NCBI GenBank assembly: GCA_047495785.1 | Contig: JBLDXI010000074.1 | Span: 1,550,001 to 1,614,000 of the forward strand | DNA length: 64,000 nt | DNA from: Lepidodermella squamata | Lineage: Eukaryota; Animalia; Gastrotricha | Direction: 5' to 3' | In this document: in pieces, positions 1-64,000 of the stretch | How positions within the stretch are numbered: position 1 is the stretch's first letter | Layout: every line of letters begins with the position of its first letter | Made by a program: the position numbers and the translations under genes | Notes under the pieces: generated by a model | What the model was told of the DNA's origin: nothing | Seen by the model: only the letters and a program-made list of their open reading frames with translations | Database searches by the model: none

Positions 1-129
1 AAACTAGGTTCAGAGCGAGCTCGCAACGAAAATTCCGCTAAGGTAATAGCAGCGACATCGTGAATTTTCATTTTCTTTCGTTATAAGAATGAGCCTCTGA
101 ATAGGCGTCTGAATTTGATTTATTAACAG

Positions 130-411
130 GTGATTATAACGAGCCTAGGCTGTTCCGAAGCATGTCCTGCGTTGATGGCGCCATCAAACTCAGATGGCAT
201 CGATTCTTTCGACTATGCATCAGCTGAGGCGGCTTTCGATGACACCCAGCCAATACCGCCCATGCCACCTTTTTCATCGTATCGATGCTGCTCAACGGAT
301 CTATGCAACAGAGGCAGCGCACTGGAATCACGGCTTCGAGGCTATCACATTTGCCTGATTATGACAACCTTCAGTGCTTCCGCAAGCAATAAACTTGATT
401 CATTTTTGTAG
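130..411 (+). CDS. Terminal exon of a Ly6/uPAR (three-finger, LU-domain) protein, possibly GPI-anchored; the rest of the gene lies upstream of the window
   Basis: The acceptor ttaacAG (128-129) precedes ...GCSEAC...CCSTDLCN. CCxxDxCN is the hallmark C-terminal motif of LU domains. A short, partly hydrophobic tail follows. Confidence 0.7.
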   Translation: MIITSLGCSEACPALMAPSNSDGIDSFDYASAEAAFDDTQPIPPMPPFSSYRCCSTDLCNRGSALESRLRGYHICLIMTTFSASASNKLDSFL

Positions 412-3400
412 AGTGACGTTGCTTGGGAATTTTAGTCAACGTTAAAAAGAAGGATTCTGATGCGATACACATCGAATGAAAATGAGATCTGAGTTTCAGC
501 AGCAAACGTTCGACAAGCGACCGCAGAACATGACCAGAATGAAATTGAAAACTTGTGTCAGAAATTGCCAACTTTTCCCCTATTTTCGCCGACATTTTTT
601 TTTGAATTTTAAGATTCTTTCGATGGCGCACAGTCAAAAGGATGTCGTCAATAGGCTGTTTTTGTCGTAATGATACCTAAAACAAATGCGTATTATTGTT
701 GTTATTGTACAGGAGCTGCTGCGCTTTCATTGCGAGTCGCAGTCTCATTTTAGACATGGTTTTCCCACGATGAGCTCGCTCATATGAGCCGTGTTTTCAA
801 AATACCATAACTTCTAACTTCTAACACGTTTTTGTTTGGCAACAAGTTCTTGACCTACCAATTGGCACCTACCAATCTTGAAATGGATAATATTATTTTT
901 TTGGCAACCACATCATAATACTTGCACTGAACCACTCAGTAGCTAAAAATAGTAGCACCAATGTTTAGGTTTTTACCTGATGTGCCTGATGCCGGATGTT
1001 TAGGTATAAGATTGCGGCGACGCTGCTATCTCTACACAACTTTTATACGATGGTTCCCACATCACAGCCTCGTCGATGAAGTAAGTACGTGAGCGAATAA
1101 AAACGCGAGACGCCAACAACAAGTCAAGATGACAAGTCAAGAAGTAGCAGCAACAGCAACAGGTGTACTTCAACTAGCAGTGTGTATGCAGGTGAAGCAG
1201 GTATTAATTGATGAAGTGCGAAAAAGAACCGACAATAAAACAGCCGCAACAGCGTCGACGAATTAATTGCGAGCACGCGCGCCAAGCCAAGTACGCGCGG
1301 CGACAATTACTGCTATAATTTTACTATACCTACCTACCTACCTGAGATGGCGGCGGCTATTCGGCGCCGCTAATTTGTTCGACCGACCGACCGACCGACC
1401 GTTCTCCTCTCATCGTTTTTCCGCCCTTGCCAGCAGCAGCTAATATAGTAATTGAAATTACAACTGCGAGAAGCAAATCGATGGTCTATTCTTTCATTCT
1501 TTCTTTTTATTGTAGATTTTTGTACTATTTTATTTGTTTGTTGTTTCTTTCCTTTGTGTGTTTGCTTGTTGATTATTTCGAATATATGGTGTGGCCACCA
1601 GCATTATACCCTCCTTCGCCTGCGCCTCGTGATTAAAAATGCATGCGCGATGATCGGCGAAACAAAAAGCAACGCAGAAAACGCGAACGTGTTCGCCTAT
1701 AACTTATAATACTTTACCTGATGATGATGATGATGATGGTGATAGCAGGTATAGCCAGCAAGGGACGGCGCCAATCAGGAAATCGCGTGCCACGGCCATT
1801 GTCGCTAAAAAGCGCGCTCTTGCTACTGCGACTGCGACTGCGACTGCATTTGTGGTCGTGCTTTTTTCATCAAATCCGTTCAATTCAGTAGTAGGCAGCT
1901 GATGTAGCGAAGTATTTCGCTGTGTTTGGCGATGGTGGTTATATTTATTGGTGACGATGACACGCAGGCGCGGCCACTGACTCACTCGCTCGCTCACTCA
2001 CTCACCTGATGTCTGGTGTCTGGTGCCTTAAACGTCTGTCTGTCTGGTGACCCGCTTTGCTTAGAACGCGCCGCCAGCAAATACCGCGAGCGCGAAATGA
2101 ACAGGTTATGTTAAAGTTGGGGGTGTAAAGTTAAAGCAGTCAAATGCTTCGTCAATTAGCGACAACACATCATCATCATTTTGCGAGTCATCGTTTGCGC
2201 AGCTAACGATGACTCGCTCCCACGTGCCCGCAACTACAACTTTGTTACAAGTTAGTAACTATTTAAAACTAAACTACAACTACCTGTGTGTGTGTGTGTG
2301 TATGTCGTTATACATACATATATAGTTGGACCCTAATGACTGACGATGATGGTCAGTCATGGCGATGATGATGATGATGATGATGGTGGTGATTATTATA
2401 TTATGGGTGCGTCCACTGCTGCTGCTGCTGCGGCTGGCCGTGGAACGCGCGCGCGTATGCCTTAAAACATATGATGGCGTGGTGTTGTGTTTTTGACACG
2501 ACGACGGCCACCGCGACGGCGCAGCGACGACGAATGCAAGCGGCGCCGTTGAAACAACCGGTGCCATTCCATGCGTGTGTGCCTGTTTGCATGCTGTGTT
2601 GTAGTAGTAGATTGCCGCATGAAACAGCAGTGCGCGGGTGCGTTCGTGCCCACAACTTTTTTCTTCCAAGAAGAAGTATAGTATATTATCTATGCCTTAA
2701 CACAGGAAGGGCTGACCGCTGACCGCCGCCGTTTTTTAAATATAATAAACAAAAACATATCCTCCCGGCTGCAACTACTACTACTAATACTAATCTATCA
2801 ATTAATCAAAGCGTCTTTATTTTATTAATTGAATCTCGAGTCATGTCGTCGAGTTAAAAATGGTTGTGTGATGATCACCGATCGATTATCTTGATTTTGT
2901 TTATTATTTGTTTACTCATCCTCCAGTGCTCATACAGGTGGCATTGATTGATAGATAGTATATGCTGGAACCGCATGTCGTTATATAAGCTGTATGCTGG
3001 TTTTAAAAGCTCGGCAAACTATTTTGTCGCCGTTGATAATTTTACTAATAGTCAGCGCAGTAGAGGTATTGCGATGCTCACTTTTACCACTTAGTACCGC
3101 CGTTTTGCTACTACAACAACTGTACTACTACCTGTGCCAACTATTAAGCTAAGTAAGTATGTATATGTGTTTTGTTTTTGCCGCGCGACCGCTCTCATCG
3201 GCAACTGCTGCTGCGGCTGCGATGACGACGGCTACCGTGTTGTTTTGCGAATTATTGTGAGCAGTATACCAATGAACGAACACGCTTTTTGCCAGCCAGG
3301 CATATGTATTTGTGGCCATCAGGCTCGTGATCACCACGAGCCACAGCTTCTCGCATTCGTCGTATATATAGATAGTGTCATATCGCCGCCACTTCTTTGC

Positions 3401-4007
3401 GATCTCAATATAGCCCCAAAAATCACCGTCCGCCTTAATTGACCCTCGATCAGACATTCGCCGATCAGATGGTAACTGATCGAAACGCAATGTGCGGCGA
3501 TAACTCGACAATTTGGCGTGACCGCTTATGATGATAGCGACCTGCAATGATGAATGCATGAATCCAAGAAGGCTGTTTTATTGAAAGCTAACAAGGATTC
3601 GCTCGCACCAGCTCATGTTCGACTTTAAAGCTCAAGCTTCGCATGCTGTTCGTCGTTGATCACCGGCAATTCATCTCCATTACCGGTGTTATCGTACCGA
3701 AAACGTGAGCACCGCACCCACCTGTAGCTTATTCGTTATTTTCTTCCTGTTTTTTCGATGTTTGCCGCGCGGCGGAGTTTTTCGTCGGTTGCCGAATTTG
3801 TGTTAGCCAGCCGCGGCAAAAACACGACGTATTGCAGGATCATTGCAGCAGGGTGGCAGTGATTGTTATTTGCGACGAGGCTGTATATGGGTGTTGGTAT
3901 AGGTAGGTATAGGTATAGGTGTGGCGCATATTTTAGCTCGCGCACCATCATTATTTATTCGCCACGCGACGGAATGAACGATGAAAATAACAACAGCTAA
4001 CAACCAA

Positions 4008-4038
<31 letters not shown>

Positions 4039-5354
4039 GGCTACTACGACGACGACGACGACGATTATCGCCGCCGCTGCTGCTGCTGCTGTGTTAATTT
4101 AATGGCCCACGCGTATAGGTAGTGTTTGACTGAACGCAGCAGGAAGCAGTCATCGAAGCAAGGCGAGGCAGTGTGACGCTCGTTACAAGGTCGTTATTTT
4201 GCAATCGCTGCTGTTTATTTGTGTTTTTATTTTGTGCGCGAGCACGACAACACGCCGTCGTGGCACCGCCATTACATGCCAGCAATCATACAAGCCGTAA
4301 TCACATCATCAGTCAACTGCGCGGCGTCAAAAAATCACCACCTCCAAACACAACAAACAGCAAACCGCCGCCGCCGCCGTAAATATCGCATTTTTGCACT
4401 TTTTCATCCTTCAACATCTTGCTTGCTTGCTTGCTTGCTGCTTAGGTATCGCTGCGGTGCCGAGGATGTTTCTTCTTTACATGACCTCGATTCGGTTGTT
4501 TTCTGCCGCGCGATTTCGCCTCTGCTGATGTTCGTTCACATGTTTACGCCACTTGTCCTCAGACACGATCGAGCATTTTTACTCTTGGCTTTTTATTACA
4601 GATATTTCTAAGATTCTAGACTGACCGATTTTTACGCTAACTGCAATTTGCAACGAACGTTAGACAACTCAGGCTGCCAAGCCCCAAGAAGCTTAAAACT
4701 ATGCGTAGAACCTTCGCAGAGTTGAGCATTTAGAGTAAACAACTTTTTTCGCTAGGCCTGTCTGCCAGGTACTTCTCATCATATTAGAAAAGCGCGTTAT
4801 TTTATAGCGGATAATCGGCGATTAAAACAGAAAGGTCATGCTTTAAGCCGCATTACATGGCCGCTGCTATCTTACTCAGTTTCAGTCGTATTTACACGTC
4901 GTTCTAGTGCATAAATTCTTCCTCCCTGCTGCCGAAAACCATTGTCTGCGGTTCATCGCGGTAGACGTTGATTCACGAATTCCATTCTTTGTCAAATGAA
5001 AAAGATGTTATTATATTACTTCAAGAACAGGTTTACCACCTTCCCTTCACACTCCTTATTGTACTCTGTGTTGATTCTACTACTGTTGTATCAACGCTCA
5101 CAAGTTTTGATAAACCGACAAAAACTAACTCTGCTATTTTAACATTTCTGCTATTTGTTGGTTTTCAACTTGCGGAAGAGTAATGAAATGCCTCATGGTA
5201 GTCTCACATTTGGCCAGAGGAATGTTCTAGGCTTGAGATTGTCAATTTTTTACACTATTATTTATACATTTTATTTCATATAGGCATTTAACAAAGAAGA
5301 CGCGTTTAGGCAAGACGTGAGACGGGAGAGTTGGCACTGTGCATCTCCCGAAAC

Positions 5355-8300
5355 ATGGCACCCGAAGGCGGTGCCTTAGCAGCTTCCAAGCCGTCGCTGC
5401 CTGACACTAGGCAACAGCGGCATCACCGGCCTAAATGCCGCCCTTCCGCAACAACAGCATATAATATATCTTCACCCTCGTCTTCATCGCAAGCAGCAGC
5501 AGCAGTAGCATCCTCACATCCGAGGCTATCTGAGGCGCAGTTTTCACGGAGTTGCTGTTGTGGTAGCGATGCCGCAGAGTTGTGTAGCAGCAGCCGGCAA
5601 TCAGTGTCGTCGTCATCATCAAAACCTCATCTCCCATCGGCATCTTCGTCGTCGAAGTCGCCGATGATGATGTCTCGAATATCATCATCATCATTATGTA
5701 AAAGTAGTAGCAAAAATAGTAGTAATAGAATTCCCGCGGTGCTAGTCTTCGCAGTCGCAGTTGTGGCGGCGGCGCTTTTACCCCGTTGCAGCCTCGCCGC
5801 CGCCGCCTCCATCGTCGACGCGGCGGCTGCGGCGGCGATCGCCAGCGCCGGCGACGTCTACAAGTCGGAGGGCGAGCTCGCGTGGCAGCAGGTGCGCCCC
5901 TCCTGCACCAACACCACGCTCGAGGTGCTTAACACGTCCGTGCCGTTCGTGTTCCGCTCGTCGCACCTGCAACTGTTCGAAAACCTCACCTTCTCGTGCT
6001 ACGGCTTCGTCTCCACCGTCTACTACTACGTGCACCGCGAGCCGGGCGACGACGCCGTCGCCGCCACGCCCAAGCCGTTCTACGTCGACGTGTGGGACCG
6101 GCTGCCCGGCAAGGCGAACTGGTTCCGCCTCGTCAACTCCACCGCCGTCTACCCGTCGGCCGGCTACGTCGGCTGGCACTGGTACACGCTGCCGCCTGCG
6201 CAGCGCATGCCCGTCGGTCCCGGCGCCCTGCTCGGCATCCACCACGAGTCGACCACCCTAGCAGCGCCTATGATCGCAATGGTAAGACGCGCGCTCTTTC
6301 ATTTCTTTAATATCTCTATTCTTTACGTGTTTAAGTTTGTGTTTCCGAAATTGCATCTTTTGCAGCTTTATTATAGGCGCAAACGCCGCAATAATAAAAA
6401 TGTCACACAGACAGCAACGCACTTTGGCGCGTTTAAGGGCAATAAAACGTGCACACGCGCAATTACTATAAAGCATTAGATTTTGTGAAATAATGTTAAC
6501 CTCATTTCTAATTTGGAATTCAAGTCGTGATGACACGTACGTAATAATCAGGAGAATCAAGGATGACTGATCGATCGCTTCTGCTTTTATTTGATAATTT
6601 GTAATTGCTACAGGGCCATTACGAAACTGTTAGCGATGACTTGAGCTTGCTGCCGATGAAGGTGGCTTCACAACTGCGAGCCGGCGTCGTACTGACAACG
6701 GCACGGGTGGCGCCGCTGTCGCACGGCGAGCTCGCCGACCGCACCGGCTACTCGTTCTACCTGCCCGACGCAAAGGGCCTGCGCCTGCCTGGTCTCTTCG
6801 TCGACGTTCAACGCGTTTCAGGTTTGTTGCACCCGCTCATTGTCATTGAAAGACAACAAAAATCTCCTTGATTTAGTTCAGTCTGTTAGGCATATTAGAA
6901 ATTAGATTTAAAACTGCGGCTGCCGAAAGAGCTCTCGGAGTTGAAAACATTTATGGACGCAGAGATTGCAAATTCATTTTTAAATTTGAGCTCTTTTGGC
7001 GGCTTTTGAAACTATCATCAGTTAGCTACGAACCTTTTATTGTTTGATCTTATTTTGAGTAATTCTAGTTTTCCTAATCATTGTTTTGTCTATCTTTGTC
7101 TTGTCTTAATTTATACCTGCATGGTACGTACCATATTACTGTTGGCCCTGTCACCTGTCACCGTTGTTGGTTTGGTTCGAACTTGAAGAGGATCTCATGG
7201 ACAAAGCCGACTTGGCAAAGTGGGCGAACCAGCACAAGCCGCTGATGTTGCAACCTAGCAGTAATGTATCAAGAGTTCGACGCAGCGAGCCGGTGTTCAT
7301 AGCCGGACAGGGTGGTAGTGGTAGTGGCGGCGGCGGCGCATCGTCGTCGGGGGCGGCAGGGTCGAGCCTAGACCCGGTGAGCGCCTACTACCAGAACCTG
7401 CAGCAGCAGCCGCGTGAGGATAGCGCGAGTTGCGGCGAGTTGCCGCGCGTGCCCGGCGTCACGCTCGTGTTCCAGTCGTTCGCGAGCGGCGTGGCGCGGA
7501 ACGGCGACTACGCGTACTACCAGTGCCCGCAGCGCCTCGGCGGCGGCTACGCCATGACGTCGTGCAACGCCGACGGCCAGTGGTGCTGCCTGCCGTTGTG
7601 CCTGCGCCAACAGCCGTCGAGCAGCAACAACAACAACAACGCCGACGAGGCTGCAACGCGCACCTTCAGCTTCACGCCCCCGCCTCCGGCTATCGTGGTA
7701 CGCAAACCGAAACCGCAACCGCAACCGCAACCGAGTCCGCCTCCACCACATGTTTACGCTATCAACGGAGCGGCGGCGGCGGCTGAACCGCTGTTTGACG
7801 TCGTGCAGCCTCCGCCGCAGTTTTTCGTGATCACGGCGGACGGGCGGCGGCGGGCGCTGAACCGGCCATTCAACGACAACTTGCAATCGCCATCGGCCAT
7901 CGGCGGCGGCGGTCCATCGCAATCGCAAGCTGCAGCAGCAGTCACGCCGAACCCGTACGTCGTCGCTCGAGCCATGCAGCCGACAGGTATTCCATTCATT
8001 CATTCATTCCTCCGTATGATTGTAACCGATCGATCGATCGATGCGAGCTGGTGGAGGTCAACGAATAACAAATAACAACCAAAAGCTGACAGGGCCATTT
8101 AATATAATCGTAGTGACGGCTGACACATAACATCATAATATAACAGTTTTAACACTAATTAGGCTTATACATAGATAAGACCACTTATATTATATAATGG
8201 AGGAAATTAGTTCCTATAACCTATATGTACAGAACTCTGTAACAATTTCAAATGCACTGACATAATGTAAATTGGTGGTGATGGTGATGGTGGTCGTAGT

Positions 8301-11300
8301 CGTCGCTACTGAGTTTCGTTGTCCTTTAACATCATCATCGATCCTAATCTCAGCAAAAAATCAACAACTGCAAACTGCACCTAATAATTTAGCCGAATAA
8401 CGCACTTGCAACAGCAACAACAACAGCACCTAATCTCTACAGCTCGCAAGTTATCATCGACAGATCGATCAACCGATGTATTTTGTCTGATTGTTGACAT
8501 CAACAATAAATAAGCTGTTGTGGGTGTCGTTGTTGTTTCAGTGACGCTGATCCCGCCGATGAACATGGGCGGCGTGAACCGAGGCGGCCGCGAACCGACG
8601 CGCCCGTGGTCGGCCGCCACCACCTCGCTGCCGTACATCGCCGTGTTCGAACTCGGCCAGGACACGGGCCAGAAGTTCGCCACGCAGACGCTGCTGCCGC
8701 CCCTGCTCTTCGGCAACAACCCGTGGCAGCAGACGACGTCGTCGCTCATGGTGCGCCCAGCCGCCATCTTTCAGCAAGGCCAGATCGTGCCGAACCGCCC
8801 ATCGGCTGCGGCTCCAGCTCCGGCTGCGATCAGCTTCAACGGCGGGTCGTGCGGCGCCCCACCACCGGTGCTCAACGCCATCGTCGTGGCGACATCGGTG
8901 ACGCGGTCGTTCGCGTCGTCGCGCGCCGGCGACACGGTCGAGTACGCGTGCCTGCCCGGCTACCAGCCGCTGTCCTACGCCAACACCTACACGTGCTCGC
9001 CCGCCACCGGCAACTCGCTCGCGTGGACCGGCAACGTCGGCTGCGTGCCCGACCCGGCCGGCGCCCCGCAGCCCATCCCGCGCACCGGCGTGCAGCCTCA
9101 GCCGCAGAGCGCACCCGCCTCAGCAGCTTCAGCTTCAGCTTCAGGTGGCGGAGCAGCCCAACAGCAGCAGCGGCAGCCGCAAGAACCGCGAACTGTGCTG
9201 TTGATGCAGCCAGAAGAAAGCATGACGACACCACTCACCGCCACTAGTCAGTTGCTATCTATTTTACTTATAATCAAATTCGTTTTATTTATAGTACGCA
9301 GGATTTTCTTTATAACAATTTTTCCATTCTTTTGATATAACTTGCTGAAATTTCCTAATGCCGTCGGGCCGTTGAGTTAACGCATTTCGCTTTGTGTTTC
9401 TTTATTTTTGCTCCATATCATACTTGGATGCGAATCGATGCGATGGCTCAAGTAGAGACTGGCTGCCCACCGCCTGTCATCATCGAAAACGGCTACGTCT
9501 ACTACCAGTCGTTCGGCGCCTCGCCAAGCGCAGACATCCGCCCCGGCGACTTTGTCACCTACGAATGCCGAGCCAACTACGTCCTCGGTGAGTTGACCCC
9601 CCATATTCTGAAATGTCCCATCTTATGCATGTGAGTGCAGTTGGCCAGAAAACAGTGCGATGCACGGTGGGCGGGTGGGGCGTGACGCCGCTGTGCGTGC
9701 CGCAGATCGGGCCCGGTCCCAGTCCGGCGACGCAACCGACCTACACGCCGCCGCCTTACACGAACAACCCACCGACGAACCCACCGGCGACCATGTCAAC
9801 GGCGGCGACGACGTGCGGCGCGGCGCCGAATGTACCGAACGCGATGATCTACCAGGCGACGTTCGACTCGTTCCGGCTGTCGCGGCCCGGCGACACGGTC
9901 GAGTACACGTGCCTGCCCGGCTTCGAGCTCGCCGGCCTGTCGCGCATCGTCGCCTGCCTCACCAACGGCCGCTGGTCCGAGCAGCCCTACTGTAAGTCAT
10001 CATGTGGTTATGCTTGAGCCTGATGTCACTGCTTGATTGGTATAGGCATGCCGCAGGTGACGACGCGGCCGACGATGCCGCCGACGACGACGACGCTGGC
10101 GCCAACTACGACGACGTCGGCGTCTTGCGGCGCGGCGCCGTTCGTGCCCAACGCCCGCATCCGCTACCAGTCGTTCCAGTCGCAGGCGCAAGTCAACGAC
10201 ATTGTCATGTTCGAATGCCTCGCAGGTACGTTGCTATTACTGCTTACATAAAGGTAGATTCATGGCTCGATGCGTTGTTTCAACAGGCTACAGCCTGACG
10301 GGTCTGTCAACGATCGCGTGCATGGCCTCTGGCAAGTGGACAATCGCGCCCAGCTGTGTTCCTCCGACAGGTAAGACCAGCTATGATCATGTTTTAGCGA
10401 GATAACCACCTATTTCCATCCGAAACTATCTCTGTGAAATTGTTGTTGCGTGTCATGCGAGTGTTGTACAATTTATCGTGTTTTCCAAAACGAATGAAAC
10501 CTGAGTACAGACGGTGATGACGATGGTGAATACACGACACCTTCTCCTACAACGAATACTGCTCTACTACCGACAACGACAGGCGTTGTCATCGATGAGA
10601 CGCCGCTGCGACTCGTGTCCGGCATCATCCTCGAGCAGATGGCGATCGAGGGCCTGGCGGCGGCCGGCGCCACCCGCCACCACAACGACGCCATCGCCTA
10701 CGCCGGCCCCACCCGCTATCCGCCGCTGCCGTGCATGGCCGACGCCCCTTGCCCGCCATCACCGCCGCCACCGTACCAGCCGTACCAGCCTTACGTGCCA
10801 CCGGTGCCGAAGCGGGCGGCATGGGCGACGGTGGCGCCGCCGAGCGAGTGCCCGTCGCCACCGCGCCTCGACTCGGCGCGCATCGTCTACCAGACGTACC
10901 CGCCGGGCTCGCCGGCCCGCGCCGGCCACTACGTCGTGTACGCGTGCCTCGCCAACTACCGCCTGGTCGGGCCGTCGGTGGTGTGGTGCCAGGGCGCGCC
11001 CCACGGCGGCTGGACCACCACGCCCTTCTGCGTCATCAACATCCAGTTCATGGACTTCCCGGCCGCGCTCGCCAAGTGGCGCCGCCACCGCCGCCCGTCG
11101 CCACCGCTCGCCAAGAAGCCGTCGACAACAACAACAACAACATCAACTACGGCGATGACTACGACCGTGGAGGAGGAGGGTTCGTCACGGCGGACACACG
11201 GCGCAGCTTTGGAAATCGTTGCATCAGCTGGGACCTCCTATTTTTAGCACGAAAAAATGTATAGATGATTGCCCTTTATTAAACAGGGCGGCTTTTCGGT

Positions 11301-14300
11301 CATATTAGCCTTTTGCCGTCGTGTGCTTGTGGTTTTTCTATCTCTTGGGCGTTGCTAAGGAATTATGCTGCCTGCGTGATTCTAACGTGTGCTTTTTTCT
11401 TTCTTGTTATAAAACAGCTGCTGGCTGCGGATCGCCGCCGAACATTGCGAACTCGCGCATCATCGAGATGTCGTTCCAGGGCAACGTGTCCCGCTTCGGC
11501 GACTTTGTAACCTACGAGTGCAAGGCTGGCTACGTCGCTCCAGGTTAGTTGCATATTACGTAATGTCTAACCTGTTGATTGTCTCCTTGTTTCATCGCAG
11601 GTGGAACTGAAGCGCTGGTGTCGAACTCGGCGAGCGGCGCATCGCAGTTCAGCGTCAAGTGCCTGCCGAACCAGGCGTGGTCGCAGCTGCCGAACGCGTG
11701 CGTCGCCGCGACGTCGTGCGGCGCCGCGCCGCTCGTCTCCAACGGCTTCGTCGTCGGCCAGTCGTTCGAGCGCGCCGACAGCCGGCCCGACGACCGCGTG
11801 CAGTACGACTGCACGGTCGGCTGGCGCATCGCCGGCACGCCCTACATCGTGTGCCTGCAGAACGGCCAGTGGACCCCGCCGCCCATGTGCACCCGCCAAG
11901 GTACTTACTTCACCAATTTATTTAGATTGATAGCTGATACCTATTGGTTATCGCTTTTCGTTACCTATGTTATTATCGGAGGCGCATGCGACATTACACA
12001 CATCACCTTCGTTATGCTCATTTTCGTTAGGTATATTTTAACTAAAATACTTGGTCATTTAAATTTGATTCGCAATTTTTAATAATAATGATCACGATTT
12101 CATTCTCATAATACTGGTCCACTACAGCGGAGATAAAGTTGCGCATGAACGCTGACGGTAGGAACGCCGCCGAGGACAGGAACGCCCTGTCATTCCCGGG
12201 ACGCAATCAAGGTTTGACAGTCACGTCCTAGTTAATACAGGCTTATAATATAGTGGTGTCTCGTTTTAATGTTGTGTTCTCATCACGAATGCGTGTCACC
12301 TTTCCGAACATTATTGGGGTGTTTTATTGGCGTTGGCTTTTGTAAATCAGCGAACGCAGTGGCTTTGCGCGGTGTTGATCATATCCATTTATCCATCGTG
12401 TGTTTGGAAGGCTTCAAAATACTTGCTTGGTGTCCTGCTCAACGCATCGCATTCTCATTTCGTGTTTTTTTATATAATGGGAATTTTATCCTAGACTCGG
12501 CACTTTGTTTGTTTTACCGTACATCATAGCTGTTTGTGGCCATAATATAGTTGTCATGTGATATTCTAACTTGCTGTTCTAATGATTTTGCAGGTGGAAC
12601 ATGTGGCCAAATACCAACCGTGCCGAACGCCGAGGTGTCATTCACGTCGATGCCAGCCGGGCAACCGGCGCAGGCCGGCCACGTCGTCTACTACCGGTGC
12701 CTGGACGCGTTCGAGCTGCAGGGCCCGGCCATGGTGCGCTGCACCGTCGACGGTGTGTGGTCGTCGCTGCCCGTGTGCCAGCCGGCCAACAACGGCCAGC
12801 CGCGCCCGCTCACCACGCAGCGCCCCAACGGCCAGGTGAGCGGCACGTCGTGCGGCCCGCCGCCCATCGTACCCCGCGCACTCCTGCTCGGCAACGTGCC
12901 GTCGCCGAGCCGCCCCGGCGACATCGTCACCTACGGCTGCGAGCCCGGCTACGAGTTCGACGCCGTGCGCTCCTACTCGGACCAGATCGCATGCGGCCCG
13001 GACGGCGCGTGGTCCCCACCGCCGGTGTGTCGCCAGTCGACGGGCGGACTCACGAACCGCCCTCCTCCTACCGCTGCCACCACGCAGCGCCCCGTGCAAC
13101 CGCCGCAGCAGTCCGGCTGCGGCCCGGCGCCCTCCGTCTCGTACGCGTCCATCGTCTCCGGCATCGTCGGCCCAACGAGTCGAGCCGGCGACGTCCTCAC
13201 GTTCGCGTGCCTGCCCGGCTTCGCCTTCGACACGGCGCGCTCCTTCTCCGACCAGGTCGTGTGCAGCCCGGACGGCCAGTGGTCGCCGTCGCCCGTCTGC
13301 CGCCCTGCCTCCGTCGTCCCGCCCACCAACTGGCCCGTCACGCTCAGCCCACCGCCGTCTGGCCGTTCTTGCGGCATCCCGCCATCGGTGCCGAACGCGC
13401 GCATTGTCGGCGGGTCGACGGGCCCCGGCCGGCCTGGGGACATCATCACGTACTCGTGCAACACCGGCTTCGAGTTCGACACGGCCCGTTCGTACTCGGA
13501 CCAGATCGTGTGCAATCCCGAAGGCGCGTGGTCACCGCCGCCAGTCTGTCGCCAGTCCGGCGGCGGCGGCGCTGTCATCCAGCCGACCAACTGGCCGGTG
13601 ACGCTGAACCCAGGGCCGGGCGGTCGGTCTTGCGGCGTGGCCCCGTCGATCCCGAACGCGCGAATCGCTGGCGGCTCAACGGGGCCCGGGCGCCAGGGCG
13701 ACATTGTGACGTACGCGTGCGTGGCTGGCTACGAATTCGACGCCGTGCGCTCGTACTCGGACCAGATCGTGTGCAACCCGGACGGGTCGTGGTCGACGCC
13801 GCCGGTGTGTCGCGCTGTCGCAGGCGGCAGCGGCGGATCGCAGGGCCAGCAGGGTGTGTGCGGCGCGGCGCCTCGCGTTCCCAACGCCCGCGTCGTCAAC
13901 GGGTTCTCGGGTCCGAGCCGGTCCGGCGACGTCGTGACGTTCGCGTGCGATCCCGGCTTCACCTTCGACACAGTTCGCTCGTACTCTGACCAGATCGTGT
14001 GTGGCCCAGACGGCGCGTGGTCCCCGCCACCCGTCTGCAAGTCCAGCAACGGCGGCGGCGGGCAGGTTACGTGGTGGCCGAACCAGCCGACGCCGTCGCC
14101 TGGGTCGGTGGCGACGGGCGGGTGTCCGGACACGCACCTAGTGGTGCTGGCCGACTTCCAGTGGTCGTCGTTCTTCCAGGACGCGGAGCTGGACGCGGCG
14201 CAGTCGATCCTGAAGGGCCTGCCGGGCGCGCTGATGGCGGCGATGGCGCGCAACGAGGTGCCGCTGCGGCGCATGAAGGTGACGCTGTCGACGACGCGCA

Positions 14301-14869
14301 TCTCGGCCATGTCGGCGTCGCAGCTGCTGAGCGGCGGCGGCAGCCTGTCGAGTCTGGCGGGCAGCGGGCAGGCGAGCGGCGGCTACGGCATCGCGCCCGC
14401 CTCCGTGCTCCTGAACCCGTCCGTGTCGGCGATGCCGGCGGACAAGGCGCAGTGGGACCGGTGGGTGGACTACAACGTGAAGACGTTCCTGTACCCGTTG
14501 TCGCGCGAACTCAGCTCGGCGCTGTACGACGTCGGCAACCGGTTGCTGGCGAACGACTCGGGCATCGAGGTGGACACGAGCGGGCGCGCGGCGTCGGGCA
14601 AGCCGGCGCGGCGCGTGCTCGTCGTCACGTCGGCGAACCGCGGCCAGTCGATCGTGGACGCGCACGACGCGGTGCGCGGCCTGCAGGCGGACGTGGGCGT
14701 GCTCGCCGTGACGCAGTACGTGCAGAGCCCGGTGCTGGCGCGCCTGCTGCGAAACAACATCGCCCTGCCGTCGTCCAACTTCGCGTACCTCGACACGATC
14801 GCGGCGCTGAAACAGGAGCTCGGCCACGACGGCCTCGGCGCCACCACGCGCAACCTGCTCTGCCTATAG
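5355..14869 (+). CDS. Large secreted multi-Sushi (CCP) protein, ~2250 aa, 12 coding exons: N-terminal beta-rich domain, 14 Sushi domains with Pro/Thr/Gln linkers, C-terminal degenerate vWA domain
   Basis: Exons read by GT-AG and frame continuity: 5355-6281, 6614-6821, 7189-7986, 8542-9246, 9456-9587, 9641-9991, 10046-10225, 10287-10370, 10511-11179, 11418-11543, 11601-11900, 12594-14869 (6756 nt, in frame). The C-G-x-P-P-x-V-x-N...G-D-x-V-x-Y-x-C-x-x-G-Y/F...C...G-x-W-S...C pattern recurs. A hydrophobic signal-like stretch (AVLVFAVAVVAAALL) lies in exon 1. The start codon is uncertain (5355 or ~5664). AATAAA at 15084. Confidence 0.85.
12594..14869 (+). CDS. Last exon of the Sushi gene: six Sushi domains (five are recent tandem duplicates) and a vWA-like domain
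   Basis: Five repeats share FDxxRS(Y/F)SDQ(I/V)xCxP(D/E)GxWSxxPVC. The tail GCPDTHLVVLAD...RRVLVVTS...VGVLAVT...LLCL follows the vWA strand/helix pattern with flanking Cys. Confidence 0.85.
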
Positions 14870-16810
14870 CATGCTTGCAGCTATGATCCGATCCGATGCG
14901 ACACTCTCAGACATTACAGTTGTTGTAGCTTGATCTATAACTGCTAATTGTGCGAAACTCCTTGTTCCTTTCTCTCGTTCTCTCTCTCTCTCTGTCTATC
15001 TCGTGCGCGCTACCTCGCATTCATTTTCGCGCAGAAGTTAGCAATTTTCATTTTCCATTGAAGTTTATGCCAAATGCATTGTAAATAAAAGAAGAATCAT
15101 TGTCGATATTGCTTGCATAGGCAAGGCCGTGATCTGTGCGAGTAGCTGTTAGCTAGCTACCTGTCTGTACTGTTTGTCGTTGCAAAGCACAAGACAATAT
15201 GAAGGCTTATATATTGTAGTAAAATGAGTTCAATAATTGACCTTGCCCTATCAGTTAATTGTGACGATGGATGGCTATGATGATGATGATGAGCTTTTTA
15301 CACGGTGTCAAAATTGTACCAAAAAATACCTGTTATTTATTTGCGATGACCACTTACGAATGACAAAAAGAGCGCTTCTTCTACTCTCAATTTCCTGATC
15401 TATAACACGTTATGCGCGTTCTTCTTCTTTTGTAAATACTCCTGCTGTTCTCTACTGCCTATCTATTATTATAGAAGAAATTTCACTATTTTTGCTACCA
15501 TTAAAAAGTGAGTACATCGTAATTATTATTTCTTACCAATCCAAATACATGTTAATACTATGGGATCTACTGTTCGCAGTGATGTGAAACCACTTGTTGT
15601 GCCGAACATAGCTACTTATTGGTGTTTGTTCTCCGAAGAATTGACGAAAGAAAGAATCTCCTGCTTTCAAGTTGTTCACAGGCCACTCTTTCTCTTTTGC
15701 CAGTTGCACCTCGATTTCATCCTCTGCGAATACTACACCTATTTAATTGATGCTTCAATTAATTCAAAATTCAAAATATATGCCTGCCTGCCTGCCTGCC
15801 ACACAGCTCAATCTAAATCTTAACTGAAGAATGTTCCGTTACTGTATGACACAAGTTGCGTATACTTATATTATGGTAATATTTCTGCTTCTATTGCTGC
15901 TGCTGCTGCTGCTACTGTTGCTACCTATATAGTAATAGCGTCATCTAATAACTCGTTTACTGCTCGCGCCGTTCAGTTTTCGTTGTTTTCGTCAACTTCA
16001 AACAAGAAGTATAACAACTCGTGTAACCTGTCTGTTTTTTTCATATATGTAACGCAGCGCAGTAGTAGTAGATATAGCAGCTGATTGAATGTTGAAGATG
16101 ACTTTATGACTTTATGTAGCAATCGGCCCATGCATGTACTAGCGGTCTATTGTTGTGTTCATCCTTCGATGATGTCTTACCAAACTGCCCTGATGATGAT
16201 GATGATGATGATGTCCTTGATTTGTGCCTTGATTTTATAATAATTAATAGAACTATACTTATACTGTTATTCAAAATCGACTTAGTCATGACGAATTGCT
16301 ATACTTTGTATACAACATGCAAATTATATAATATCTTATTATACTATAGATAATGATGATATCATCTTCAAATGTGCAACTATATCGTATTTATATGATG
16401 TTCTTTTTAATGTGTACGTCTTGTGTGTCATCATTCTCTGCAACTACTTTTTCATCTTTGTACATATATGATATTACTTATTTATATATTTATAGCTTCG
16501 CGACTTGCTCTTCTATTTATATTACATATGAGACTCTGCGAATGATGGGTGAAGTTTGTAAAACCACGACGAGACTTGCAATTTTGAGATCAAATCTATT
16601 GATAATTAATAAAAACCATCAAATTCGATATATACACAATGCGGTTTACCAGAAAACAAAACAAAAAGTTGGTTCAAATTAGTGTGGGCGTAGATAACGC
16701 TCTATTTGTTTATTAAGGTAATAAACACAACCAAGTTGTCACGTGAAAAATAACTACAAAGCAGATGGCTTCATCAATCTTCTTTCTGCTCTTCCTTTAG
16801 AATTCCGAAT

Positions 16811-19676
16811 TCAACACGTGAATCGAGCGGCGGATAAAATCGACTCGAAGACGTATGTGATTTCGGCGCATTTGAGCTGAATCGCGTAGACGGCGATCGA
16901 CCCGCCGCCCGTCAGTTGGCCCAGCTTCGGCCGAACCGCAAAATCGTCGTTGATCAGAGGCTGCGTTTTTTTTCGCATAAGTAGTCACAATTTATTTCAT
17001 GCCTGTTAAGTAAAAAAGAATGCTCAACCTACCTGGCAAGTCTGCGTTCGATAGTCGAAGGCCTCTTCGCCGCAGCAGCGGTAGAAGGCGAATATCGACG
17101 GTGCGATGAAGAAGACGCGATTCTGAAATATTTATTCAGTTTTTCATTAAATTATTGTAAGCACTACTACATGCCGCTACTTCTTTTGGCCTTCTTCTAA
17201 TTTTCTCAGTTTCATAATATTTTACCTGGCACGTGAGTGGCTCGTGGTCGTCGGGCAAGAAAACAGCCCGAGCAGTTTCCGTTGTAGTCGTCGTTGTCGT
17301 CGTCGTAGTAGTCGGTGCGGTCGTCGTCGTCGGCGGCGGCGGCGGGTATAACTCTGCTGCGAGGCTGTCAACAAACGATGATGCCGCATTCGAACTGCCA
17401 ACTCCACGCTATGATCAAGATTCATTCATTCAGTTATATGTATTGGAAAAACTGTTCGTGCTGGGAGAACTTACAGCTTGATTGCTGGTGCAGTTGTACG
17501 ACCGCGTGTCGTAGATGACCGTCTGCGCGCAGCAGGCCAGCGTCGGCACGATGCGCCGCAACGCGCCAATGTCCTCGAATGCGAAATTGCGAAAAAAGCA
17601 ACAGAACATGAACGATTCAAGTCGTCGAAAACTCTCGAAGAAAACTTACGACCTGCCCACACATCTGAATGCGCACGAAAAAGGCATTGTGCAATTTTTC
17701 ATTTGAATAATTGGAAAAATTTTACCTCTCGTTGCTGTTCAGAAATAAAAAAAAAACAGATGACTTTTGAGAATTTTATGGAGACGTCTCAACAACTTAC
17801 GTGGTGCGATAACTTGTTTTCGAAGGCAGCAAACTCGCGACTGGTCAACTGCTCTTCGTAACTGGAAAAGCTGCTGTAGTAAGGCCTGTTGCGCCGCCGC
17901 GAAGGCGCAGTCGCCTCCAGTGTCGTCGTCGTCGTCGGTGCAGCAGTGGTTGTCGTCGAAGTCGAAGTTGTCGATCTCTGGGAACGCTCCTAACTCGCAC
18001 TTTCAAAACCTTAGCAGTTCCGAATGGTAGAAAACATACGTATTCCCAGAATTCGTACGGGCTAACGTCCAAGTCAAGGCTGAATGGGCTGCGGTAGACT
18101 GCTGCCTGTTGCGCAACCTCGTCATTCTCAGGTAGTTGTTTTAGCTCAGGCGCCGATGCCTGCGATTAATTCGACAACCCTTAGTTGTTCGTCAACTGTT
18201 CAAGTAAGGTTAAACTGTTATTCTTACGGCCGAGTGCAGCACACTGTTAAACGTCGAAACGGCAGCGCTGTTTCGCTGAAACGTAAGTATACAATTCATG
18301 AGACGTTGGACTGTATTATACAGGCAAAAAACATTGTATACCGAAGACCGATCGGAAGGAGCATCCGTTGTAATGCTGGGCGCTTCGGTGTTTCGCCTGC
18401 GCGAACCGCCGGCGAGTTCGACCATGAAAGGCTGCGCCGTCGGTTGAGCCCGCCAAATCGGCCACGGCATCGTCGGTCTGTTGCCGGATGGTTGCGGCTG
18501 GCGGCGGCCGAGCGGCATCGGCGCCAACAGCCCGCCGAACGCGTCCACAGCCGCCGCGTCGTTCTGCACCGGCGCCGCGCCGGCTGGGTAGTCGGCGACC
18601 ACCTTGTCGGCACGTGGCCGAACTCCGAACCTGTTATCGAGTTCGCAAATCATAGCTGTGGATCAAAATATTGCTCGTGCAGGATAATTACGCGAATGTG
18701 CCATTTTTCAGGTAACATAGCCGTTGGCCGTCATTGCAGCACCCGAACACAACCGAAGGATCTATAAAAAGACGAAATACACAAGAGGAGTTTCTTTTTA
18801 TCGCGTGAAGGAATCATCACGAATAGGTTTTACCTTCGTAGACTTGGCCTCCGCAGCACAGTTCGTGCGATGGGTTGTAGAAGTCTTCGCCACAAGCCAG
18901 GTAGTACAACATGTTGCCCACTAATCAAGGCAAGAGAAATAATTATTGAAATGATCATTGAATCTTCTCATGAGACTAGACGCTATATGAGTCGGAATCA
19001 TACCAGGGGTGAGGAATCGGGATTAGGCGGGGGGAATAATTCGAGAAATTTTTAAGAATTTTTAGATTTCTAACAGAGGGAAAGTTGAGAAAATGGTCAG
19101 ACTCTTTTAGCATTATGAGAAATTCCAACTTTGCTGTCGGGAAGTACTGCGTCGGGTAGTGTTCAACCCCAAGCTCGGGCGCTGTCAACGGTCCGATTTA
19201 TGCTATATGGAAACATGAAATTACGCGTTGATGGCGTATTGCTGTACTGGCGCCAGTGCCTCGCCTGCTGCTGCTGTTGCTGAGGCGGGTGATGCTTCTG
19301 GTAACGCTGCTGCTGTTCGATCACCGACGGCTGCCGCTGATACTGCTGCTGCTGCTGCTGGTAAGGCCCATACTCGAGCTGCTCCTGTTCGGGCTGAACA
19401 TACTTGGGCCGAGAATAGTAACCGCCATACCTGAATATCGCAAGAGTTATATATCGGATGCATTATTTTCGAAATCAATCACCAGTCTTTGCCGTTATCG
19501 CCGTCGTAGTAAGGCCGGCTGCTCGGCATCAGGTGCCGCGTGTTGAACACAGCCTGGTTGTGATTCGCGTTGTACAGCTGCGACCAGCGCTGCGCCCAGT
19601 TGCCTGATACCCGCGGCACTTCAAAGAGGATGACAGCCGAGATGGCCATTATCATCAAGTGGAGAACAAACGCCAT
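16811..19676 (-). CDS. Multi-exon (about 14 or more) secreted protein with a Gln/Tyr-rich N-terminus, Thr-rich mucin-like tracts and galaxin-like di-cysteine repeats
   Basis: Signal peptide MAFVLHLMIMAISAVILFEVPRVSG (19676-19483). Exon 19430-19225 reads WYGGYYSRPKYVQPEQEQLEYGPYQQQQQQY. Exon 18920-18834 contains ACGEDFYNPSHELCCGGQVYE. A later exon reads TLACCAQTVIYDTRSYNC, and exon 17122-17033 contains FYRCCGEEAFDYRTQTCQ. Thr tracts lie at ~17970-17900 and ~17340-17280. The putative last exon is 16960-16811. Most introns are 45-76 nt GT-AG. Junctions near 19130-18920 and 18716 are unresolved. Confidence 0.7.
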
Positions 19677-21111
19677 CCTAAAACGTATGAGCAGTCTCGA
19701 TCCTATGAACAAGTGGTTGGCTGTATTCAGAGGGTGCACCCAAACCACATGCTGTATGTGGCCTGATATTTCGAGCCGCTGATTCTCGTCAGTATCTTCT
19801 CGCAATTAAAGCTGACTAATCTAAAAAAAACTAGCCATTCTTTGTTGTATCGTTTACTTTTCGAGAACAGAAAATTGTGAAAGAGCGCAATCGTCATATT
19901 GGGCGACTGATAATGAATAAAAAGCTATGTAAACACTATTGATTGAGCGCCGAGCGATTCTCGGAGAGAGATCAGTGATAACAGAAATAGGGAATGGAGG
20001 TGAAAAAGCGAGCAAAATGTTTGCTTCAAGCAGCGATAAGTAACGCACGACGCGTGAGATTTTTGCACAGCTCTCTATCACAATATACCAAGCGAGTCCT
20101 TTTCTTCAATGAACAATGAAAGTGTTATTTTGAAAAACATTGTCAAGCGTTTTCTCTCTCTTACTAAATACGAGAGTATAATTTTCGCGGTGTGTTGCAA
20201 TTAAAGCTTAAAATACCGCTGCAGTCGTTAGTCCAGCTTTCTTCAACATTAAAAACACTGTTTGGCGTCCACTTTTCTCTCAAATACGTAGTACCTGTTA
20301 TTATCATAATCAGCAGGGTAAACACATCCGGGAAACACATCCGCAAGTCCAGCAATCCGCTAGCTTGCCGAATTTCACCACCACGATGACCATACGATTA
20401 GAGAGAGAAATTTCCGAGTCTTACTCTTCCATCCCTTATTCACCCATTTTCTTCTCATCTTCTCTTCCTTCTCTATTTAAAACTCCTCCACTTGGCTTCA
20501 TGCATTTTTCTTCGAATAGCTCTTCCTTTCTTCACTCTTATAGAAAAACTGTGGTGTTTTCAGTGGCTGAATAATGACGCGAGCCGCAGTTAGCTTTCGA
20601 CTAGTGGTTAGCGAGCGCAGATTGATTCGGAAAATTATGTTAAGGTGCAAGTTTTAACTTGCTTTCGTAATTCTTACTAATATAAAACTCACTAGCAATA
20701 AAAATCACCTACGAATTCGGAATTGAGTTCAAGACATCAGCATAGAACATCAGCTGTCAGGAAATGCAATGGGATAATTATCCAAATCTTCACTGACAGG
20801 TTCGACAGTTGCAGAAGGAAAGGTTCAACGGGGCAGATGCCGTAGTCCAGATATAACGCAGTCCAGTCAGCTGCAACATGCTGCAACTGAAAACTCAGCT
20901 TTTCGAGAAATCTATATGAAGTCTCACTCTAAAATATCTCAAGAGCTTTCATCCTGACAAGCATGCCTCAGCTCCACACACAGTCACTGCGATGAATACT
21001 GATGTCTGAAGTAAATGACCAAATGACCAAATGAATCAGTTTTATTTTTCGTCCTCCGTAGGCATGTGATGTTAATATTAGAGAGTAGAAAAAGGCCTTA
21101 CCCGTGGGGGT

Positions 21112-21480
21112 TTAGGGGACGGCTGACGACAGGCGATCGGTTTCAGGGGCCGACAGATCGGTCGCGAACAACCTGCTTTTGCCCAACAATTCATAATTTT
21201 CGATGCTATTGCACACTAATTGCCATTCATCCCGATCTCTGGCAGTTATTTCCGCTAATTCTAGATCCGCACTCTTGTGAATTTCAGTGCGTCGCATTAA
21301 CAGGGTCGACTTACGAGGTCTCCCGCGTCTAACTGGCTCATTTGGGTTTTTAATATATTTCACATGAATATCGAACAAACCAATTTTAAGAAGACTCCTT
21401 TTCAAGCTATCGGTCCAGCGGGTTGGCGGTTTACCGCGAGGGAAGCAACAACTCGGGTCGAACGCTTTCCAATGATATAT
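21112..21480 (-). mobile_element. Degenerate 3' fragment of an RTE-like non-LTR retrotransposon ORF
   Basis: W...PRGKPPTRWTDSL...ARDRDEW matches the C-terminal RPRGRPxxRWxD...AxDRxxW motif of RTE-clade reverse transcriptases. Confidence 0.6.
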
Positions 21481-23255
21481 GGCATTCGTGAGGCTTTCAG
21501 TGTCATACTTGTCTTGGCGAATAATATGGGCATTCATTTCCCAAGTACCTCGATCAGTACTTATGGTTTCAGTTCTTAATATTGAATACTAATTGACAGC
21601 ATGCATGCACCGCAATACCGCAAGTATGACATAAGCTGACATCTGAGTTCATTATATCATACGTAATACAGGTCTTATTTCTCAAGTTCGAAGTTACACC
21701 AGTCCAGCCTTGATTGTCCGATATTGTTATTTTCTTCTTCACTCTCTCAACTTGCGTGTTTCAGCAAACTGCTTTTTGGCAATCTATTCATAGATATTCA
21801 CTTTTCCTAAGAAAATCAATGACATTGTTTTCGGTATGTGTTGCAGCTCCGGTACCTACTAATCATCTGGTTCAAAATGATGGATTCTGTGGTAAGGCAG
21901 TGAAACGCGCTGAACCAACATACAAATACAATACAATGTGTTTTATTGCTGTTAACCCAGTTGAATTAAGTCATTAACTAGTGGTAGATCGGTTATCATA
22001 TCAATTTCAGAGTAAACTAAATTACAAAAGCATGGGACAAGATAAGGCTAACGAGATGAGGCTAACAGAGAAACTCAAACACGCATCACACAGCTAATCG
22101 CACGTGGTGCGGCTGTTGCGAGGAACAACGTTTCTATAATTTTTGAAAATATATTTTTTATAATACAATAATAATTTAAACCATATTCAAATTGTATTAA
22201 AAAATAAAGTTGATAAACAGAAAATGATGATTGATCAGTTCCTCCAAAAAATCGCTTCGGAAAAAATCGGAAAGTCTGGCGATTTAAAGGTTCATGCTCG
22301 AGAGTGTCGCAAACGATGGCTTATCGGTTCTGAACTATTTAAGCTGCATTGGTGATACGTTGAGTCTTCTGTTGAGCAATATCGTGAGTTAAACCGACCT
22401 TCATTCGATAATTTGCGTTGCCTGTTGCCTCGGGCCATCACATTCGATCGATGTCGTTGGTCGAAGAAGTTGTGCGTAAGAAAACTGATTGGATACCTGC
22501 TCGCAACATCACTTTCCTTGATTTAGCGACTATCGAATATTTTATGTGCCTGGCTATGGCTATCTTATCGAACTCTGGACTCTGGACTTTGGACTTTGAC
22601 CCCTTACACTGGGCATCATGTAAACGTTGCTATGAGTTACACCAGGGTGGCCTGATCTTTGTGTTCACGTGACAGCTGGTGCTTATTCATTCAAGTAATG
22701 CGCATGTATTACAAATATCATCTCGAAGCTCGTTTTAAATTGAGATTCGAATTGCGTGGCATTACACTGTGTGGCGTACAGCATGCGCCCATTACTAGGG
22801 AAGAAATCGCGTGTTTTAAGCGAATTTTATTGTTTTATTTGCTCTAAGAATTTTCAATTTGAATTTAGGGTTAACTCCAATCCGCTCTGCCTTTTTTGTT
22901 TTGTTTCAGATATGATCGGGTTTAACGAGCTTTACTTCTCCCCTCTTTTAACTGTAGTTACGTGATCTAGAATCGAACAAGTACTTTCTACTTTTATATG
23001 CAAGAACAATGTTTATACTGCATAAAAACCTGATAATTTCTCTCCCGATACGCTTTGAATCAATCCTGATTTGAACCACTGACTATAAGTTGAGTCTTCA
23101 AGCATTGAATGTATGCTTTTTCAACACTTTAAGATTGTATGCTTTGGGAAAGACCCTTTCAGGCGTCTTAACTTCTGAATCGAACTATCCCTGTTTTTTG
23201 TTGATGCTAACTGACGTTGTTTAATATATAGGGCCTTCTTAATATTGTTGTGAAG

Positions 23256-24872
23256 ATGGCCTGTATTCCGGAATTTTTCGCATCCAAGAACATATTGATA
23301 ACAGGTGGCACCGGTTTTATCGGCAAGGTGCTCATCGAAAAGTTGTTGCGGTGTTGTAGTAAATTGGACAAAATCTACGTTGTTGTGCGGGCGAAAGGCA
23401 ATGCAAATGTGAAGGAACGCGAGAAGAAGTTTATTCAATGCAAAATCTTCGATCACCTACGCGGCCGTGACAACGTGTTGTCGAAGATTGTATTCCTGAG
23501 CGGCGACATTCAGCAGCCGGCGCTCGGGCTCAGCCAGGACGACATTGAACATTTGGCGGCCGTCGTCGACATAGTCTTTCACTGTGCTGCTACTGTAAAA
23601 TTCGACGAGCCTATCATGTGAGAATATACTCGTTCTACTTTGGGGTCATGCAATATAATTTTTTGTTCTACTACGAATAGGATTGCGCTACAGCAGAACG
23701 TAGGCGGCACGCTGGAGCTGATAAATCTGGTGAAGCGGTTCGCGCACCTGCAGTGCCTCGTGCACCTGTCGACGGCGTACGCGAACTGCGACCTGGCGCA
23801 CATCGAGGAACGGCTGTACCCGGTGGCGATGGACCCGCACAAAGTGCTGGAGCTGGCGTCGTGGATGCCGGAGGAGACGCTGACGAAGATGACGCCGGCG
23901 CTGATCGGGTCGAAGCCGAACACGTACACGTTCACGAAGCACCTCGCCGAAGTGTTGGTGGTGGCGGAGTCGCCGGTGCCGACGGCGATCGTGCGGCCGT
24001 CGATCGTGGGCGCGTCGTGGCGCGAGCCCTTCCCCGGCTGGATCGACAACCTGAACGGGCCGTCGGGCGTGTTCGTGGGCGCCGGCAAGGGCATCCTGCG
24101 CGGCATGCTCGTCGACCGGCACTGGCGCGCCGACATCGTGCCGGTGGACCTGCCGGTGAACCTGATGATCGCGAGCGCGTGGCACATGGCGTCGCAGCCG
24201 CGCACCGAACGCGTCTTCTACAACTGCACGGTGGACGAGGCGAACGCGTGCACGTGGGGCGAGATGGACGCGATCGTCAACTCGTACTTCGAGAAGACCC
24301 TCCCGCTCGAGAACGTGTACCGCTCGCCCAAGTGCCACCTGATGGAGAGCGAGTCGCAGTACGTGGTGCGGTCGTTCATCGGCCACCGGTTGCCAGCGCT
24401 CGTCGTCGACGCGGCGTGCCGGGCGGTGGGGCAGCGGCCGCGCCTGCGCTCGCTGTACGCGCGCGTCGAGAAGATGGTGTGGACGCTGCAGTACTTCGCG
24501 AAGGGCCACTGGGCGTGGACGCGGGCGAACGTGCGGCAGCTGCAGGCGCTGATGGCGACCGAGGACGCGCTCGTGTTCTACGTGCAGTACGACGCGTCGC
24601 TGTCGTGGCGCCAGTACCTGCACGACTTCTGCTTCGGCGTGAAGAAGTACCTGCTGGGCGAGGACTGTTCGGAGAAGCGCGTCGGCGAGCTGCGGGTGCG
24701 CATGCAGCGCGTCAAGGTGGCCTACGCCGCGCTCAAACTGCTCGCCGTGCTCGCGCTGTGGCGGTGGGTGGTGGGCGCGTTCGCGGGCGGGCGGCGCGTG
24801 CAGGCCGCCGCGCTCCGCCTCGCCTCGTTCCTCTTCAGCCTGTTGTCGCGCTTCTTCCTGCCCCTGCACTGA
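23256..24872 (+). CDS. FAR: Fatty acyl-CoA reductase (FAR, male-sterility family), 517 aa, two coding exons 23256-23617 and 23681-24872
   Basis: Rossmann motif TGGTGFIGK, HCAATVKFDE, STAYAN, catalytic YxxxK (PNTYTFTK), IVRPSIV..S..EPFPGW, and a C-terminal hydrophobic anchor. The 63-nt GT-AG intron joins FDEPI-M-IALQQNVGGT in frame. Confidence 0.95.
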
Positions 24873-27800
24873 AATACTGACTTCGTACAGCCTGCTATTT
24901 CTGATTACTTATGAGTAAACTACTATCTGTATGTGTCTGTCATACGAAAACAAAGCTACATCTGCATATCATCATCTAGTATATGTGTGTGTGATCTATG
25001 ATGATGAACGTGTCGTTCAAGCATCTTTTGCTCTTTTGCTTTTAACTGTGTGCCTGCAATGGCGGCGATGGTAACCATGATGATTGGTCAATTGAAGCAG
25101 TAATAAATAGTAAATCGTAGCTCGCCTGCTTGGTTGCTTGGTTGGTGTCTGTGTTACTTTCTCGCTCATCGTCTTGTTTGTTATCATTCAATTCATTCAT
25201 TCATTCATTTCTCAGATGACGATGAGCATGTGAGTTTTTGTGTGCAATACATACATTCTTTTAACGAAACCACCACAACTACAGCTACGACAAGTAGTTC
25301 TTGACTCTACCTATCCATCTTCTTCTTCTTATGCTTGTATGCTTGTTCGACGTCCTCGGTGTAGTTTCTTTTAATTGCTTGCAAGTAAACATTTCGTATA
25401 CCAGTAGTATACCAGCATATCGATAGATAGATAGATAACACTCCTAGATAGGTGGTGGTATACTGCTGCGTGCCTAGCAGTGAATCACTTGAATTCGATG
25501 GATGGCTGCCTTCTTACCGTTGCGTCGATTCTTCTTCTTCTTCTAAGTTCGTTATTCGAACTGCATCGACGACTCGAAATCGAACTACTTGTGCCTTTGA
25601 ACAGAGTTGTTTCTCTCATTTTCGAGTGAAATGCCATCTTATTAAACGCGCGTGTGTGTCATTTTATCATCCATATGTGTACCTATGTAGAATTTGAAAC
25701 GTCGAAACACGAGGCTGGTTGTTTAATTAGTTGATTTTTCTACTCACTTTAAACTATTCATGAATTGAAGTGCAGTCAGCTTGCCATAACTACTTGTACT
25801 TGTTTCTTCTTCTTCTTCACGTTTGCATTGCATTGCATTATTGGTTCTCTCATGTGTGTGTAAGTGTGTTGGCTGCCTCGGATTTTCGCTTCGTCAAGCT
25901 GGTGGCGTGAATCACAAGTAGTTGATCTGAATGTGCCTACCAACCAACCTACCTACCTGGCTACCTATCTAGCTGCAATCATCTCAAGTGCGTACTCATA
26001 GCCTCATGAAATATCATCGAATTTGATCTTCGATCTGACTGCATCGTCATCTTCATAATATACCTATGTAGGCATATCAGTAGGTTTTTTCTTACGACTT
26101 GCAAGTGCAAAACTCCCTCTCGGCTGCTCGTCTCTTGTCCTCTCATTTAAGAATATTGTAAGTTTATATACTTTACTTTACACAATATATGACAAAAGTG
26201 TTGTGGCAATTTGTTTGTCGTCGTGTTTTTTTTGTCTTCATTGACGTTGTCACCAGTGTGTTTGCGTTGTGCTACGGTTGAATTACCTGTAAAAAGAGAT
26301 GATGATTTGTTGTTATTGGACTAGTCAGTCTCACGATTGGTTAACTTTGAAATAACTTGTTCAATTTCGATTGACTTTGCTTCTTCTTCTTCTTCTTCTT
26401 CTTCTATGATTTTATTTTCTGAAACCTTTTTTACTACCAATATATTAATATAATGCGAATTATACGCCAATGTGTACTAAAGCTATCAGCTCCACCGCCC
26501 CGACACTTACTTACAAAACTAAATACGGCCTCGATCCTCGATGATGATAGCTAGCAGTTGCTGTGTCTAATAACGGCTGATTCTGATGCTGATGCTTGAG
26601 CACATGAGCGTATAAATAAATGAATGTCTTGTATTTATCTACACCATGATGATAAATATAATAATAATAATATCAAACTTGAACTTTGTTATGCATTACC
26701 TGAAACGTGGCTTTAACAAACGGCTCTGATGTTCAGTAGTAAGTCACACCCTGTGATTGATTATTCCTCTGTTTTTTTCTGTTCATCTCTAATAGCATCG
26801 CCATTGACATTTTTCCGCGCAGAGCAGTCAGTAGCAGCGCTAGAGCAACAAAGCAACTGCTTCATGCGCCATGTGCTACTCACCACCAATTCTCTCTCTC
26901 CATCTCTGTCTCTCTCGTCATGTTCGAAATCCAAAGTCTTGAGCCAGACCAGCTCGTAACTTGGTCGATTACCCGTTACTTACCACTTGAAGAATGCAAT
27001 TCATACTTATACAGAAATGAAAATGTTTGTTTGCTGCTTTTGATCGCTTTTGAACTTCGCTGGGAATCCCATCCGATAGATTCGACCGACGTAAAGCTTG
27101 TGCGTTGCCTCCCAACTACTTGTAACCCTCCCAGCTGTTTGTATCTCAAATTATTATTAATTGGAAAATTGTTATATTCTACGGCGGATGATATCAAAAG
27201 CGAAACTAGTATGGTTTAAACAACAAGTTGCGCGCATGAAATTATGCTAAAACTACTATTGTGAATATCAACCCGTGTCTTGTTGTTGTGTACCAACTTC
27301 ATGATGTGTAAACTATAATATTGCTATATCATCATCATTATACGATACGATACACGGTATATACGGTATGATGATGACAAAGGTGACAACGTGGAACTGC
27401 GAAACAGTGAAACAAAATTATAATAATAATAAAAAAGCCAATGAGACTGAATCCACTCTTGTTTTGCGATTCGAAAGCTTTCAGGATTAACACGGGAGTT
27501 TTAGCTGTAGTGATTTACGAACTTGACCATCAAATTGCCATGCTTCTGCTCCTTCATTATCTAGCTGTTCAACGCTAGTACGAAGAAAGGATTTTAGGGC
27601 ATTACAAGCCTTCTAAGCTATTATTTCGTCGGTATTGCGAGATTCCATCGCCATTTTGTTTCTCGATTTTGAGTTGACATTTTTAGACACGGTTTTTTCA
27701 TTGAAAATTATAGCGGTTTTAAAACTTTTTAAAGATCGCCAATCCTTTTGCATGTGTTCTATACCTATCTGAGCACGAAATTGGAGCAGCTGCTGTTTTT

Positions 27801-28508
27801 ATGGAGATTGCGAAAATTTTTGAAACTAGCATGCTATCTATGCGTCACTTGCCAACTTGAAATTTTCCTCCACCTTGAAGAAGACGTGGATTTTCTAGTA
27901 AATTCGATCGAAAAACCAGCATCCTAGTAGGATGTTTAAGAGCTTTGACTTTCAGGGGATACAGAAATATAGCTCATCAATTCAATTCAGCTGTCGAATA
28001 ATTCAAGTACAGGATCAATCACCACCATCAGTTGAGATGATATTGTTGTAATGACTTGACAAGAAAAAAACCTGTGTCGTAAATGGCTGTTTGCGACCTG
28101 GCCAATCGCATCACTTTATTAGTTGCGACTTTGAAAACATTTCGGTTTTTCATTCGAAGCAAGAAGTATTTGCTGCTGAATCAACCAGCATCATCACCAC
28201 ACACGTATTGGAGGCAGAGAAGCAAGCGTCTCTGCCTGTCGATGCTGTTGATACAGATAGGTACATTTGTCGTAGGATCGCACGTGACATACACTAACTA
28301 AAGGCGTTGTTTAGTTGCAGAAGTATATAGCAGTAGTAAAAAGAACACTGAGTAGCGAAAACACAACAACTAGACAATGACGACGAAGACATTGTTCAAA
28401 TGAAACAGTTTCACAGGTGGATGGATGCGCGCGCGTGTTTTTCACAGGATGAGACTGACTGACTGACTGATCGTTCGTTCGATCGATCGATGAAGCAAGA
28501 GGAACCGG

Positions 28509-30695
28509 CTACAATTCTTCGCAGGCGAGTTCGCGCTCGTGCACCTGCGGCTGCTCGCTTTCGTTGTTGTTGTCGATGCCGAGTGGTGGCGAAGCAGCAG
28601 TTGCAGACGAAGAAGGGAGACCACCAGAAGTTGAAGGTGCGGCGGCTGCTGGGTTGTCGAAGACGCCGAGTGCAGGCACGCCCGACGCTGACGAAGACGA
28701 GATCACGTGATGCTGCCGGCTCGAAACAGCAGCAGCAGCGGAGGACGAGGCGGAGGCGGCGGCTAAGCTGTTGGCGAGGAGGACAGCGATGCCGGCAGGA
28801 GAAGCTGCTGCTGCCGATGGAGGAGACGCCGAAGAACCACCAGCGTACGTTGTCGTCGTCGTCAACCGCTTGTCTTTTTGCTGCAATAATCAATCAAAAG
28901 TCAGAAGTAAGGGAAAGCAGTAAAGCAAAGCAAAGCAAGGACTCACGCGTCTGTTGCAGAACCACACGCGGATGACTTCGCGCTCCATGGCGAGGTCGTT
29001 GGCGAGGCAGGCGATGTCGTCGCCGCTGGGCTTGGGCTGCCGCCGGAAGTAGTCCTCGAGCGCGTGCTTCGTCAGCTGGTCGATCGACGTGCGCTTCTTG
29101 CGCTTCCGCAGCGCCCACGTGTCCGCCAGCGAGAACCCACTAGCACCACCGTTTGTACTGCCAATCACCGTGTTGTTGTTGTTGTTGTTGTTCGCCGAGG
29201 AGGAGGACGAGCAGGCGAGAAGACCGCCGCCACCCGTGTTGTTCATCATGTGCAGCATGTCGGTGCCACTCGTACCAGTGGTGGTGGTGGTTGCAATGGC
29301 ACGGGTGAGCACGGCATCGCCAGCCGCCACCTCGGCATCCTCCATCCCATCGTCGTCGTCATCGTCGTCATCTAAATCTTCTTCCTGTTCGTCGTCCTCG
29401 TTGTGATCGTCGTCGGAAGGCGGCGACAACAGCACCTGTGCAGTCGTGGCACCCGCAGTCTTCGACAGGTCGTGCACCCGCGAGCACAAGTCCTCAGTCA
29501 CCGTCGTCGCCGTCGACGCAGCAGCAGCATTCGGTGATGATGCCGACGCATCGTTGTTGTCTACGCCGTGGTCGTCGTCGTCTTCATCGTTCGTCGGCGA
29601 GGACATGGCCGAGTGGCGGCGGCGCCGGCGAGTGCCCGTGCCGCCGACAGCCAGCAACGGCAGTCGCTGCTGCTGCACCGTCGACGAAGAGGCTGCTGCG
29701 CTCGTCGAATGCGACGGTACACCTGCTGCTGCTGCTGCTGCGGCTGGTGGTGGTTGTTGTTGTACGATGACATTGCTAGGCGACAGTAGACTCAGCGGCA
29801 GTTGTTGCTGAAGATGGCTGGCAGTGGCAATGGCGGCGGTCGAAGTCGAAGTCTGTGGCGGCGACTTGCCATTGCCATTGCTGCCGTTGGTGGCTGTCCA
29901 CTGCAGGGCCTCGTGCAGCCACCGCTCGAGCATCGGCTTCAACTTGCACATGTTCTTGTAGGACAGATTAAGCGCCTCGAACCGCGAAATGGTCGTCTGC
30001 GAAAAGTCGTTGCCGTACATCTTGCCCATGGCGGCGCCGACGTCGCCCTGCGTGCAGCCCAGCTCGATGCGCCGCCGCTTGAACTCGCGCGTGAACCGCT
30101 CCAGCTCGTCCAGCGCCACGTCCTCGTCGACGGCCGGCAGCGGCAACGCACCACCGCCTCCGCTACTCGTTGTTGTTGTCAGTGATGGCACAACAGTAGA
30201 AGCAGTAGGCTTGTCTGCTTGGGCTTTACTCGCAGCAAATGCTGACGATGTGACTGGTTTGTGGTGGTTCTGGCGAGATACACTCAACTGTTGCTGTTTC
30301 GAAGCCGACTCGTGCTCACTACTACTGACATCTAGCTGTTGCTGTTGCTGCTGCTGTTGTAGCTTGATGAGTCCGCTCGAACCGGCGGCGGCCGACTGCA
30401 GCAGCAGTTGCTGCAACTGCGCCGTCGTCAGCAACACGACCGGCTGCGAGAAGTTGATCAACTGCTGCGATGGCGACATCGAACTGCCGCCGCCGCCGCC
30501 ACCGCTCGTCGCCATCGTCAACACCACCGGCATGCTCGTCGCAGCAGACGGCGATTCACCAGCCGCTGCCTGCATGGCCGGCTTGAGCACGTGCTGCCCG
30601 CCCGTCACCTGCGCCATCAACGCCTGAATCTGCTCGACCACCGACGACGGCAACTGAGCCTGCTGAGCCTGCGCCTGCGACTGCTCCATCATCAT
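28509..30695 (-). CDS. POU2: Class II POU-domain transcription factor (Oct1/Oct2/nubbin-pdm type); exons ~30695-28947 and 28880-28509
   Basis: The POU-specific domain [58 protein letters not shown] carries class II residues ([18 protein letters not shown]). The homeodomain RKRKKRTSI...[11 protein letters not shown] is completed across a 66-nt GTGAGT..AG intron as QKDKR. Further upstream exons are possible. Confidence 0.92.
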
Positions 30696-30957
30696 GATTA
30701 CAATCCAAGCTAGCTCGAACTCTCTCTCTCTCTCACACAGACTCACACACAAGTTAATACATCATCTATGAAAAGAAAAAAACAAAACATATTAGGGAGG
30801 GAAATTACTGAACAAAGTGCCGAACACGAGGCATTTACATTCTGCCTGTTTGTCGTATATTGCAATATTCTGTTAGCTGCCGCTGCTGCTGCTGCTAATG
30901 ACAAAAATGGCATCATGCAGCTCTACGAACGACGTATGCATTATGCACAAGCAAGTA

Positions 30958-31491
30958 ATTTGCATGATGTGATCTGCGACTCGACTCTGCATCGACCGAC
31001 CGACCGACCGACCGCATGTCTGCGAAGACTAGCGAGCGAGCGAACGAGTGAATTTGCAAATGCACATACATACATACATGCTTGCATACTTGCATACATA
31101 AACATCATCAGAAGAGTAGGCTCTCATTTGCATATTACAATCACATGCGCACATCCATGAACACAGCCAGCTCGTTTTATTCTGAACTCGCTCGCTTATT
31201 ATCACCGCCTGCGAATACTTACTACCTACTAATACTACTCCTACTAATCAATTCAGCACGCTCGCCACATTTGCATCTCATTATCCTTCTCATGTATGCA
31301 TGTGCGCAGCTCATCAGCTCATTACTAAGCAAGCACCGCACGCACGTTCGCAATATGCAAATTTCATCAATACATGAAAATTTCGAAAGCGCCTACGTAT
31401 CCAAAAAACTCCTGGCTCTGCGTTATCACACGATAAATTACTATGCAGTCCACGAATATACCCAAAATCATAATAATAATAATATGCAAAT
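30958..31491. promoter_or_regulatory. Cluster of five perfect octamer motifs (ATGCAAAT/ATTTGCAT) upstream of the POU2 coding region
   Basis: ATTTGCAT at 30958, 31126 and 31269; ATGCAAAT at 31355 and 31484; a near-match ATTTGCAAAT at 31052. Confidence 0.75.
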
Positions 31492-31735
31492 GGACCGCGC
31501 ACATACAAACCACGCATACAGATATACCATAAAACCTGACTCTTTCTCTCTTTCGTTAGTGAAAGTCAGCGGATAGTAGTGAAAAATTCGCGAAAACTGA
31601 CTTGAAAGTGAGATGCAACGAAATCAAGGACCTGGACCACGAAATTTATCAGATCTTGCAATTTTCTTTCTTTCTTTCCTTCACACGCCATTTGAAGAAC
31701 ACATTGACTCCGATTCAACAGCTGAAAATATTCTA

Positions 31736-32149
31736 CCGTCAACTGGGGTGACTTTAGCTGGTGGGGCGACTTTGACATGCTAAAAAGGGGCGACGTTAGC
31801 ATAGCAAATCTCGAAGATAGCCTGCCTCATACCCCCTGTGTGGGGTACCGTCATTGATAGCCGGCATAAAGGGCAGCCCGAATATGACAGAGTTGACTCA
31901 TTTCGATCCTACCTGCTTAACTGCGGAGTCATCGAAATTTTGTTATAAACCGAATTTTCTCTGTCTTGAATCATCAGGTAAGGCAACCGATTGACGTCTA
32001 GTATAGAATGCATGCCTTTTCTAGGGCTATCTAACGGTACCCCACTCAAGGGGTATAAGCCAGGCTACCTTCGAAATTCGCTATGCTAAAGTCGCCCCAT
32101 TTTGACATGCCAAAATCGCCCCACCAGCCAAAGTCACGCCAGTTGACGG
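31736..32149. mobile_element. MITE with ~125-bp imperfect TIRs and TA TSD (Tc1/mariner-pogo type)
   Basis: TA|CCGTCAACTGGGGTGACTTTAGCTGGTGGGGCGAC... mirrors ...GCCCCACCAGCCAAAGTCACGCCAGTTGACGG|TA. The arms stay complementary to about 31860/32025. Confidence 0.9.
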
Positions 32150-33201
32150 TACCTGCCTTCTTTGATCTTTGAAAATGATGGAGGGAATTCGGATTCAGCT
32201 GTCTTCAGATCGTGATCACTGTTTGATACAGCCTCTACAGAAATGGACGAACGCTCTTTCAATCTTTCCTCTTCTGCGGATGCGAATACTACTCCCTATG
32301 AACACTGACGCTATTTTCTGAGAAAAATGAGAAATTTCGTACCAAAGGACTAGCTTATAAACACTTCAAAACACGATGAGGAATAAAAAATAAAAAATCT
32401 ATATCAGACGTGCCAAGCGATTTCGGCCATATCTCAATCCTCCATCTTCACAAGCATGTTAAAAGGCAATGCACAGTGGCGGAGATGTCAAATCTGTGGA
32501 GGGGGTGCCAAGGGTTCAGGGGCGACACTCAAGAAGTATATTTAGGGGCGCCACTTACCGAGTTTAGCAGTCTCTGTTTTTACTGCATTGTATATGAAAG
32601 GCACCCAGGAGACCCAAAAAATGGAAAAGTTGTCTTATACACTGAAAAACGTTGGAAATAACACATTATTGCATTACAATTTGTTATGGCTAAGCAACAC
32701 AGTTATATTCAGCATGAAATCTATAAATTGGAACATTTTGGCCACTGAAAATTGATGAATTTTGGGGGCGAAAACCAAAAAAACTAAAGGGGAGACCCTT
32801 TTATGCTGCTTCTATCTTTATTTCTTTCCTCTTTCCTCTTTCGTGGAGGCGGTCTGGGTTAGCGCGCAAACCCCCCGTTTAAATTAGAATTATGAATTAA
32901 ATTATATTGCATAATTTTTATTTTGCTCACGCGCGTCAAATAATATAATAATATATGTTACGAATTTTCGCCCCATTTGGCGCGGCCTTTTGAATGAAGC
33001 TGAGTGAGTGGAAAAGCCACCTGGGCACTAATGCCTGGGCCCTGGAGAAACAGTCAGCAATAACTGGAGTACCAGGGGTAGGGATTTCAATTATGTAGTT
33101 ATTAAACCAGTTCAAACTTTCCTAGAGCGTAAGCTCGCGATTTTCTCACAAGCTCCGCCTTATGGTGAAAGCTTGAGTCCGTCAGGGCGAGGAGAAATCG
33201 T

Positions 33202-33229
33202 AAATCCTGATCCTGATCCTGATCCTGAT
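33202..33229. repeat. (ATCCTG)n hexamer microsatellite
   Basis: aaatcctgatcctgatcctgatcctgat. Confidence 0.9.
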
Positions 33230-33393
33230 GGCCCTGCAACCGCGCCGCCGCAGCATCCTGAGGTGGGTGTTATTAGCGCGCGTATGTAAATTCAGCCCAC
33301 ACCAGGAATTGCTGACCTGCAACATGTACTTATCGGTGTAGTGCGCTATCTTTGGTGATTATTTATCAAGTACCAGCTGCATTATATATTCAT

Positions 33394-33570
33394 CTAGTAT
33401 ATTAGCCCTCAAACGGACATGCTCGCTCCGCTCGCATGTCCTGCGAGGGCGAAGTCTCAGACATACACCGTTCAAGTACTGACTTAGCTAACATCAAATT
33501 TTGGTTCATACATACATACTAGGTACATATATAATACATACCGTAAATGCTCGCTTCGCTCGCTTGTCCT
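33394..33570 (-). mobile_element. Probable non-autonomous Helitron-like 3' terminus (hairpin followed by CTAG)
   Basis: The stem-loop GCCCTC..GGACATGC..GCATGTCC..GAGGGC (33405-33450) lies 7 nt from CTAG (33394-33397) on the minus strand. A GCTCGCT(T/C)CGCTCGC motif occurs at 33421 and 33549. Confidence 0.4.
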
Positions 33571-33613
33571 GCTTTGCTTGTGTTATACTTAGTTGTATAA
33601 TGTATAATTGCCC

Positions 33614-34583
33614 CTTGCACTTCGCTATTTAAGTTTCAAGCTCAGCTTAAAGTCGCCTCCTCAAGTTCCGTTGGTAGAAGTGCGCCCTCAGAGGGCCTCG
33701 CTCTCAGATGGCTGAGAGGGCACCCCACCCCCCAACCTAACCCTAACTCTAAACCCTGACCCTAAAACTAACCCTAAACCTAACCTGAACCTTAATCTTG
33801 ACCGTCTGATCCATCTGAGCGATCCATCTGAGAGCGCACTTCTACCAACGATATTGGAAACGGCTTAAAATTAGCTCAGCGTATTTACACCTTAGCCTAG
33901 CGTACAAACTCAACTTGTTATAGCTGAAGCCAGCTACCTTATCAATCTCATCTTACTATCGACCAGGATAAGCTGAGCTGAGAAATTGAGCGTAGTAGAA
34001 TATTGAGTACCGGAATACTGTATACGCGATAATTTTCGTGAGTAGATTATTTTCGCGAAGGCCTTAAGATGAGCGGTAGACACTATTTGCGAGTGGAAAT
34101 TTTCGCGATCAAGCCTTCTGTGAACGGAAAATCGGGATATTCGGAAAATCATTCAAGAGATGTCGTTAGCGACGCGCCAAAACAACCACTTAACTATTTA
34201 TAGCTTTTTTTTTTATGGAAAGTACGTTCGACTCTTGAACGTAAATTCAAATTACGATGAGTACGATCAGTGCTCAAAAAGCCGAACGTACTCCTTCTTT
34301 ACGTTCGGCTCGTCAAAGTACTATCGAATGAGTCATCGAAGTGGTTGTTTTGGCGCATCGCTAACGATGTACTTATTTGCTGATGTTGAACACGCTGAGC
34401 TGGTTTGTCTTTGTCTATCGTCTTCAGTTCAGCTAGTCAGCTGAGCTTATTAATGACACTATGAAGTTAAGCTGACAAGCTGAGCTGAGCAGGTTATCTA
34501 ATCAGTTGAGCTTAGCTGAGCTTGTTCATGGTTTAGCTGAGCTGACTTCAGATGAGCTTATTATTTAAATAACGAAGTGCAAG
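33614..34583. mobile_element. MITE-like element with 19-bp TIRs and subterminal (AGCTGAGC/GCTCAGCT) repeats
   Basis: CTTGCACTTCGCTATTTAA (33614) and TTAAATAACGAAGTGCAAG (to 34583) are inverted with one mismatch. The TSD is unclear. Confidence 0.65.
33669..33850. mobile_element. Small nested inverted-repeat element enclosing degenerate telomere-like (CCCTAA/CCTAA)n repeats
   Basis: Perfect 17-bp inverted repeat CGTTGGTAGAAGTGCGC / GCGCACTTCTACCAACG. The core 33733-33795 reads caacctaaccctaactctaaaccctgaccctaaaactaaccctaaacctaacc. Confidence 0.75.
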
Positions 34584-34759
34584 ACTGAGGTTTCTTAATT
34601 TGTGTTACTGATTATCTCACATGCCTACCGCCCGTCCATCGGCGGTAGGTGAAGTATCTTTACGCCAACAGCGGGGGCGTCGACCGACTTTCGACTCATC
34701 GTCCGCACCTTCAACGTTCGCGGCTGCGCATCAGCTTTCAAGAAGGCATGTATCCTCAG

Positions 34760-35263
34760 AGACGCTTCAAGATCGTCTTGATGCCCATCATCGGAAGCAG
34801 CTGAGACTAATGGGCATTCGCTACCCCGAAGTCATCAGCAATGAATGCTTGTACGCGAAGACCAACACGAAGAAGCTGTCAACAGTTATCCGAATGATGA
34901 GGTGGAGGTATTTTGGTCATGCGCTACGCAAGCCTTGGCATGCCCCCGTGCAACGAGCAATGAGTAAATATGTAAAGCCAGGTCTGAAGAAACACCTCGG
35001 CAGAGCGCGCGTCACGCTGCCGAAAATGCTGGCAAAAGAACTGAAGAAAATGAAGGAACTGTCTGACGGCTGGAACAACGATCACACATATAGCAGATGC
35101 CTATCGAATTGCCTATCGAAATCAATAGCGAGAACGACGTTACACGTTTGAAGGAAGCTGCAGCAGATCGCGTGCATTGGAGGGCGGTGGTGGAACTCGC
35201 GGCCTCTTCTGCCATGCAGTGAAATGTTGAATAACATGAACACTAATAATACTACTACTACTA
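34760..35263 (+). mobile_element. 5'-truncated RTE-like LINE 3' end with (TAC)n tail
   Basis: LDAHHRKQLR..GIRYPEVISNECLY...RWRYFGHALR...GRARVTL is followed by a frameshifted AADRVHWRAVV and the tail taataatactactactactag. Confidence 0.75.
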
Positions 35264-37475
35264 GTGCAAGACGGCAGAGTGCGGGCAAAGGACGGAAGAG
35301 AGGATCAGCCTAGAAGACCGATCCTGGTCAAACTAAAATCATCAGCTTGCACTAATAAAATCGACAAAACTACCAAAAATGCTCAAGACTATGATTTTTC
35401 ATCCGCCACTCGTTTCTTTCCTGCGCTAAAAAATAATCTCACAAGTCCCATATGTTTCTTAACACAACGAACACAAACGATTTTTCGGTAGTTACGCTCG
35501 AAAATGCTATTGTGCTGCATTGGTGAAAATTACATGTTATTTTTACCAATAATACGAGCGAAGCGAGGAAATTTAGAGGATTTTTCACTAGAAAAAGCTC
35601 CGAAACCTCCTAAAAATGCCGGGGGAACCCCGTACTGTCGCCGTTCGTGTAGTGGAAATCTTTGTTTCTTTGTTTGTTGGTTTGTATGCACCCATGTGCA
35701 ATGTTAATGGATTCCCCCGGCGCTACTGTAGCAGCTACGCAGCTGCTGTTGCCAATGAGGTTACAGGAGTCTTTTCCAGGCGTTACTTCGATTTTGGTTG
35801 TTACATTTGGTCCGATTGGTTGTTACATTGTAACATTTGTAACATGCTTAAAAAACACTGCCTTAGTTCTAGGCCGTTCTCAAACCTCCGCGTGTTATGC
35901 GTGATTGTTTTTGTGAATTTATTTTGTAGCCATGTTCTAGATTTCATTAGCTATCTTACGTCAATTATCATGTTTCAAAGGATAGCGTCGTGAAACATCG
36001 TGTTACTACCGTCAGACAGTTTTAACAAGTATATGCAAGATGGAGAGGCAGCTTCGAAGTCCAGAATCTGAAGGTTCAGCCATCACGCGTATCAACTTGG
36101 GTAAGTCCTCTCCTATTAAGATGTGTCGATTTTTATGTACAAATCGCAAGAAATGAGGTCTCATCATAACAAATCTGCGATGGTTAAATGCTAGTATTCT
36201 CTGAAAGTCATGTTTCATTAGTAATTTCAACTCGCAAGCTGACAAACGAATTTAATTGCAGTTTAATTATTTTTAGTCCTTGAAGTTGGCAGCCTCAACA
36301 CCTTGTGACGACGTCCCTCGAAAGCAGGTGAACCAGTTCCTTCGAAAAACGTAATATCGCCGTCTGGTCAACGATTGGGTTCATGATGAAGTCTTCAGCG
36401 CGTGAATTACAATCTCACGCCCCTAGCTGGCATTTTTCACTCGATTTTTTCACAGCATTGCTAGTTTTCTCGAGAAATGAATTTTAATTCGAACTATTCA
36501 TTGAATTGATGACTATTTGATGTGCGCCTTTGATTGCGTTTGCGCCACTTCAATATTTTTCTCACGATAATTATTTTATTTATTCATTACGACAATAAAG
36601 CATGAGTCGGAACGGTTCTTCTCCTGTTTTGCTTAGCTGTCTTGATAACTGCGAGACGAAGCACCGAGTATAGCCAAGTGGGAATACTACGTTATGAAAG
36701 GGATTAAAATGTTTAAACGACAAAAAAACGTCAAGACGCGCGAGTGTTTTGAAAGGGCTTCAAATGATTAAAAACAATGATTTTGCGCACGAGTTGCGTT
36801 TTTTATGGTGTCCGCGGGCTAATTATTTAAATTAAGACCAGATGACACACATAACTTGGCTTATGCTTTTCAAAGCAATCGTTAAACTTTAAATTCAGAA
36901 ATATTGAATTACGGATTTTTTGACAAGTTTGGATTCAAAATAATCGCCAGTTGACAGTTAAAATTGAGAATTTTCGGTAAATTTCAAAAAATTTCAAAAA
37001 ATCAATGGGTCTATTTCACCGCCATGGAAAATAAATGTTTTCCATTGTGATATTCCATTTTTAATTCATTTTTATTTAATTTTCGAGCGTGTCGGACCCG
37101 AAAAAATGAAGCCAGGAGCGCCACTTGTGCCGGATGTCTGTTGTTTTCGGACACGGAGATTAGCATTTTCGGTCAAAAAATATTTTTTCGGGCGTGTCGG
37201 ACCGGACCCCCGACACAGTGGAATAAAATAAAATAAAATGAAAATTGTGGACACAATGGTGAGAATTACGGACAACTGATGCATGCCACGTGGCGAAATG
37301 GACGTAAAAGGGACAGGAACGCAGACAAGAAAGTATAAATCCCCGGTTTTCGCCAAGAAAACTTTAGCTGGGAAAATTTCGTAATTGGCGTTTTGATGTC
37401 GCGGCTCAAGTTCAGCGTAAGGAGCTAATTGCTTGATTTATCAATTTCCTACTCATCGGCTACTTTATTATCAGA

Positions 37476-38030
37476 TCGACTCGATTATTGGGGGTGATGA
37501 TTCGCCGAGCGCATCAGACCGTGTCCAGGGCGGCGTTGTGCAGCGGGGCGCAATCAATCGTGACGTGGAACTCGACAACAATGACTATCTTCCTCCCCTT
37601 ACTGATCCCGTACCTCCTTTCGCCAACCCGTTTCCTTCCATACCGGCCGCGGAAACAATGAAAAGGAAGCGTGGCCGTCCAAAAAAGGTGATGTTTAATT
37701 TGTCGCTTATATTTGTTAAATGAACTGTCTTTTTTTTTAAGGTAGTTGCTCCGCCATCAAGTGCTCCGTCATCAAAAGCTCCGCCATCTCGTGCAAATCC
37801 TCAGCCGGTTGCCGCGAAGAAAGCGAAACCGGCCAACGTACCGGCGCGAATTTATTCTAGCGACGCGAAACTGTTCATTCTACTGTTTTTCCGCGATAAT
37901 CTAGATTTGTTCCAAGGTGGAACCACGCAAAAGAGCACGCTATGGACGCGCTGTGCGGTTCTGATTCGACCACTGTTTGAAACTTTGAAAAATGTTAAAG
38001 GTTCCGAAATTTGTCAACGGTTTCGCACTC
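37476..38030 (+). pseudogene. Harbinger accessory protein fragment (AT-hook and Myb/SANT-like domain), with an intron at ~37688-37741
   Basis: KRKRGRPKK (AT-hook), then after the intron SSDAKLFILLFFRDNLDLF...KSTLWTRCA...EICQRFRT, which resembles a Myb/SANT (trihelix) domain. Confidence 0.6.
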
Positions 38031-38212
38031 GAGTTCAGAAACTCCCAGCTATACCGGAACGCCACTCAAAATTACAATGTAAGTTCGATTTATACCCTTT
38101 CACGTTTGAAGCAACGAAATGTTCATTACATTTGCGAAAAAATCACACAAAATTGCAATTTACGAATTTTTCAGGTGAACGGTGAAACTACTAATTTTTT
38201 GCTTTCATTAAG

Positions 38213-38674
38213 GAATTTTTTGGAGGTAATTCATTCTTACTGGGAGACTCTGGCTATCAGCCCCGACGCTGGTGTGTCACTCCATTCCGCCAAACCGATA
38301 ACATCACCCCCGAAGAACGGAATTTCAATTATCGTCACTCCGTCGCGAGAGTGATAATTGAACAGGCATTCGGGCTTCTCAAGCAAAAATGGCGGCGGCT
38401 CTATCACCTACAATTTCGCCTCAATATTCGGCCCAGTGTTCGTTTCACGAAAGCGATGTGTGTACTACATAATTTCGGCATCCGAGTGGAGGGTGACGCT
38501 TACAATAACTTGCCCGATGAAGACCCGTTGCCGGCTCAACTTCTCGAGGCAGATCTGCAACTACAAGATGATTTTCTCGCAAATCTCGCTAACCATGAAA
38601 ACGATGACGGGAATGCGGCGAACCAGGCGGAGGGCGAAGAAAGGCGACAGGAAATTATGCTAATTTACCTTTAG
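38213..38674 (+). pseudogene. Harbinger transposase (DDE_Tnp_4/HARBI1-like) C-terminal exon
   Basis: FLLGDSGY..R.WCVTPF...EERNFNYRHSVARVIIEQAFGLLKQKWRRL...CVLHNF. Confidence 0.9.
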
Positions 38675-39222
38675 AATGGCTTCTAGATGCTTGATTTATG
38701 CAAACGACAAGAATTTGCTTAATTTTCGAAAATAAAATAATGTTTTTTTCTAATTTTACTCGCAAAATAATTTCGAACAGATGTCGCCTCTTTGGCACTA
38801 TTTTCGTGAATAAAAACAGCTTGGCAACATTTTTACAAGTGTGTCGGACGCATTTCATATTTTTTTGTTTTTTTTTATTATTTTTTTCATGGCGATGAAA
38901 TAGACCCAATATTTCTCTCGATTTTCGCGGATCGTGCCAACGAAATAAAAAATGCTTACCCACGACGTTTGGCTAAAATAAAATCGTATCGGCTTCCAGA
39001 TTAATGAAATGCAATTTTAATTAACATTAACATGATTGGCGTACTTCTTGAGACACGAAAGGGAAAACTCAGCAATTGCGAAGAGAAAAACACGGATTTA
39101 AATCTGGTTGGTCACGTGCCACTAATCAAAAAAATAAATAAAATAAGTTACAACTTTGCATTTGAGATAAAGATATTAGTAAAAAGTTATTGATCAAATT
39201 TGCTGACAATAAAATGCCAATT

Positions 39223-40050
39223 TCTTGCTGCATGTAATTTTCTTACGCCGCTGCTGCGCTGCGCTTGCAGCGTGGCGTAATGGGCAGGTCCCATTGTCTT
39301 GCGTTGTCTTGCGGAAAAAAGGAGTTTTATGTTTTATATAGTAAAGGTCTAGTAAGAGCCAGCGGCTAGAAAAGCCAGTGGCCAGCTTGAAACATCAGAT
39401 CTCCCATTCAAAAGAGTCAAGAGTTCGAGTAGAGCAGCGGTCAGATGTTCGTGGCATTGAGTAAGTCACCCAGCCCTAGCTAGACGATCAAATCATGCAG
39501 TCAGCGAGATGATGCGTTTTCAATGTGTTCACTGCATGACACCAGCGGCGCGTTCGATCAGCTGTTCCCACAACTCAGTTTTACAAGCTCCCGCAAGATC
39601 TCTTGCTGCATGTAATTTGCTCACTAAATTGTCTTACGCTGCGCTTGCAGCGTGGCGTAATGGGCAGGTCCCTAGTTTGATAATTTTGATAACAGAAAAC
39701 CGAGAAAAGTGAGACCAACAATCTCAAAGATCACCGGGGCGTATTCGATTGGAATCCTAGGTTCTCAATTTCGGGAAGATGTGAAACGTTAGAAGGGCTG
39801 TCGAGGTCACTCTTTTCGCCTGGCTCGTTTGGAGAGGAAGCGGCCAGCTTGAAACATTGGATGTCAAATTTCCCCAACAGTGAAGAGTTCGAGTCCAGCA
39901 TCGGTCAAATGTTCCTGGAATTGAGAAAGTTACTTAGCAGCCAACCTAGCTAGAAGTTCAGAGCATGCAGTCAGCGTGACGATAAGCTTTTAATGTGATT
40001 CACTGACACCAGCGAGTATCGTCGCGGTCAATCCGCCGTCCCCACAACTC
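39223..40050. repeat. Old diverged tandem duplication (two ~380-450 bp units)
   Basis: TCTTGCTGCATGTAATTT..GCGCTTGCAGCGTGGCGTAATGGGCAGGTCCC occurs at 39223 and 39601. GGCCAGCTTGAAACAT...CCCACAACTC occurs at 39380-39576 and 39842-40050. Confidence 0.8.
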
Positions 40051-40170
40051 TAATGGGTATGTCCTGTGCGATACCATGGCTCAGGGGGACGTAAAATAAA
40101 TCGCATGACATCTTTCAGGGTACCTTCCGAGATCAATGCTGAAGGCCAAATTGGGTATTTGGCTGTTCGC

Positions 40171-40817
40171 AAATTCAAGTGCAATGTGTAACTTGGTGGA
40201 ACCAACGAATCCACAAAATCACCCTTGTGAGCATCGCCACGAATCGGCATCGTGCCCAAACCAGCCGATTCGGGCATTTTCGCGCTTCATTGGTTAGTGG
40301 CAGCAAGCGCAAACGCGTTGGCAGGCTATTCGCGGCCATTGCAGCTGACCGGTATTCCGCTGCCAGCCAAAGAATGCTGGAATCGCTGTATCCACCCTTG
40401 TACGCATCGCCACGAATCGGCATCGTGCCCAAACCATCCGAATCGGGCATATTCGCGCTTCATTCGGTAGCGGCAGCAAGCGCAAACGCGTTGGCAGGCT
40501 ATTCGCGGCCATTGCAGCTGACCGGTATTCCGCTGCCAGCCAAAGAATGCTGGAATCGCTGTAAACACCCTTGTACGCATCGCCACGAATCGGCATCGTG
40601 CCCAAACCATCCGAATCGGGCATATTCGCGCTTCATTCGTTAGTGGCAGCAAGCGCAAACGCGTTGGCAGGCTATTCGCGGCCATTGCAGCTGACCGGTA
40701 TTCCGCTGCCAGCCAAAGAATGCTGGAATCGCTGTATTCACCCTTGTACGCATCGCCACGAATCGGCATCGTGCCCAAACCAGCCGAATCAGGCATATTC
40801 GCGCTTCATTCGGTAGC
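40171..40817. repeat. Satellite head (48-bp unique leader) plus ~3.5 monomers of the 173-bp satellite
   Basis: AAATTCAAGTGCAATGTGTAACTTGGTGGAACCAACGAATCCACAAAA is followed by monomers, which break off at ...CATTCGGTAGC. Confidence 0.95.
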
Positions 40818-43226
40818 AGAACAGCAGCAAAGTCAAGAGGCGTGGCGAATGTTGGCTGCTAGGTTTAATCGTCTCAAACGCAGCAAACGACTTGGTACCC
40901 TGGTTGATCAAAAGACGGGGCTTGTAGCCACTGACGACAAGGCAAAAGCACAACTGATCGCGGCAATCTTCAGCAAAGTTGTAAGTGGAGCACCAGCCTC
41001 TTCAAAACGCCCAGAGGACACTGCGTTCTGGCAGCAGGTAGAGAGTGCGGTTGCATCTAACTCGTCAATAAAACCACTGGAAAGAATCCCCGAAGTGCTA
41101 CCAATAAAAATTTCCCGCTTCACAATGAGGCTGTTCATTCGTCGGCTTAAAAACAAAGCGCCTGGTAACGACAATATTCTCAACGCTGTCATAAAAAATG
41201 GCGGTCCAGGACTCCGTAGTCACCTGAAGTACGCGTTTGAATTGTGCCTTGCTACAGGCTATATACCGGCAGAATGGCAACTGGCGATCGTCGTGCCGAT
41301 CCTGAAGGAGGGAAAGGATAGCAGGCTCCCGGAATCATACCGCCCGGTGTCACTGTTGCCAGCCTTCGCGAAGCTACTAGAGTCACTGGTAGCCATGATG
41401 CTACAAAATTTCCTGGAAGCTCAGAGCCTGCTACCCGAGCATCAGTATGGATTTCGAAGACTCCGAGGCGCTGTCGACCCACTTTTTCGCCTGATTAGCG
41501 ATGCAGCCCTCGCCATGGCCCATCACAGCAAGCTCGTGGCTGTGTTCTTGGACTTCAAGGCCGCCTTCGATACGGTCTGGCACGCAGGGCTTATACAAAA
41601 ACTGATCGATTCTGGAGCCCCGGAGCCTTTGGTGCGATGGACAGCGAACTTCCTAGACGACCGATCGTTTCAGGTCCGAGTTGGAGACGAGCTCAGCGAA
41701 TCAAGAAAAATCGGCTGCGGTGTGCCACAAGGTAGCCCGTTGAGTCCGCTGCTGTTCATATTTTACTGCGCGGATATGCAGCCTCCGGAGTCAAACCCTG
41801 ACGACGGGAGAAAAGCGGTCGCCGCCTGGACCTACGCAGACGACGCCGCAAACTGGGCATGGGGCCCGCATTACGAGCAGTGCGTTGTAAGACTACAAGC
41901 CCGCCTCCGATCCACCGAAGCGTGGTGCGCGAAATGGCGTCTAGAACTTAATCCGGCGAAATGCGAAAGCATTCTAATCGGCCACACTGGCGCTTCGTCC
42001 CCGTCGGTTCTTCTCTCCATTGCTGGTCAACGAATCCCTCAAGTCAACGAAGTAAAATACCTAGGAATCACGATCACGGCGAAATTGTCGTGGGAACGCC
42101 ACCTCGACCGTCTGTCTGCGAAGACGAAACCGCGAGCTGCCTGCCTCAGAGGAATAAGTAGCTTGTAGGCGCATTGTCCCCAGCGATCTTTGCATCATGT
42201 TCAGCCGAGTCCTCATCGACAGCGTGCTCACATATGGATCTCCAGCCTGGTACTGTCTGCCAAAAACCTCCGAACTGCGCCTTTTCAACTTTCAAGCACA
42301 CGGGTTAAGAGCAGCAATGGATCTGCCATTTGAGTGCGATTCCTTCGGAGTCGTCGTCGAAGCGAAGGCGGCAGCAATCAGCGACGTCTTTGAGAAGCAA
42401 CTGGAGCGCTATGGCGAACGCTGTCTCACCGCGGACAATGGCATGAAAGAGTACTTGCAGTATATCGCCAGTCAGCAGCCTGATGCCTTCGGCAAGCGGA
42501 TGCTCGACCTACACTATCCAGCCTGGCACCTACGCCGCAATGTCGCCCCCTCAATGGCGCAAAATAAGAGAATCACAGATTTCTTCAACCCTCGATAGCC
42601 TTTACTGCCTTGTTTTATTGTTGCGTTCCCTTGTTGAGCCTTTAGGTCCTTGGAGCCCCTGTGCACGAGCCCTAAGCCTTCCCGAACCTGGAACGTAAGT
42701 CACGTTAAATGAGTCTCTGTAATTTCTTGTTCCAGAGCCTGAGCCTGAGCCTGAGCCCTGAGCCTGAGCCTGAGCCTGACATCTAACACCGGATTCTTGA
42801 GCCTGAGCCCTGAGCCTTTGAGCCTTCAGCCCTATGAAGAGCCTGATGTGATATGGGTGTATATATGCATCGTAAGCCGTTTTCAAATGAGTTAACCCCT
42901 GCCTTCGATCTTTTCAGAAAATCCGCCCTGAGCCCTAGCCACTATAGCCCTGAAATGAGCCTTTCAACTTGCCCGTCAAAGCCGCGAAGGTCGACCAACG
43001 AATCAACAATTTTCTACTTTTCTATTCAAACCAATATAAAAAACCGGCAAGAAAAAAAAAATATATATATAAACAATAACAACTATAAAAAACTCCTATG
43101 ATCGAGATACATGCGTGTTCGACTAGAGCCCTGATTAGCATGGGGGCAAGTTATTTCTGTAATCTTTCTAACTCATGTGCCTATAGCGTCGAAAGGCGGA
43201 GGGCCTATAATAATAAAACTACAACA
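40818..43226 (+). mobile_element. 5'-truncated or internally deleted non-LTR retrotransposon (Jockey/I-group-like RT) with 3' UTR and A-rich tail
   Basis: RT motifs KAPGNDNI, W..AIVVPILK.GKD, SYRPVSLL, QYGFR, FLDFKAAFDTVWH, GVPQGSPLSPLLF, YADD, VKYLGI. One frameshift at ~42166 separates the C-terminal LTYGSPAW segment (to 42598). No endonuclease or ORF1 is present. It ends taataataaaactacaaca. Confidence 0.92.
42734..42832 (+). repeat. (GAGCCT)n hexamer array in the LINE 3' UTR
   Basis: gagcctgagcctgagcctgagccctgagcctgagcctgagcctga, with further degenerate copies downstream. Confidence 0.9.
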
Positions 43227-43230
43227 TGCT

Positions 43231-46200
43231 AAATTCAAGTGCAATGTGTAACTTAGTGGAACCAACGAATCCACAAAATCACCCTTGTGAGCATCGCCAC
43301 GAATCGGCATCGTGCCCAAACCAGCCGATTCGGGCATTTTCGCGCTTCATTGGTTAGTGGCAGCAAGCGCAAACGCGTTGGCAGGCTATTCGCGGCCATT
43401 GCAGCTGACCGGTATTCCGCTGCCAGCCAAAGAATGCTGGAATCGCTGTATCCACCCTTGTACGCATCGCCACGAATCGGCATCGTGCCCAAACCAGCCG
43501 AATCGGGCAAATTCGCGCTTCATTCGGTAGTGGCAGCAAGCGCAAACGCGTTGGCAGGCTATTCGCGGCCATTGCAGCTGACCGGTATTCCGCTGCCAGC
43601 CACAGAAGGCTGGAATCGCTGTATTCACCCTTGTACGCATCGCTACGAATCGGCATCGTGCCCAAACCACTCGATTCGGGCATTTTCGCGCTTCATTCGT
43701 TAGTGGCAGCAAGCGCAAACGCGTTGGCAGGCTATTCGCGGCCATTGCAGCTGACCGGTATTCCGCTGCCAGCCACAGAAGGCTGGAATCGCTGTATCCA
43801 CCCTTGTACGCATCGCTACGAATCGGCATCGTGCCCAAACCAGCCGATTCGGGCATATTCGCGCTTCATTCGGTAGCGGCAGCAAGCGCAAACGCGTTGG
43901 CAGGCTATTCGCGGCCATTGCAGCTGACCGGTATTCCGCTGCCAGCCAAAGAATGCTGGAATCGCTGTATTCACCCTTGTAGGCATCGCCACGAATCGGC
44001 ATCGTGCCCAAACCAGCCGATTCGGGCATTTTCGCGCTTCATTCGTTAGTGGCAGCAAGCGCAAACGCGTTGGCAGGCTATTCGCGGCCATTGCAGCTGA
44101 CCGGTATTCCGCTGCCAGCCAAAGAATGCTGGAATCGCTGTATCCACCCTTGTACGCATCGCCACGAATCGGCATCGTGCCCAAACCAGCCGATTCGGGC
44201 ATTTTCGCGCTTCATTCGTTAGTGGCAGCAAGCGCAAACGCGTTGGCAGGCTATTCGCGTCCATTGCAGCTGACCCGTATTCCGCTGCCAGCCACAGAAG
44301 GCTGGAATCACTGTATTCACCCTTGTACGCATCGCTACGAATCGGCATCGTGCCCAAACCAGCCGAATCAGGCATATTCGCGCTTCATTCGGTAGCGGCA
44401 GCAAGCGCAAACGCGTTGGCAGGCTATTCGCGGCCATTGCAGCTGACCGGTATTCCGCTGCCAGCCAAAGAATGCTGGAATCGCTGTATTCACCCTTGTA
44501 GGCATCGCCACGAATCGGCATCGTGCCCAAACCAGCCGATTCGGGCATTTTCGCGCTTCATTCGTTAGTGGCAGCAAGCGCAAACGCGTTGGCAGGCTAT
44601 TCGCGGCCATTGCAGCTGACCGGTATTCCGCTGCCAGCCACAGAAGGCTGGAATCACTGTATTCACCCTTGTACGCATCGCTACGAATCGGCATCGTGCC
44701 CAAACCAGCCGAATCGGGCATATTCGCGCTTCATTCGGTAGTGGCAGCAAGCGCAAACGCGTTGGCAGGCTATTCGCGGCCATTGCAGCTGACCGGTATT
44801 CCGCTGCCAGCCAAAGAATGCTGGAATCGCTGTATCCACCCTTGTACGCATCGCCACGAATCGGCATCGTGCCCAAACCAGCCGATTCGGGCATTTTCGC
44901 GCTTCATTCGTTAGTGGCAGCAAGCGCAAACGCGTTGGCAGGCTATTCGCGGCCATTGCAGCTGACCGGTATTCCGCTGCCAGCCAAAGAATGCTGGAAT
45001 CGCTGTATTCACCCTTGTACGCATCGCCACGAATCGGCATCGTGCCCAAACCAGCCGATTCGGGCATTTTCGCGCTTCATTTGTTAGTGGCAGCAAGCGC
45101 AAACGCGTTGGCAGGCTATTCGCGTCCATTGCAGCTGACCCGTATTCCGCTGCCAGCCACAGAAGGCTGGAATCGCTGTATTCACCCTTGTACGCATCGC
45201 TACGAATCGGCATCGTGCCCAAACCAGCCGATTCGGGAATATTCGCGCTTCATTCGTTGGTGGCAGCAAGCGCAAACGCGTTGGCAGGCTATTCGCGGCC
45301 ATTGCAGCTGACCGGTATTCCGCTGCCAGCCAAAGAATGCTGGAATCGCTGTATCCACCCTTGTACGCATCGCCACGAATCGGCATCGTGCCCAAACCAG
45401 CCGATTCGGGCATTTTCGCGCTTCATTCGTTAGTGGCAGCAAGCGCAAACGCGTTGGCAGGCTATTCGCGGCCATTGCAGCTGACCGGTATTCCGCTGCC
45501 AGCCAAAGAATGCTGGAATCGCTGTATTCACCCTTGTACGCATCGCCACGAATCGGCATCGTGCCCAAACCAGCCGATTCGGGCATTTTCGCGCTTCATT
45601 TGTTAGTGGCAGCAAGCGCAAACGCGTTGGCAGGCTATTCGCGTCCATTGCAGCTGACCCGTATTCCGCTGCCAGCCACAGAAGGCTGGAATCGCTGTAT
45701 TCACCCTTGTACGCATCGCTACGAATCGGCATCGTGCCCAAACCAGCCGAATCGGGCAAATTCGCGCTTCATTCGTTAGTGGCAGCAAGCGCAAACGCGT
45801 TGGCAGGCTATTCGCGGCCATTGCAGCTGACCGGTATTCCGCTGCCAGCCAAAGAATGCTGGAATCGCTGTATTCACCCTTGTACGCATCGCCACGAATC
45901 GGCATCGTGCCCAAACCAGCCGATTCGGGCATTTTCGCGCTTCATTCGTTAGTGGCAGCAAGCGCAAACGCGTTGGCAGGCTATTCGCGGCCATTGCAGC
46001 TGACCGGTATTCCGCTGCCAGCCAAAGAATGCTGGAATCGCTGTATTCACCCTTGTACGCATCGCTACGAATCGGCATCGTGCCCAAACCAGCCGATTCG
46101 GGAATATTCGCGCTTCATTCGTTGGTGGCAGCAAGCGCAAACGCGTTGGCAGGCTATTCGCGGCCATTGCAGCTGACCGGTATTCCGCTGCCAGCCACAG

Positions 46201-49200
46201 AAGGCTGGAATCGCTGTATTCACCCTTGTACGCATCGCTACGAATCGGCATCGTGCCCAAACCACCCGATTCGGGAATATTCGCGCTTCATTCGTTGGTG
46301 GCAGCAAGCGCAAACGCGTTGGCAGGCTATTCGCGGCCATTGCAGCTGACCGGTATTCCGCTGCCAGCCACAGAAGGCTGGAATCGCTGTATCCACCCTT
46401 GTACGCATCGCTACGAATCGGCATCGTGCCCAAACCAGCCGAATCGGGCATATTCGCGCTTCATTCGGTAGTGGCAGCAAGCGCAAACGCGTTGGCAGGC
46501 TATTCGCGGCCATTGCAGCTGACCGGTATTCCGCTGCCAGCCAAAGAATGCTGGAATCGCTGTATTCACCCTTGTACGCATCGCTACGAATCGGCATCGT
46601 GCCCAAACCAGCCGAATCGGGCATATTCGCGCTTCATTCGGTAGTGGCAGCAAGCGCAAACGCGTTGGCAGGCTATTCGCGGCCATTGCAGCTGACCGGT
46701 ATTCCGCTGCCAGCCACAGAAGGCTGGAATCACTGTATTCACCCTTGTACGCATCGCTACGAATCGGCATCGTGCCCAAACCAGCCGAATCAGGCATATT
46801 CGCGCTTCATTCGGTAGCGACAGCAAGCGCAAACGCGTTGACAGGCTATTCGCGGCCATTGCAGCTGACCGGTATTCCGCTGCCAGCCAAAGAATGCTGG
46901 AATCGCTGTATTCACCCTTGTACGCATCGCTACGAATCGGCATCGTGCCCAAACCAGCCGAATCAGGCATATTCGCGCTTCATTCGGTAGCGGCAGCAAG
47001 CGCAAACGCGTTGGCAGGCTATTCGCGGCCATTGCAGCTGACCGGTATTCCGCTGCCAGCCAAAGAAGGTTGGAATCGCTGTATTCACCCTTGTACGCAT
47101 CGCCACGAATCGGCATCGTGCCCAAACCAGCCGATTCGGGCATTTTCGCGCTTCATTCGTTAGTGGCAGCAAGCGCAAACGCGTTGGCAGGCTATTCGCG
47201 GCCATTGCAGCTGACCGGTATTCCGTTGCCAGCCAAAGAATGCTGGAATCGCTGTATTCACCCTTGTACGCATCGCCACGAATCGGCATCGTGCCCAAAC
47301 CAGCCGAATCAGGCATATTCGCGCTTCATTCGGTAGCGGCAGCAAGCGCAAACGCGTTGGCAGGCTATTCGCGGCCATTGCAGCTGACCGGTATTCCGCT
47401 GCCAGCCACAGAAGGCTGGAATCGCTGTATCCACCCTTGTACGCATCGCTACGAATCGGCATCGTGCCCAAACCAGCCGAATCGGGCATATTCGCGCTTC
47501 ATTCGGTAGTGGCAGCAAGCGCAAACGCGTTGGCAGGCTATTCGCGGCCATTGCAGCTGACCGGTATTCCGCTGCCAGCCAAAGAATGCTGGAATCGCTG
47601 TATTCACCCTTGTACGCATCGCTACGAATCGGCATCGTGCCCAAACCAGCCGAATCGGGCATATTCGCGCTTTATTCGGTAGTGGCAGCAAGCGCAAACG
47701 CGTTGGCAGGCTATTCGCGGCCATTGCAGCTGACCGGTATTCCGCTGCCAGCCAAAGAATGCTGGAATCGCTGTATTCACCCTTGTACGCATCGCCACGA
47801 ATCGGCATCGTGCCCAAACCAGCCGATTCGGGCATTTTCGCGCTTCATTCGTTAGTGGCAGCAAGCGCAAACGCGTTGGCAGGCTATTCGCGGCCATTGC
47901 AGCTGACCGGTATTCCGCTGCCAGCCAAAGAATGCTGGAATCGCTGTATTCACCCTTGTACGCATCGCCACGAATCGGCATCGTGCCCAAACCAGCCGAT
48001 TCGGGCATTTTCGCGCTTCATTCGTTAGTGGCAGCAAGCGCAAACGCATTGGCAGGCTATTCGCGGCCATTGCAGCTGACCGGTATTCCGCTGCCAGCCA
48101 AAGAATGCTGGAATCGCTGTAGTCACCCTTGTACGCATCGCCACGAATCGGCATCGTGCCCAAACCAGCCGATTCGGGCATTTTCGCGCTTCATTGGTTA
48201 GTGGCAGCAAGCGCAAACGCGTTGGCAGGCTATTCGCGGCCATTGCAGCTGACCGGTATTCCGCTGCCAGCCAAAGAATGCTGGAATCGCTGTATTCACC
48301 CTTGTACGCATCGCCACGAATCGGCATCGTGCCCAAACCAGCCGAATCGGGCATATTCGCGCTTCATTCGGTAGTGGCAGCAAGCGCAAACGCGTTGGCA
48401 GGCTATTCGCGGCCATTGCAGCTGACCGGTATTCCGCTGCCAGCCACAGAAGGCTGGAATCGCTGTATCCACCCTTGTACGCATCGCTACGAATCGGCAT
48501 CGTGCCCAAACCACCCGATTCGGGCATTTTCGCGCTTCATTCGTTAGTGGCAGCAAGCGCAAACGCGTTGGCAGGCTATTCGCGGCCATTGCAGCTGACC
48601 GGTATTCCGCTGCCAGCCAAAGAATGCTGGAATCGCTGTATTCACCCTTGAAGGCATCGCCACGAATCGGCATCGTGCCCAAACCAGCCGATTCGGGCAT
48701 TTTCGCGCTTCATTCGTTAGTGGCAGCAAGCGCAAACGCGTTGGCAGGCTATTCGCGGCCATTGCAGCTGACCGGTATTCCGCTGCCAGCCAAAGAAGGT
48801 TGGAATCGCTGTATTCACCGTTGTACGCATCGCCACGAATCGGCATCGTGCCCAAACCAGCCGATTCGGGCATTTTCGCGCTTCATTCGTTAGTGGCAGC
48901 AAGCGCAAACGCGTTGGCAGGCTATTCGCGGCCATTGCAGCTGACCGGTATTCCGCTGCCAGCCAAAGAATGCTGGAATCGCTGTATTCACCCTTGTACG
49001 CATCGCCACGAATCGGCATCGTGCCCAAACCAGCCGATTCGGGCATTTTCGCGCTTCATTCGTTAGTGGCAGCAAGCGCAAACGCGTTGGCAGGCTATTC
49101 GCGGCCATTGCAGCTGACCGGTATTCCGCTGCCAGCCAAAGAATGCTGGAATCGCTGTATTCACCCTTGTACGCATCGCCACGAATCGGCATCGTGCCCA

Positions 49201-52200
49201 AACCAGCCGATTCGGGCATTTTCGCGCTTCATTCGTTAGTGGCAGCAAGCGCAAACGCGTTGGCAGGCTATTCGCGGCCATTGCAGCTGACCGGTATTCC
49301 GCTGCCAGCCACAGAAGGCTGGAATCGCTGTATCCACCCTTGTACGCATCGCTACGAATCGGCATCGTGCCCAAACCACCCGATTCGGGCATTTTCGCGC
49401 TTCGTTCGTTAGTGGCAGCAAGCGCAAACGCGTTGGCAGGCTATTCGCGGCCATTGCAGCTGACCGGTATTCCGCTGCCAGCCACAGAAGGCTGGAATCA
49501 CTGTATTCACCCTTGTACGCATCGCTACGAATCGGCATCGTGCCCAAACCAGCCGAATCAGGCATATTCGCGCTTCATTCGGTAGCGGCAGCAAGCGCAA
49601 ACGCGTTGGCAGGCTATTCGCGGCCATTGCAGCTGACCGGTATTCCGCTGCCAGCCAAAGAATGCTGGAATCGCTGTATTCACCATTGTACGCATCGCCA
49701 CGAATCGGCATCGTGCCCAAACCACCCGATTCGGGCATTTTCGCGCTTCGTTCGTTAGTGGCAGCAAGCGCAAACGCGTTGGCAGGCTATTCGCGGCCAT
49801 TGCAGCTGACCGGTATTCCGCTGCCAGCCAAAGAATGCTGGAATCGCTGTATTCACCCTTGTACGCATCGCTACGAATCGGCATCGTGCCCAAACCAGCC
49901 GAATCGGGCATATTCGCGCTTCATTCGGTAGCGGCAGCAAGCGCAAACGCGTTGGCAGGCTATTCGCGGCCATTGCAGCTGACCGGTATTCCGCTGCCAG
50001 CCAAAGAAGGTTGGAATCGCTGTATTCACCCTTGTACGCATCGCCACGAATCGGCATCGTGCCCAAACCAGCCGATTCGGGCATTTTCGCGCTTCATTCG
50101 TTAGTGGCAGCAAGCGCAAACGCGTTGGCAGGCTATTCGCGGCCATTGCAGCTGACCGGTATTCCGTTGCCAGCCAAAGAATGCTGGAATCGCTGTATTC
50201 ACCCTTGTACGCATCGCCACGAATCGGCATCGTGCCCAAACCAGCCGAATCAGGCATATTCGCGCTTCATTCGTTAGTGGCAGCAAGCGCAAACGCGTTG
50301 GCAGGCTATTCGCGTCCATTGCAGCTGACCGGTATTCCGCTGCCAGCCAAAGAATGCTGGAATCGCTGTATTCACCCTTGTACGCATCGCCACGAATCGG
50401 CATCGTGCCCAAACCAGCCGATTCGGGCATTTTCGCGCTTCATTCGTTAGTGGCAGCAAGCGCAAACGCGTTGGCAGGCTATTCGCGGCCATTGCAGCTG
50501 ACCGGTATTCCGCTGCCAGCCAAAGAATGCTGGAATCGCTGTATTCACCCTTGTACGCATCGCCACGAATCGGCATCGTGCCCAAACCAGCCGATTCGGG
50601 CATTTTCGCGCTTCATTCGTTAGTGGCAGCAAGCGCAAACGCGTTGGCAGGCTATTCGCGGCCATTGCAGCTGACCGGTATTCCGCTGCCAGCCAAAGAA
50701 TGCTGGAATCGCTGTATTCACCCTTGTAGGCATCGCCACGAATCGGCATCGTGCCCAAACCAGCCGATTCGGGCATTTTCGCGCTTCATTCGTTAGTGGC
50801 AGCAAGCGCAAACGCGTTGGCAGGCTATTCGCGGCCATTGCAGCTGACCGGTATTCCGCTGCCAGCCAAGGAAGGTTGGAATCGCTGTATTCACCCTTGT
50901 ACGCATCGCCACGAATCGGCATCGTGCCCAAACCAGCCGATTCGGGCATTTTCGCGCTTCATTCGTTAGTGGCAGCAAGCGCAAACGCGTTGGCAGGCTA
51001 TTCGCGGCCATTGCAGCTGACCGGTATTCTGCTGCCAGCCAAAGAATGCTGGAATCGCTGTATTCACCCTTGTACGCATCGCCACGAATCGGCATCGTGC
51101 CCAAACCAGCCGATTCGGGCATTTTCGCGCTTCATTCGTTAGTGGCAGCAAGCGCAAACGCGTTGGCAGGCTATTCGCGGCCATTGCAGCTGACCGGTAT
51201 TCCGCTGCCAGCCAAAGAATGCTGGAATCGCTGTATTCACCCTTGTACGCATCGCCACGAATCGGCATCGTGCCCAAACCAGCCGATTCGGGCATTTTCG
51301 CGCTTCATTCGTTAGTGGCAGCAAGCGCAAACGCATTGGCAGGCTATTCGCGGCCATTGCAGCTGACCGGTATTCCGCTGCCAGCCAAAGAATGCTGGAA
51401 TCGCTGTAGTCACCCTTGTACGCATCGCCACGAATCGGCATCGTGCCCAAACCAGCCGATTCGGGCATTTTCGCGCTTCATTGGTTAGTGGCAGCAAGCG
51501 CAAACGCGTTGGCAGGCTATTCGCGGCCATTGCAGCTGACCGGTATTCCGCTGCCAGCCAAAGAATGCTGGAATCGCTGTATTCACCCTTGTACGCATCG
51601 CCACGAATCGGCATCGTGCCCAAACCAGCCGAATCGGGCATATTCGCGCTTCATTCGGTAGTGGCAGCAAGCGCAAACGCGTTGGCAGGCTATTCGCGGC
51701 CATTGCAGCTGACCGGTATTCCGCTGCCAGCCACAGAAGGCTGGAATCGCTGTATCCACCCTTGTACGCATCGCTACGAATCGGCATCGTGCCCAAACCA
51801 CCCGATTCGGGCATTTTCGCGCTTCATTCGTTAGTGGCAGCAAGCGCAAACGCGTTGGCAGGCTATTCGCGGCCATTGCAGCTGACCGGTATTCCGCTGC
51901 CAGCCAAAGAATGCTGGAATCGCTGTATTCACCCTTGAAGGCATCGCCACGAATCGGCATCGTGCCCAAACCAGCCGATTCGGGCATTTTCGCGCTTCAT
52001 TCGTTAGTGGCAGCAAGCGCAAACGCGTTGGCAGGCTATTCGCGGCCATTGCAGCTGACCGGTATTCCGCTGCCAGCCAAAGAAGGTTGGAATCGCTGTA
52101 TTCACCGTTGTACGCATCGCCACGAATCGGCATCGTGCCCAAACCAGCCGATTCGGGCATTTTCGCGCTTCATTCGTTAGTGGCAGCAAGCGCAAACGCG

Positions 52201-55200
52201 TTGGCAGGCTATTCGCGGCCATTGCAGCTGACCGGTATTCCGCTGCCAGCCAAAGAATGCTGGAATCGCTGTATTCACCCTTGTACGCATCGCCACGAAT
52301 CGGCATCGTGCCCAAACCAGCCGATTCGGGCATTTTCGCGCTTCATTCGTTAGTGGCAGCAAGCGCAAACGCGTTGGCAGGCTATTCGCGGCCATTGCAG
52401 CTGACCGGTATTCCGCTGCCAGCCAAAGAATGCTGGAATCGCTGTATTCACCCTTGTACGCATCGCCACGAATCGGCATCGTGCCCAAACCAGCCGATTC
52501 GGGCATTTTCGCGCTTCATTCGTTAGTGGCAGCAAGCGCAAACGCGTTGGCAGGCTATTCGCGGCCATTGCAGCTGACCGGTATTCCGCTGCCAGCCACA
52601 GAAGGCTGGAATCGCTGTATCCACCCTTGTACGCATCGCTACGAATCGGCATCGTGCCCAAACCACCCGATTCGGGCATTTTCGCGCTTCGTTCGTTAGT
52701 GGCAGCAAGCGCAAACGCGTTGGCAGGCTATTCGCGGCCATTGCAGCTGACCGGTATTCCGCTGCCAGCCACAGAAGGCTGGAATCACTGTATTCACCCT
52801 TGTACGCATCGCTACGAATCGGCATCGTGCCCAAACCAGCCGAATCAGGCATATTCGCGCTTCATTCGGTAGCGGCAGCAAGCGCAAACGCGTTGGCAGG
52901 CTATTCGCGGCCATTGCAGCTGACCGGTATTCCGCTGCCAGCCAAAGAATGCTGGAATCGCTGTATTCACCATTGTACGCATCGCCACGAATCGGCATCG
53001 TGCCCAAACCACCCGATTCGGGCATTTTCGCGCTTCGTTCGTTAGTGGCAGCAAGCGCAAACGCGTTGGCAGGCTATTCGCGGCCATTGCAGCTGACCGG
53101 TATTCCGCTGCCAGCCAAAGAATGCTGGAATCGCTGTATTCACCCTTGTACGCATCGCTACGAATCGGCATCGTGCCCAAACCAGCCGAATCGGGCATAT
53201 TCGCGCTTCATTCGGTAGCGGCAGCAAGCGCAAACGCGTTGGCAGGCTATTCGCGGCCATTGCAGCTGACCGGTATTCCGCTGCCAGCCAAAGAAGGTTG
53301 GAATCGCTGTATTCACCCTTGTACGCATCGCCACGAATCGGCATCGTGCCCAAACCAGCCGATTCGGGCATTTTCGCGCTTCATTCGTTAGTGGCAGCAA
53401 GCGCAAACGCGTTGGCAGGCTATTCGCGGCCATTGCAGCTGACCGGTATTCCGTTGCCAGCCAAAGAATGCTGGAATCGCTGTATTCACCCTTGTACGCA
53501 TCGCCACGAATCGGCATCGTGCCCAAACCAGCCGAATCAGGCATATTCGCGCTTCATTCGTTAGTGGCAGCAAGCGCAAACGCGTTGGCAGGCTATTCGC
53601 GTCCATTGCAGCTGACCGGTATTCCGCTGCCAGCCAAAGAATGCTGGAATCGCTGTATTCACCCTTGTACGCATCGCCACGAATCGGCATCGTGCCCAAA
53701 CCAGCCGATTCGGGCATTTTCGCGCTTCATTCGTTAGTGGCAGCAAGCGCAAACGCGTTGGCAGGCTATTCGCGGCCATTGCAGCTGACCGGTATTCCGC
53801 TGCCAGCCAAAGAATGCTGGAATCGCTGTATTCACCCTTGTACGCATCGCCACGAATCGGCATCGTGCCCAAACCAGCCGATTCGGGCATTTTCGCGCTT
53901 CATTCGTTAGTGGCAGCAAGCGCAAACGCGTTGGCAGGCTATTCGCGGCCATTGCAGCTGACCGGTATTCCGCTGCCAGCCAAAGAATGCTGGAATCGCT
54001 GTATTCACCCTTGTAGGCATCGCCACGAATCGGCATCGTGCCCAAACCAGCCGATTCGGGCATTTTCGCGCTTCATTCGTTAGTGGCAGCAAGCGCAAAC
54101 GCGTTGGCAGGCTATTCGCGGCCATTGCAGCTGACCGGTATTCCGCTGCCAGCCAAGGAAGGTTGGAATCGCTGTATTCACCCTTGTACGCATCGCCACG
54201 AATCGGCATCGTGCCCAAACCAGCCGATTCGGGCATTTTCGCGCTTCATTCGTTAGTGGCAGCAAGCGCAAACGCGTTGGCAGGCTATTCGCGGCCATTG
54301 CAGCTGACCGGTATTCTGCTGCCAGCCAAAGAATGCTGGAATCGCTGTATTCACCCTTGTACGCATCGCCACGAATCGGCATCGTGCCCAAACCAGCCGA
54401 TTCGGGCATTTTCGCGCTTCATTCGTTAGTGGCAGCAAGCGCAAACGCGTTGGCAGGCTATTCGCGGCCATTGCAGCTGACCGGTATTCCGCTGCCAGCC
54501 AAAGAATGCTGGAATCGCTGTATTCACCCTTGTACGCATCGCCACGAATCGGCATCGTGCCCAAACCAGCCGATTCGGGCATTTTCGCGCTTCATTCGTT
54601 AGTGGCAGCAAGCGCAAACGCGTTGGCAGGCTATTCGCGGCCATTGCAGCTGACCGGTATTCCGCTGCCAGCCACAGAATGCTGGAATCGCTGTATTCAC
54701 CCTTGTACGCATCGCCACGAATCGGCATCGTGCCCAAACCAGCCGATTCGTTCATTTTCGCGCTTCATTGGTTAGTGGCAGCAAGCGCAAACGCGTTGGC
54801 AGGCTATTCGCGGCCATTGCAGCTGACCGGTATTCCGCTGCCAGCCAAAGAATGCTGGAATCGCTGTATTCACCCTTGTACGCATCGCCACGAATCGGCA
54901 TCGTGCCCAAACCAGCCGAATCGGGCATATTCGCGCTTCATTCGGTAGTGGCAGCAAGCGCAAACGCGTTGGCAGGCTATTCGCGGCCATTGCAGCTGAC
55001 CGGTATTCCGCTGCCAGCCAAAGAATGCTGGAATCGCTGTATTCACCCTTGTACGCATCGCCACGAATCGGCATCGTGCCCAAACCAGCCGATTCGGGCA
55101 TTTTCGCGCTTCATTCGTTAGTGGCAGCAAGCGCAAACGCGTTGGCAGGCTATTCGCGGCCATTGCAGCTGACCGGTATTCCGCTGCCAGCCACAGAATG

Positions 55201-58200
55201 CTGGAATCGCTGTATTCACCCTTGTACGCATCGCCACGAATCGGCATCGTGCCCAAACCAGCCGATTCGGGCATTTTCGCGCTTCATTGGTTAGTGGCAG
55301 CAAGCGCAAACGCGTTGGCAGGCTATTCGCGGCCATTGCAGCTGACCGGTATTCCGCTGCCAGCCAAAGAATGCTGGAATCGCTGTATTCACCCTTGTAC
55401 GCATCGCCACGAATCGGCATCGTGCCCAAACCAGCCGAATCGGGCATATTCGCGCTTCATTCGGTAGTGGCAGCAAGCGCAAACGCGTTGGCAGGCTATT
55501 CGCGGCCATTGCAGCTGACCGGTATTCCGCTGCCAGCCAAAGAATGCTGGAATCGCTGTATTCACCCTTGTACGCATCGCCACGAATCGGCATCGTGCCC
55601 AAACCAGCCGATTCGGGCATTTTCGCGCTTCATTCGTTAGTGGCAGCAAGCGCAAACGCGTTGGCAGGCTATTCGCGGCCATTGCAGCTGACCGGTATTC
55701 CGCTGCCAGCCAAAGAATGCTGGAATCGCTGTATTCACCCTTGTACGCATCGCCACGAATCGGCATCGTGCCCAAACCAGCCGATTCGGGCATTTTCGCG
55801 CTTCATTCGTTAGTGGCAGCAAGCGCAAACGCGTTGGCAGGCTATTCGCGGCCATTGCAGCTGACCGGTATTCCGCTGCCAGCCAAAGAATGCTGGAATC
55901 GCTGTATTCACCCTTGTACGCATCGCCACGAATCGGCATCGTGCCCAAACCAGCCGAATCGGGCATATTCGCGCTTCATTCGGTAGTGGCAGCAAGCGCA
56001 AACGCGTTGGCAGGCTATTCGCGGCCATTGCAGCTGACCGGTATTCCGCTGCCAGCCAAAGAATGCTGGAATCGCTGTATTCACCCTTGTACGCATCGCC
56101 ACGAATCGGCATCGTGCCCAAACCAGCCGATTCGGGCATTTTCGCGCTTCATTCGTTAGTGGCAGCAAGCGCAAACGCGTTGGCAGGCTATTCGCGGCCA
56201 TTGCAGCTGACCGGTATTCCGCTGCCAGCCACAGAATGCTGGAATCGCTGTATTCACCCTTGTACGCATCGCCACGAATCGGCATCGTGCCCAAACCAGC
56301 CGAATCGGGCATATTCGCGCTTCATTCGGTAGTGGCAGCAAGCGCAAACGCGTTGGCAGGCTATTCGCGGCCATTGCAGCTGACCGGTATTCCGCTGCCA
56401 GCCAAAGAATGCTGGAATCGCTGTATTCACCCTTGTACGCATCGCCACGAATCGGCATCGTGCCCAAACCAGCCGATTCGGGCATTTTCGCGCTTCATTC
56501 GTTAGTGGCAGCAAGCGCAAACGCGTTGGCAGGCTATTCGCGGCCATTGCAGCTGACCGGTATTCCGCTGCCAGCCAAAGAATGCTGGAATCGCTGTATT
56601 CACCCTTGTAGGCATCGCCACGAATCGGCATCGTGCCCAAACCAGCCGATTCGGGCATTTTCGCGCTTCATTCGTTAGTGGCAGCAAGCGCAAACGCGTT
56701 GGCAGGCTATTCGCGGCCATTGCAGCTGACCGGTATTCCGCTGCCAGCCAAGGAAGGTTGGAATCGCTGTATTCACCCTTGTACGCATCGCCACGAATCG
56801 GCATCGTGCCCAAACCAGCCGATTCGGGCATTTTCGCGCTTCATTCGTTAGTGGCAGCAAGCGCAAACGCGTTGGCAGGCTATTCGCGGCCATTGCAGCT
56901 GACCGGTATTCTGCTGCCAGCCAAAGAATGCTGGAATCGCTGTATTCACCCTTGTACGCATCGCCACGAATCGGCATCGTGCCCAAACCAGCCGATTCGG
57001 GCATTTTCGCGCTTCATTCGTTAGTGGCAGCAAGCGCAAACGCGTTGGCAGGCTATTCGCGGCCATTGCAGCTGACCGGTATTCCGCTGCCAGCCACAGA
57101 AGGCTGGAATCACTGTATTCACCCTTGTACGCATCGCTACGAATCGGCATCGTGCCCAAACCAGCCGAATCAGGCATATTCGCGCTTCATTCGGTAGCGG
57201 CAGCAAGCGCAAACGCGTTGGCAGGCTATTCGCGGCCATTGCAGCTGACCGGTATTCCGCTGCCAGCCAAAGAATGCTGGAATCGCTGTATTCACCATTG
57301 TACGCATCGCCACGAATCGGCATCGTGCCCAAACCACCCGATTCGGGCATTTTCGCGCTTCGTTCGTTAGTGGCAGCAAGCGCAAACGCGTTGGCAGGCT
57401 ATTCGCGGCCATTGCAGCTGACCGGTATTCCGCTGCCAGCCAAAGAATGCTGGAATCGCTGTATTCACCCTTGTACGCATCGCTACGAATCGGCATCGTG
57501 CCCAAACCAGCCGAATCGGGCATATTCGCGCTTCATTCGGTAGCGGCAGCAAGCGCAAACGCGTTGGCAGGCTATTCGCGGCCATTGCAGCTGACCGGTA
57601 TTCCGCTGCCAGCCAAAGAAGGTTGGAATCGCTGTATTCACCCTTGTACGCATCGCCACGAATCGGCATCGTGCCCAAACCAGCCGATTCGGGCATTTTC
57701 GCGCTTCATTCGTTAGTGGCAGCAAGCGCAAACGCGTTGGCAGGCTATTCGCGGCCATTGCAGCTGACCGGTATTCCGTTGCCAGCCAAAGAATGCTGGA
57801 ATCGCTGTATTCACCCTTGTACGCATCGCCACGAATCGGCATCGTGCCCAAACCAGCCGAATCAGGCATATTCGCGCTTCATTCGTTAGTGGCAGCAAGC
57901 GCAAACGCGTTGGCAGGCTATTCGCGTCCATTGCAGCTGACCGGTATTCCGCTGCCAGCCAAAGAATGCTGGAATCGCTGTATTCACCCTTGTACGCATC
58001 GCCACGAATCGGCATCGTGCCCAAACCAGCCGATTCGGGCATTTTCGCGCTTCATTCGTTAGTGGCAGCAAGCGCAAACGCGTTGGCAGGCTATTCGCGG
58101 CCATTGCAGCTGACCGGTATTCCGCTGCCAGCCAAAGAATGCTGGAATCGCTGTATTCACCCTTGTACGCATCGCCACGAATCGGCATCGTGCCCAAACC

Positions 58201-61200
58201 AGCCGATTCGGGCATTTTCGCGCTTCATTCGTTAGTGGCAGCAAGCGCAAACGCGTTGGCAGGCTATTCGCGGCCATTGCAGCTGACCGGTATTCCGCTG
58301 CCAGCCAAAGAATGCTGGAATCGCTGTATTCACCCTTGTAGGCATCGCCACGAATCGGCATCGTGCCCAAACCAGCCGATTCGGGCATTTTCGCGCTTCA
58401 TTCGTTAGTGGCAGCAAGCGCAAACGCGTTGGCAGGCTATTCGCGGCCATTGCAGCTGACCGGTATTCCGCTGCCAGCCACAGAATGCTGGAATCGCTGT
58501 ATTCACCCTTGTACGCATCGCCACGAATCGGCATCGTGCCCAAACCAGCCGAATCGGGCATATTCGCGCTTCATTCGGTAGTGGCAGCAAGCGCAAACGC
58601 GTTGGCAGGCTATTCGCGGCCATTGCAGCTGACCGGTATTCCGCTGCCAGCCAAAGAATGCTGGAATCGCTGTATTCACCCTTGTACGCATCGCCACGAA
58701 TCGGCATCGTGCCCAAACCAGCCGATTCGGGCATTTTCGCGCTTCATTCGTTAGTGGCAGCAAGCGCAAACGCGTTGGCAGGCTATTCGCGGCCATTGCA
58801 GCTGACCGGTATTCCGCTGCCAGCCAAAGAATGCTGGAATCGCTGTATTCACCCTTGTAGGCATCGCCACGAATCGGCATCGTGCCCAAACCAGCCGATT
58901 CGGGCATTTTCGCGCTTCATTCGTTAGTGGCAGCAAGCGCAAACGCGTTGGCAGGCTATTCGCGGCCATTGCAGCTGACCGGTATTCCGCTGCCAGCCAA
59001 GGAAGGTTGGAATCGCTGTATTCACCCTTGTACGCATCGCCACGAATCGGCATCGTGCCCAAACCAGCCGATTCGGGCATTTTCGCGCTTCATTCGTTAG
59101 TGGCAGCAAGCGCAAACGCGTTGGCAGGCTATTCGCGGCCATTGCAGCTGACCGGTATTCTGCTGCCAGCCAAAGAATGCTGGAATCGCTGTATTCACCC
59201 TTGTACGCATCGCCACGAATCGGCATCGTGCCCAAACCAGCCGATTCGGGCATTTTCGCGCTTCATTCGTTAGTGGCAGCAAGCGCAAACGCGTTGGCAG
59301 GCTATTCGCGGCCATTGCAGCTGACCGGTATTCCGCTGCCAGCCAAAGAATGCTGGAATCGCTGTATTCACCCTTGTACGCATCGCCACGAATCGGCATC
59401 GTGCCCAAACCAGCCGATTCGGGCATTTTCGCGCTTCATTCGTTAGTGGCAGCAAGCGCAAACGCGTTGGCAGGCTATTCGCGGCCATTGCAGCTGACCG
59501 GTATTCCGCTGCCAGCCACAGAATGCTGGAATCGCTGTATTCACCCTTGTACGCATCGCCACGAATCGGCATCGTGCCCAAACCAGCCGATTCGGGCATT
59601 TTCGCGCTTCATTGGTTAGTGGCAGCAAGCGCAAACGCGTTGGCAGGCTATTCGCGGCCATTGCAGCTGACCGGTATTCCGCTGCCAGCCAAAGAATGCT
59701 GGAATCGCTGTATTCACCCTTGTACGCATCGCCACGAATCGGCATCGTGCCCAAACCAGCCGAATCGGGCATATTCGCGCTTCATTCGGTAGTGGCAGCA
59801 AGCGCAAACGCGTTGGCAGGCTATTCGCGGCCATTGCAGCTGACCGGTATTCCGCTGCCAGCCAAAGAATGCTGGAATCGCTGTATTCACCCTTGTACGC
59901 ATCGCCACGAATCGGCATCGTGCCCAAACCAGCCGATTCGGGCATTTTCGCGCTTCATTCGTTAGTGGCAGCAAGCGCAAACGCGTTGGCAGGCTATTCG
60001 CGGCCATTGCAGCTGACCGGTATTCCGCTGCCAGCCAAAGAATGCTGGAATCGCTGTATTCACCCTTGTAGGCATCGCCACGAATCGGCATCGTGCCCAA
60101 ACCAGCCGATTCGGGCATTTTCGCGCTTCATTCGTTAGTGGCAGCAAGCGCAAACGCGTTGGCAGGCTATTCGCGGCCATTGCAGCTGACCGGTATTCCG
60201 CTGCCAGCCAAGGAAGGTTGGAATCGCTGTATTCACCCTTGTACGCATCGCCACGAATCGGCATCGTGCCCAAACCAGCCGATTCGGGCATTTTCGCGCT
60301 TCATTCGTTAGTGGCAGCAAGCGCAAACGCGTTGGCAGGCTATTCGCGGCCATTGCAGCTGACCGGTATTCCGCTGCCAGCCAAAGAATGCTGGAATCGC
60401 TGTATTCACCCTTGTACGCATCGCCACGAATCGGCATCGTGCCCAAACCAGCCGATTCGGGCATTTTCGCGCTTCATTCGTTAGTGGCAGCAAGCGCAAA
60501 CGCGTTGGCAGGCTATTCGCGGCCATTGCAGCTGACCGGTATTCCGCTGCCAGCCAAAGAATGCTGGAATCGCTGTATTCACCCTTGTAGGCATCGCCAC
60601 GAATCGGCATCGTGCCCAAACCAGCCGATTCGGGCATTTTCGCGCTTCATTCGTTAGTGGCAGCAAGCGCAAACGCGTTGGCAGGCTATTCGCGGCCATT
60701 GCAGCTGACCGGTATTCCGCTGCCAGCCAAGGAAGGTTGGAATCGCTGTATTCACCCTTGTACGCATCGCCACGAATCGGCATCGTGCCCAAACCAGCCG
60801 ATTCGGGCATTTTCGCGCTTCATTCGTTAGTGGCAGCAAGCGCAAACGCGTTGGCAGGCTATTCGCGGCCATTGCAGCTGACCGGTATTCTGCTGCCAGC
60901 CAAAGAATGCTGGAATCGCTGTATTCACCCTTGTACGCATCGCCACGAATCGGCATCGTGCCCAAACCAGCCGATTCGGGCATTTTCGCGCTTCATTCGT
61001 TAGTGGCAGCAAGCGCAAACGCGTTGGCAGGCTATTCGCGGCCATTGCAGCTGACCGGTATTCCGCTGCCAGCCAAAGAATGCTGGAATCGCTGTATTCA
61101 CCCTTGTACGCATCGCCACGAATCGGCATCGTGCCCAAACCAGCCGATTCGGGCATTTTCGCGCTTCATTCGTTAGTGGCAGCAAGCGCAAACGCGTTGG

Positions 61201-64000
61201 CAGGCTATTCGCGGCCATTGCAGCTGACCGGTATTCCGCTGCCAGCCACAGAATGCTGGAATCGCTGTATTCACCCTTGTACGCATCGCCACGAATCGGC
61301 ATCGTGCCCAAACCAGCCGATTCGGGCATTTTCGCGCTTCATTGGTTAGTGGCAGCAAGCGCAAACGCGTTGGCAGGCTATTCGCGGCCATTGCAGCTGA
61401 CCGGTATTCCGCTGCCAGCCAAAGAATGCTGGAATCGCTGTATTCACCCTTGTACGCATCGCCACGAATCGGCATCGTGCCCAAACCAGCCGAATCGGGC
61501 ATATTCGCGCTTCATTCGGTAGTGGCAGCAAGCGCAAACGCGTTGGCAGGCTATTCGCGGCCATTGCAGCTGACCGGTATTCCGCTGCCAGCCAAAGAAT
61601 GCTGGAATCGCTGTATTCACCCTTGTACGCATCGCCACGAATCGGCATCGTGCCCAAACCAGCCGATTCGGGCATTTTCGCGCTTCATTCGTTAGTGGCA
61701 GCAAGCGCAAACGCGTTGGCAGGCTATTCGCGGCCATTGCAGCTGACCGGTATTCCGCTGCCAGCCAAAGAATGCTGGAATCGCTGTATTCACCCTTGTA
61801 GGCATCGCCACGAATCGGCATCGTGCCCAAACCAGCCGATTCGGGCATTTTCGCGCTTCATTCGTTAGTGGCAGCAAGCGCAAACGCGTTGGCAGGCTAT
61901 TCGCGGCCATTGCAGCTGACCGGTATTCCGCTGCCAGCCAAGGAAGGTTGGAATCGCTGTATTCACCCTTGTACGCATCGCCACGAATCGGCATCGTGCC
62001 CAAACCAGCCGATTCGGGCATTTTCGCGCTTCATTCGTTAGTGGCAGCAAGCGCAAACGCGTTGGCAGGCTATTCGCGGCCATTGCAGCTGACCGGTATT
62101 CTGCTGCCAGCCAAAGAATGCTGGAATCGCTGTATTCACCCTTGTACGCATCGCCACGAATCGGCATCGTGCCCAAACCAGCCGATTCGGGCATTTTCGC
62201 GCTTCATTCGTTAGTGGCAGCAAGCGCAAACGCGTTGGCAGGCTATTCGCGGCCATTGCAGCTGACCGGTATTCCGCTGCCAGCCAAAGAATGCTGGAAT
62301 CGCTGTATTCACCCTTGTACGCATCGCCACGAATCGGCATCGTGCCCAAACCAGCCGATTCGGGCATTTTCGCGCTTCATTCGTTAGTGGCAGCAAGCGC
62401 AAACGCGTTGGCAGGCTATTCGCGGCCATTGCAGCTGACCGGTATTCCGCTGCCAGCCACAGAATGCTGGAATCGCTGTATTCACCCTTGTACGCATCGC
62501 CACGAATCGGCATCGTGCCCAAACCAGCCGATTCGGGCATTTTCGCGCTTCATTGGTTAGTGGCAGCAAGCGCAAACGCGTTGGCAGGCTATTCGCGGCC
62601 ATTGCAGCTGACCGGTATTCCGCTGCCAGCCAAAGAATGCTGGAATCGCTGTATTCACCCTTGTACGCATCGCCACGAATCGGCATCGTGCCCAAACCAG
62701 CCGAATCGGGCATATTCGCGCTTCATTCGGTAGTGGCAGCAAGCGCAAACGCGTTGGCAGGCTATTCGCGGCCATTGCAGCTGACCGGTATTCCGCTGCC
62801 AGCCACAGAAGGCTGGAATCGCTGTATTCACCCTTGTACGCATCGCCACGAATCGGCATCGTGCCCAAACCACCCGATTCGGGCATTTTCGCGCTTCATT
62901 CGTTAGTGGCAGCAAGCGCAAACGCGTTGGCAGGCTATTCGCGGCCATTGCAGCTGACCGGTATTCCGCTGCCAGCCAAAGAATGCTGGAATCGCTGTAT
63001 CCACCCTTGTACGCATCGCCACGAATCGGCATCGTGCCCAAACCAGCCGATTCGGGCATTTTCGCGCTTCATTCGTTAGTGGCAGCAAGCGCAAACGCGT
63101 TGGCAGGCTATTCGCGTCCATTGCAGCTGACCCGTATTCCGCTGCCAGCCACAGAAGGCTGGAATCACTGTATTCACCCTTGTACGCATCGCTACGAATC
63201 GGCATCGTGCCCAAACCAGCCGAATCAGGCATATTCGCGCTTCATTCGGTAGCGGCAGCAAGCGCAAACGCGTTGGCAGGCTATTCGCGGCCATTGCAGC
63301 TGACCGGTATTCCGCTGCCAGCCAAAGAATGCTGGAATCGCTGTATTCACCCTTGTACGCATCGCCACGAATCGGCATCGTGCCCAAACCAGCCGATTCG
63401 GGCATATTCGCGCTTCATTCGGTAGCGGCAGCAAGCGCAAACGCGTTGGCAGGCTATTCGCGGCCATTGCAGCTGACCGGTATTCCGCTGCCAGCCAAAG
63501 AATGCTGGAATCGCTGTATTCACCCTTGTACGCATCGCCACGAATCGGCATCGTGCCCAAACCAGCCGATTCGGGCATATTCGCGCTTCATTCGGTAGCG
63601 GCAGCAAGCGCAAACGCGTTGGCAGGCTATTCGCGGCCATTGCAGCTGACCGGTATTCCGCTGCCAGCCAAAGAATGCTGGAATCGCTGTATTCACCCTT
63701 GTACGCATCGCTACGAATCGGCATCGTGCCCAAACCAGCCGAATCAGGCATATTCGCGCTTCATTCGGTAGCGGCAGCAAGCGCAAACGCGTTGGCAGGC
63801 TATTCGCGGCCATTGCAGCTGACCGGTATTCCGCTGCCAGCCAAAGAAGGTTGGAATCGCTGTATTCACCCTTGTACGCATCGCCACGAATCGGCATCGT
63901 GCCCAAACCAGCCGATTCGGGCATTTTCGCGCTTCATTCGTTAGTGGCAGCAAGCGCATACGCGTTGGCAGGCTATTCGCGGCCATTGCAGCTGACCGGT
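43231..64000. repeat. 173-bp tandem satellite array, ~120 monomers, GC-rich, open at the window end; candidate centromeric or pericentromeric satellite
   Basis: The monomer GCATCGCCACGAATCGGCATCGTGCCCAAACCAGCCGATTCGGGCATTTTCGCGC...TTCACCCTTGTAC repeats in exact 173-bp register (43510 to 63924 = 118 x 173). It begins with the same 48-bp leader as at 40171. Confidence 0.98.

Follow-up and report, generated by a model that had tools for sequence, protein, structure and literature searches.

A class-II-like POU protein of Lepidodermella squamata with a 266-residue linker between its DNA-binding subdomains, most likely coding and disordered

The window analysed here, a stretch of 64,000 nucleotides of Lepidodermella squamata DNA (positions are counted from its first letter), contains on its minus strand a POU gene whose POU-specific domain and homeodomain are separated by 266 residues. 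In all likelihood this stretch is genuinely coding. The linker is the longest among 245 POU2-type proteins surveyed, and the two relatives found in the same small clade also carry linkers of more than 100 residues. It rather probably represents a disordered acidic coding segment which exceeded 100 residues in the clade ancestor, was doubled by slippage, and serves mainly as a flexible tether allowing octamer clamping.

Gene structure and class of the protein

Exon A belongs to an open reading frame at 28890–30752 on the minus strand, a strand not given in the initial prediction; the ATG at 30695 agrees with the N-terminus of the orthologue P0001 in the alignment. The gene is nearly intronless, with one confirmed local intron, and joining of exon A to exon B gives the segment CNRR-QK(D/E)KR conserved in relatives. 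The coordinates of the features are collected in Table 1. No Pfam family was matched in exon B. Two microsatellites, (GACT)4.5 and (GATC)5.8, are located at 28453–28491, immediately after the stop codon and presumably within the 3' UTR.

Table 1. Features of the POU gene and its upstream region in the window
Feature	Position	Strand	Description
Five perfect ATGCAAAT octamers	30958..31491	both	263–796 nt upstream of the ATG
Exon A	28947..30695	-	583 codons, ATG to ...VWFCNRR; from ORF and translation
N-terminal low-complexity region	30129..30695	-	aa 1–189; two conserved helical motifs, aa 19–30 and aa 83–107
POU-specific domain	29907..30113	-	aa 195–263; Pfam PF00157
Inter-subdomain linker	29109..29906	-	aa 264–529, 266 aa; predicted disordered
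Basic motif T-R5-H-S	29610..29633	-	aa 355–362 (R5 = aa 356–360); sole patch of positive charge in the linker
First acidic tract	29550..29591	-	aa 369–382; charge profile; GAC/GAT triplet families
Main acidic block	29331..29417	-	aa 427–455; 16 D/E within 20 residues
Perfect (AAC)7 tract	29172..29192	-	encodes N7; TRF: period 3, 7.3 copies, 100% matches
FSLADTWA(L) motif	29109..29135	-	just before the homeodomain arm; 8/9 identical to the orthologue, E 7e-4
POU homeodomain, first 54 residues	28947..29108	-	RKRKKR arm to CNRR; Pfam PF00046; the rest (QKDKR) in exon B
Phase-0 intron	28881..28946	-	66 nt, 39% GC; GTGAGT...TTATTGCAG, read from sequence
Exon B	28509..28880	-	homeodomain end and 118-residue A/S-rich tail; 123 codons and stop

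Both conserved motifs of the N-terminal region are common to P0001. HMMER alignments to mollusc POU2 proteins reach into this low-complexity region, where an N-terminal QL-rich motif is shared with them, and AlphaFold2 predicts helices at aa 17–30 and aa 91–100.

The Pou domain was identified by Pfam (PF00157, E 1.3e-33, score 115 bits with the cut-off at 27, profile positions 3–71 of 72), as was the homeodomain (PF00046, E 1.4e-14, aa 532–583), which is C-terminal to it within one ORF. PDB chains of POU2F3, POU2F2 and POU2F1 align with the protein in two blocks (query 190–268 and 522/529–583), the alignment of the Oct-1/2/11 homeodomain covering both the RKRKKRTSI arm and VWFCNRR. The recognition segments SQTTISRFE and RVWFCNRR are the same as in POU2F3 and POU2F2 according to the PDB alignments, and their columns are invariant across an alignment of 36 sequences, which was also used for the AlphaFold2 run. 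The best PDB matches are the class II proteins POU2F3/2/1 (160–170 bits), followed by class III (151), class I (125), class V (115–120) and class VI (96). Named matches among the best 120 are nearly all POU2, nubbin, pdm or 'POU domain protein 2'. By the scores and names of its best matches, the protein is therefore assigned to the POU transcription factors as a class-II-like member (Oct/nubbin type). The POU2 identity implied in the original prediction is supported by Pfam, PDB scores and database matches alike. The domain order and the recognition segments are those of POU2F1/2/3 (Oct-1/Oct-2/Oct-11) and nubbin/Pdm. In the AlphaFold2 model, pLDDT is ~80–92 for the POU-specific domain and 94–97 for the homeodomain, being roughly 80–97 over most of both; their GC content at third codon positions (GC3) is 0.95 and 0.96, respectively.

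Reading frame, composition and predicted disorder of the linker

A linker of ~265 residues at 29109–29910 had been predicted initially, and translation confirms it: the 266 residues lie between A263 and R530. The coding frame has no stops in 266 codons, and the other five frames have 2–7. Dinucleotide-preserving shuffles of the linker contained 6.3 stops on average, and only three of 5000 were open. The GC content of the linker is ~62%, and no 50-nt window of exon A is below 46%; GC content dips to 34% over 50 nt within the real intron and is ~38–45% in the flanks. In a motif scan, no GTRAGT donor was found inside exon A and no pyrimidine-tract acceptor inside the linker, since the two pyrimidine-tract/YAG sites of this exon are both located outside the linker. 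The confirmed intron possesses a GTGAGT donor and a pyrimidine-rich acceptor. The linkers of the relatives are also read through: that of P0001 (117 codons, 43% GC) is an open frame, as are 44 of 5000 of its shuffles, and that of the second relative, P0215, is read through over 148 codons in one frame. Since the frame is open, the GC content is high, splice motifs are absent and the linkers of relatives are read through, the linker is judged most likely to be coding. The prediction of a single uninterrupted frame with an unlikely hidden intron is supported at the level of sequence, in which no indication of such an intron was seen and the frame, the GC content and the shuffles agree.

GC3 of the linker (0.69) is lower than that of the folded domains and close to the value of the N-terminal low-complexity region (0.70). 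We read this lower value as a sign of weaker codon selection or of young repeat-derived sequence, rather than of non-coding DNA.

The low-complexity composition corresponds to what had been claimed: the linker includes 38 alanine, 34 serine, 30 threonine, 27 aspartate and 21 glycine residues, the basic motif and the D/E tracts. It has 35 acidic and 12 basic residues, that is, a net charge of −23. In addition to the AAC tract, an alanine run (aa 318–324) is encoded within a period-3 CAG/GCA tract at 29723–29746 (8 copies, 90% matches, TRF), and GAC/GAT triplet families are present in the linker DNA as well. Segmental duplication inside the linker was considered and ruled out, because only low-complexity triplet families and no long direct duplications were found. 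Since the triplet tracts are perfect or near-perfect and no longer duplication is present, replication slippage of triplet repeats was probably the source of linker growth.

AlphaFold2 gives a pLDDT of 36–50 for residues 275–523, which are modelled without secondary structure. The sole secondary structure predicted for the linker is a four-residue helix (524–527) at the FSLADTWA motif. A Pfam search matched nothing in the linker. Together with the charge, the model suggests that the linker is most likely intrinsically disordered and net acidic.

Linker length among POU2-type proteins and within the clade

Linker length was surveyed in 245 POU2-type proteins having both domains, with the positions corresponding to A263 and R532 in the alignment as end points; the sample comprises only the best-scoring POU2-like representatives. 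The median length is 25 aa, the 95th percentile is 54 aa, and 167 of the 245 linkers have 20–29 aa. A range of 15–56 residues is given for POU linkers in the literature (PMC4576985). Both sources support the earlier statement that these linkers normally span a few tens of residues. On the scale of the survey the linker of the window protein has 268 aa, which is ~10x the norm, nearly 5x the published maximum and ~1.8x the next longest among the proteins surveyed. The next positions are held by P0215 (148 aa), P0163 (144 aa), P0015 (125 aa), P0001 (117 aa) and P0147 (94 aa). POU2F1/2/3 and nubbin/Pdm have linkers of mostly 23–30 aa, whereas that of the window protein (266–268 aa) is strongly acidic and is encoded by an almost intronless gene.

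The window protein falls outside the description of POU linkers as short. Since the range of 15–56 residues is descriptive rather than a formal criterion, its POU membership stands, and the protein is best regarded as an outlier of the family. Because linkers longer than 90 residues are found in ~2% of the surveyed POU2-type proteins, the quoted range understates natural variation of POU linkers.

Long linkers of up to 94–144 aa occur in unrelated invertebrate POU2 proteins. P0163 (XP_022667343, Varroa destructor/jacobsoni) is a predicted model annotated as 'POU domain protein 2-like', a class II POU protein. Its linker is G/S/P/H-rich with a net charge of +1 and is half as long as that of the window protein. 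Since this linker is far past the textbook range and Varroa is an arthropod unrelated to the clade of the window protein, long POU2 linkers appear to have arisen more than once.

An apparent linker of 340 aa in P0121, a partial model from the springtail Orchesella cincta, was rejected because two tandem POU genes are read through in it. Tandem POU domains are likewise held by P0122 (an ENA metagenome protein) and P0123 (another Orchesella cincta partial model), which suggests that in all three models the gene caller joined POU2 genes duplicated in tandem. P0126 (848 aa) lacks a homeodomain but contains several repeats resembling the POU-specific domain, whose WLEE-x-E-x-AIANGA tails are similar. 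A divergent POU-like locus was observed at L009:1758-3879 (JGI Ga0157374_10016660), where the POU-specific part and the homeodomain are ~1.5 kb apart in different frames; the homeodomain has an insertion before helix 3, and the POU-specific part is followed by a 498-codon open frame that is not low-complexity.

Relatives of the window gene were sought by a word search, an exhaustive search of representatives, a profile search and a scan of JGI metagenomes. Across these searches the clade-specific relatives found were P0001 (ENA metagenome contigs L001–L003) and P0215 (a Logan contig from run ERR12037361); loci L004–L008 turned out to be ordinary POU2-type loci with short linkers rather than further clade members. 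Two protein signatures are common to the window protein, P0001 and P0215. The POU-specific domain of P0001 is 91% identical to that of the window protein over 81 aligned residues, and the FSLADTWA motif before the homeodomain is present in both. Contig L001 is collinear with the window: the adjoining gene of fatty-acyl-CoA reductase matches 23238–24887 (plus strand) with 62–75% identity. On the basis of the collinear gene order and the shared motifs and domains, P0001 can be considered the orthologue of the window POU gene.

Some minor observations concern the same neighbourhood. Further genes at 16800–18900 also follow the order of L001, so that the whole neighbourhood is syntenic. The best named matches of the reductase in the window belong to a nemertean and molluscs (~40% identity). 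The orthologous coding DNA differs strongly in base composition (28947–30695 and L001:1635-2783), GC content being 62% in the window linker and 43% in the linker of the orthologue.

Intron positions also differ (window 28881–28946 and L001:2770-2824). In the window a phase-0 intron follows CNRR immediately and none is present after EDYF-x-x; in L001–L003 and P0215 the homeodomain intron is located after EDYF(S/L)K, and CNRRQKDKR is uninterrupted in L001. These differing positions among orthologues imply loss and gain (or sliding) of introns inside a small clade.

Alignment with POU2 orthologues, which had been proposed as a check, placed the window linker first in length, at about twice the others, but the linkers of the relatives already exceed 100 aa. 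The claim of an exceptionally long linker is therefore upheld as regards its extreme length and tempered by the long linkers of the two relatives. Since P0001 and P0215 both have linkers of more than 100 aa in one open frame, the long linker is apparently a trait of this small clade, of which the window protein is the extreme; the relatives differ from it in length and in the AT-rich composition of their DNA. In the window protein a naturally occurring POU factor combines two intact subdomains with a linker ~5x the published maximum. Together with its relatives (117 and 148 aa) it forms a length series in which effects of tether length and charge on cooperativity, spacing and search kinetics could be studied.

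Sequence conservation within the linker is low. In a BLASTP comparison restricted to the linker, FSLADTWA alone gives a significant match with P0001, since neither the acidic patches (E ~1) nor the RRR-x-x-S stretch (E 6.2) reach significance, and no significant match was found between the linkers of the window protein and P0215. The elements QQLPL-x-LL, RRR-x-x-S and the acidic block, taken from a global alignment as conserved motifs, were dropped after this comparison. The linkers of the relatives are both Q/S-rich, with a net charge of −8 in P0001 and +3 in P0215, the latter having no acidic block. Since the acidic tracts are weak in P0001 and absent in P0215, they are not regarded as ancestral.

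Possible functions of the linker and alternative explanations

The history outlined at the beginning would comprise two steps: the linker would already have exceeded 100 residues in the common ancestor of the clade, and in the lineage of the window protein it would have about doubled, probably through triplet-repeat slippage. As a long flexible tether, it should leave the clamping of the octamer ATGCAAAT by both subdomains in place, since both are intact and their base-contacting residues are kept. The reach of such a tether was estimated with a Gaussian chain (persistence length 4 Å; charge and excluded volume ignored), which gives an rms span of ~90 Å; the contour length is ~1000 Å. At a distance of 30 Å the calculated effective concentration is ~0.63 mM for a linker of 268 aa and 4.4 mM for one of 26 aa, and at 100 Å it is ~0.1 mM and ~1e-7 mM, respectively. 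According to these values octamer clamping should survive at a few-fold penalty, since locally the second subdomain would be only a few-fold less concentrated than with a normal linker. The constraint on spacing and orientation of half-sites would become much looser, so that half-sites separated by as much as ~30 bp could be reached. The block with 16 D/E residues among 20 may in addition shield the basic arm of the homeodomain for a time or act as an activation patch, which is the least certain part of this proposal.

The region upstream of the gene contains five of the seven matches to ATGCAAAT in the window, where ~0.05 per 534 nt would be expected from the shuffle mean; this cluster would be in line, though indirectly, with cooperative octamer binding by the two subdomains. 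Adjacent octamers of this cluster are separated by 86–168 bp. Since this spacing far exceeds the estimated rms span, bridging of the upstream octamers would, on this model, need DNA looping.

In vitro, the Antp homeodomain is autoinhibited electrostatically when D/E tails of 7–16 residues are attached to it, and target search can be accelerated by such tails (Wang et al. 2023, PMC10250230). By analogy, it is plausible that the acidic block masks the RKRKKR arm. The homeodomain segment with this arm has a net charge of +4, and the block is located ~75 residues upstream of the arm, so that a D/E repeat (16/20 D/E) is tethered to a basic DNA-binding domain. The same arrangement, with a disordered segment as the tether, is known for the acidic tail of HMGB1 and the engineered Antp homeodomain (PMC10250230). 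In those systems the tail is terminal; lengths of 7–16 residues were tested in engineered constructs, and the natural tail of HMGB1 was also studied (PMC10250230). The acidic block of the window protein, in contrast, lies between two DNA-binding subdomains. AlphaFold2 predicts no confident contact for it.

A stronger version of this idea, in which the linker is a functional module, is unlikely, although it is the best placed of the alternatives. The acidic block would then autoinhibit the homeodomain or tune target search as a DNA mimic, R5-H-S would serve as a phospho-switch, and the length of the linker would permit reading of separated half-sites or bridging of DNA. The position of the acidic block before the basic arm, the strongly negative net charge, the behaviour of tethered D/E repeats and the polymer estimate, by which the effective concentration is at least 0.1 mM out to ~100 Å, are consistent with it, as is the occurrence in P0001 of a weaker acidic patch and RRR-x-x-S in the same order. 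However, this acidic/basic likeness to P0001 is non-significant (E about 1 and 6), the linker of P0215 is near neutral, the upstream octamers are too far apart for the rms span, and much of the linker consists of perfect or near-perfect triplet repeats, which suggests slippage rather than selected sequence. Since the linker is barely conserved and P0215 lacks the acidic block, any specific function of the acidic tracts could at most be peculiar to this lineage, and the added length may be nearly neutral. Neutrality of this length would mean that bipartite DNA recognition is tolerant of triplet-repeat growth.

It is doubtful, and somewhat less probable than such a module, that the protein acts as two semi-independent heads, electrostatically gated, which read half-sites tens of bp apart or on two DNA segments. 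In that case the lengthened tether, with a DNA-mimicking acidic block and a basic patch embedded in it, would have turned a rigid octamer clamp into an electrostatically gated two-head factor, and nature would have provided a test of the way in which site choice by POU proteins depends on the length and charge of the linker.

An exitron, that is, a hidden GC-rich intron which is in frame and has weak splice sites, could cause most transcripts to lose a large in-frame part of 29109–29906. Exitrons typically sit in low-complexity coding regions, and the linker is a region of this kind; its GC3 is also below that of the folded domains. This explanation is nevertheless improbable. The only confirmed local intron is short, has a low GC content and carries clear splice signals; the linker lacks windows of comparably low GC content, GTRAGT motifs and pyrimidine-tract acceptors. 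By the shuffle test an open frame would not be expected here, and the linkers of two relatives are open over 117–148 codons.

Neutral runaway expansion, in which the subdomains have become near-independent or the gene is drifting to loss and the length of the linker is meaningless, is very improbable. The linker is fast-evolving and poorly conserved, slippage-prone perfect repeats are present, and linker length within the clade varies from 117 to 268 aa, as such expansion would predict. The POU-specific domain has nevertheless kept its high identity to that of the orthologue, GC3 is high in both domains, all recognition-helix residues are retained, the frame is intact across 583 and 123 codons, and the upstream octamer cluster is kept.

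Inflation of the linker by mis-assembly of low-complexity repeats is hardly credible: several triplet tracts are present in the region, but they are short (up to about 30 nt) and separated by unique sequence, long direct duplications are missing, the reading frame is unbroken, and the flanking sequence runs in the same order as in the orthologous contig.

What the first reader, a model, noticed from the sequence alone, without database searches (positions are those of the whole stretch)
30958..31491. Five perfect octamer sites directly upstream of an octamer-binding POU2 gene: candidate autoregulatory module
Seen: ATTTGCAT at 30958, 31126 and 31269 and ATGCAAAT at 31355 and 31484, within 534 bp and 0.26-0.8 kb 5' of the POU2 ATG, plus near-matches. 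An 8-mer on both strands is expected well under once in such a span. Established: ATGCAAAT is the canonical site of class II POU proteins. Inference: this is a homotypic autoregulatory enhancer or promoter. The spaced sites in both orientations may relate to this protein's very long linker.
Basis: partly seen in the sequence, partly recalled or inferred. Interest (0 to 1): 0.75.

Follow-up and report, generated by a model that had tools for sequence, protein, structure and literature searches.

The report
Octamer site cluster upstream of POU2 gene
Five perfect binding sites for an Oct-type (class II POU) transcription factor sit just upstream of the gene for such a factor and are partly conserved in a related species, so the gene probably helps control its own expression, a circuit already known for other POU genes.

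Summary
The window holds seven perfect octamers (ATGCAAAT on either strand). Five of them lie in 534 bp, 263-796 bp upstream of the ATG (30695, minus strand) of an expressed, spliced class II POU gene.

- **Not chance:** 0 of 20,000 local dinucleotide shuffles reach five sites. The octamer ranks first of 840 composition-matched 8-mers in this stretch.
- **Not a repeat:** the flanks are unrelated and the stretch is single-copy in a DNA run.
- **Conserved:** the one related species I could find (a syntenic ortholog on a metagenome contig) has three perfect octamers 206-367 bp upstream of its ATG. The only significant alignment between the two upstream regions is a 43-bp block built around one octamer.
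- **Best reading:** a selectively maintained, POU-responsive cluster of identical sites in the promoter or a proximal enhancer, probably autoregulatory. Input from another POU factor cannot be excluded without binding data.
- **Long-linker idea:** not supported.
- **Transcription start:** not mapped. Earlier notes of this scan suggest the animal is a gastrotrich that trans-splices a leader onto its mRNAs.
- **Novelty:** POU gene autoregulation through octamers (Oct-1, pou5f3, POU3F4) and a functional Oct-site cluster read by Drosophila Nubbin are published. This is a new member of a known kind, of moderate-to-low interest.

The scan has not noted this cluster on other DNA.

The parts
30958..30965 (-). 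Perfect octamer 1. It reads ATGCAAAT on the gene's sense strand and lies 263-270 bp upstream of the ATG.
31126..31133 (-). Perfect octamer 2, sense relative to the gene. Its extended 12-mer, at window 31125-31136, is identical to L001 1426-1437 and lies in the same order after the conserved block. It is probably the orthologous site.
31269..31276 (-). Perfect octamer 3, sense relative to the gene, inside the conserved non-coding block.
31355..31362 (+). Perfect octamer 4, antisense relative to the gene. No positional counterpart in the relative.
31484..31491 (+). Perfect octamer 5, antisense relative to the gene, 789-796 bp upstream of the ATG.
31242..31284 (-). A 43-bp conserved non-coding block: octamer 3 plus an 18-bp downstream motif. 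It is the only significant alignment between the upstream regions of the window and of the related species (L001 1379-1421; 86% identity, E 2e-8).
31052..31095 (.). A patch of one-mismatch octamer-like sites (31052, 31054, 31060, 31088), partly inside an ACAT microsatellite.
28947..30695 (-). POU2 gene exon 1, 583 codons. It encodes a Q-rich N-terminus, the POU-specific domain (aa 195-263), a linker of about 266 aa, and the homeodomain from aa 530 up to CNRR.
   Evidence: RNA-like contigs of run X2 cover it.
28881..28946 (-). A 66-nt GT..AG intron inside the homeodomain.
   Evidence: Sequence. Spliced contigs in runs X2 and X3 skip exactly 28881-28946.
28509..28880 (-). POU2 gene exon 2 (QKDKR ... 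stop). The whole protein is about 706 aa.

Best explanation
The 534-bp stretch is a cluster of identical transcription-factor sites that has been kept by selection. It acts as a cis-regulatory module (proximal promoter or enhancer) for the adjacent class II POU gene, and it works by recruiting POU-domain protein to five high-affinity monomer octamers plus several weaker sites.

The most likely reader is the gene's own product. In that case the module closes an autoregulatory loop. I guess a positive, expression-maintaining loop, because the protein has a glutamine-rich N-terminus like Oct-type activators.

**Shown:** the sites, their statistical excess, their single-copy state, expression and splicing of the gene, its class II identity with conserved DNA-contact stretches, and conservation of an octamer cluster and of one octamer-centred block in a related species.

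**Inferred:** that the protein binds these sites, that it is this protein and not another POU factor, the sign of the feedback, and that the module lies upstream of the transcription start.
For: - **Excess over chance:** five of the window's seven perfect octamers lie in 534 bp. None of 20,000 local shuffles reaches 5. The octamer ranks 1 of 840 composition-matched 8-mers here and 312 elsewhere in the window. It is the only 8-mer reaching 5 copies per 534 bp that is not an obvious simple-repeat word.
- **Independent sites:** the flanks are unrelated and no tandem or dispersed repeat carries them. Depth in DNA run X1 is single-copy, about 67, against more than 1,000 on the neighbouring MITE-like element.
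- **Nearest gene:** no RNA family and no Pfam-bearing ORF lies between the cluster and 38 kb, so the POU gene is the nearest gene.
- **The gene is real and class II:**
- **Conservation:** the syntenic ortholog P0001/L001 is 54% identical overall with a near-identical POU-specific domain, and the same fatty-acyl-CoA reductase gene lies downstream. It has three perfect and two one-mismatch octamers 206-367 bp upstream of its ATG. The only significant upstream alignment is the octamer-centred 43-bp block. ATGCAA, ATGCAAA and ATGCAAAT are the top repeated k-mers shared by the two upstream regions.
- **Precedents:** Oct-1 is autoregulated through two octa-sites (Pankratova 2006, as cited in PMC6057458 and PMC5100579). 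pou5f3 has a positive loop (PMC12199784). POU3F4 drives its own promoter (PMC10296620). A cluster of six Oct sites at -336 to -150 of Drosophila CecA1 is needed for Nubbin action (PMC5851638).
Against: - There are no binding, occupancy or reporter data.
- The octamer is also bound by other POU classes (POU3F4 in PMC10296620), so cross-regulation fits equally well.
- The transcription start is unmapped. RNA-like contigs stop near the ATG and none lies on 30761-31548, but coverage is low and these are contigs, not reads. Earlier notes of this scan suggest the animal trans-splices a leader onto its mRNAs, so the cluster could lie in a discarded outron.
- Conservation rests on a single related species. 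L001 and L002 are the same species: they are identical over 400-1634.
- Genome-wide octamer-cluster frequency could not be computed, because only 64 kb was available.
- Polymorphism is uninformative: 3 SNPs and 1 indel in 1 kb, none in an octamer.
Confidence: 0.55

Rival explanations
1. Cross-regulation. The cluster is a functional POU-responsive module, but the protein that occupies it in vivo is another POU factor, such as a second class II paralog or a class III factor. The gene is then a downstream target and is not self-regulated.
For: All the evidence for function applies equally. Octamers are also recognised by other POU classes (PMC10296620; Vvl octamer-type sites in PMC3390367). This protein is a divergent class II member with lineage-specific substitutions in the POU-specific domain and an unusually long linker, which could alter its binding.
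Against: The DNA-contacting stretches are intact. Self-regulation is the recurrent pattern for POU genes in the literature. No other POU gene of this genome was available for comparison.
Confidence: 0.28
2. The octamers act as general promoter elements, or serve another target or process than the POU gene. Examples would be a distal gene on the + strand, or chromatin or replication functions of an Oct-1-like factor.
For: Oct-type factors also drive housekeeping promoters (PMC5100579). The transcription start and the enhancer's target are unmapped.
Against: No snRNA or other RNA gene lies nearby, and no recognisable gene lies within about 7 kb on the other side. The cluster keeps its position next to the same gene in the relative.
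Confidence: 0.1
3. Chance or composition. The sites arose from AT-rich, microsatellite-rich intergenic DNA or from a repeat, and have no function.
For: The region is rich in microsatellites. Three sites share a short AT-rich 5' flank (AAT).
Against: None of 20,000 local shuffles reaches 5. The octamer ranks 1 of 840 composition-matched 8-mers. The flanks are unrelated and depth is single-copy. A cluster recurs upstream of the ortholog, where the DNA is otherwise unalignable.
Confidence: 0.04

Closest known systems
Autoregulation of mammalian Oct-1 (POU2F1) through two octa-sites in its alternative promoter (Pankratova et al. 2006, Biochimie; known to me only as cited in PMC6057458 and PMC5100579)
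   Same: A class II POU gene carries canonical octamers in its own promoter region, giving a self-regulatory circuit.
   Different: There are five perfect sites plus near-matches here instead of two. The animal is an invertebrate, probably a gastrotrich. Nothing has been tested experimentally and the sign of the regulation is unknown.
Oct-site cluster of the Drosophila CecA1 proximal promoter, read by the Nubbin isoforms (PMC5851638)
   Same: A cluster of about six Oct or Oct-like sites within about 200-550 bp, close to the start of a gene, read by an invertebrate class II POU factor.
   Different: That cluster controls an immune effector gene, not the POU gene itself. It mixes consensus and Oct-like sites, whereas here five are perfect.
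Positive autoregulatory loops of other POU classes: zebrafish pou5f3 with Sox3 (PMC12199784) and POU3F4/Brain-4 (PMC10296620)
   Same: Octamer-type sites upstream of the POU gene, bound by its own product, maintain expression.
   Different: These are other POU classes. The pou5f3 loop depends on adjacent Sox sites, and no conserved Sox-Oct composite is seen here. One ATTGT lies 3 bp from octamer 2 but is absent in the relative.

Membership tests
Class II POU transcription factor (POU2F / Oct-1 / nubbin-pdm), the neighbouring gene | A bipartite POU domain: a POU-specific domain followed by a POU homeodomain. | tested here: met
   Pfam Pou at 1.3e-33 (aa 195-263) and Homeodomain at 1.4e-14 (aa 532-583).
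Class II POU transcription factor (POU2F / Oct-1 / nubbin-pdm), the neighbouring gene | Closer to class II than to the other POU classes. | tested here: met
   The best named relatives are all POU2F or nubbin. The best solved chains are POU2F3, POU2F2 and POU2F1, ahead of classes III, I, V and VI. No phylogenetic tree was built.
Class II POU transcription factor (POU2F / Oct-1 / nubbin-pdm), the neighbouring gene | The DNA-contacting stretches of the Oct-1/octamer complex are conserved (SQTTISRFE in the POU-specific domain; [10 protein letters not shown] in the homeodomain). | tested here: met
   Alignment to POU2F3 and exon 2 beginning QKDKR. Which residues contact DNA is taken from my own knowledge of the Oct-1 structure.
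Class II POU transcription factor (POU2F / Oct-1 / nubbin-pdm), the neighbouring gene | A short flexible linker of roughly 20-30 aa between the two subdomains. | tested here: not met
   The linker is about 266 aa here (aa 264-529) and about 115 aa in the relative. The protein is an atypical class II member.
Homotypic cluster of transcription-factor binding sites (Oct-site cluster type) | Three or more sites for one factor within a few hundred bp, in excess of what composition predicts. | tested here: met
   Five perfect sites in 534 bp. None of 20,000 shuffles reaches 5. Rank 1 of 840 matched 8-mers.
Homotypic cluster of transcription-factor binding sites (Oct-site cluster type) | The sites are independent, not copies of one repeat unit. 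| tested here: met
   Unrelated flanks, no repeat family, single-copy depth.
Autoregulatory element of a POU gene | Cognate sites lie in the gene's own regulatory DNA, next to its transcription start. | tested here: inconclusive
   The sites lie 263-796 bp 5' of the ATG and no RNA-like contig covers them. The start is unmapped, however, and trans-splicing is possible in this animal.
Autoregulatory element of a POU gene | The sites are conserved in related species. | tested here: met
   One related species has three perfect octamers at -206 to -367 and shares an octamer-centred 43-bp block. No second relative was found.
Autoregulatory element of a POU gene | The gene's own protein occupies the sites, and the gene's output depends on it. 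| not testable with these tools
   Needs EMSA, DAP-seq or ChIP, together with reporter or knock-down assays.

The most novel reading that the evidence does not exclude
Dense groups of perfect octamers may be a general and ancient feature of class II POU loci in invertebrates, a conserved self- or cross-regulatory kernel, and not a quirk of this lineage.

In six unrelated class II POU loci fetched from other animals (95.9 kb), the octamer occurs 26 times against a mean of 4.8 for composition-matched 8-mers, which is rank 4 of 840. The top word is the overlapping TATGCAAA. Five of the six loci have a pair or trio within 250 bp. No non-POU control loci from those animals were available, so the enrichment could simply reflect developmental-gene neighbourhoods.
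Probability: 0.3. Interest if true: 0.55.

Novelty: new member of a known kind. Interest (0 to 1): 0.35.

Why it matters
It gives a concrete, easily testable cis-regulatory prediction in a phylum where essentially nothing is known about gene regulation; earlier notes of this scan suggest Gastrotricha. A 0.9-kb fragment with five identical high-affinity sites can be tested by EMSA and by a reporter assay, together with a matching conserved block in a second species. It would also extend the self-regulation theme of POU genes to a divergent, long-linker class II member. It does not change how POU genes are understood to work.

Tried and rejected
- **Repeat or transposon origin:** rejected. The flanks are unrelated, the repeat finder and TRF show nothing beyond the octamers themselves, and depth is single-copy.
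- **An snRNA or histone-type promoter or other RNA gene nearby:** an Rfam scan of 26-36 kb found only a sub-threshold mir-297 hit in a CA-rich microsatellite.
- **A divergent protein gene as the target:** ORFs out to 38 kb have no Pfam family.
- **POU dimer sites (MORE, PORE):** none found. There is only a MORE+1-like palindrome with one mismatch at 30936.
- **More related species:**
  - The JGI metagenome scan gave six distant POU genes, five without any octamer and one with a single octamer downstream of the gene.
  - A second protein search with the N-terminal profile found no further ortholog. Its runner-up, P0121, is a different protein with two POU-specific domains.
  - L002 proved to be the same species as L001.
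- **Polymorphism as a test of constraint:** there are too few variants to say anything.
- **Mapping the transcription start from public runs:** only contigs were available. They stop near the ATG without a leader.
- **Genome-wide octamer-cluster background:** not possible, because only this window is readable. The scan's notes mention no other octamer cluster.
- **A low-depth X1 joint, 30751 to 31662:** it would skip the whole cluster, but I set it aside as a probable CT-repeat artefact. Its ends are non-canonical, one side is only 21 nt and the depth is 3.9.

Full report
**Observation.** The five perfect octamers are at the stated coordinates. ATTTGCAT is at 30958, 31126 and 31269. ATGCAAAT is at 31355 and 31484. 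The 64-kb window holds only seven, against 6.28 expected from dinucleotide shuffles, so the window as a whole is not octamer-rich, yet five fall in 534 bp. From one search's background rate I expect about 0.05 sites in such a span. By my own Poisson arithmetic, P(5 or more) is about 3e-9 per span and below 1e-5 after allowing for all spans.

Shuffling the local 1 kb, which keeps its AT-rich composition and even the octamers' own letters, gives a mean of 0.18 sites, and none of 20,000 shuffles reaches 5. To allow for the freedom of choosing a motif, I scanned every canonical 8-mer in 1-40000. Only five reach 5 non-overlapping copies in 534 bp. Two of the other four are trinucleotide-repeat words, and two are GC-rich or closely packed words that I did not examine. 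Among the 840 8-mers with the same base content, the octamer ranks first in 30696-31700 and 312th in the rest of the non-satellite window. One-mismatch sites are also present.

**Not a repeat.** Oriented flanks of the five sites are unrelated, apart from a short AAT 5' preference in three of them and a 3' G in three. The repeat finder and TRF report nothing that carries the sites. In DNA run X1, which is the same species and 99+% identical, the stretch 30761-31548 has the single-copy contig depth of about 67. The MITE-like element at 31734-32151 and a repeat at 32928-33321 reach about 1,200 to 14,500.

**The gene.** The neighbouring gene is on the minus strand.
- Exon 1 runs 30695..28947 and has 583 codons.
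- A 66-nt GT..AG intron follows at 28946..28881.
- Exon 2 runs 28880..28509.

Contigs of runs X2 and X3 skip exactly 28881-28946, so those runs contain spliced RNA and the gene is expressed. Pfam finds a Pou domain (aa 195-263) and a Homeodomain (aa 532-583). The best named relatives are all POU2F or nubbin proteins. The best solved chains are POU2F3, POU2F2 and POU2F1, ahead of the other classes, and the SQTTISRFE and RVWFCNRR stretches are intact. The linker is about 266 aa, which is far longer than usual. The octamers therefore lie 263-796 bp 5' of the ATG. The three proximal sites are in sense orientation relative to the gene and the two distal sites are antisense.

**Surroundings.** X2's RNA-like contigs cover 28200-30697 and none lies on 30761-31548. 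This fits a non-transcribed, or transcribed and then discarded, upstream region. It is weak evidence, because these are low-depth contigs. No Rfam family lies in 26-36 kb, and no Pfam-bearing ORF lies between the cluster and 38 kb. The POU gene is thus the nearest gene. Earlier notes of this scan (s1-421969, s1-422687; not checked here) suggest the animal is a gastrotrich that trans-splices a leader onto its mRNAs. A strong pyrimidine tract plus AG sits at 30766-30790, so the mature 5' end need not mark the transcription start.

**Related species.** A word-based protein search found one close relative, P0001. It is 54% identical over the N-terminal 260 aa, has a near-identical POU-specific domain and shares lineage-specific substitutions. 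It lies on metagenome contig L001 with the same fatty-acyl-CoA reductase gene downstream, so it is a syntenic ortholog.

L001 has four perfect octamers in 8.8 kb. Three of them, all in sense orientation, lie 206, 248 and 367 bp upstream of the ATG, and two one-mismatch sites lie between them. In L001's upstream 1.6 kb the octamer again ties for first of 840 matched 8-mers, and it is unremarkable in the rest of the contig.

A sensitive blastn of the two upstream regions gives one significant hit only: a 43-bp block at window 31242-31284 and L001 1379-1421, 86% identical, E 2e-8. It consists of octamer 3 and an 18-bp motif nine bases downstream. The next site downstream shares a 12-mer in both species (window 31125-31136; L001 1426-1437), in the same order and orientation. 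The remaining sites have no positional counterpart, which looks like site turnover within a maintained cluster. An unbiased comparison shows ATGCAA, ATGCAAA and ATGCAAAT as the top repeated k-mers shared by the two upstream regions. L002 is the same species as L001, being identical from 400 to 1634, and adds nothing. No further ortholog was found in JGI metagenomes or with an N-terminal profile search.

**Mechanism.** The evidence supports a selectively maintained cluster of high-affinity monomer octamers that acts on the adjacent POU gene. Each perfect octamer holds the half-sites for both POU subdomains side by side (established; PMC5100579, PMC5851638). No MORE or PORE dimer elements are present. 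I therefore expect independent or additively cooperating monomers.

That the occupant is the gene's own protein is an inference. It rests on the intact DNA-contact residues and on the recurrence of self-regulation among POU genes:
- Oct-1, through two octa-sites (Pankratova 2006, as cited in PMC6057458 and PMC5100579);
- pou5f3 (PMC12199784);
- POU3F4 (PMC10296620).

The closest architectural precedent is the cluster of six Oct sites at -336 to -150 of Drosophila CecA1, which the Nubbin isoforms need for repression and activation (PMC5851638). A positive loop is my guess, based on the Q-rich N-terminus, and it is untested. Cross-regulation by another POU factor is the main rival and cannot be separated by sequence.

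**The linker idea.** It is not supported. Canonical octamers need no long linker. The relative's linker is less than half as long (about 115 aa), and its three sites are all in one orientation. The spacings (168, 143, 86 and 129 bp) show no regularity.

**Wider look (exploratory).** Six other class II POU loci from unrelated invertebrates (L010 is Capitella; L011 and L014-L017 are from metagenomes; 95.9 kb in all) hold 26 perfect octamers. The mean for composition-matched 8-mers is 4.8, and the octamer ranks 4 of 840. The overlapping TATGCAAA is the top word, and five of the six loci have a pair or trio within 250 bp. Six short, distant POU contigs have only one octamer between them, downstream of the gene. 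Without non-POU control loci from those animals, this remains a lead.

**Verdict.** This is a new member of a known kind and of moderate-to-low interest.

Noticed in passing
L010, L011, L014-L017 (other class II POU loci): Perfect octamers are about 5-fold more frequent than composition-matched 8-mers (26 against a mean of 4.8; rank 4 of 840; TATGCAAA is the top word). They often sit in tight groups upstream of the POU ORF, for example three within 600 bp in L011 and three within 170 bp in L017. No non-POU control was available.
   Followed up: partly
window 29109-29910; L001 2355-2700: [quoted passage not shown] It is an evolutionarily labile, low-complexity insert.
   Followed up: partly
window 31734-32151: A MITE-like element with 118-nt inverted arms that are 87% complementary. 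Its summed contig depth in DNA run X1 is about 1,250 against about 70 for single-copy DNA. It lies directly distal to the octamer region.
   Followed up: partly
window 32928-33321: A very high-copy repeat, with summed contig depth of 6,000-14,500 in X1. It is also present in the RNA-like run X2.
   Followed up: no
window 33734-33792: A degenerate interstitial run of CCTAAC units, the complement of TTAGGG. It has about 8-10 copies at 70-76% matches.
   Followed up: no
window 30766-30790 (minus strand): A long pyrimidine tract ending in AG, 70 nt upstream of the ATG. It looks like a 3' splice or trans-splice acceptor. RNA-like contig coverage vanishes at about this point. This is relevant if the animal uses spliced leaders, as earlier notes of this scan suggest.
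   Followed up: no
L009 186-908 (protein P0121): A marine metagenome contig encodes a 240-aa protein with two tandem POU-specific domains followed by one homeodomain, which is an unusual POU architecture.
   Followed up: no
window 30936-30948: ATGCATTATGCAC, a MORE-like palindrome with a 1-bp spacer and one mismatch. It lies 10 bp from the proximal octamer and is not conserved in L001.
   Followed up: partly
window 23250-24872 (+); L001 5138-6742 (-): A fatty-acyl-CoA reductase gene (NAD_binding_4 plus Sterile domains) lies downstream of the POU gene in both species. This conserved synteny supports orthology.
   Followed up: partly
window 44001-64000: GC content (0.57) and GC skew are almost constant over 20 kb, consistent with the satellite array that other notes of this scan describe.
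   Followed up: no

Follow-up and report, generated by a model that had tools for sequence, protein, structure and literature searches.

Why does the head of a satellite array occur twice, once on each side of a LINE? In the window, meaning the whole stretch of 64,000 nucleotides of Lepidodermella squamata DNA that was analysed, a 173-bp satellite lies in two pieces, a short one of ~3.5 copies ending at 40817 and a long array running from 43279, with a LINE between them and the same 48-bp leader in front of each. An earlier sequence-only reading had taken this layout for a possible composite LINE-satellite mobile unit that seeded the array. Three models were offered: (a) the leader and monomers are the 5' end of the retroelement; (b) the LINE targets the array boundary and made an unusually long target duplication; (c) leader-satellite RNA is mobilised by the reverse transcriptase (RT) through template switching or 3' transduction. 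The features of the locus are as follows.

39628..40179, strand not assigned: old dispersed repeat fragment, crossing the left edge of the duplication; relatives 70-83% identical
40171..40218, plus strand: leader copy A, upstream copy of the probable duplicated target; one of two genomic occurrences
40219..40817, plus strand: mini-array A, 3.46 monomers of the 173-bp satellite with a blunt end at the LINE 5' junction; its monomer M1 is identical to M1 of copy B
40818..43232, plus strand: 5'-truncated, defective LINE (non-LTR retrotransposon), corresponding to ~1514-3782 of the ~3.8-kb element; RVT_1
43231..43278, plus strand: leader copy B, downstream copy of the probable duplicated target, abutting the LINE 3' terminus
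43279..43877, plus strand: start of the main array, in the same register as mini-array A; completes the 647-bp duplication
43878..64000, plus strand: remaining main 173-bp array, continuing past the window to the contig end

The segments 40171-40817 (copy A) and 43231-43877 (copy B) form a gapless alignment of 647 bp, made up of the 48-bp leader and 599 bp of satellite, the latter equal to 3.46 monomers of 173 bp. This alignment confirmed the recurrence of the leader and first monomer at 43231, and the ~3.5 monomers originally read in the upstream piece agree with the measured value. The two copies differ at 19 positions in total. One of these falls in the first 266 bp (G at 40195, A at 43255), in keeping with the likeness of ~265 bp and one mismatch described before, and the other 18 fall in the next 381 bp. 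By segment, there is one mismatch in the 48-bp leader, none in M1, six in M2, eight in M3 and four in the last 80 bp. Beyond 266 bp the copies are no closer to one another than are random monomers of the array, the six and eight mismatches of M2 and M3 comparing with an array mean of 4.9 per 173 bp. Both alleles are present elsewhere in the array at 14 of the 18 late difference sites, as had been said of the copies in calling these sites satellite-polymorphic. Four bases are private to copy A, within M2 and M3, and the best match found when a closer array counterpart to its later monomers was sought has 9 mismatches in 382 positions; an exact counterpart deeper in the array would have pointed to an originally longer duplication that was shortened afterwards. 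In each copy, M1 has GTGAGC instead of GTACGC, a change seen in none of the other 203 array monomers (204 compared), and the TGGTTAG variant, rightly called uncommon, is found in 8 of 204 monomers. Specific likeness between the copies is confined to the first 266 bp, that is, to the leader, M1 and 45 bp; the full 647 bp is known by register. Since the copies stand at background divergence beyond 266 bp, the 647-bp extent depends on register, on geometry and on an assumed later turnover of the monomers.

A genome search with the leader had been set beforehand as a refuting test of the composite unit. The leader occurs at exactly two sites in the 121-Mb assembly with up to three mismatches allowed (control matches, 0), both of them at this locus, and the duplication is therefore far beyond chance. 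A metagenome scan for an independent assembly with the leader gave no match. The genome search also bears on a possible assembly artefact, in which the array head was wrongly joined or duplicated, for example by placing two haplotypes in tandem. The position of the locus invites such a suspicion, at the start of a 35-kb array running to the contig end, where assemblers often err. However, no second allele or alternative contig with the leader was found in the assembly, the 19 differences between the copies show that the same reads were not used twice, and a false join would have to hit both the 3' terminus and the 5' truncation point of the LINE exactly. An artefact of this kind is judged improbable.

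The left edge of the duplication lies within an old dispersed repeat, a fragment of which spans 40170/40171 and reaches 9 bp into the leader; copies elsewhere are 70-83% identical. Three of its relatives stay aligned through ...GGCT..CGC|AA.TTCAAG, with eight of nine matches past 40170 and in fixed register. Because the old repeat continues across 40170/40171, copy A can be placed in its original context, and the unbroken repeat over the left edge indicates that the leader is ordinary flanking DNA and that the edge is a breakpoint, not the start of a unit. Other identities for the leader were considered and rejected. Compared with the satellite as a decayed monomer, it gave a local alignment score below the mean of shuffles; as the end of another multi-copy element it would have just two copies, and its first 9 bp continue the old repeat. 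Nor is it the 3' UTR or tail of the LINE, other copies of which stop at ...CATGCT(AA).

The inserted LINE copy retains its RT domain (RVT_1, E 8e-35), together with the C-terminal region and a ~630-bp 3' UTR, within which (GAGCCT)n lies at 42735-42779. It is without ORF1 and endonuclease, the 5' end being cut inside the RT reading frame (corresponding to L029 from 5301), and the frame is interrupted at 42166-42168; judged from its coding sequence, it is a dead copy. Its identity is 98.2% over the whole length to the genomic copy L029 on contig C2 and 99.2% to a shorter copy, L028, on contig C84. L029 is near full length, at ~3.8 kb, and has a short 5' region and a 95-aa ORF1 overlapping the start of an endonuclease-RT ORF, in which the Pfam domains Exo_endo_phos (6.6e-19) and RVT_1 (1.3e-34) were detected. 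The family is dispersed and encodes an AP-type endonuclease and a reverse transcriptase, and the proteins related to it in databases, none of them named, measure ~850-960 aa and combine endonuclease and RT. By its layout the family may be RTE-like. Like RTE elements it is compact (~3.8 kb), with its short ORF1 overlapping a single endonuclease-RT ORF, and no RNase H, zinc-knuckle domain or poly(A) tail was found in the family element; unlike them, it has a rather long 3' UTR (~630 bp).

The 3' end of this family is fixed. A query made of the leader and the 100 bp of LINE before it matched the LINE portion at 40 or more places in the genome, and every match halted at one nucleotide. The window copy ends in ...CATGCT(AA), without an A-rich tail, and this terminus is common to about a dozen copies read out, after which unrelated DNA follows that differs from copy to copy. 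The leader, therefore, does not belong to the 3' sequence of the LINE, and no transduction has carried it to other sites. Leader copy B directly abuts the family 3' terminus, with two to three A's assignable to either side, and so does not begin a few bases after the tail as first described. With the terminus fixed, the leader present twice only and the 3' flanks elsewhere unrelated, 3' transduction of leader and satellite was rejected, and this part of model (c) falls.

The 5' end bears on model (a). Mouse L1 carries tandem promoter monomers in its 5' UTR, and the leader and monomers might by analogy have been the 5' end of the window LINE. The 5' ends of L029 and of an independent 5' fragment on contig C11 are without leader or satellite; both begin with ORF1, and unrelated DNA precedes both. 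A sensitive BLAST comparison of leader and monomers with the full element returned nothing significant. Because the monomers are absent from both 5' ends and show no significant similarity to the element, they are not a LINE 5' UTR, and model (a) is contradicted by L029, which has a 95-aa ORF1 and neither leader nor monomers. The locus is like mouse L1 and like satellites derived from transposable elements in that tandem monomers adjoin a LINE, and it shares the theme of transposable elements able to seed satellites. It is unlike mouse L1 in that the monomers are foreign to the window LINE and absent from its full-length copy, and in that several loci have the satellite but not the LINE. An origin of satellites from transposable elements has been described, for example from tandem double insertions (McGurk and Barbash, bioRxiv 10.1101/158386; PMC5932611).

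The satellite itself was examined within and beyond the window. The main array comprises 204 monomers over ~35.4 kb, to the end of contig C74, in perfect register and with no indel; 119.8 of these monomers lie inside the window, figures that correct the more than 120 given for the downstream array. Related satellite arrays, with 77-81% identity, are present on contigs C43, C4, C64, C7 and C31. The arrays fetched from C43, C4 and C64 start and end at varied monomer phases, and their flanks are unrelated to one another and to the window locus. No window-type LINE lies at these three array loci, and a common flank or leader was sought among them and not found. A search for ribozymes and structured RNA over the whole window detected no Rfam family.

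In a composite mobile unit, leader and monomers would be parts of the retroelement itself, either promoter monomers at its 5' end or transduced 3' sequence, and the array would have arisen from them by runaway expansion. The one point in its favour is the local layout. Against it stand the restriction of the leader to this locus, the unrelated DNA after other LINE copies, a near full-length L029 without the monomers or any similarity to them, related arrays with other phases, unrelated flanks and no such LINE, a window without ribozyme or other Rfam family, and a LINE copy that lacks ORF1 and endonuclease and has a broken frame. We regard a composite unit as extremely unlikely. A leader present only at these two sites, together with other LINE copies that have no link to satellite or leader, is the outcome that had been named beforehand as refuting such a unit seeding the array. 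By sequence comparison the LINE and the satellite are unrelated, and the locus says nothing on the origin of the satellite.

The position of the duplication relative to the LINE points to another explanation. Each end of the insert matches an end of the duplication to the base, copy A stopping at the 5' junction and copy B starting at the 3' terminus. A duplication that starts where the LINE ends, and ends where the LINE begins, has the defining geometry of a target-site duplication (TSD). The satellite-LINE 5' junction was unique in the genome search, and no microhomology was found at it. The inserted copy shows the traits of a LINE mobilised by target-primed reverse transcription (TPRT), namely membership of a dispersed family encoding endonuclease and RT, the canonical 3' terminus, a truncated 5' end and abutting direct repeats. 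With a duplication of more than 100 bp around a 5'-truncated insert, it fits the long-TSD class of LINE insertions. The locus is thus probably the product of a single target-primed LINE insertion, with 647 bp separating the first nick from the break in the second strand.

Under this long-TSD reading, the order before insertion would have been the old repeat fragment, the leader and the satellite array. The endonuclease would have placed its nick in the bottom strand, immediately to the left of the leader (...GTTCGC|AAATTC); the A's at this point match the AA of the element end. Reverse transcription would have been primed at this nick and would have halted, or been cut short, inside the RT gene. 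A top-strand break, either new or an existing break or replication end, would have lain 647 bp rightward, 80 bp into the fourth monomer, and fill-in between the breaks would have given leader and 3.46 monomers, then the LINE, then leader and array. Later unequal exchange or gene conversion may have overwritten the monomers from 45 bp into M2 onward in one or both copies, leaving the leader, M1 and 45 bp as the near-identical remnant. Three elements of this account are inferred: which strand was nicked first, the remote position of the second break, and the subsequent turnover, the last because one change in 266 bp predicts ~1-2 point changes in the rest of the duplication and 18 are seen. The occurrence of 14 of these 18 differences at array-polymorphic sites is as recombinational turnover would give. 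The data leave room for a variant in which a different template supplied the later monomers of copy A while the insertion was being resolved. The event looks recent, and two sequence-based estimates agree on this: the LINE identities of 99.2% and 98.2%, and one change in 266 bp of duplication.

Template switching is the part of model (c) that survives as a rival. Here, in a single event, the enzyme would have left the LINE RNA within the RT gene for another template, either a satellite transcript or the target strand that had been displaced, and would have copied 3.46 monomers and the leader up to the end of that template; copy A would then be a retro-copy or a repair copy and not a classic fill-in duplication. 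At the 5' junction of L028, 18 nt of LINE sequence are repeated, a sign of irregular 5'-end resolution in this family, and the later monomers of copy A, which are close to no present monomer, would fit an out-of-register or different template. However, a switch to RNA requires that the 5' end of the transcript coincide with the nucleotide beside the first nick (40171 = 43231), which is automatic under a TSD, and with the old repeat unbroken across 40170/40171 there is no natural unit start at this position. A template switch is considered unlikely. If the template was DNA, the resulting sequence would look the same as that left by a long TSD.

Another proposal is a history of at least two independent steps: the LINE inserted with a normal short TSD, and the head of the array was then duplicated or rearranged by an unrelated, non-homologous process. 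Rearrangement is common at satellite borders, and the two copies show no specific likeness in their later monomers. Such a history nevertheless demands breakpoints that match both LINE ends to the base, and neither junction has a short TSD; it is very unlikely.

Compared with ordinary insertions of the same family, the duplication is exceptional in length. TSDs elsewhere in the family measure 14-16 bp at L028 and probably 12 bp at the copy L013 and 9 bp at the copy L015, and a 647-bp duplication is ~40 times the usual length and outside the family range (~9-16 bp). In other respects the window insertion is like L028, an ordinary TPRT insertion with the same 3' terminus, 5' truncation, adjoining A's and a tandem-repeat site, in that case a different tandem repeat of 325 bp. 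A general preference of the LINE for tandem repeats was considered and rejected, as 2 of ~20 copies examined lie in arrays. Model (b) stands in part, the unusually long target duplication being the best reading; the claim that the LINE targets the array boundary is a different matter, one event being no evidence of targeting.

Long TSDs are known from human L1. In HeLa cells, TSDs of more than 100 bp were found in fewer than 10% of recovered events, while in NER-deficient cells they were the majority, with lengths of up to 5.3 kb; the authors put them down to a second nick made far away and unrelated to the first, or to DNA ends that arise in replication or repair (PMC5223499). Earlier cases in cultured cells are those of Gilbert 2002/2005 and Symer 2002, as cited by Servant et al. 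2017 (PMC5223499). Extremely long TSDs have been seen with 5'-truncated inserts (PMC2912911), and TSD length is otherwise described as typical of the LINE species (PMC4245944). The window insert is like the long-TSD inserts of human L1 in being a 5'-truncated LINE with an intact 3' end and an abutting direct target duplication hundreds of bases long. It is unlike the cell-culture cases in that it is a germline insertion, fixed in the sense of assembled, that another LINE without a poly(A) tail produced in a small invertebrate, and in that it lies at the border of a satellite array, with the duplication probably overwritten in part by array turnover. On this reading the event is a one-off natural example of a known but rare mishap of LINE insertion, and a novel mobile unit is not supported.

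Outside L1 cell-culture assays there are few records of natural, fixed LINE insertions whose target duplications run to hundreds of bases, and this locus shows that a different LINE, in a distant invertebrate, has undergone the same aberrant resolution in the germline. Copy A, upstream of the LINE, serves as a time-stamp of the array head as it stood at insertion, against which point mutation and satellite turnover can be compared at the array border. The event also represents one route by which a satellite may be split into a separate mini-array. A more far-reaching view, which we hold to be unlikely, would read the array head as a dated fossil, with turnover at the array edge at least an order of magnitude above point mutation, and would see in long-TSD insertion a means of seeding mini-arrays. 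It would include the radical variant in which a nascent satellite transcript, beginning at the leader, was the template for reverse transcription of copy A. If true, that variant would be direct evidence of a LINE reverse transcriptase copying satellite RNA back into the genome.

The LINE in the window has its nearest relative, at 99.2% identity, on contig C84 of the L. squamata assembly (L028:7129-10000, ~95.1-98.0 kb; also recovered in locus L001). This copy likewise lies within a tandem repeat; the repeat around it has a period of 325 bp and is different from the 173-bp satellite of the window. The C84 copy is flanked by a normal target-site duplication of 14-16 bp, (AA)GTAACCCGAAATCG, and at its 5' junction 18 nt of LINE sequence occur as a repeat. 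The 8 bases upstream of its target, CATGCGAA, are similar to the LINE's own terminus, CATGCTAA.

Examination of the main 173-bp array from window position 43279 through 64000 and onward to the contig end (loci L023 and L037) yielded 204 consecutive monomers with no insertions or deletions and a mean identity to the consensus of 98.2%. The end of the contig falls within this array. The 173-bp monomer contains an 8-bp inverted repeat, GAATCGGC ... GCCGATTC.

Two further features were identified upstream of the array:

Window 38351-38674: ORF with a putative resemblance, at the level of its translation, to the C-terminal region of a Harbinger/PIF-type transposase.
Window 39237-39602: young dispersed repeat with at least 9 copies elsewhere, 86-95% identical.

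A short interstitial telomere-like run of mixed CCTAA and CCCTAA units was also observed at 33734-33792, ~6 kb upstream of the array and in transposon-rich surroundings.

Related satellite arrays on contigs C4 (L025:1-6917, ~2158-2165 kb) and C7 (~4641-4653 kb) each consist of two oppositely oriented arms arranged head to head, with the orientation switch of the C4 array at L025:4890/4896. On contig C43, ~800 bp of inserted DNA (L024:6617-7410, ~711.6-712.4 kb) interrupt the related array and bear terminal inverted repeats, CACAAATGCGTCCGACG... / ...CGTCGGACGCATTTGTG; this insert looks like a MITE-type DNA transposon.
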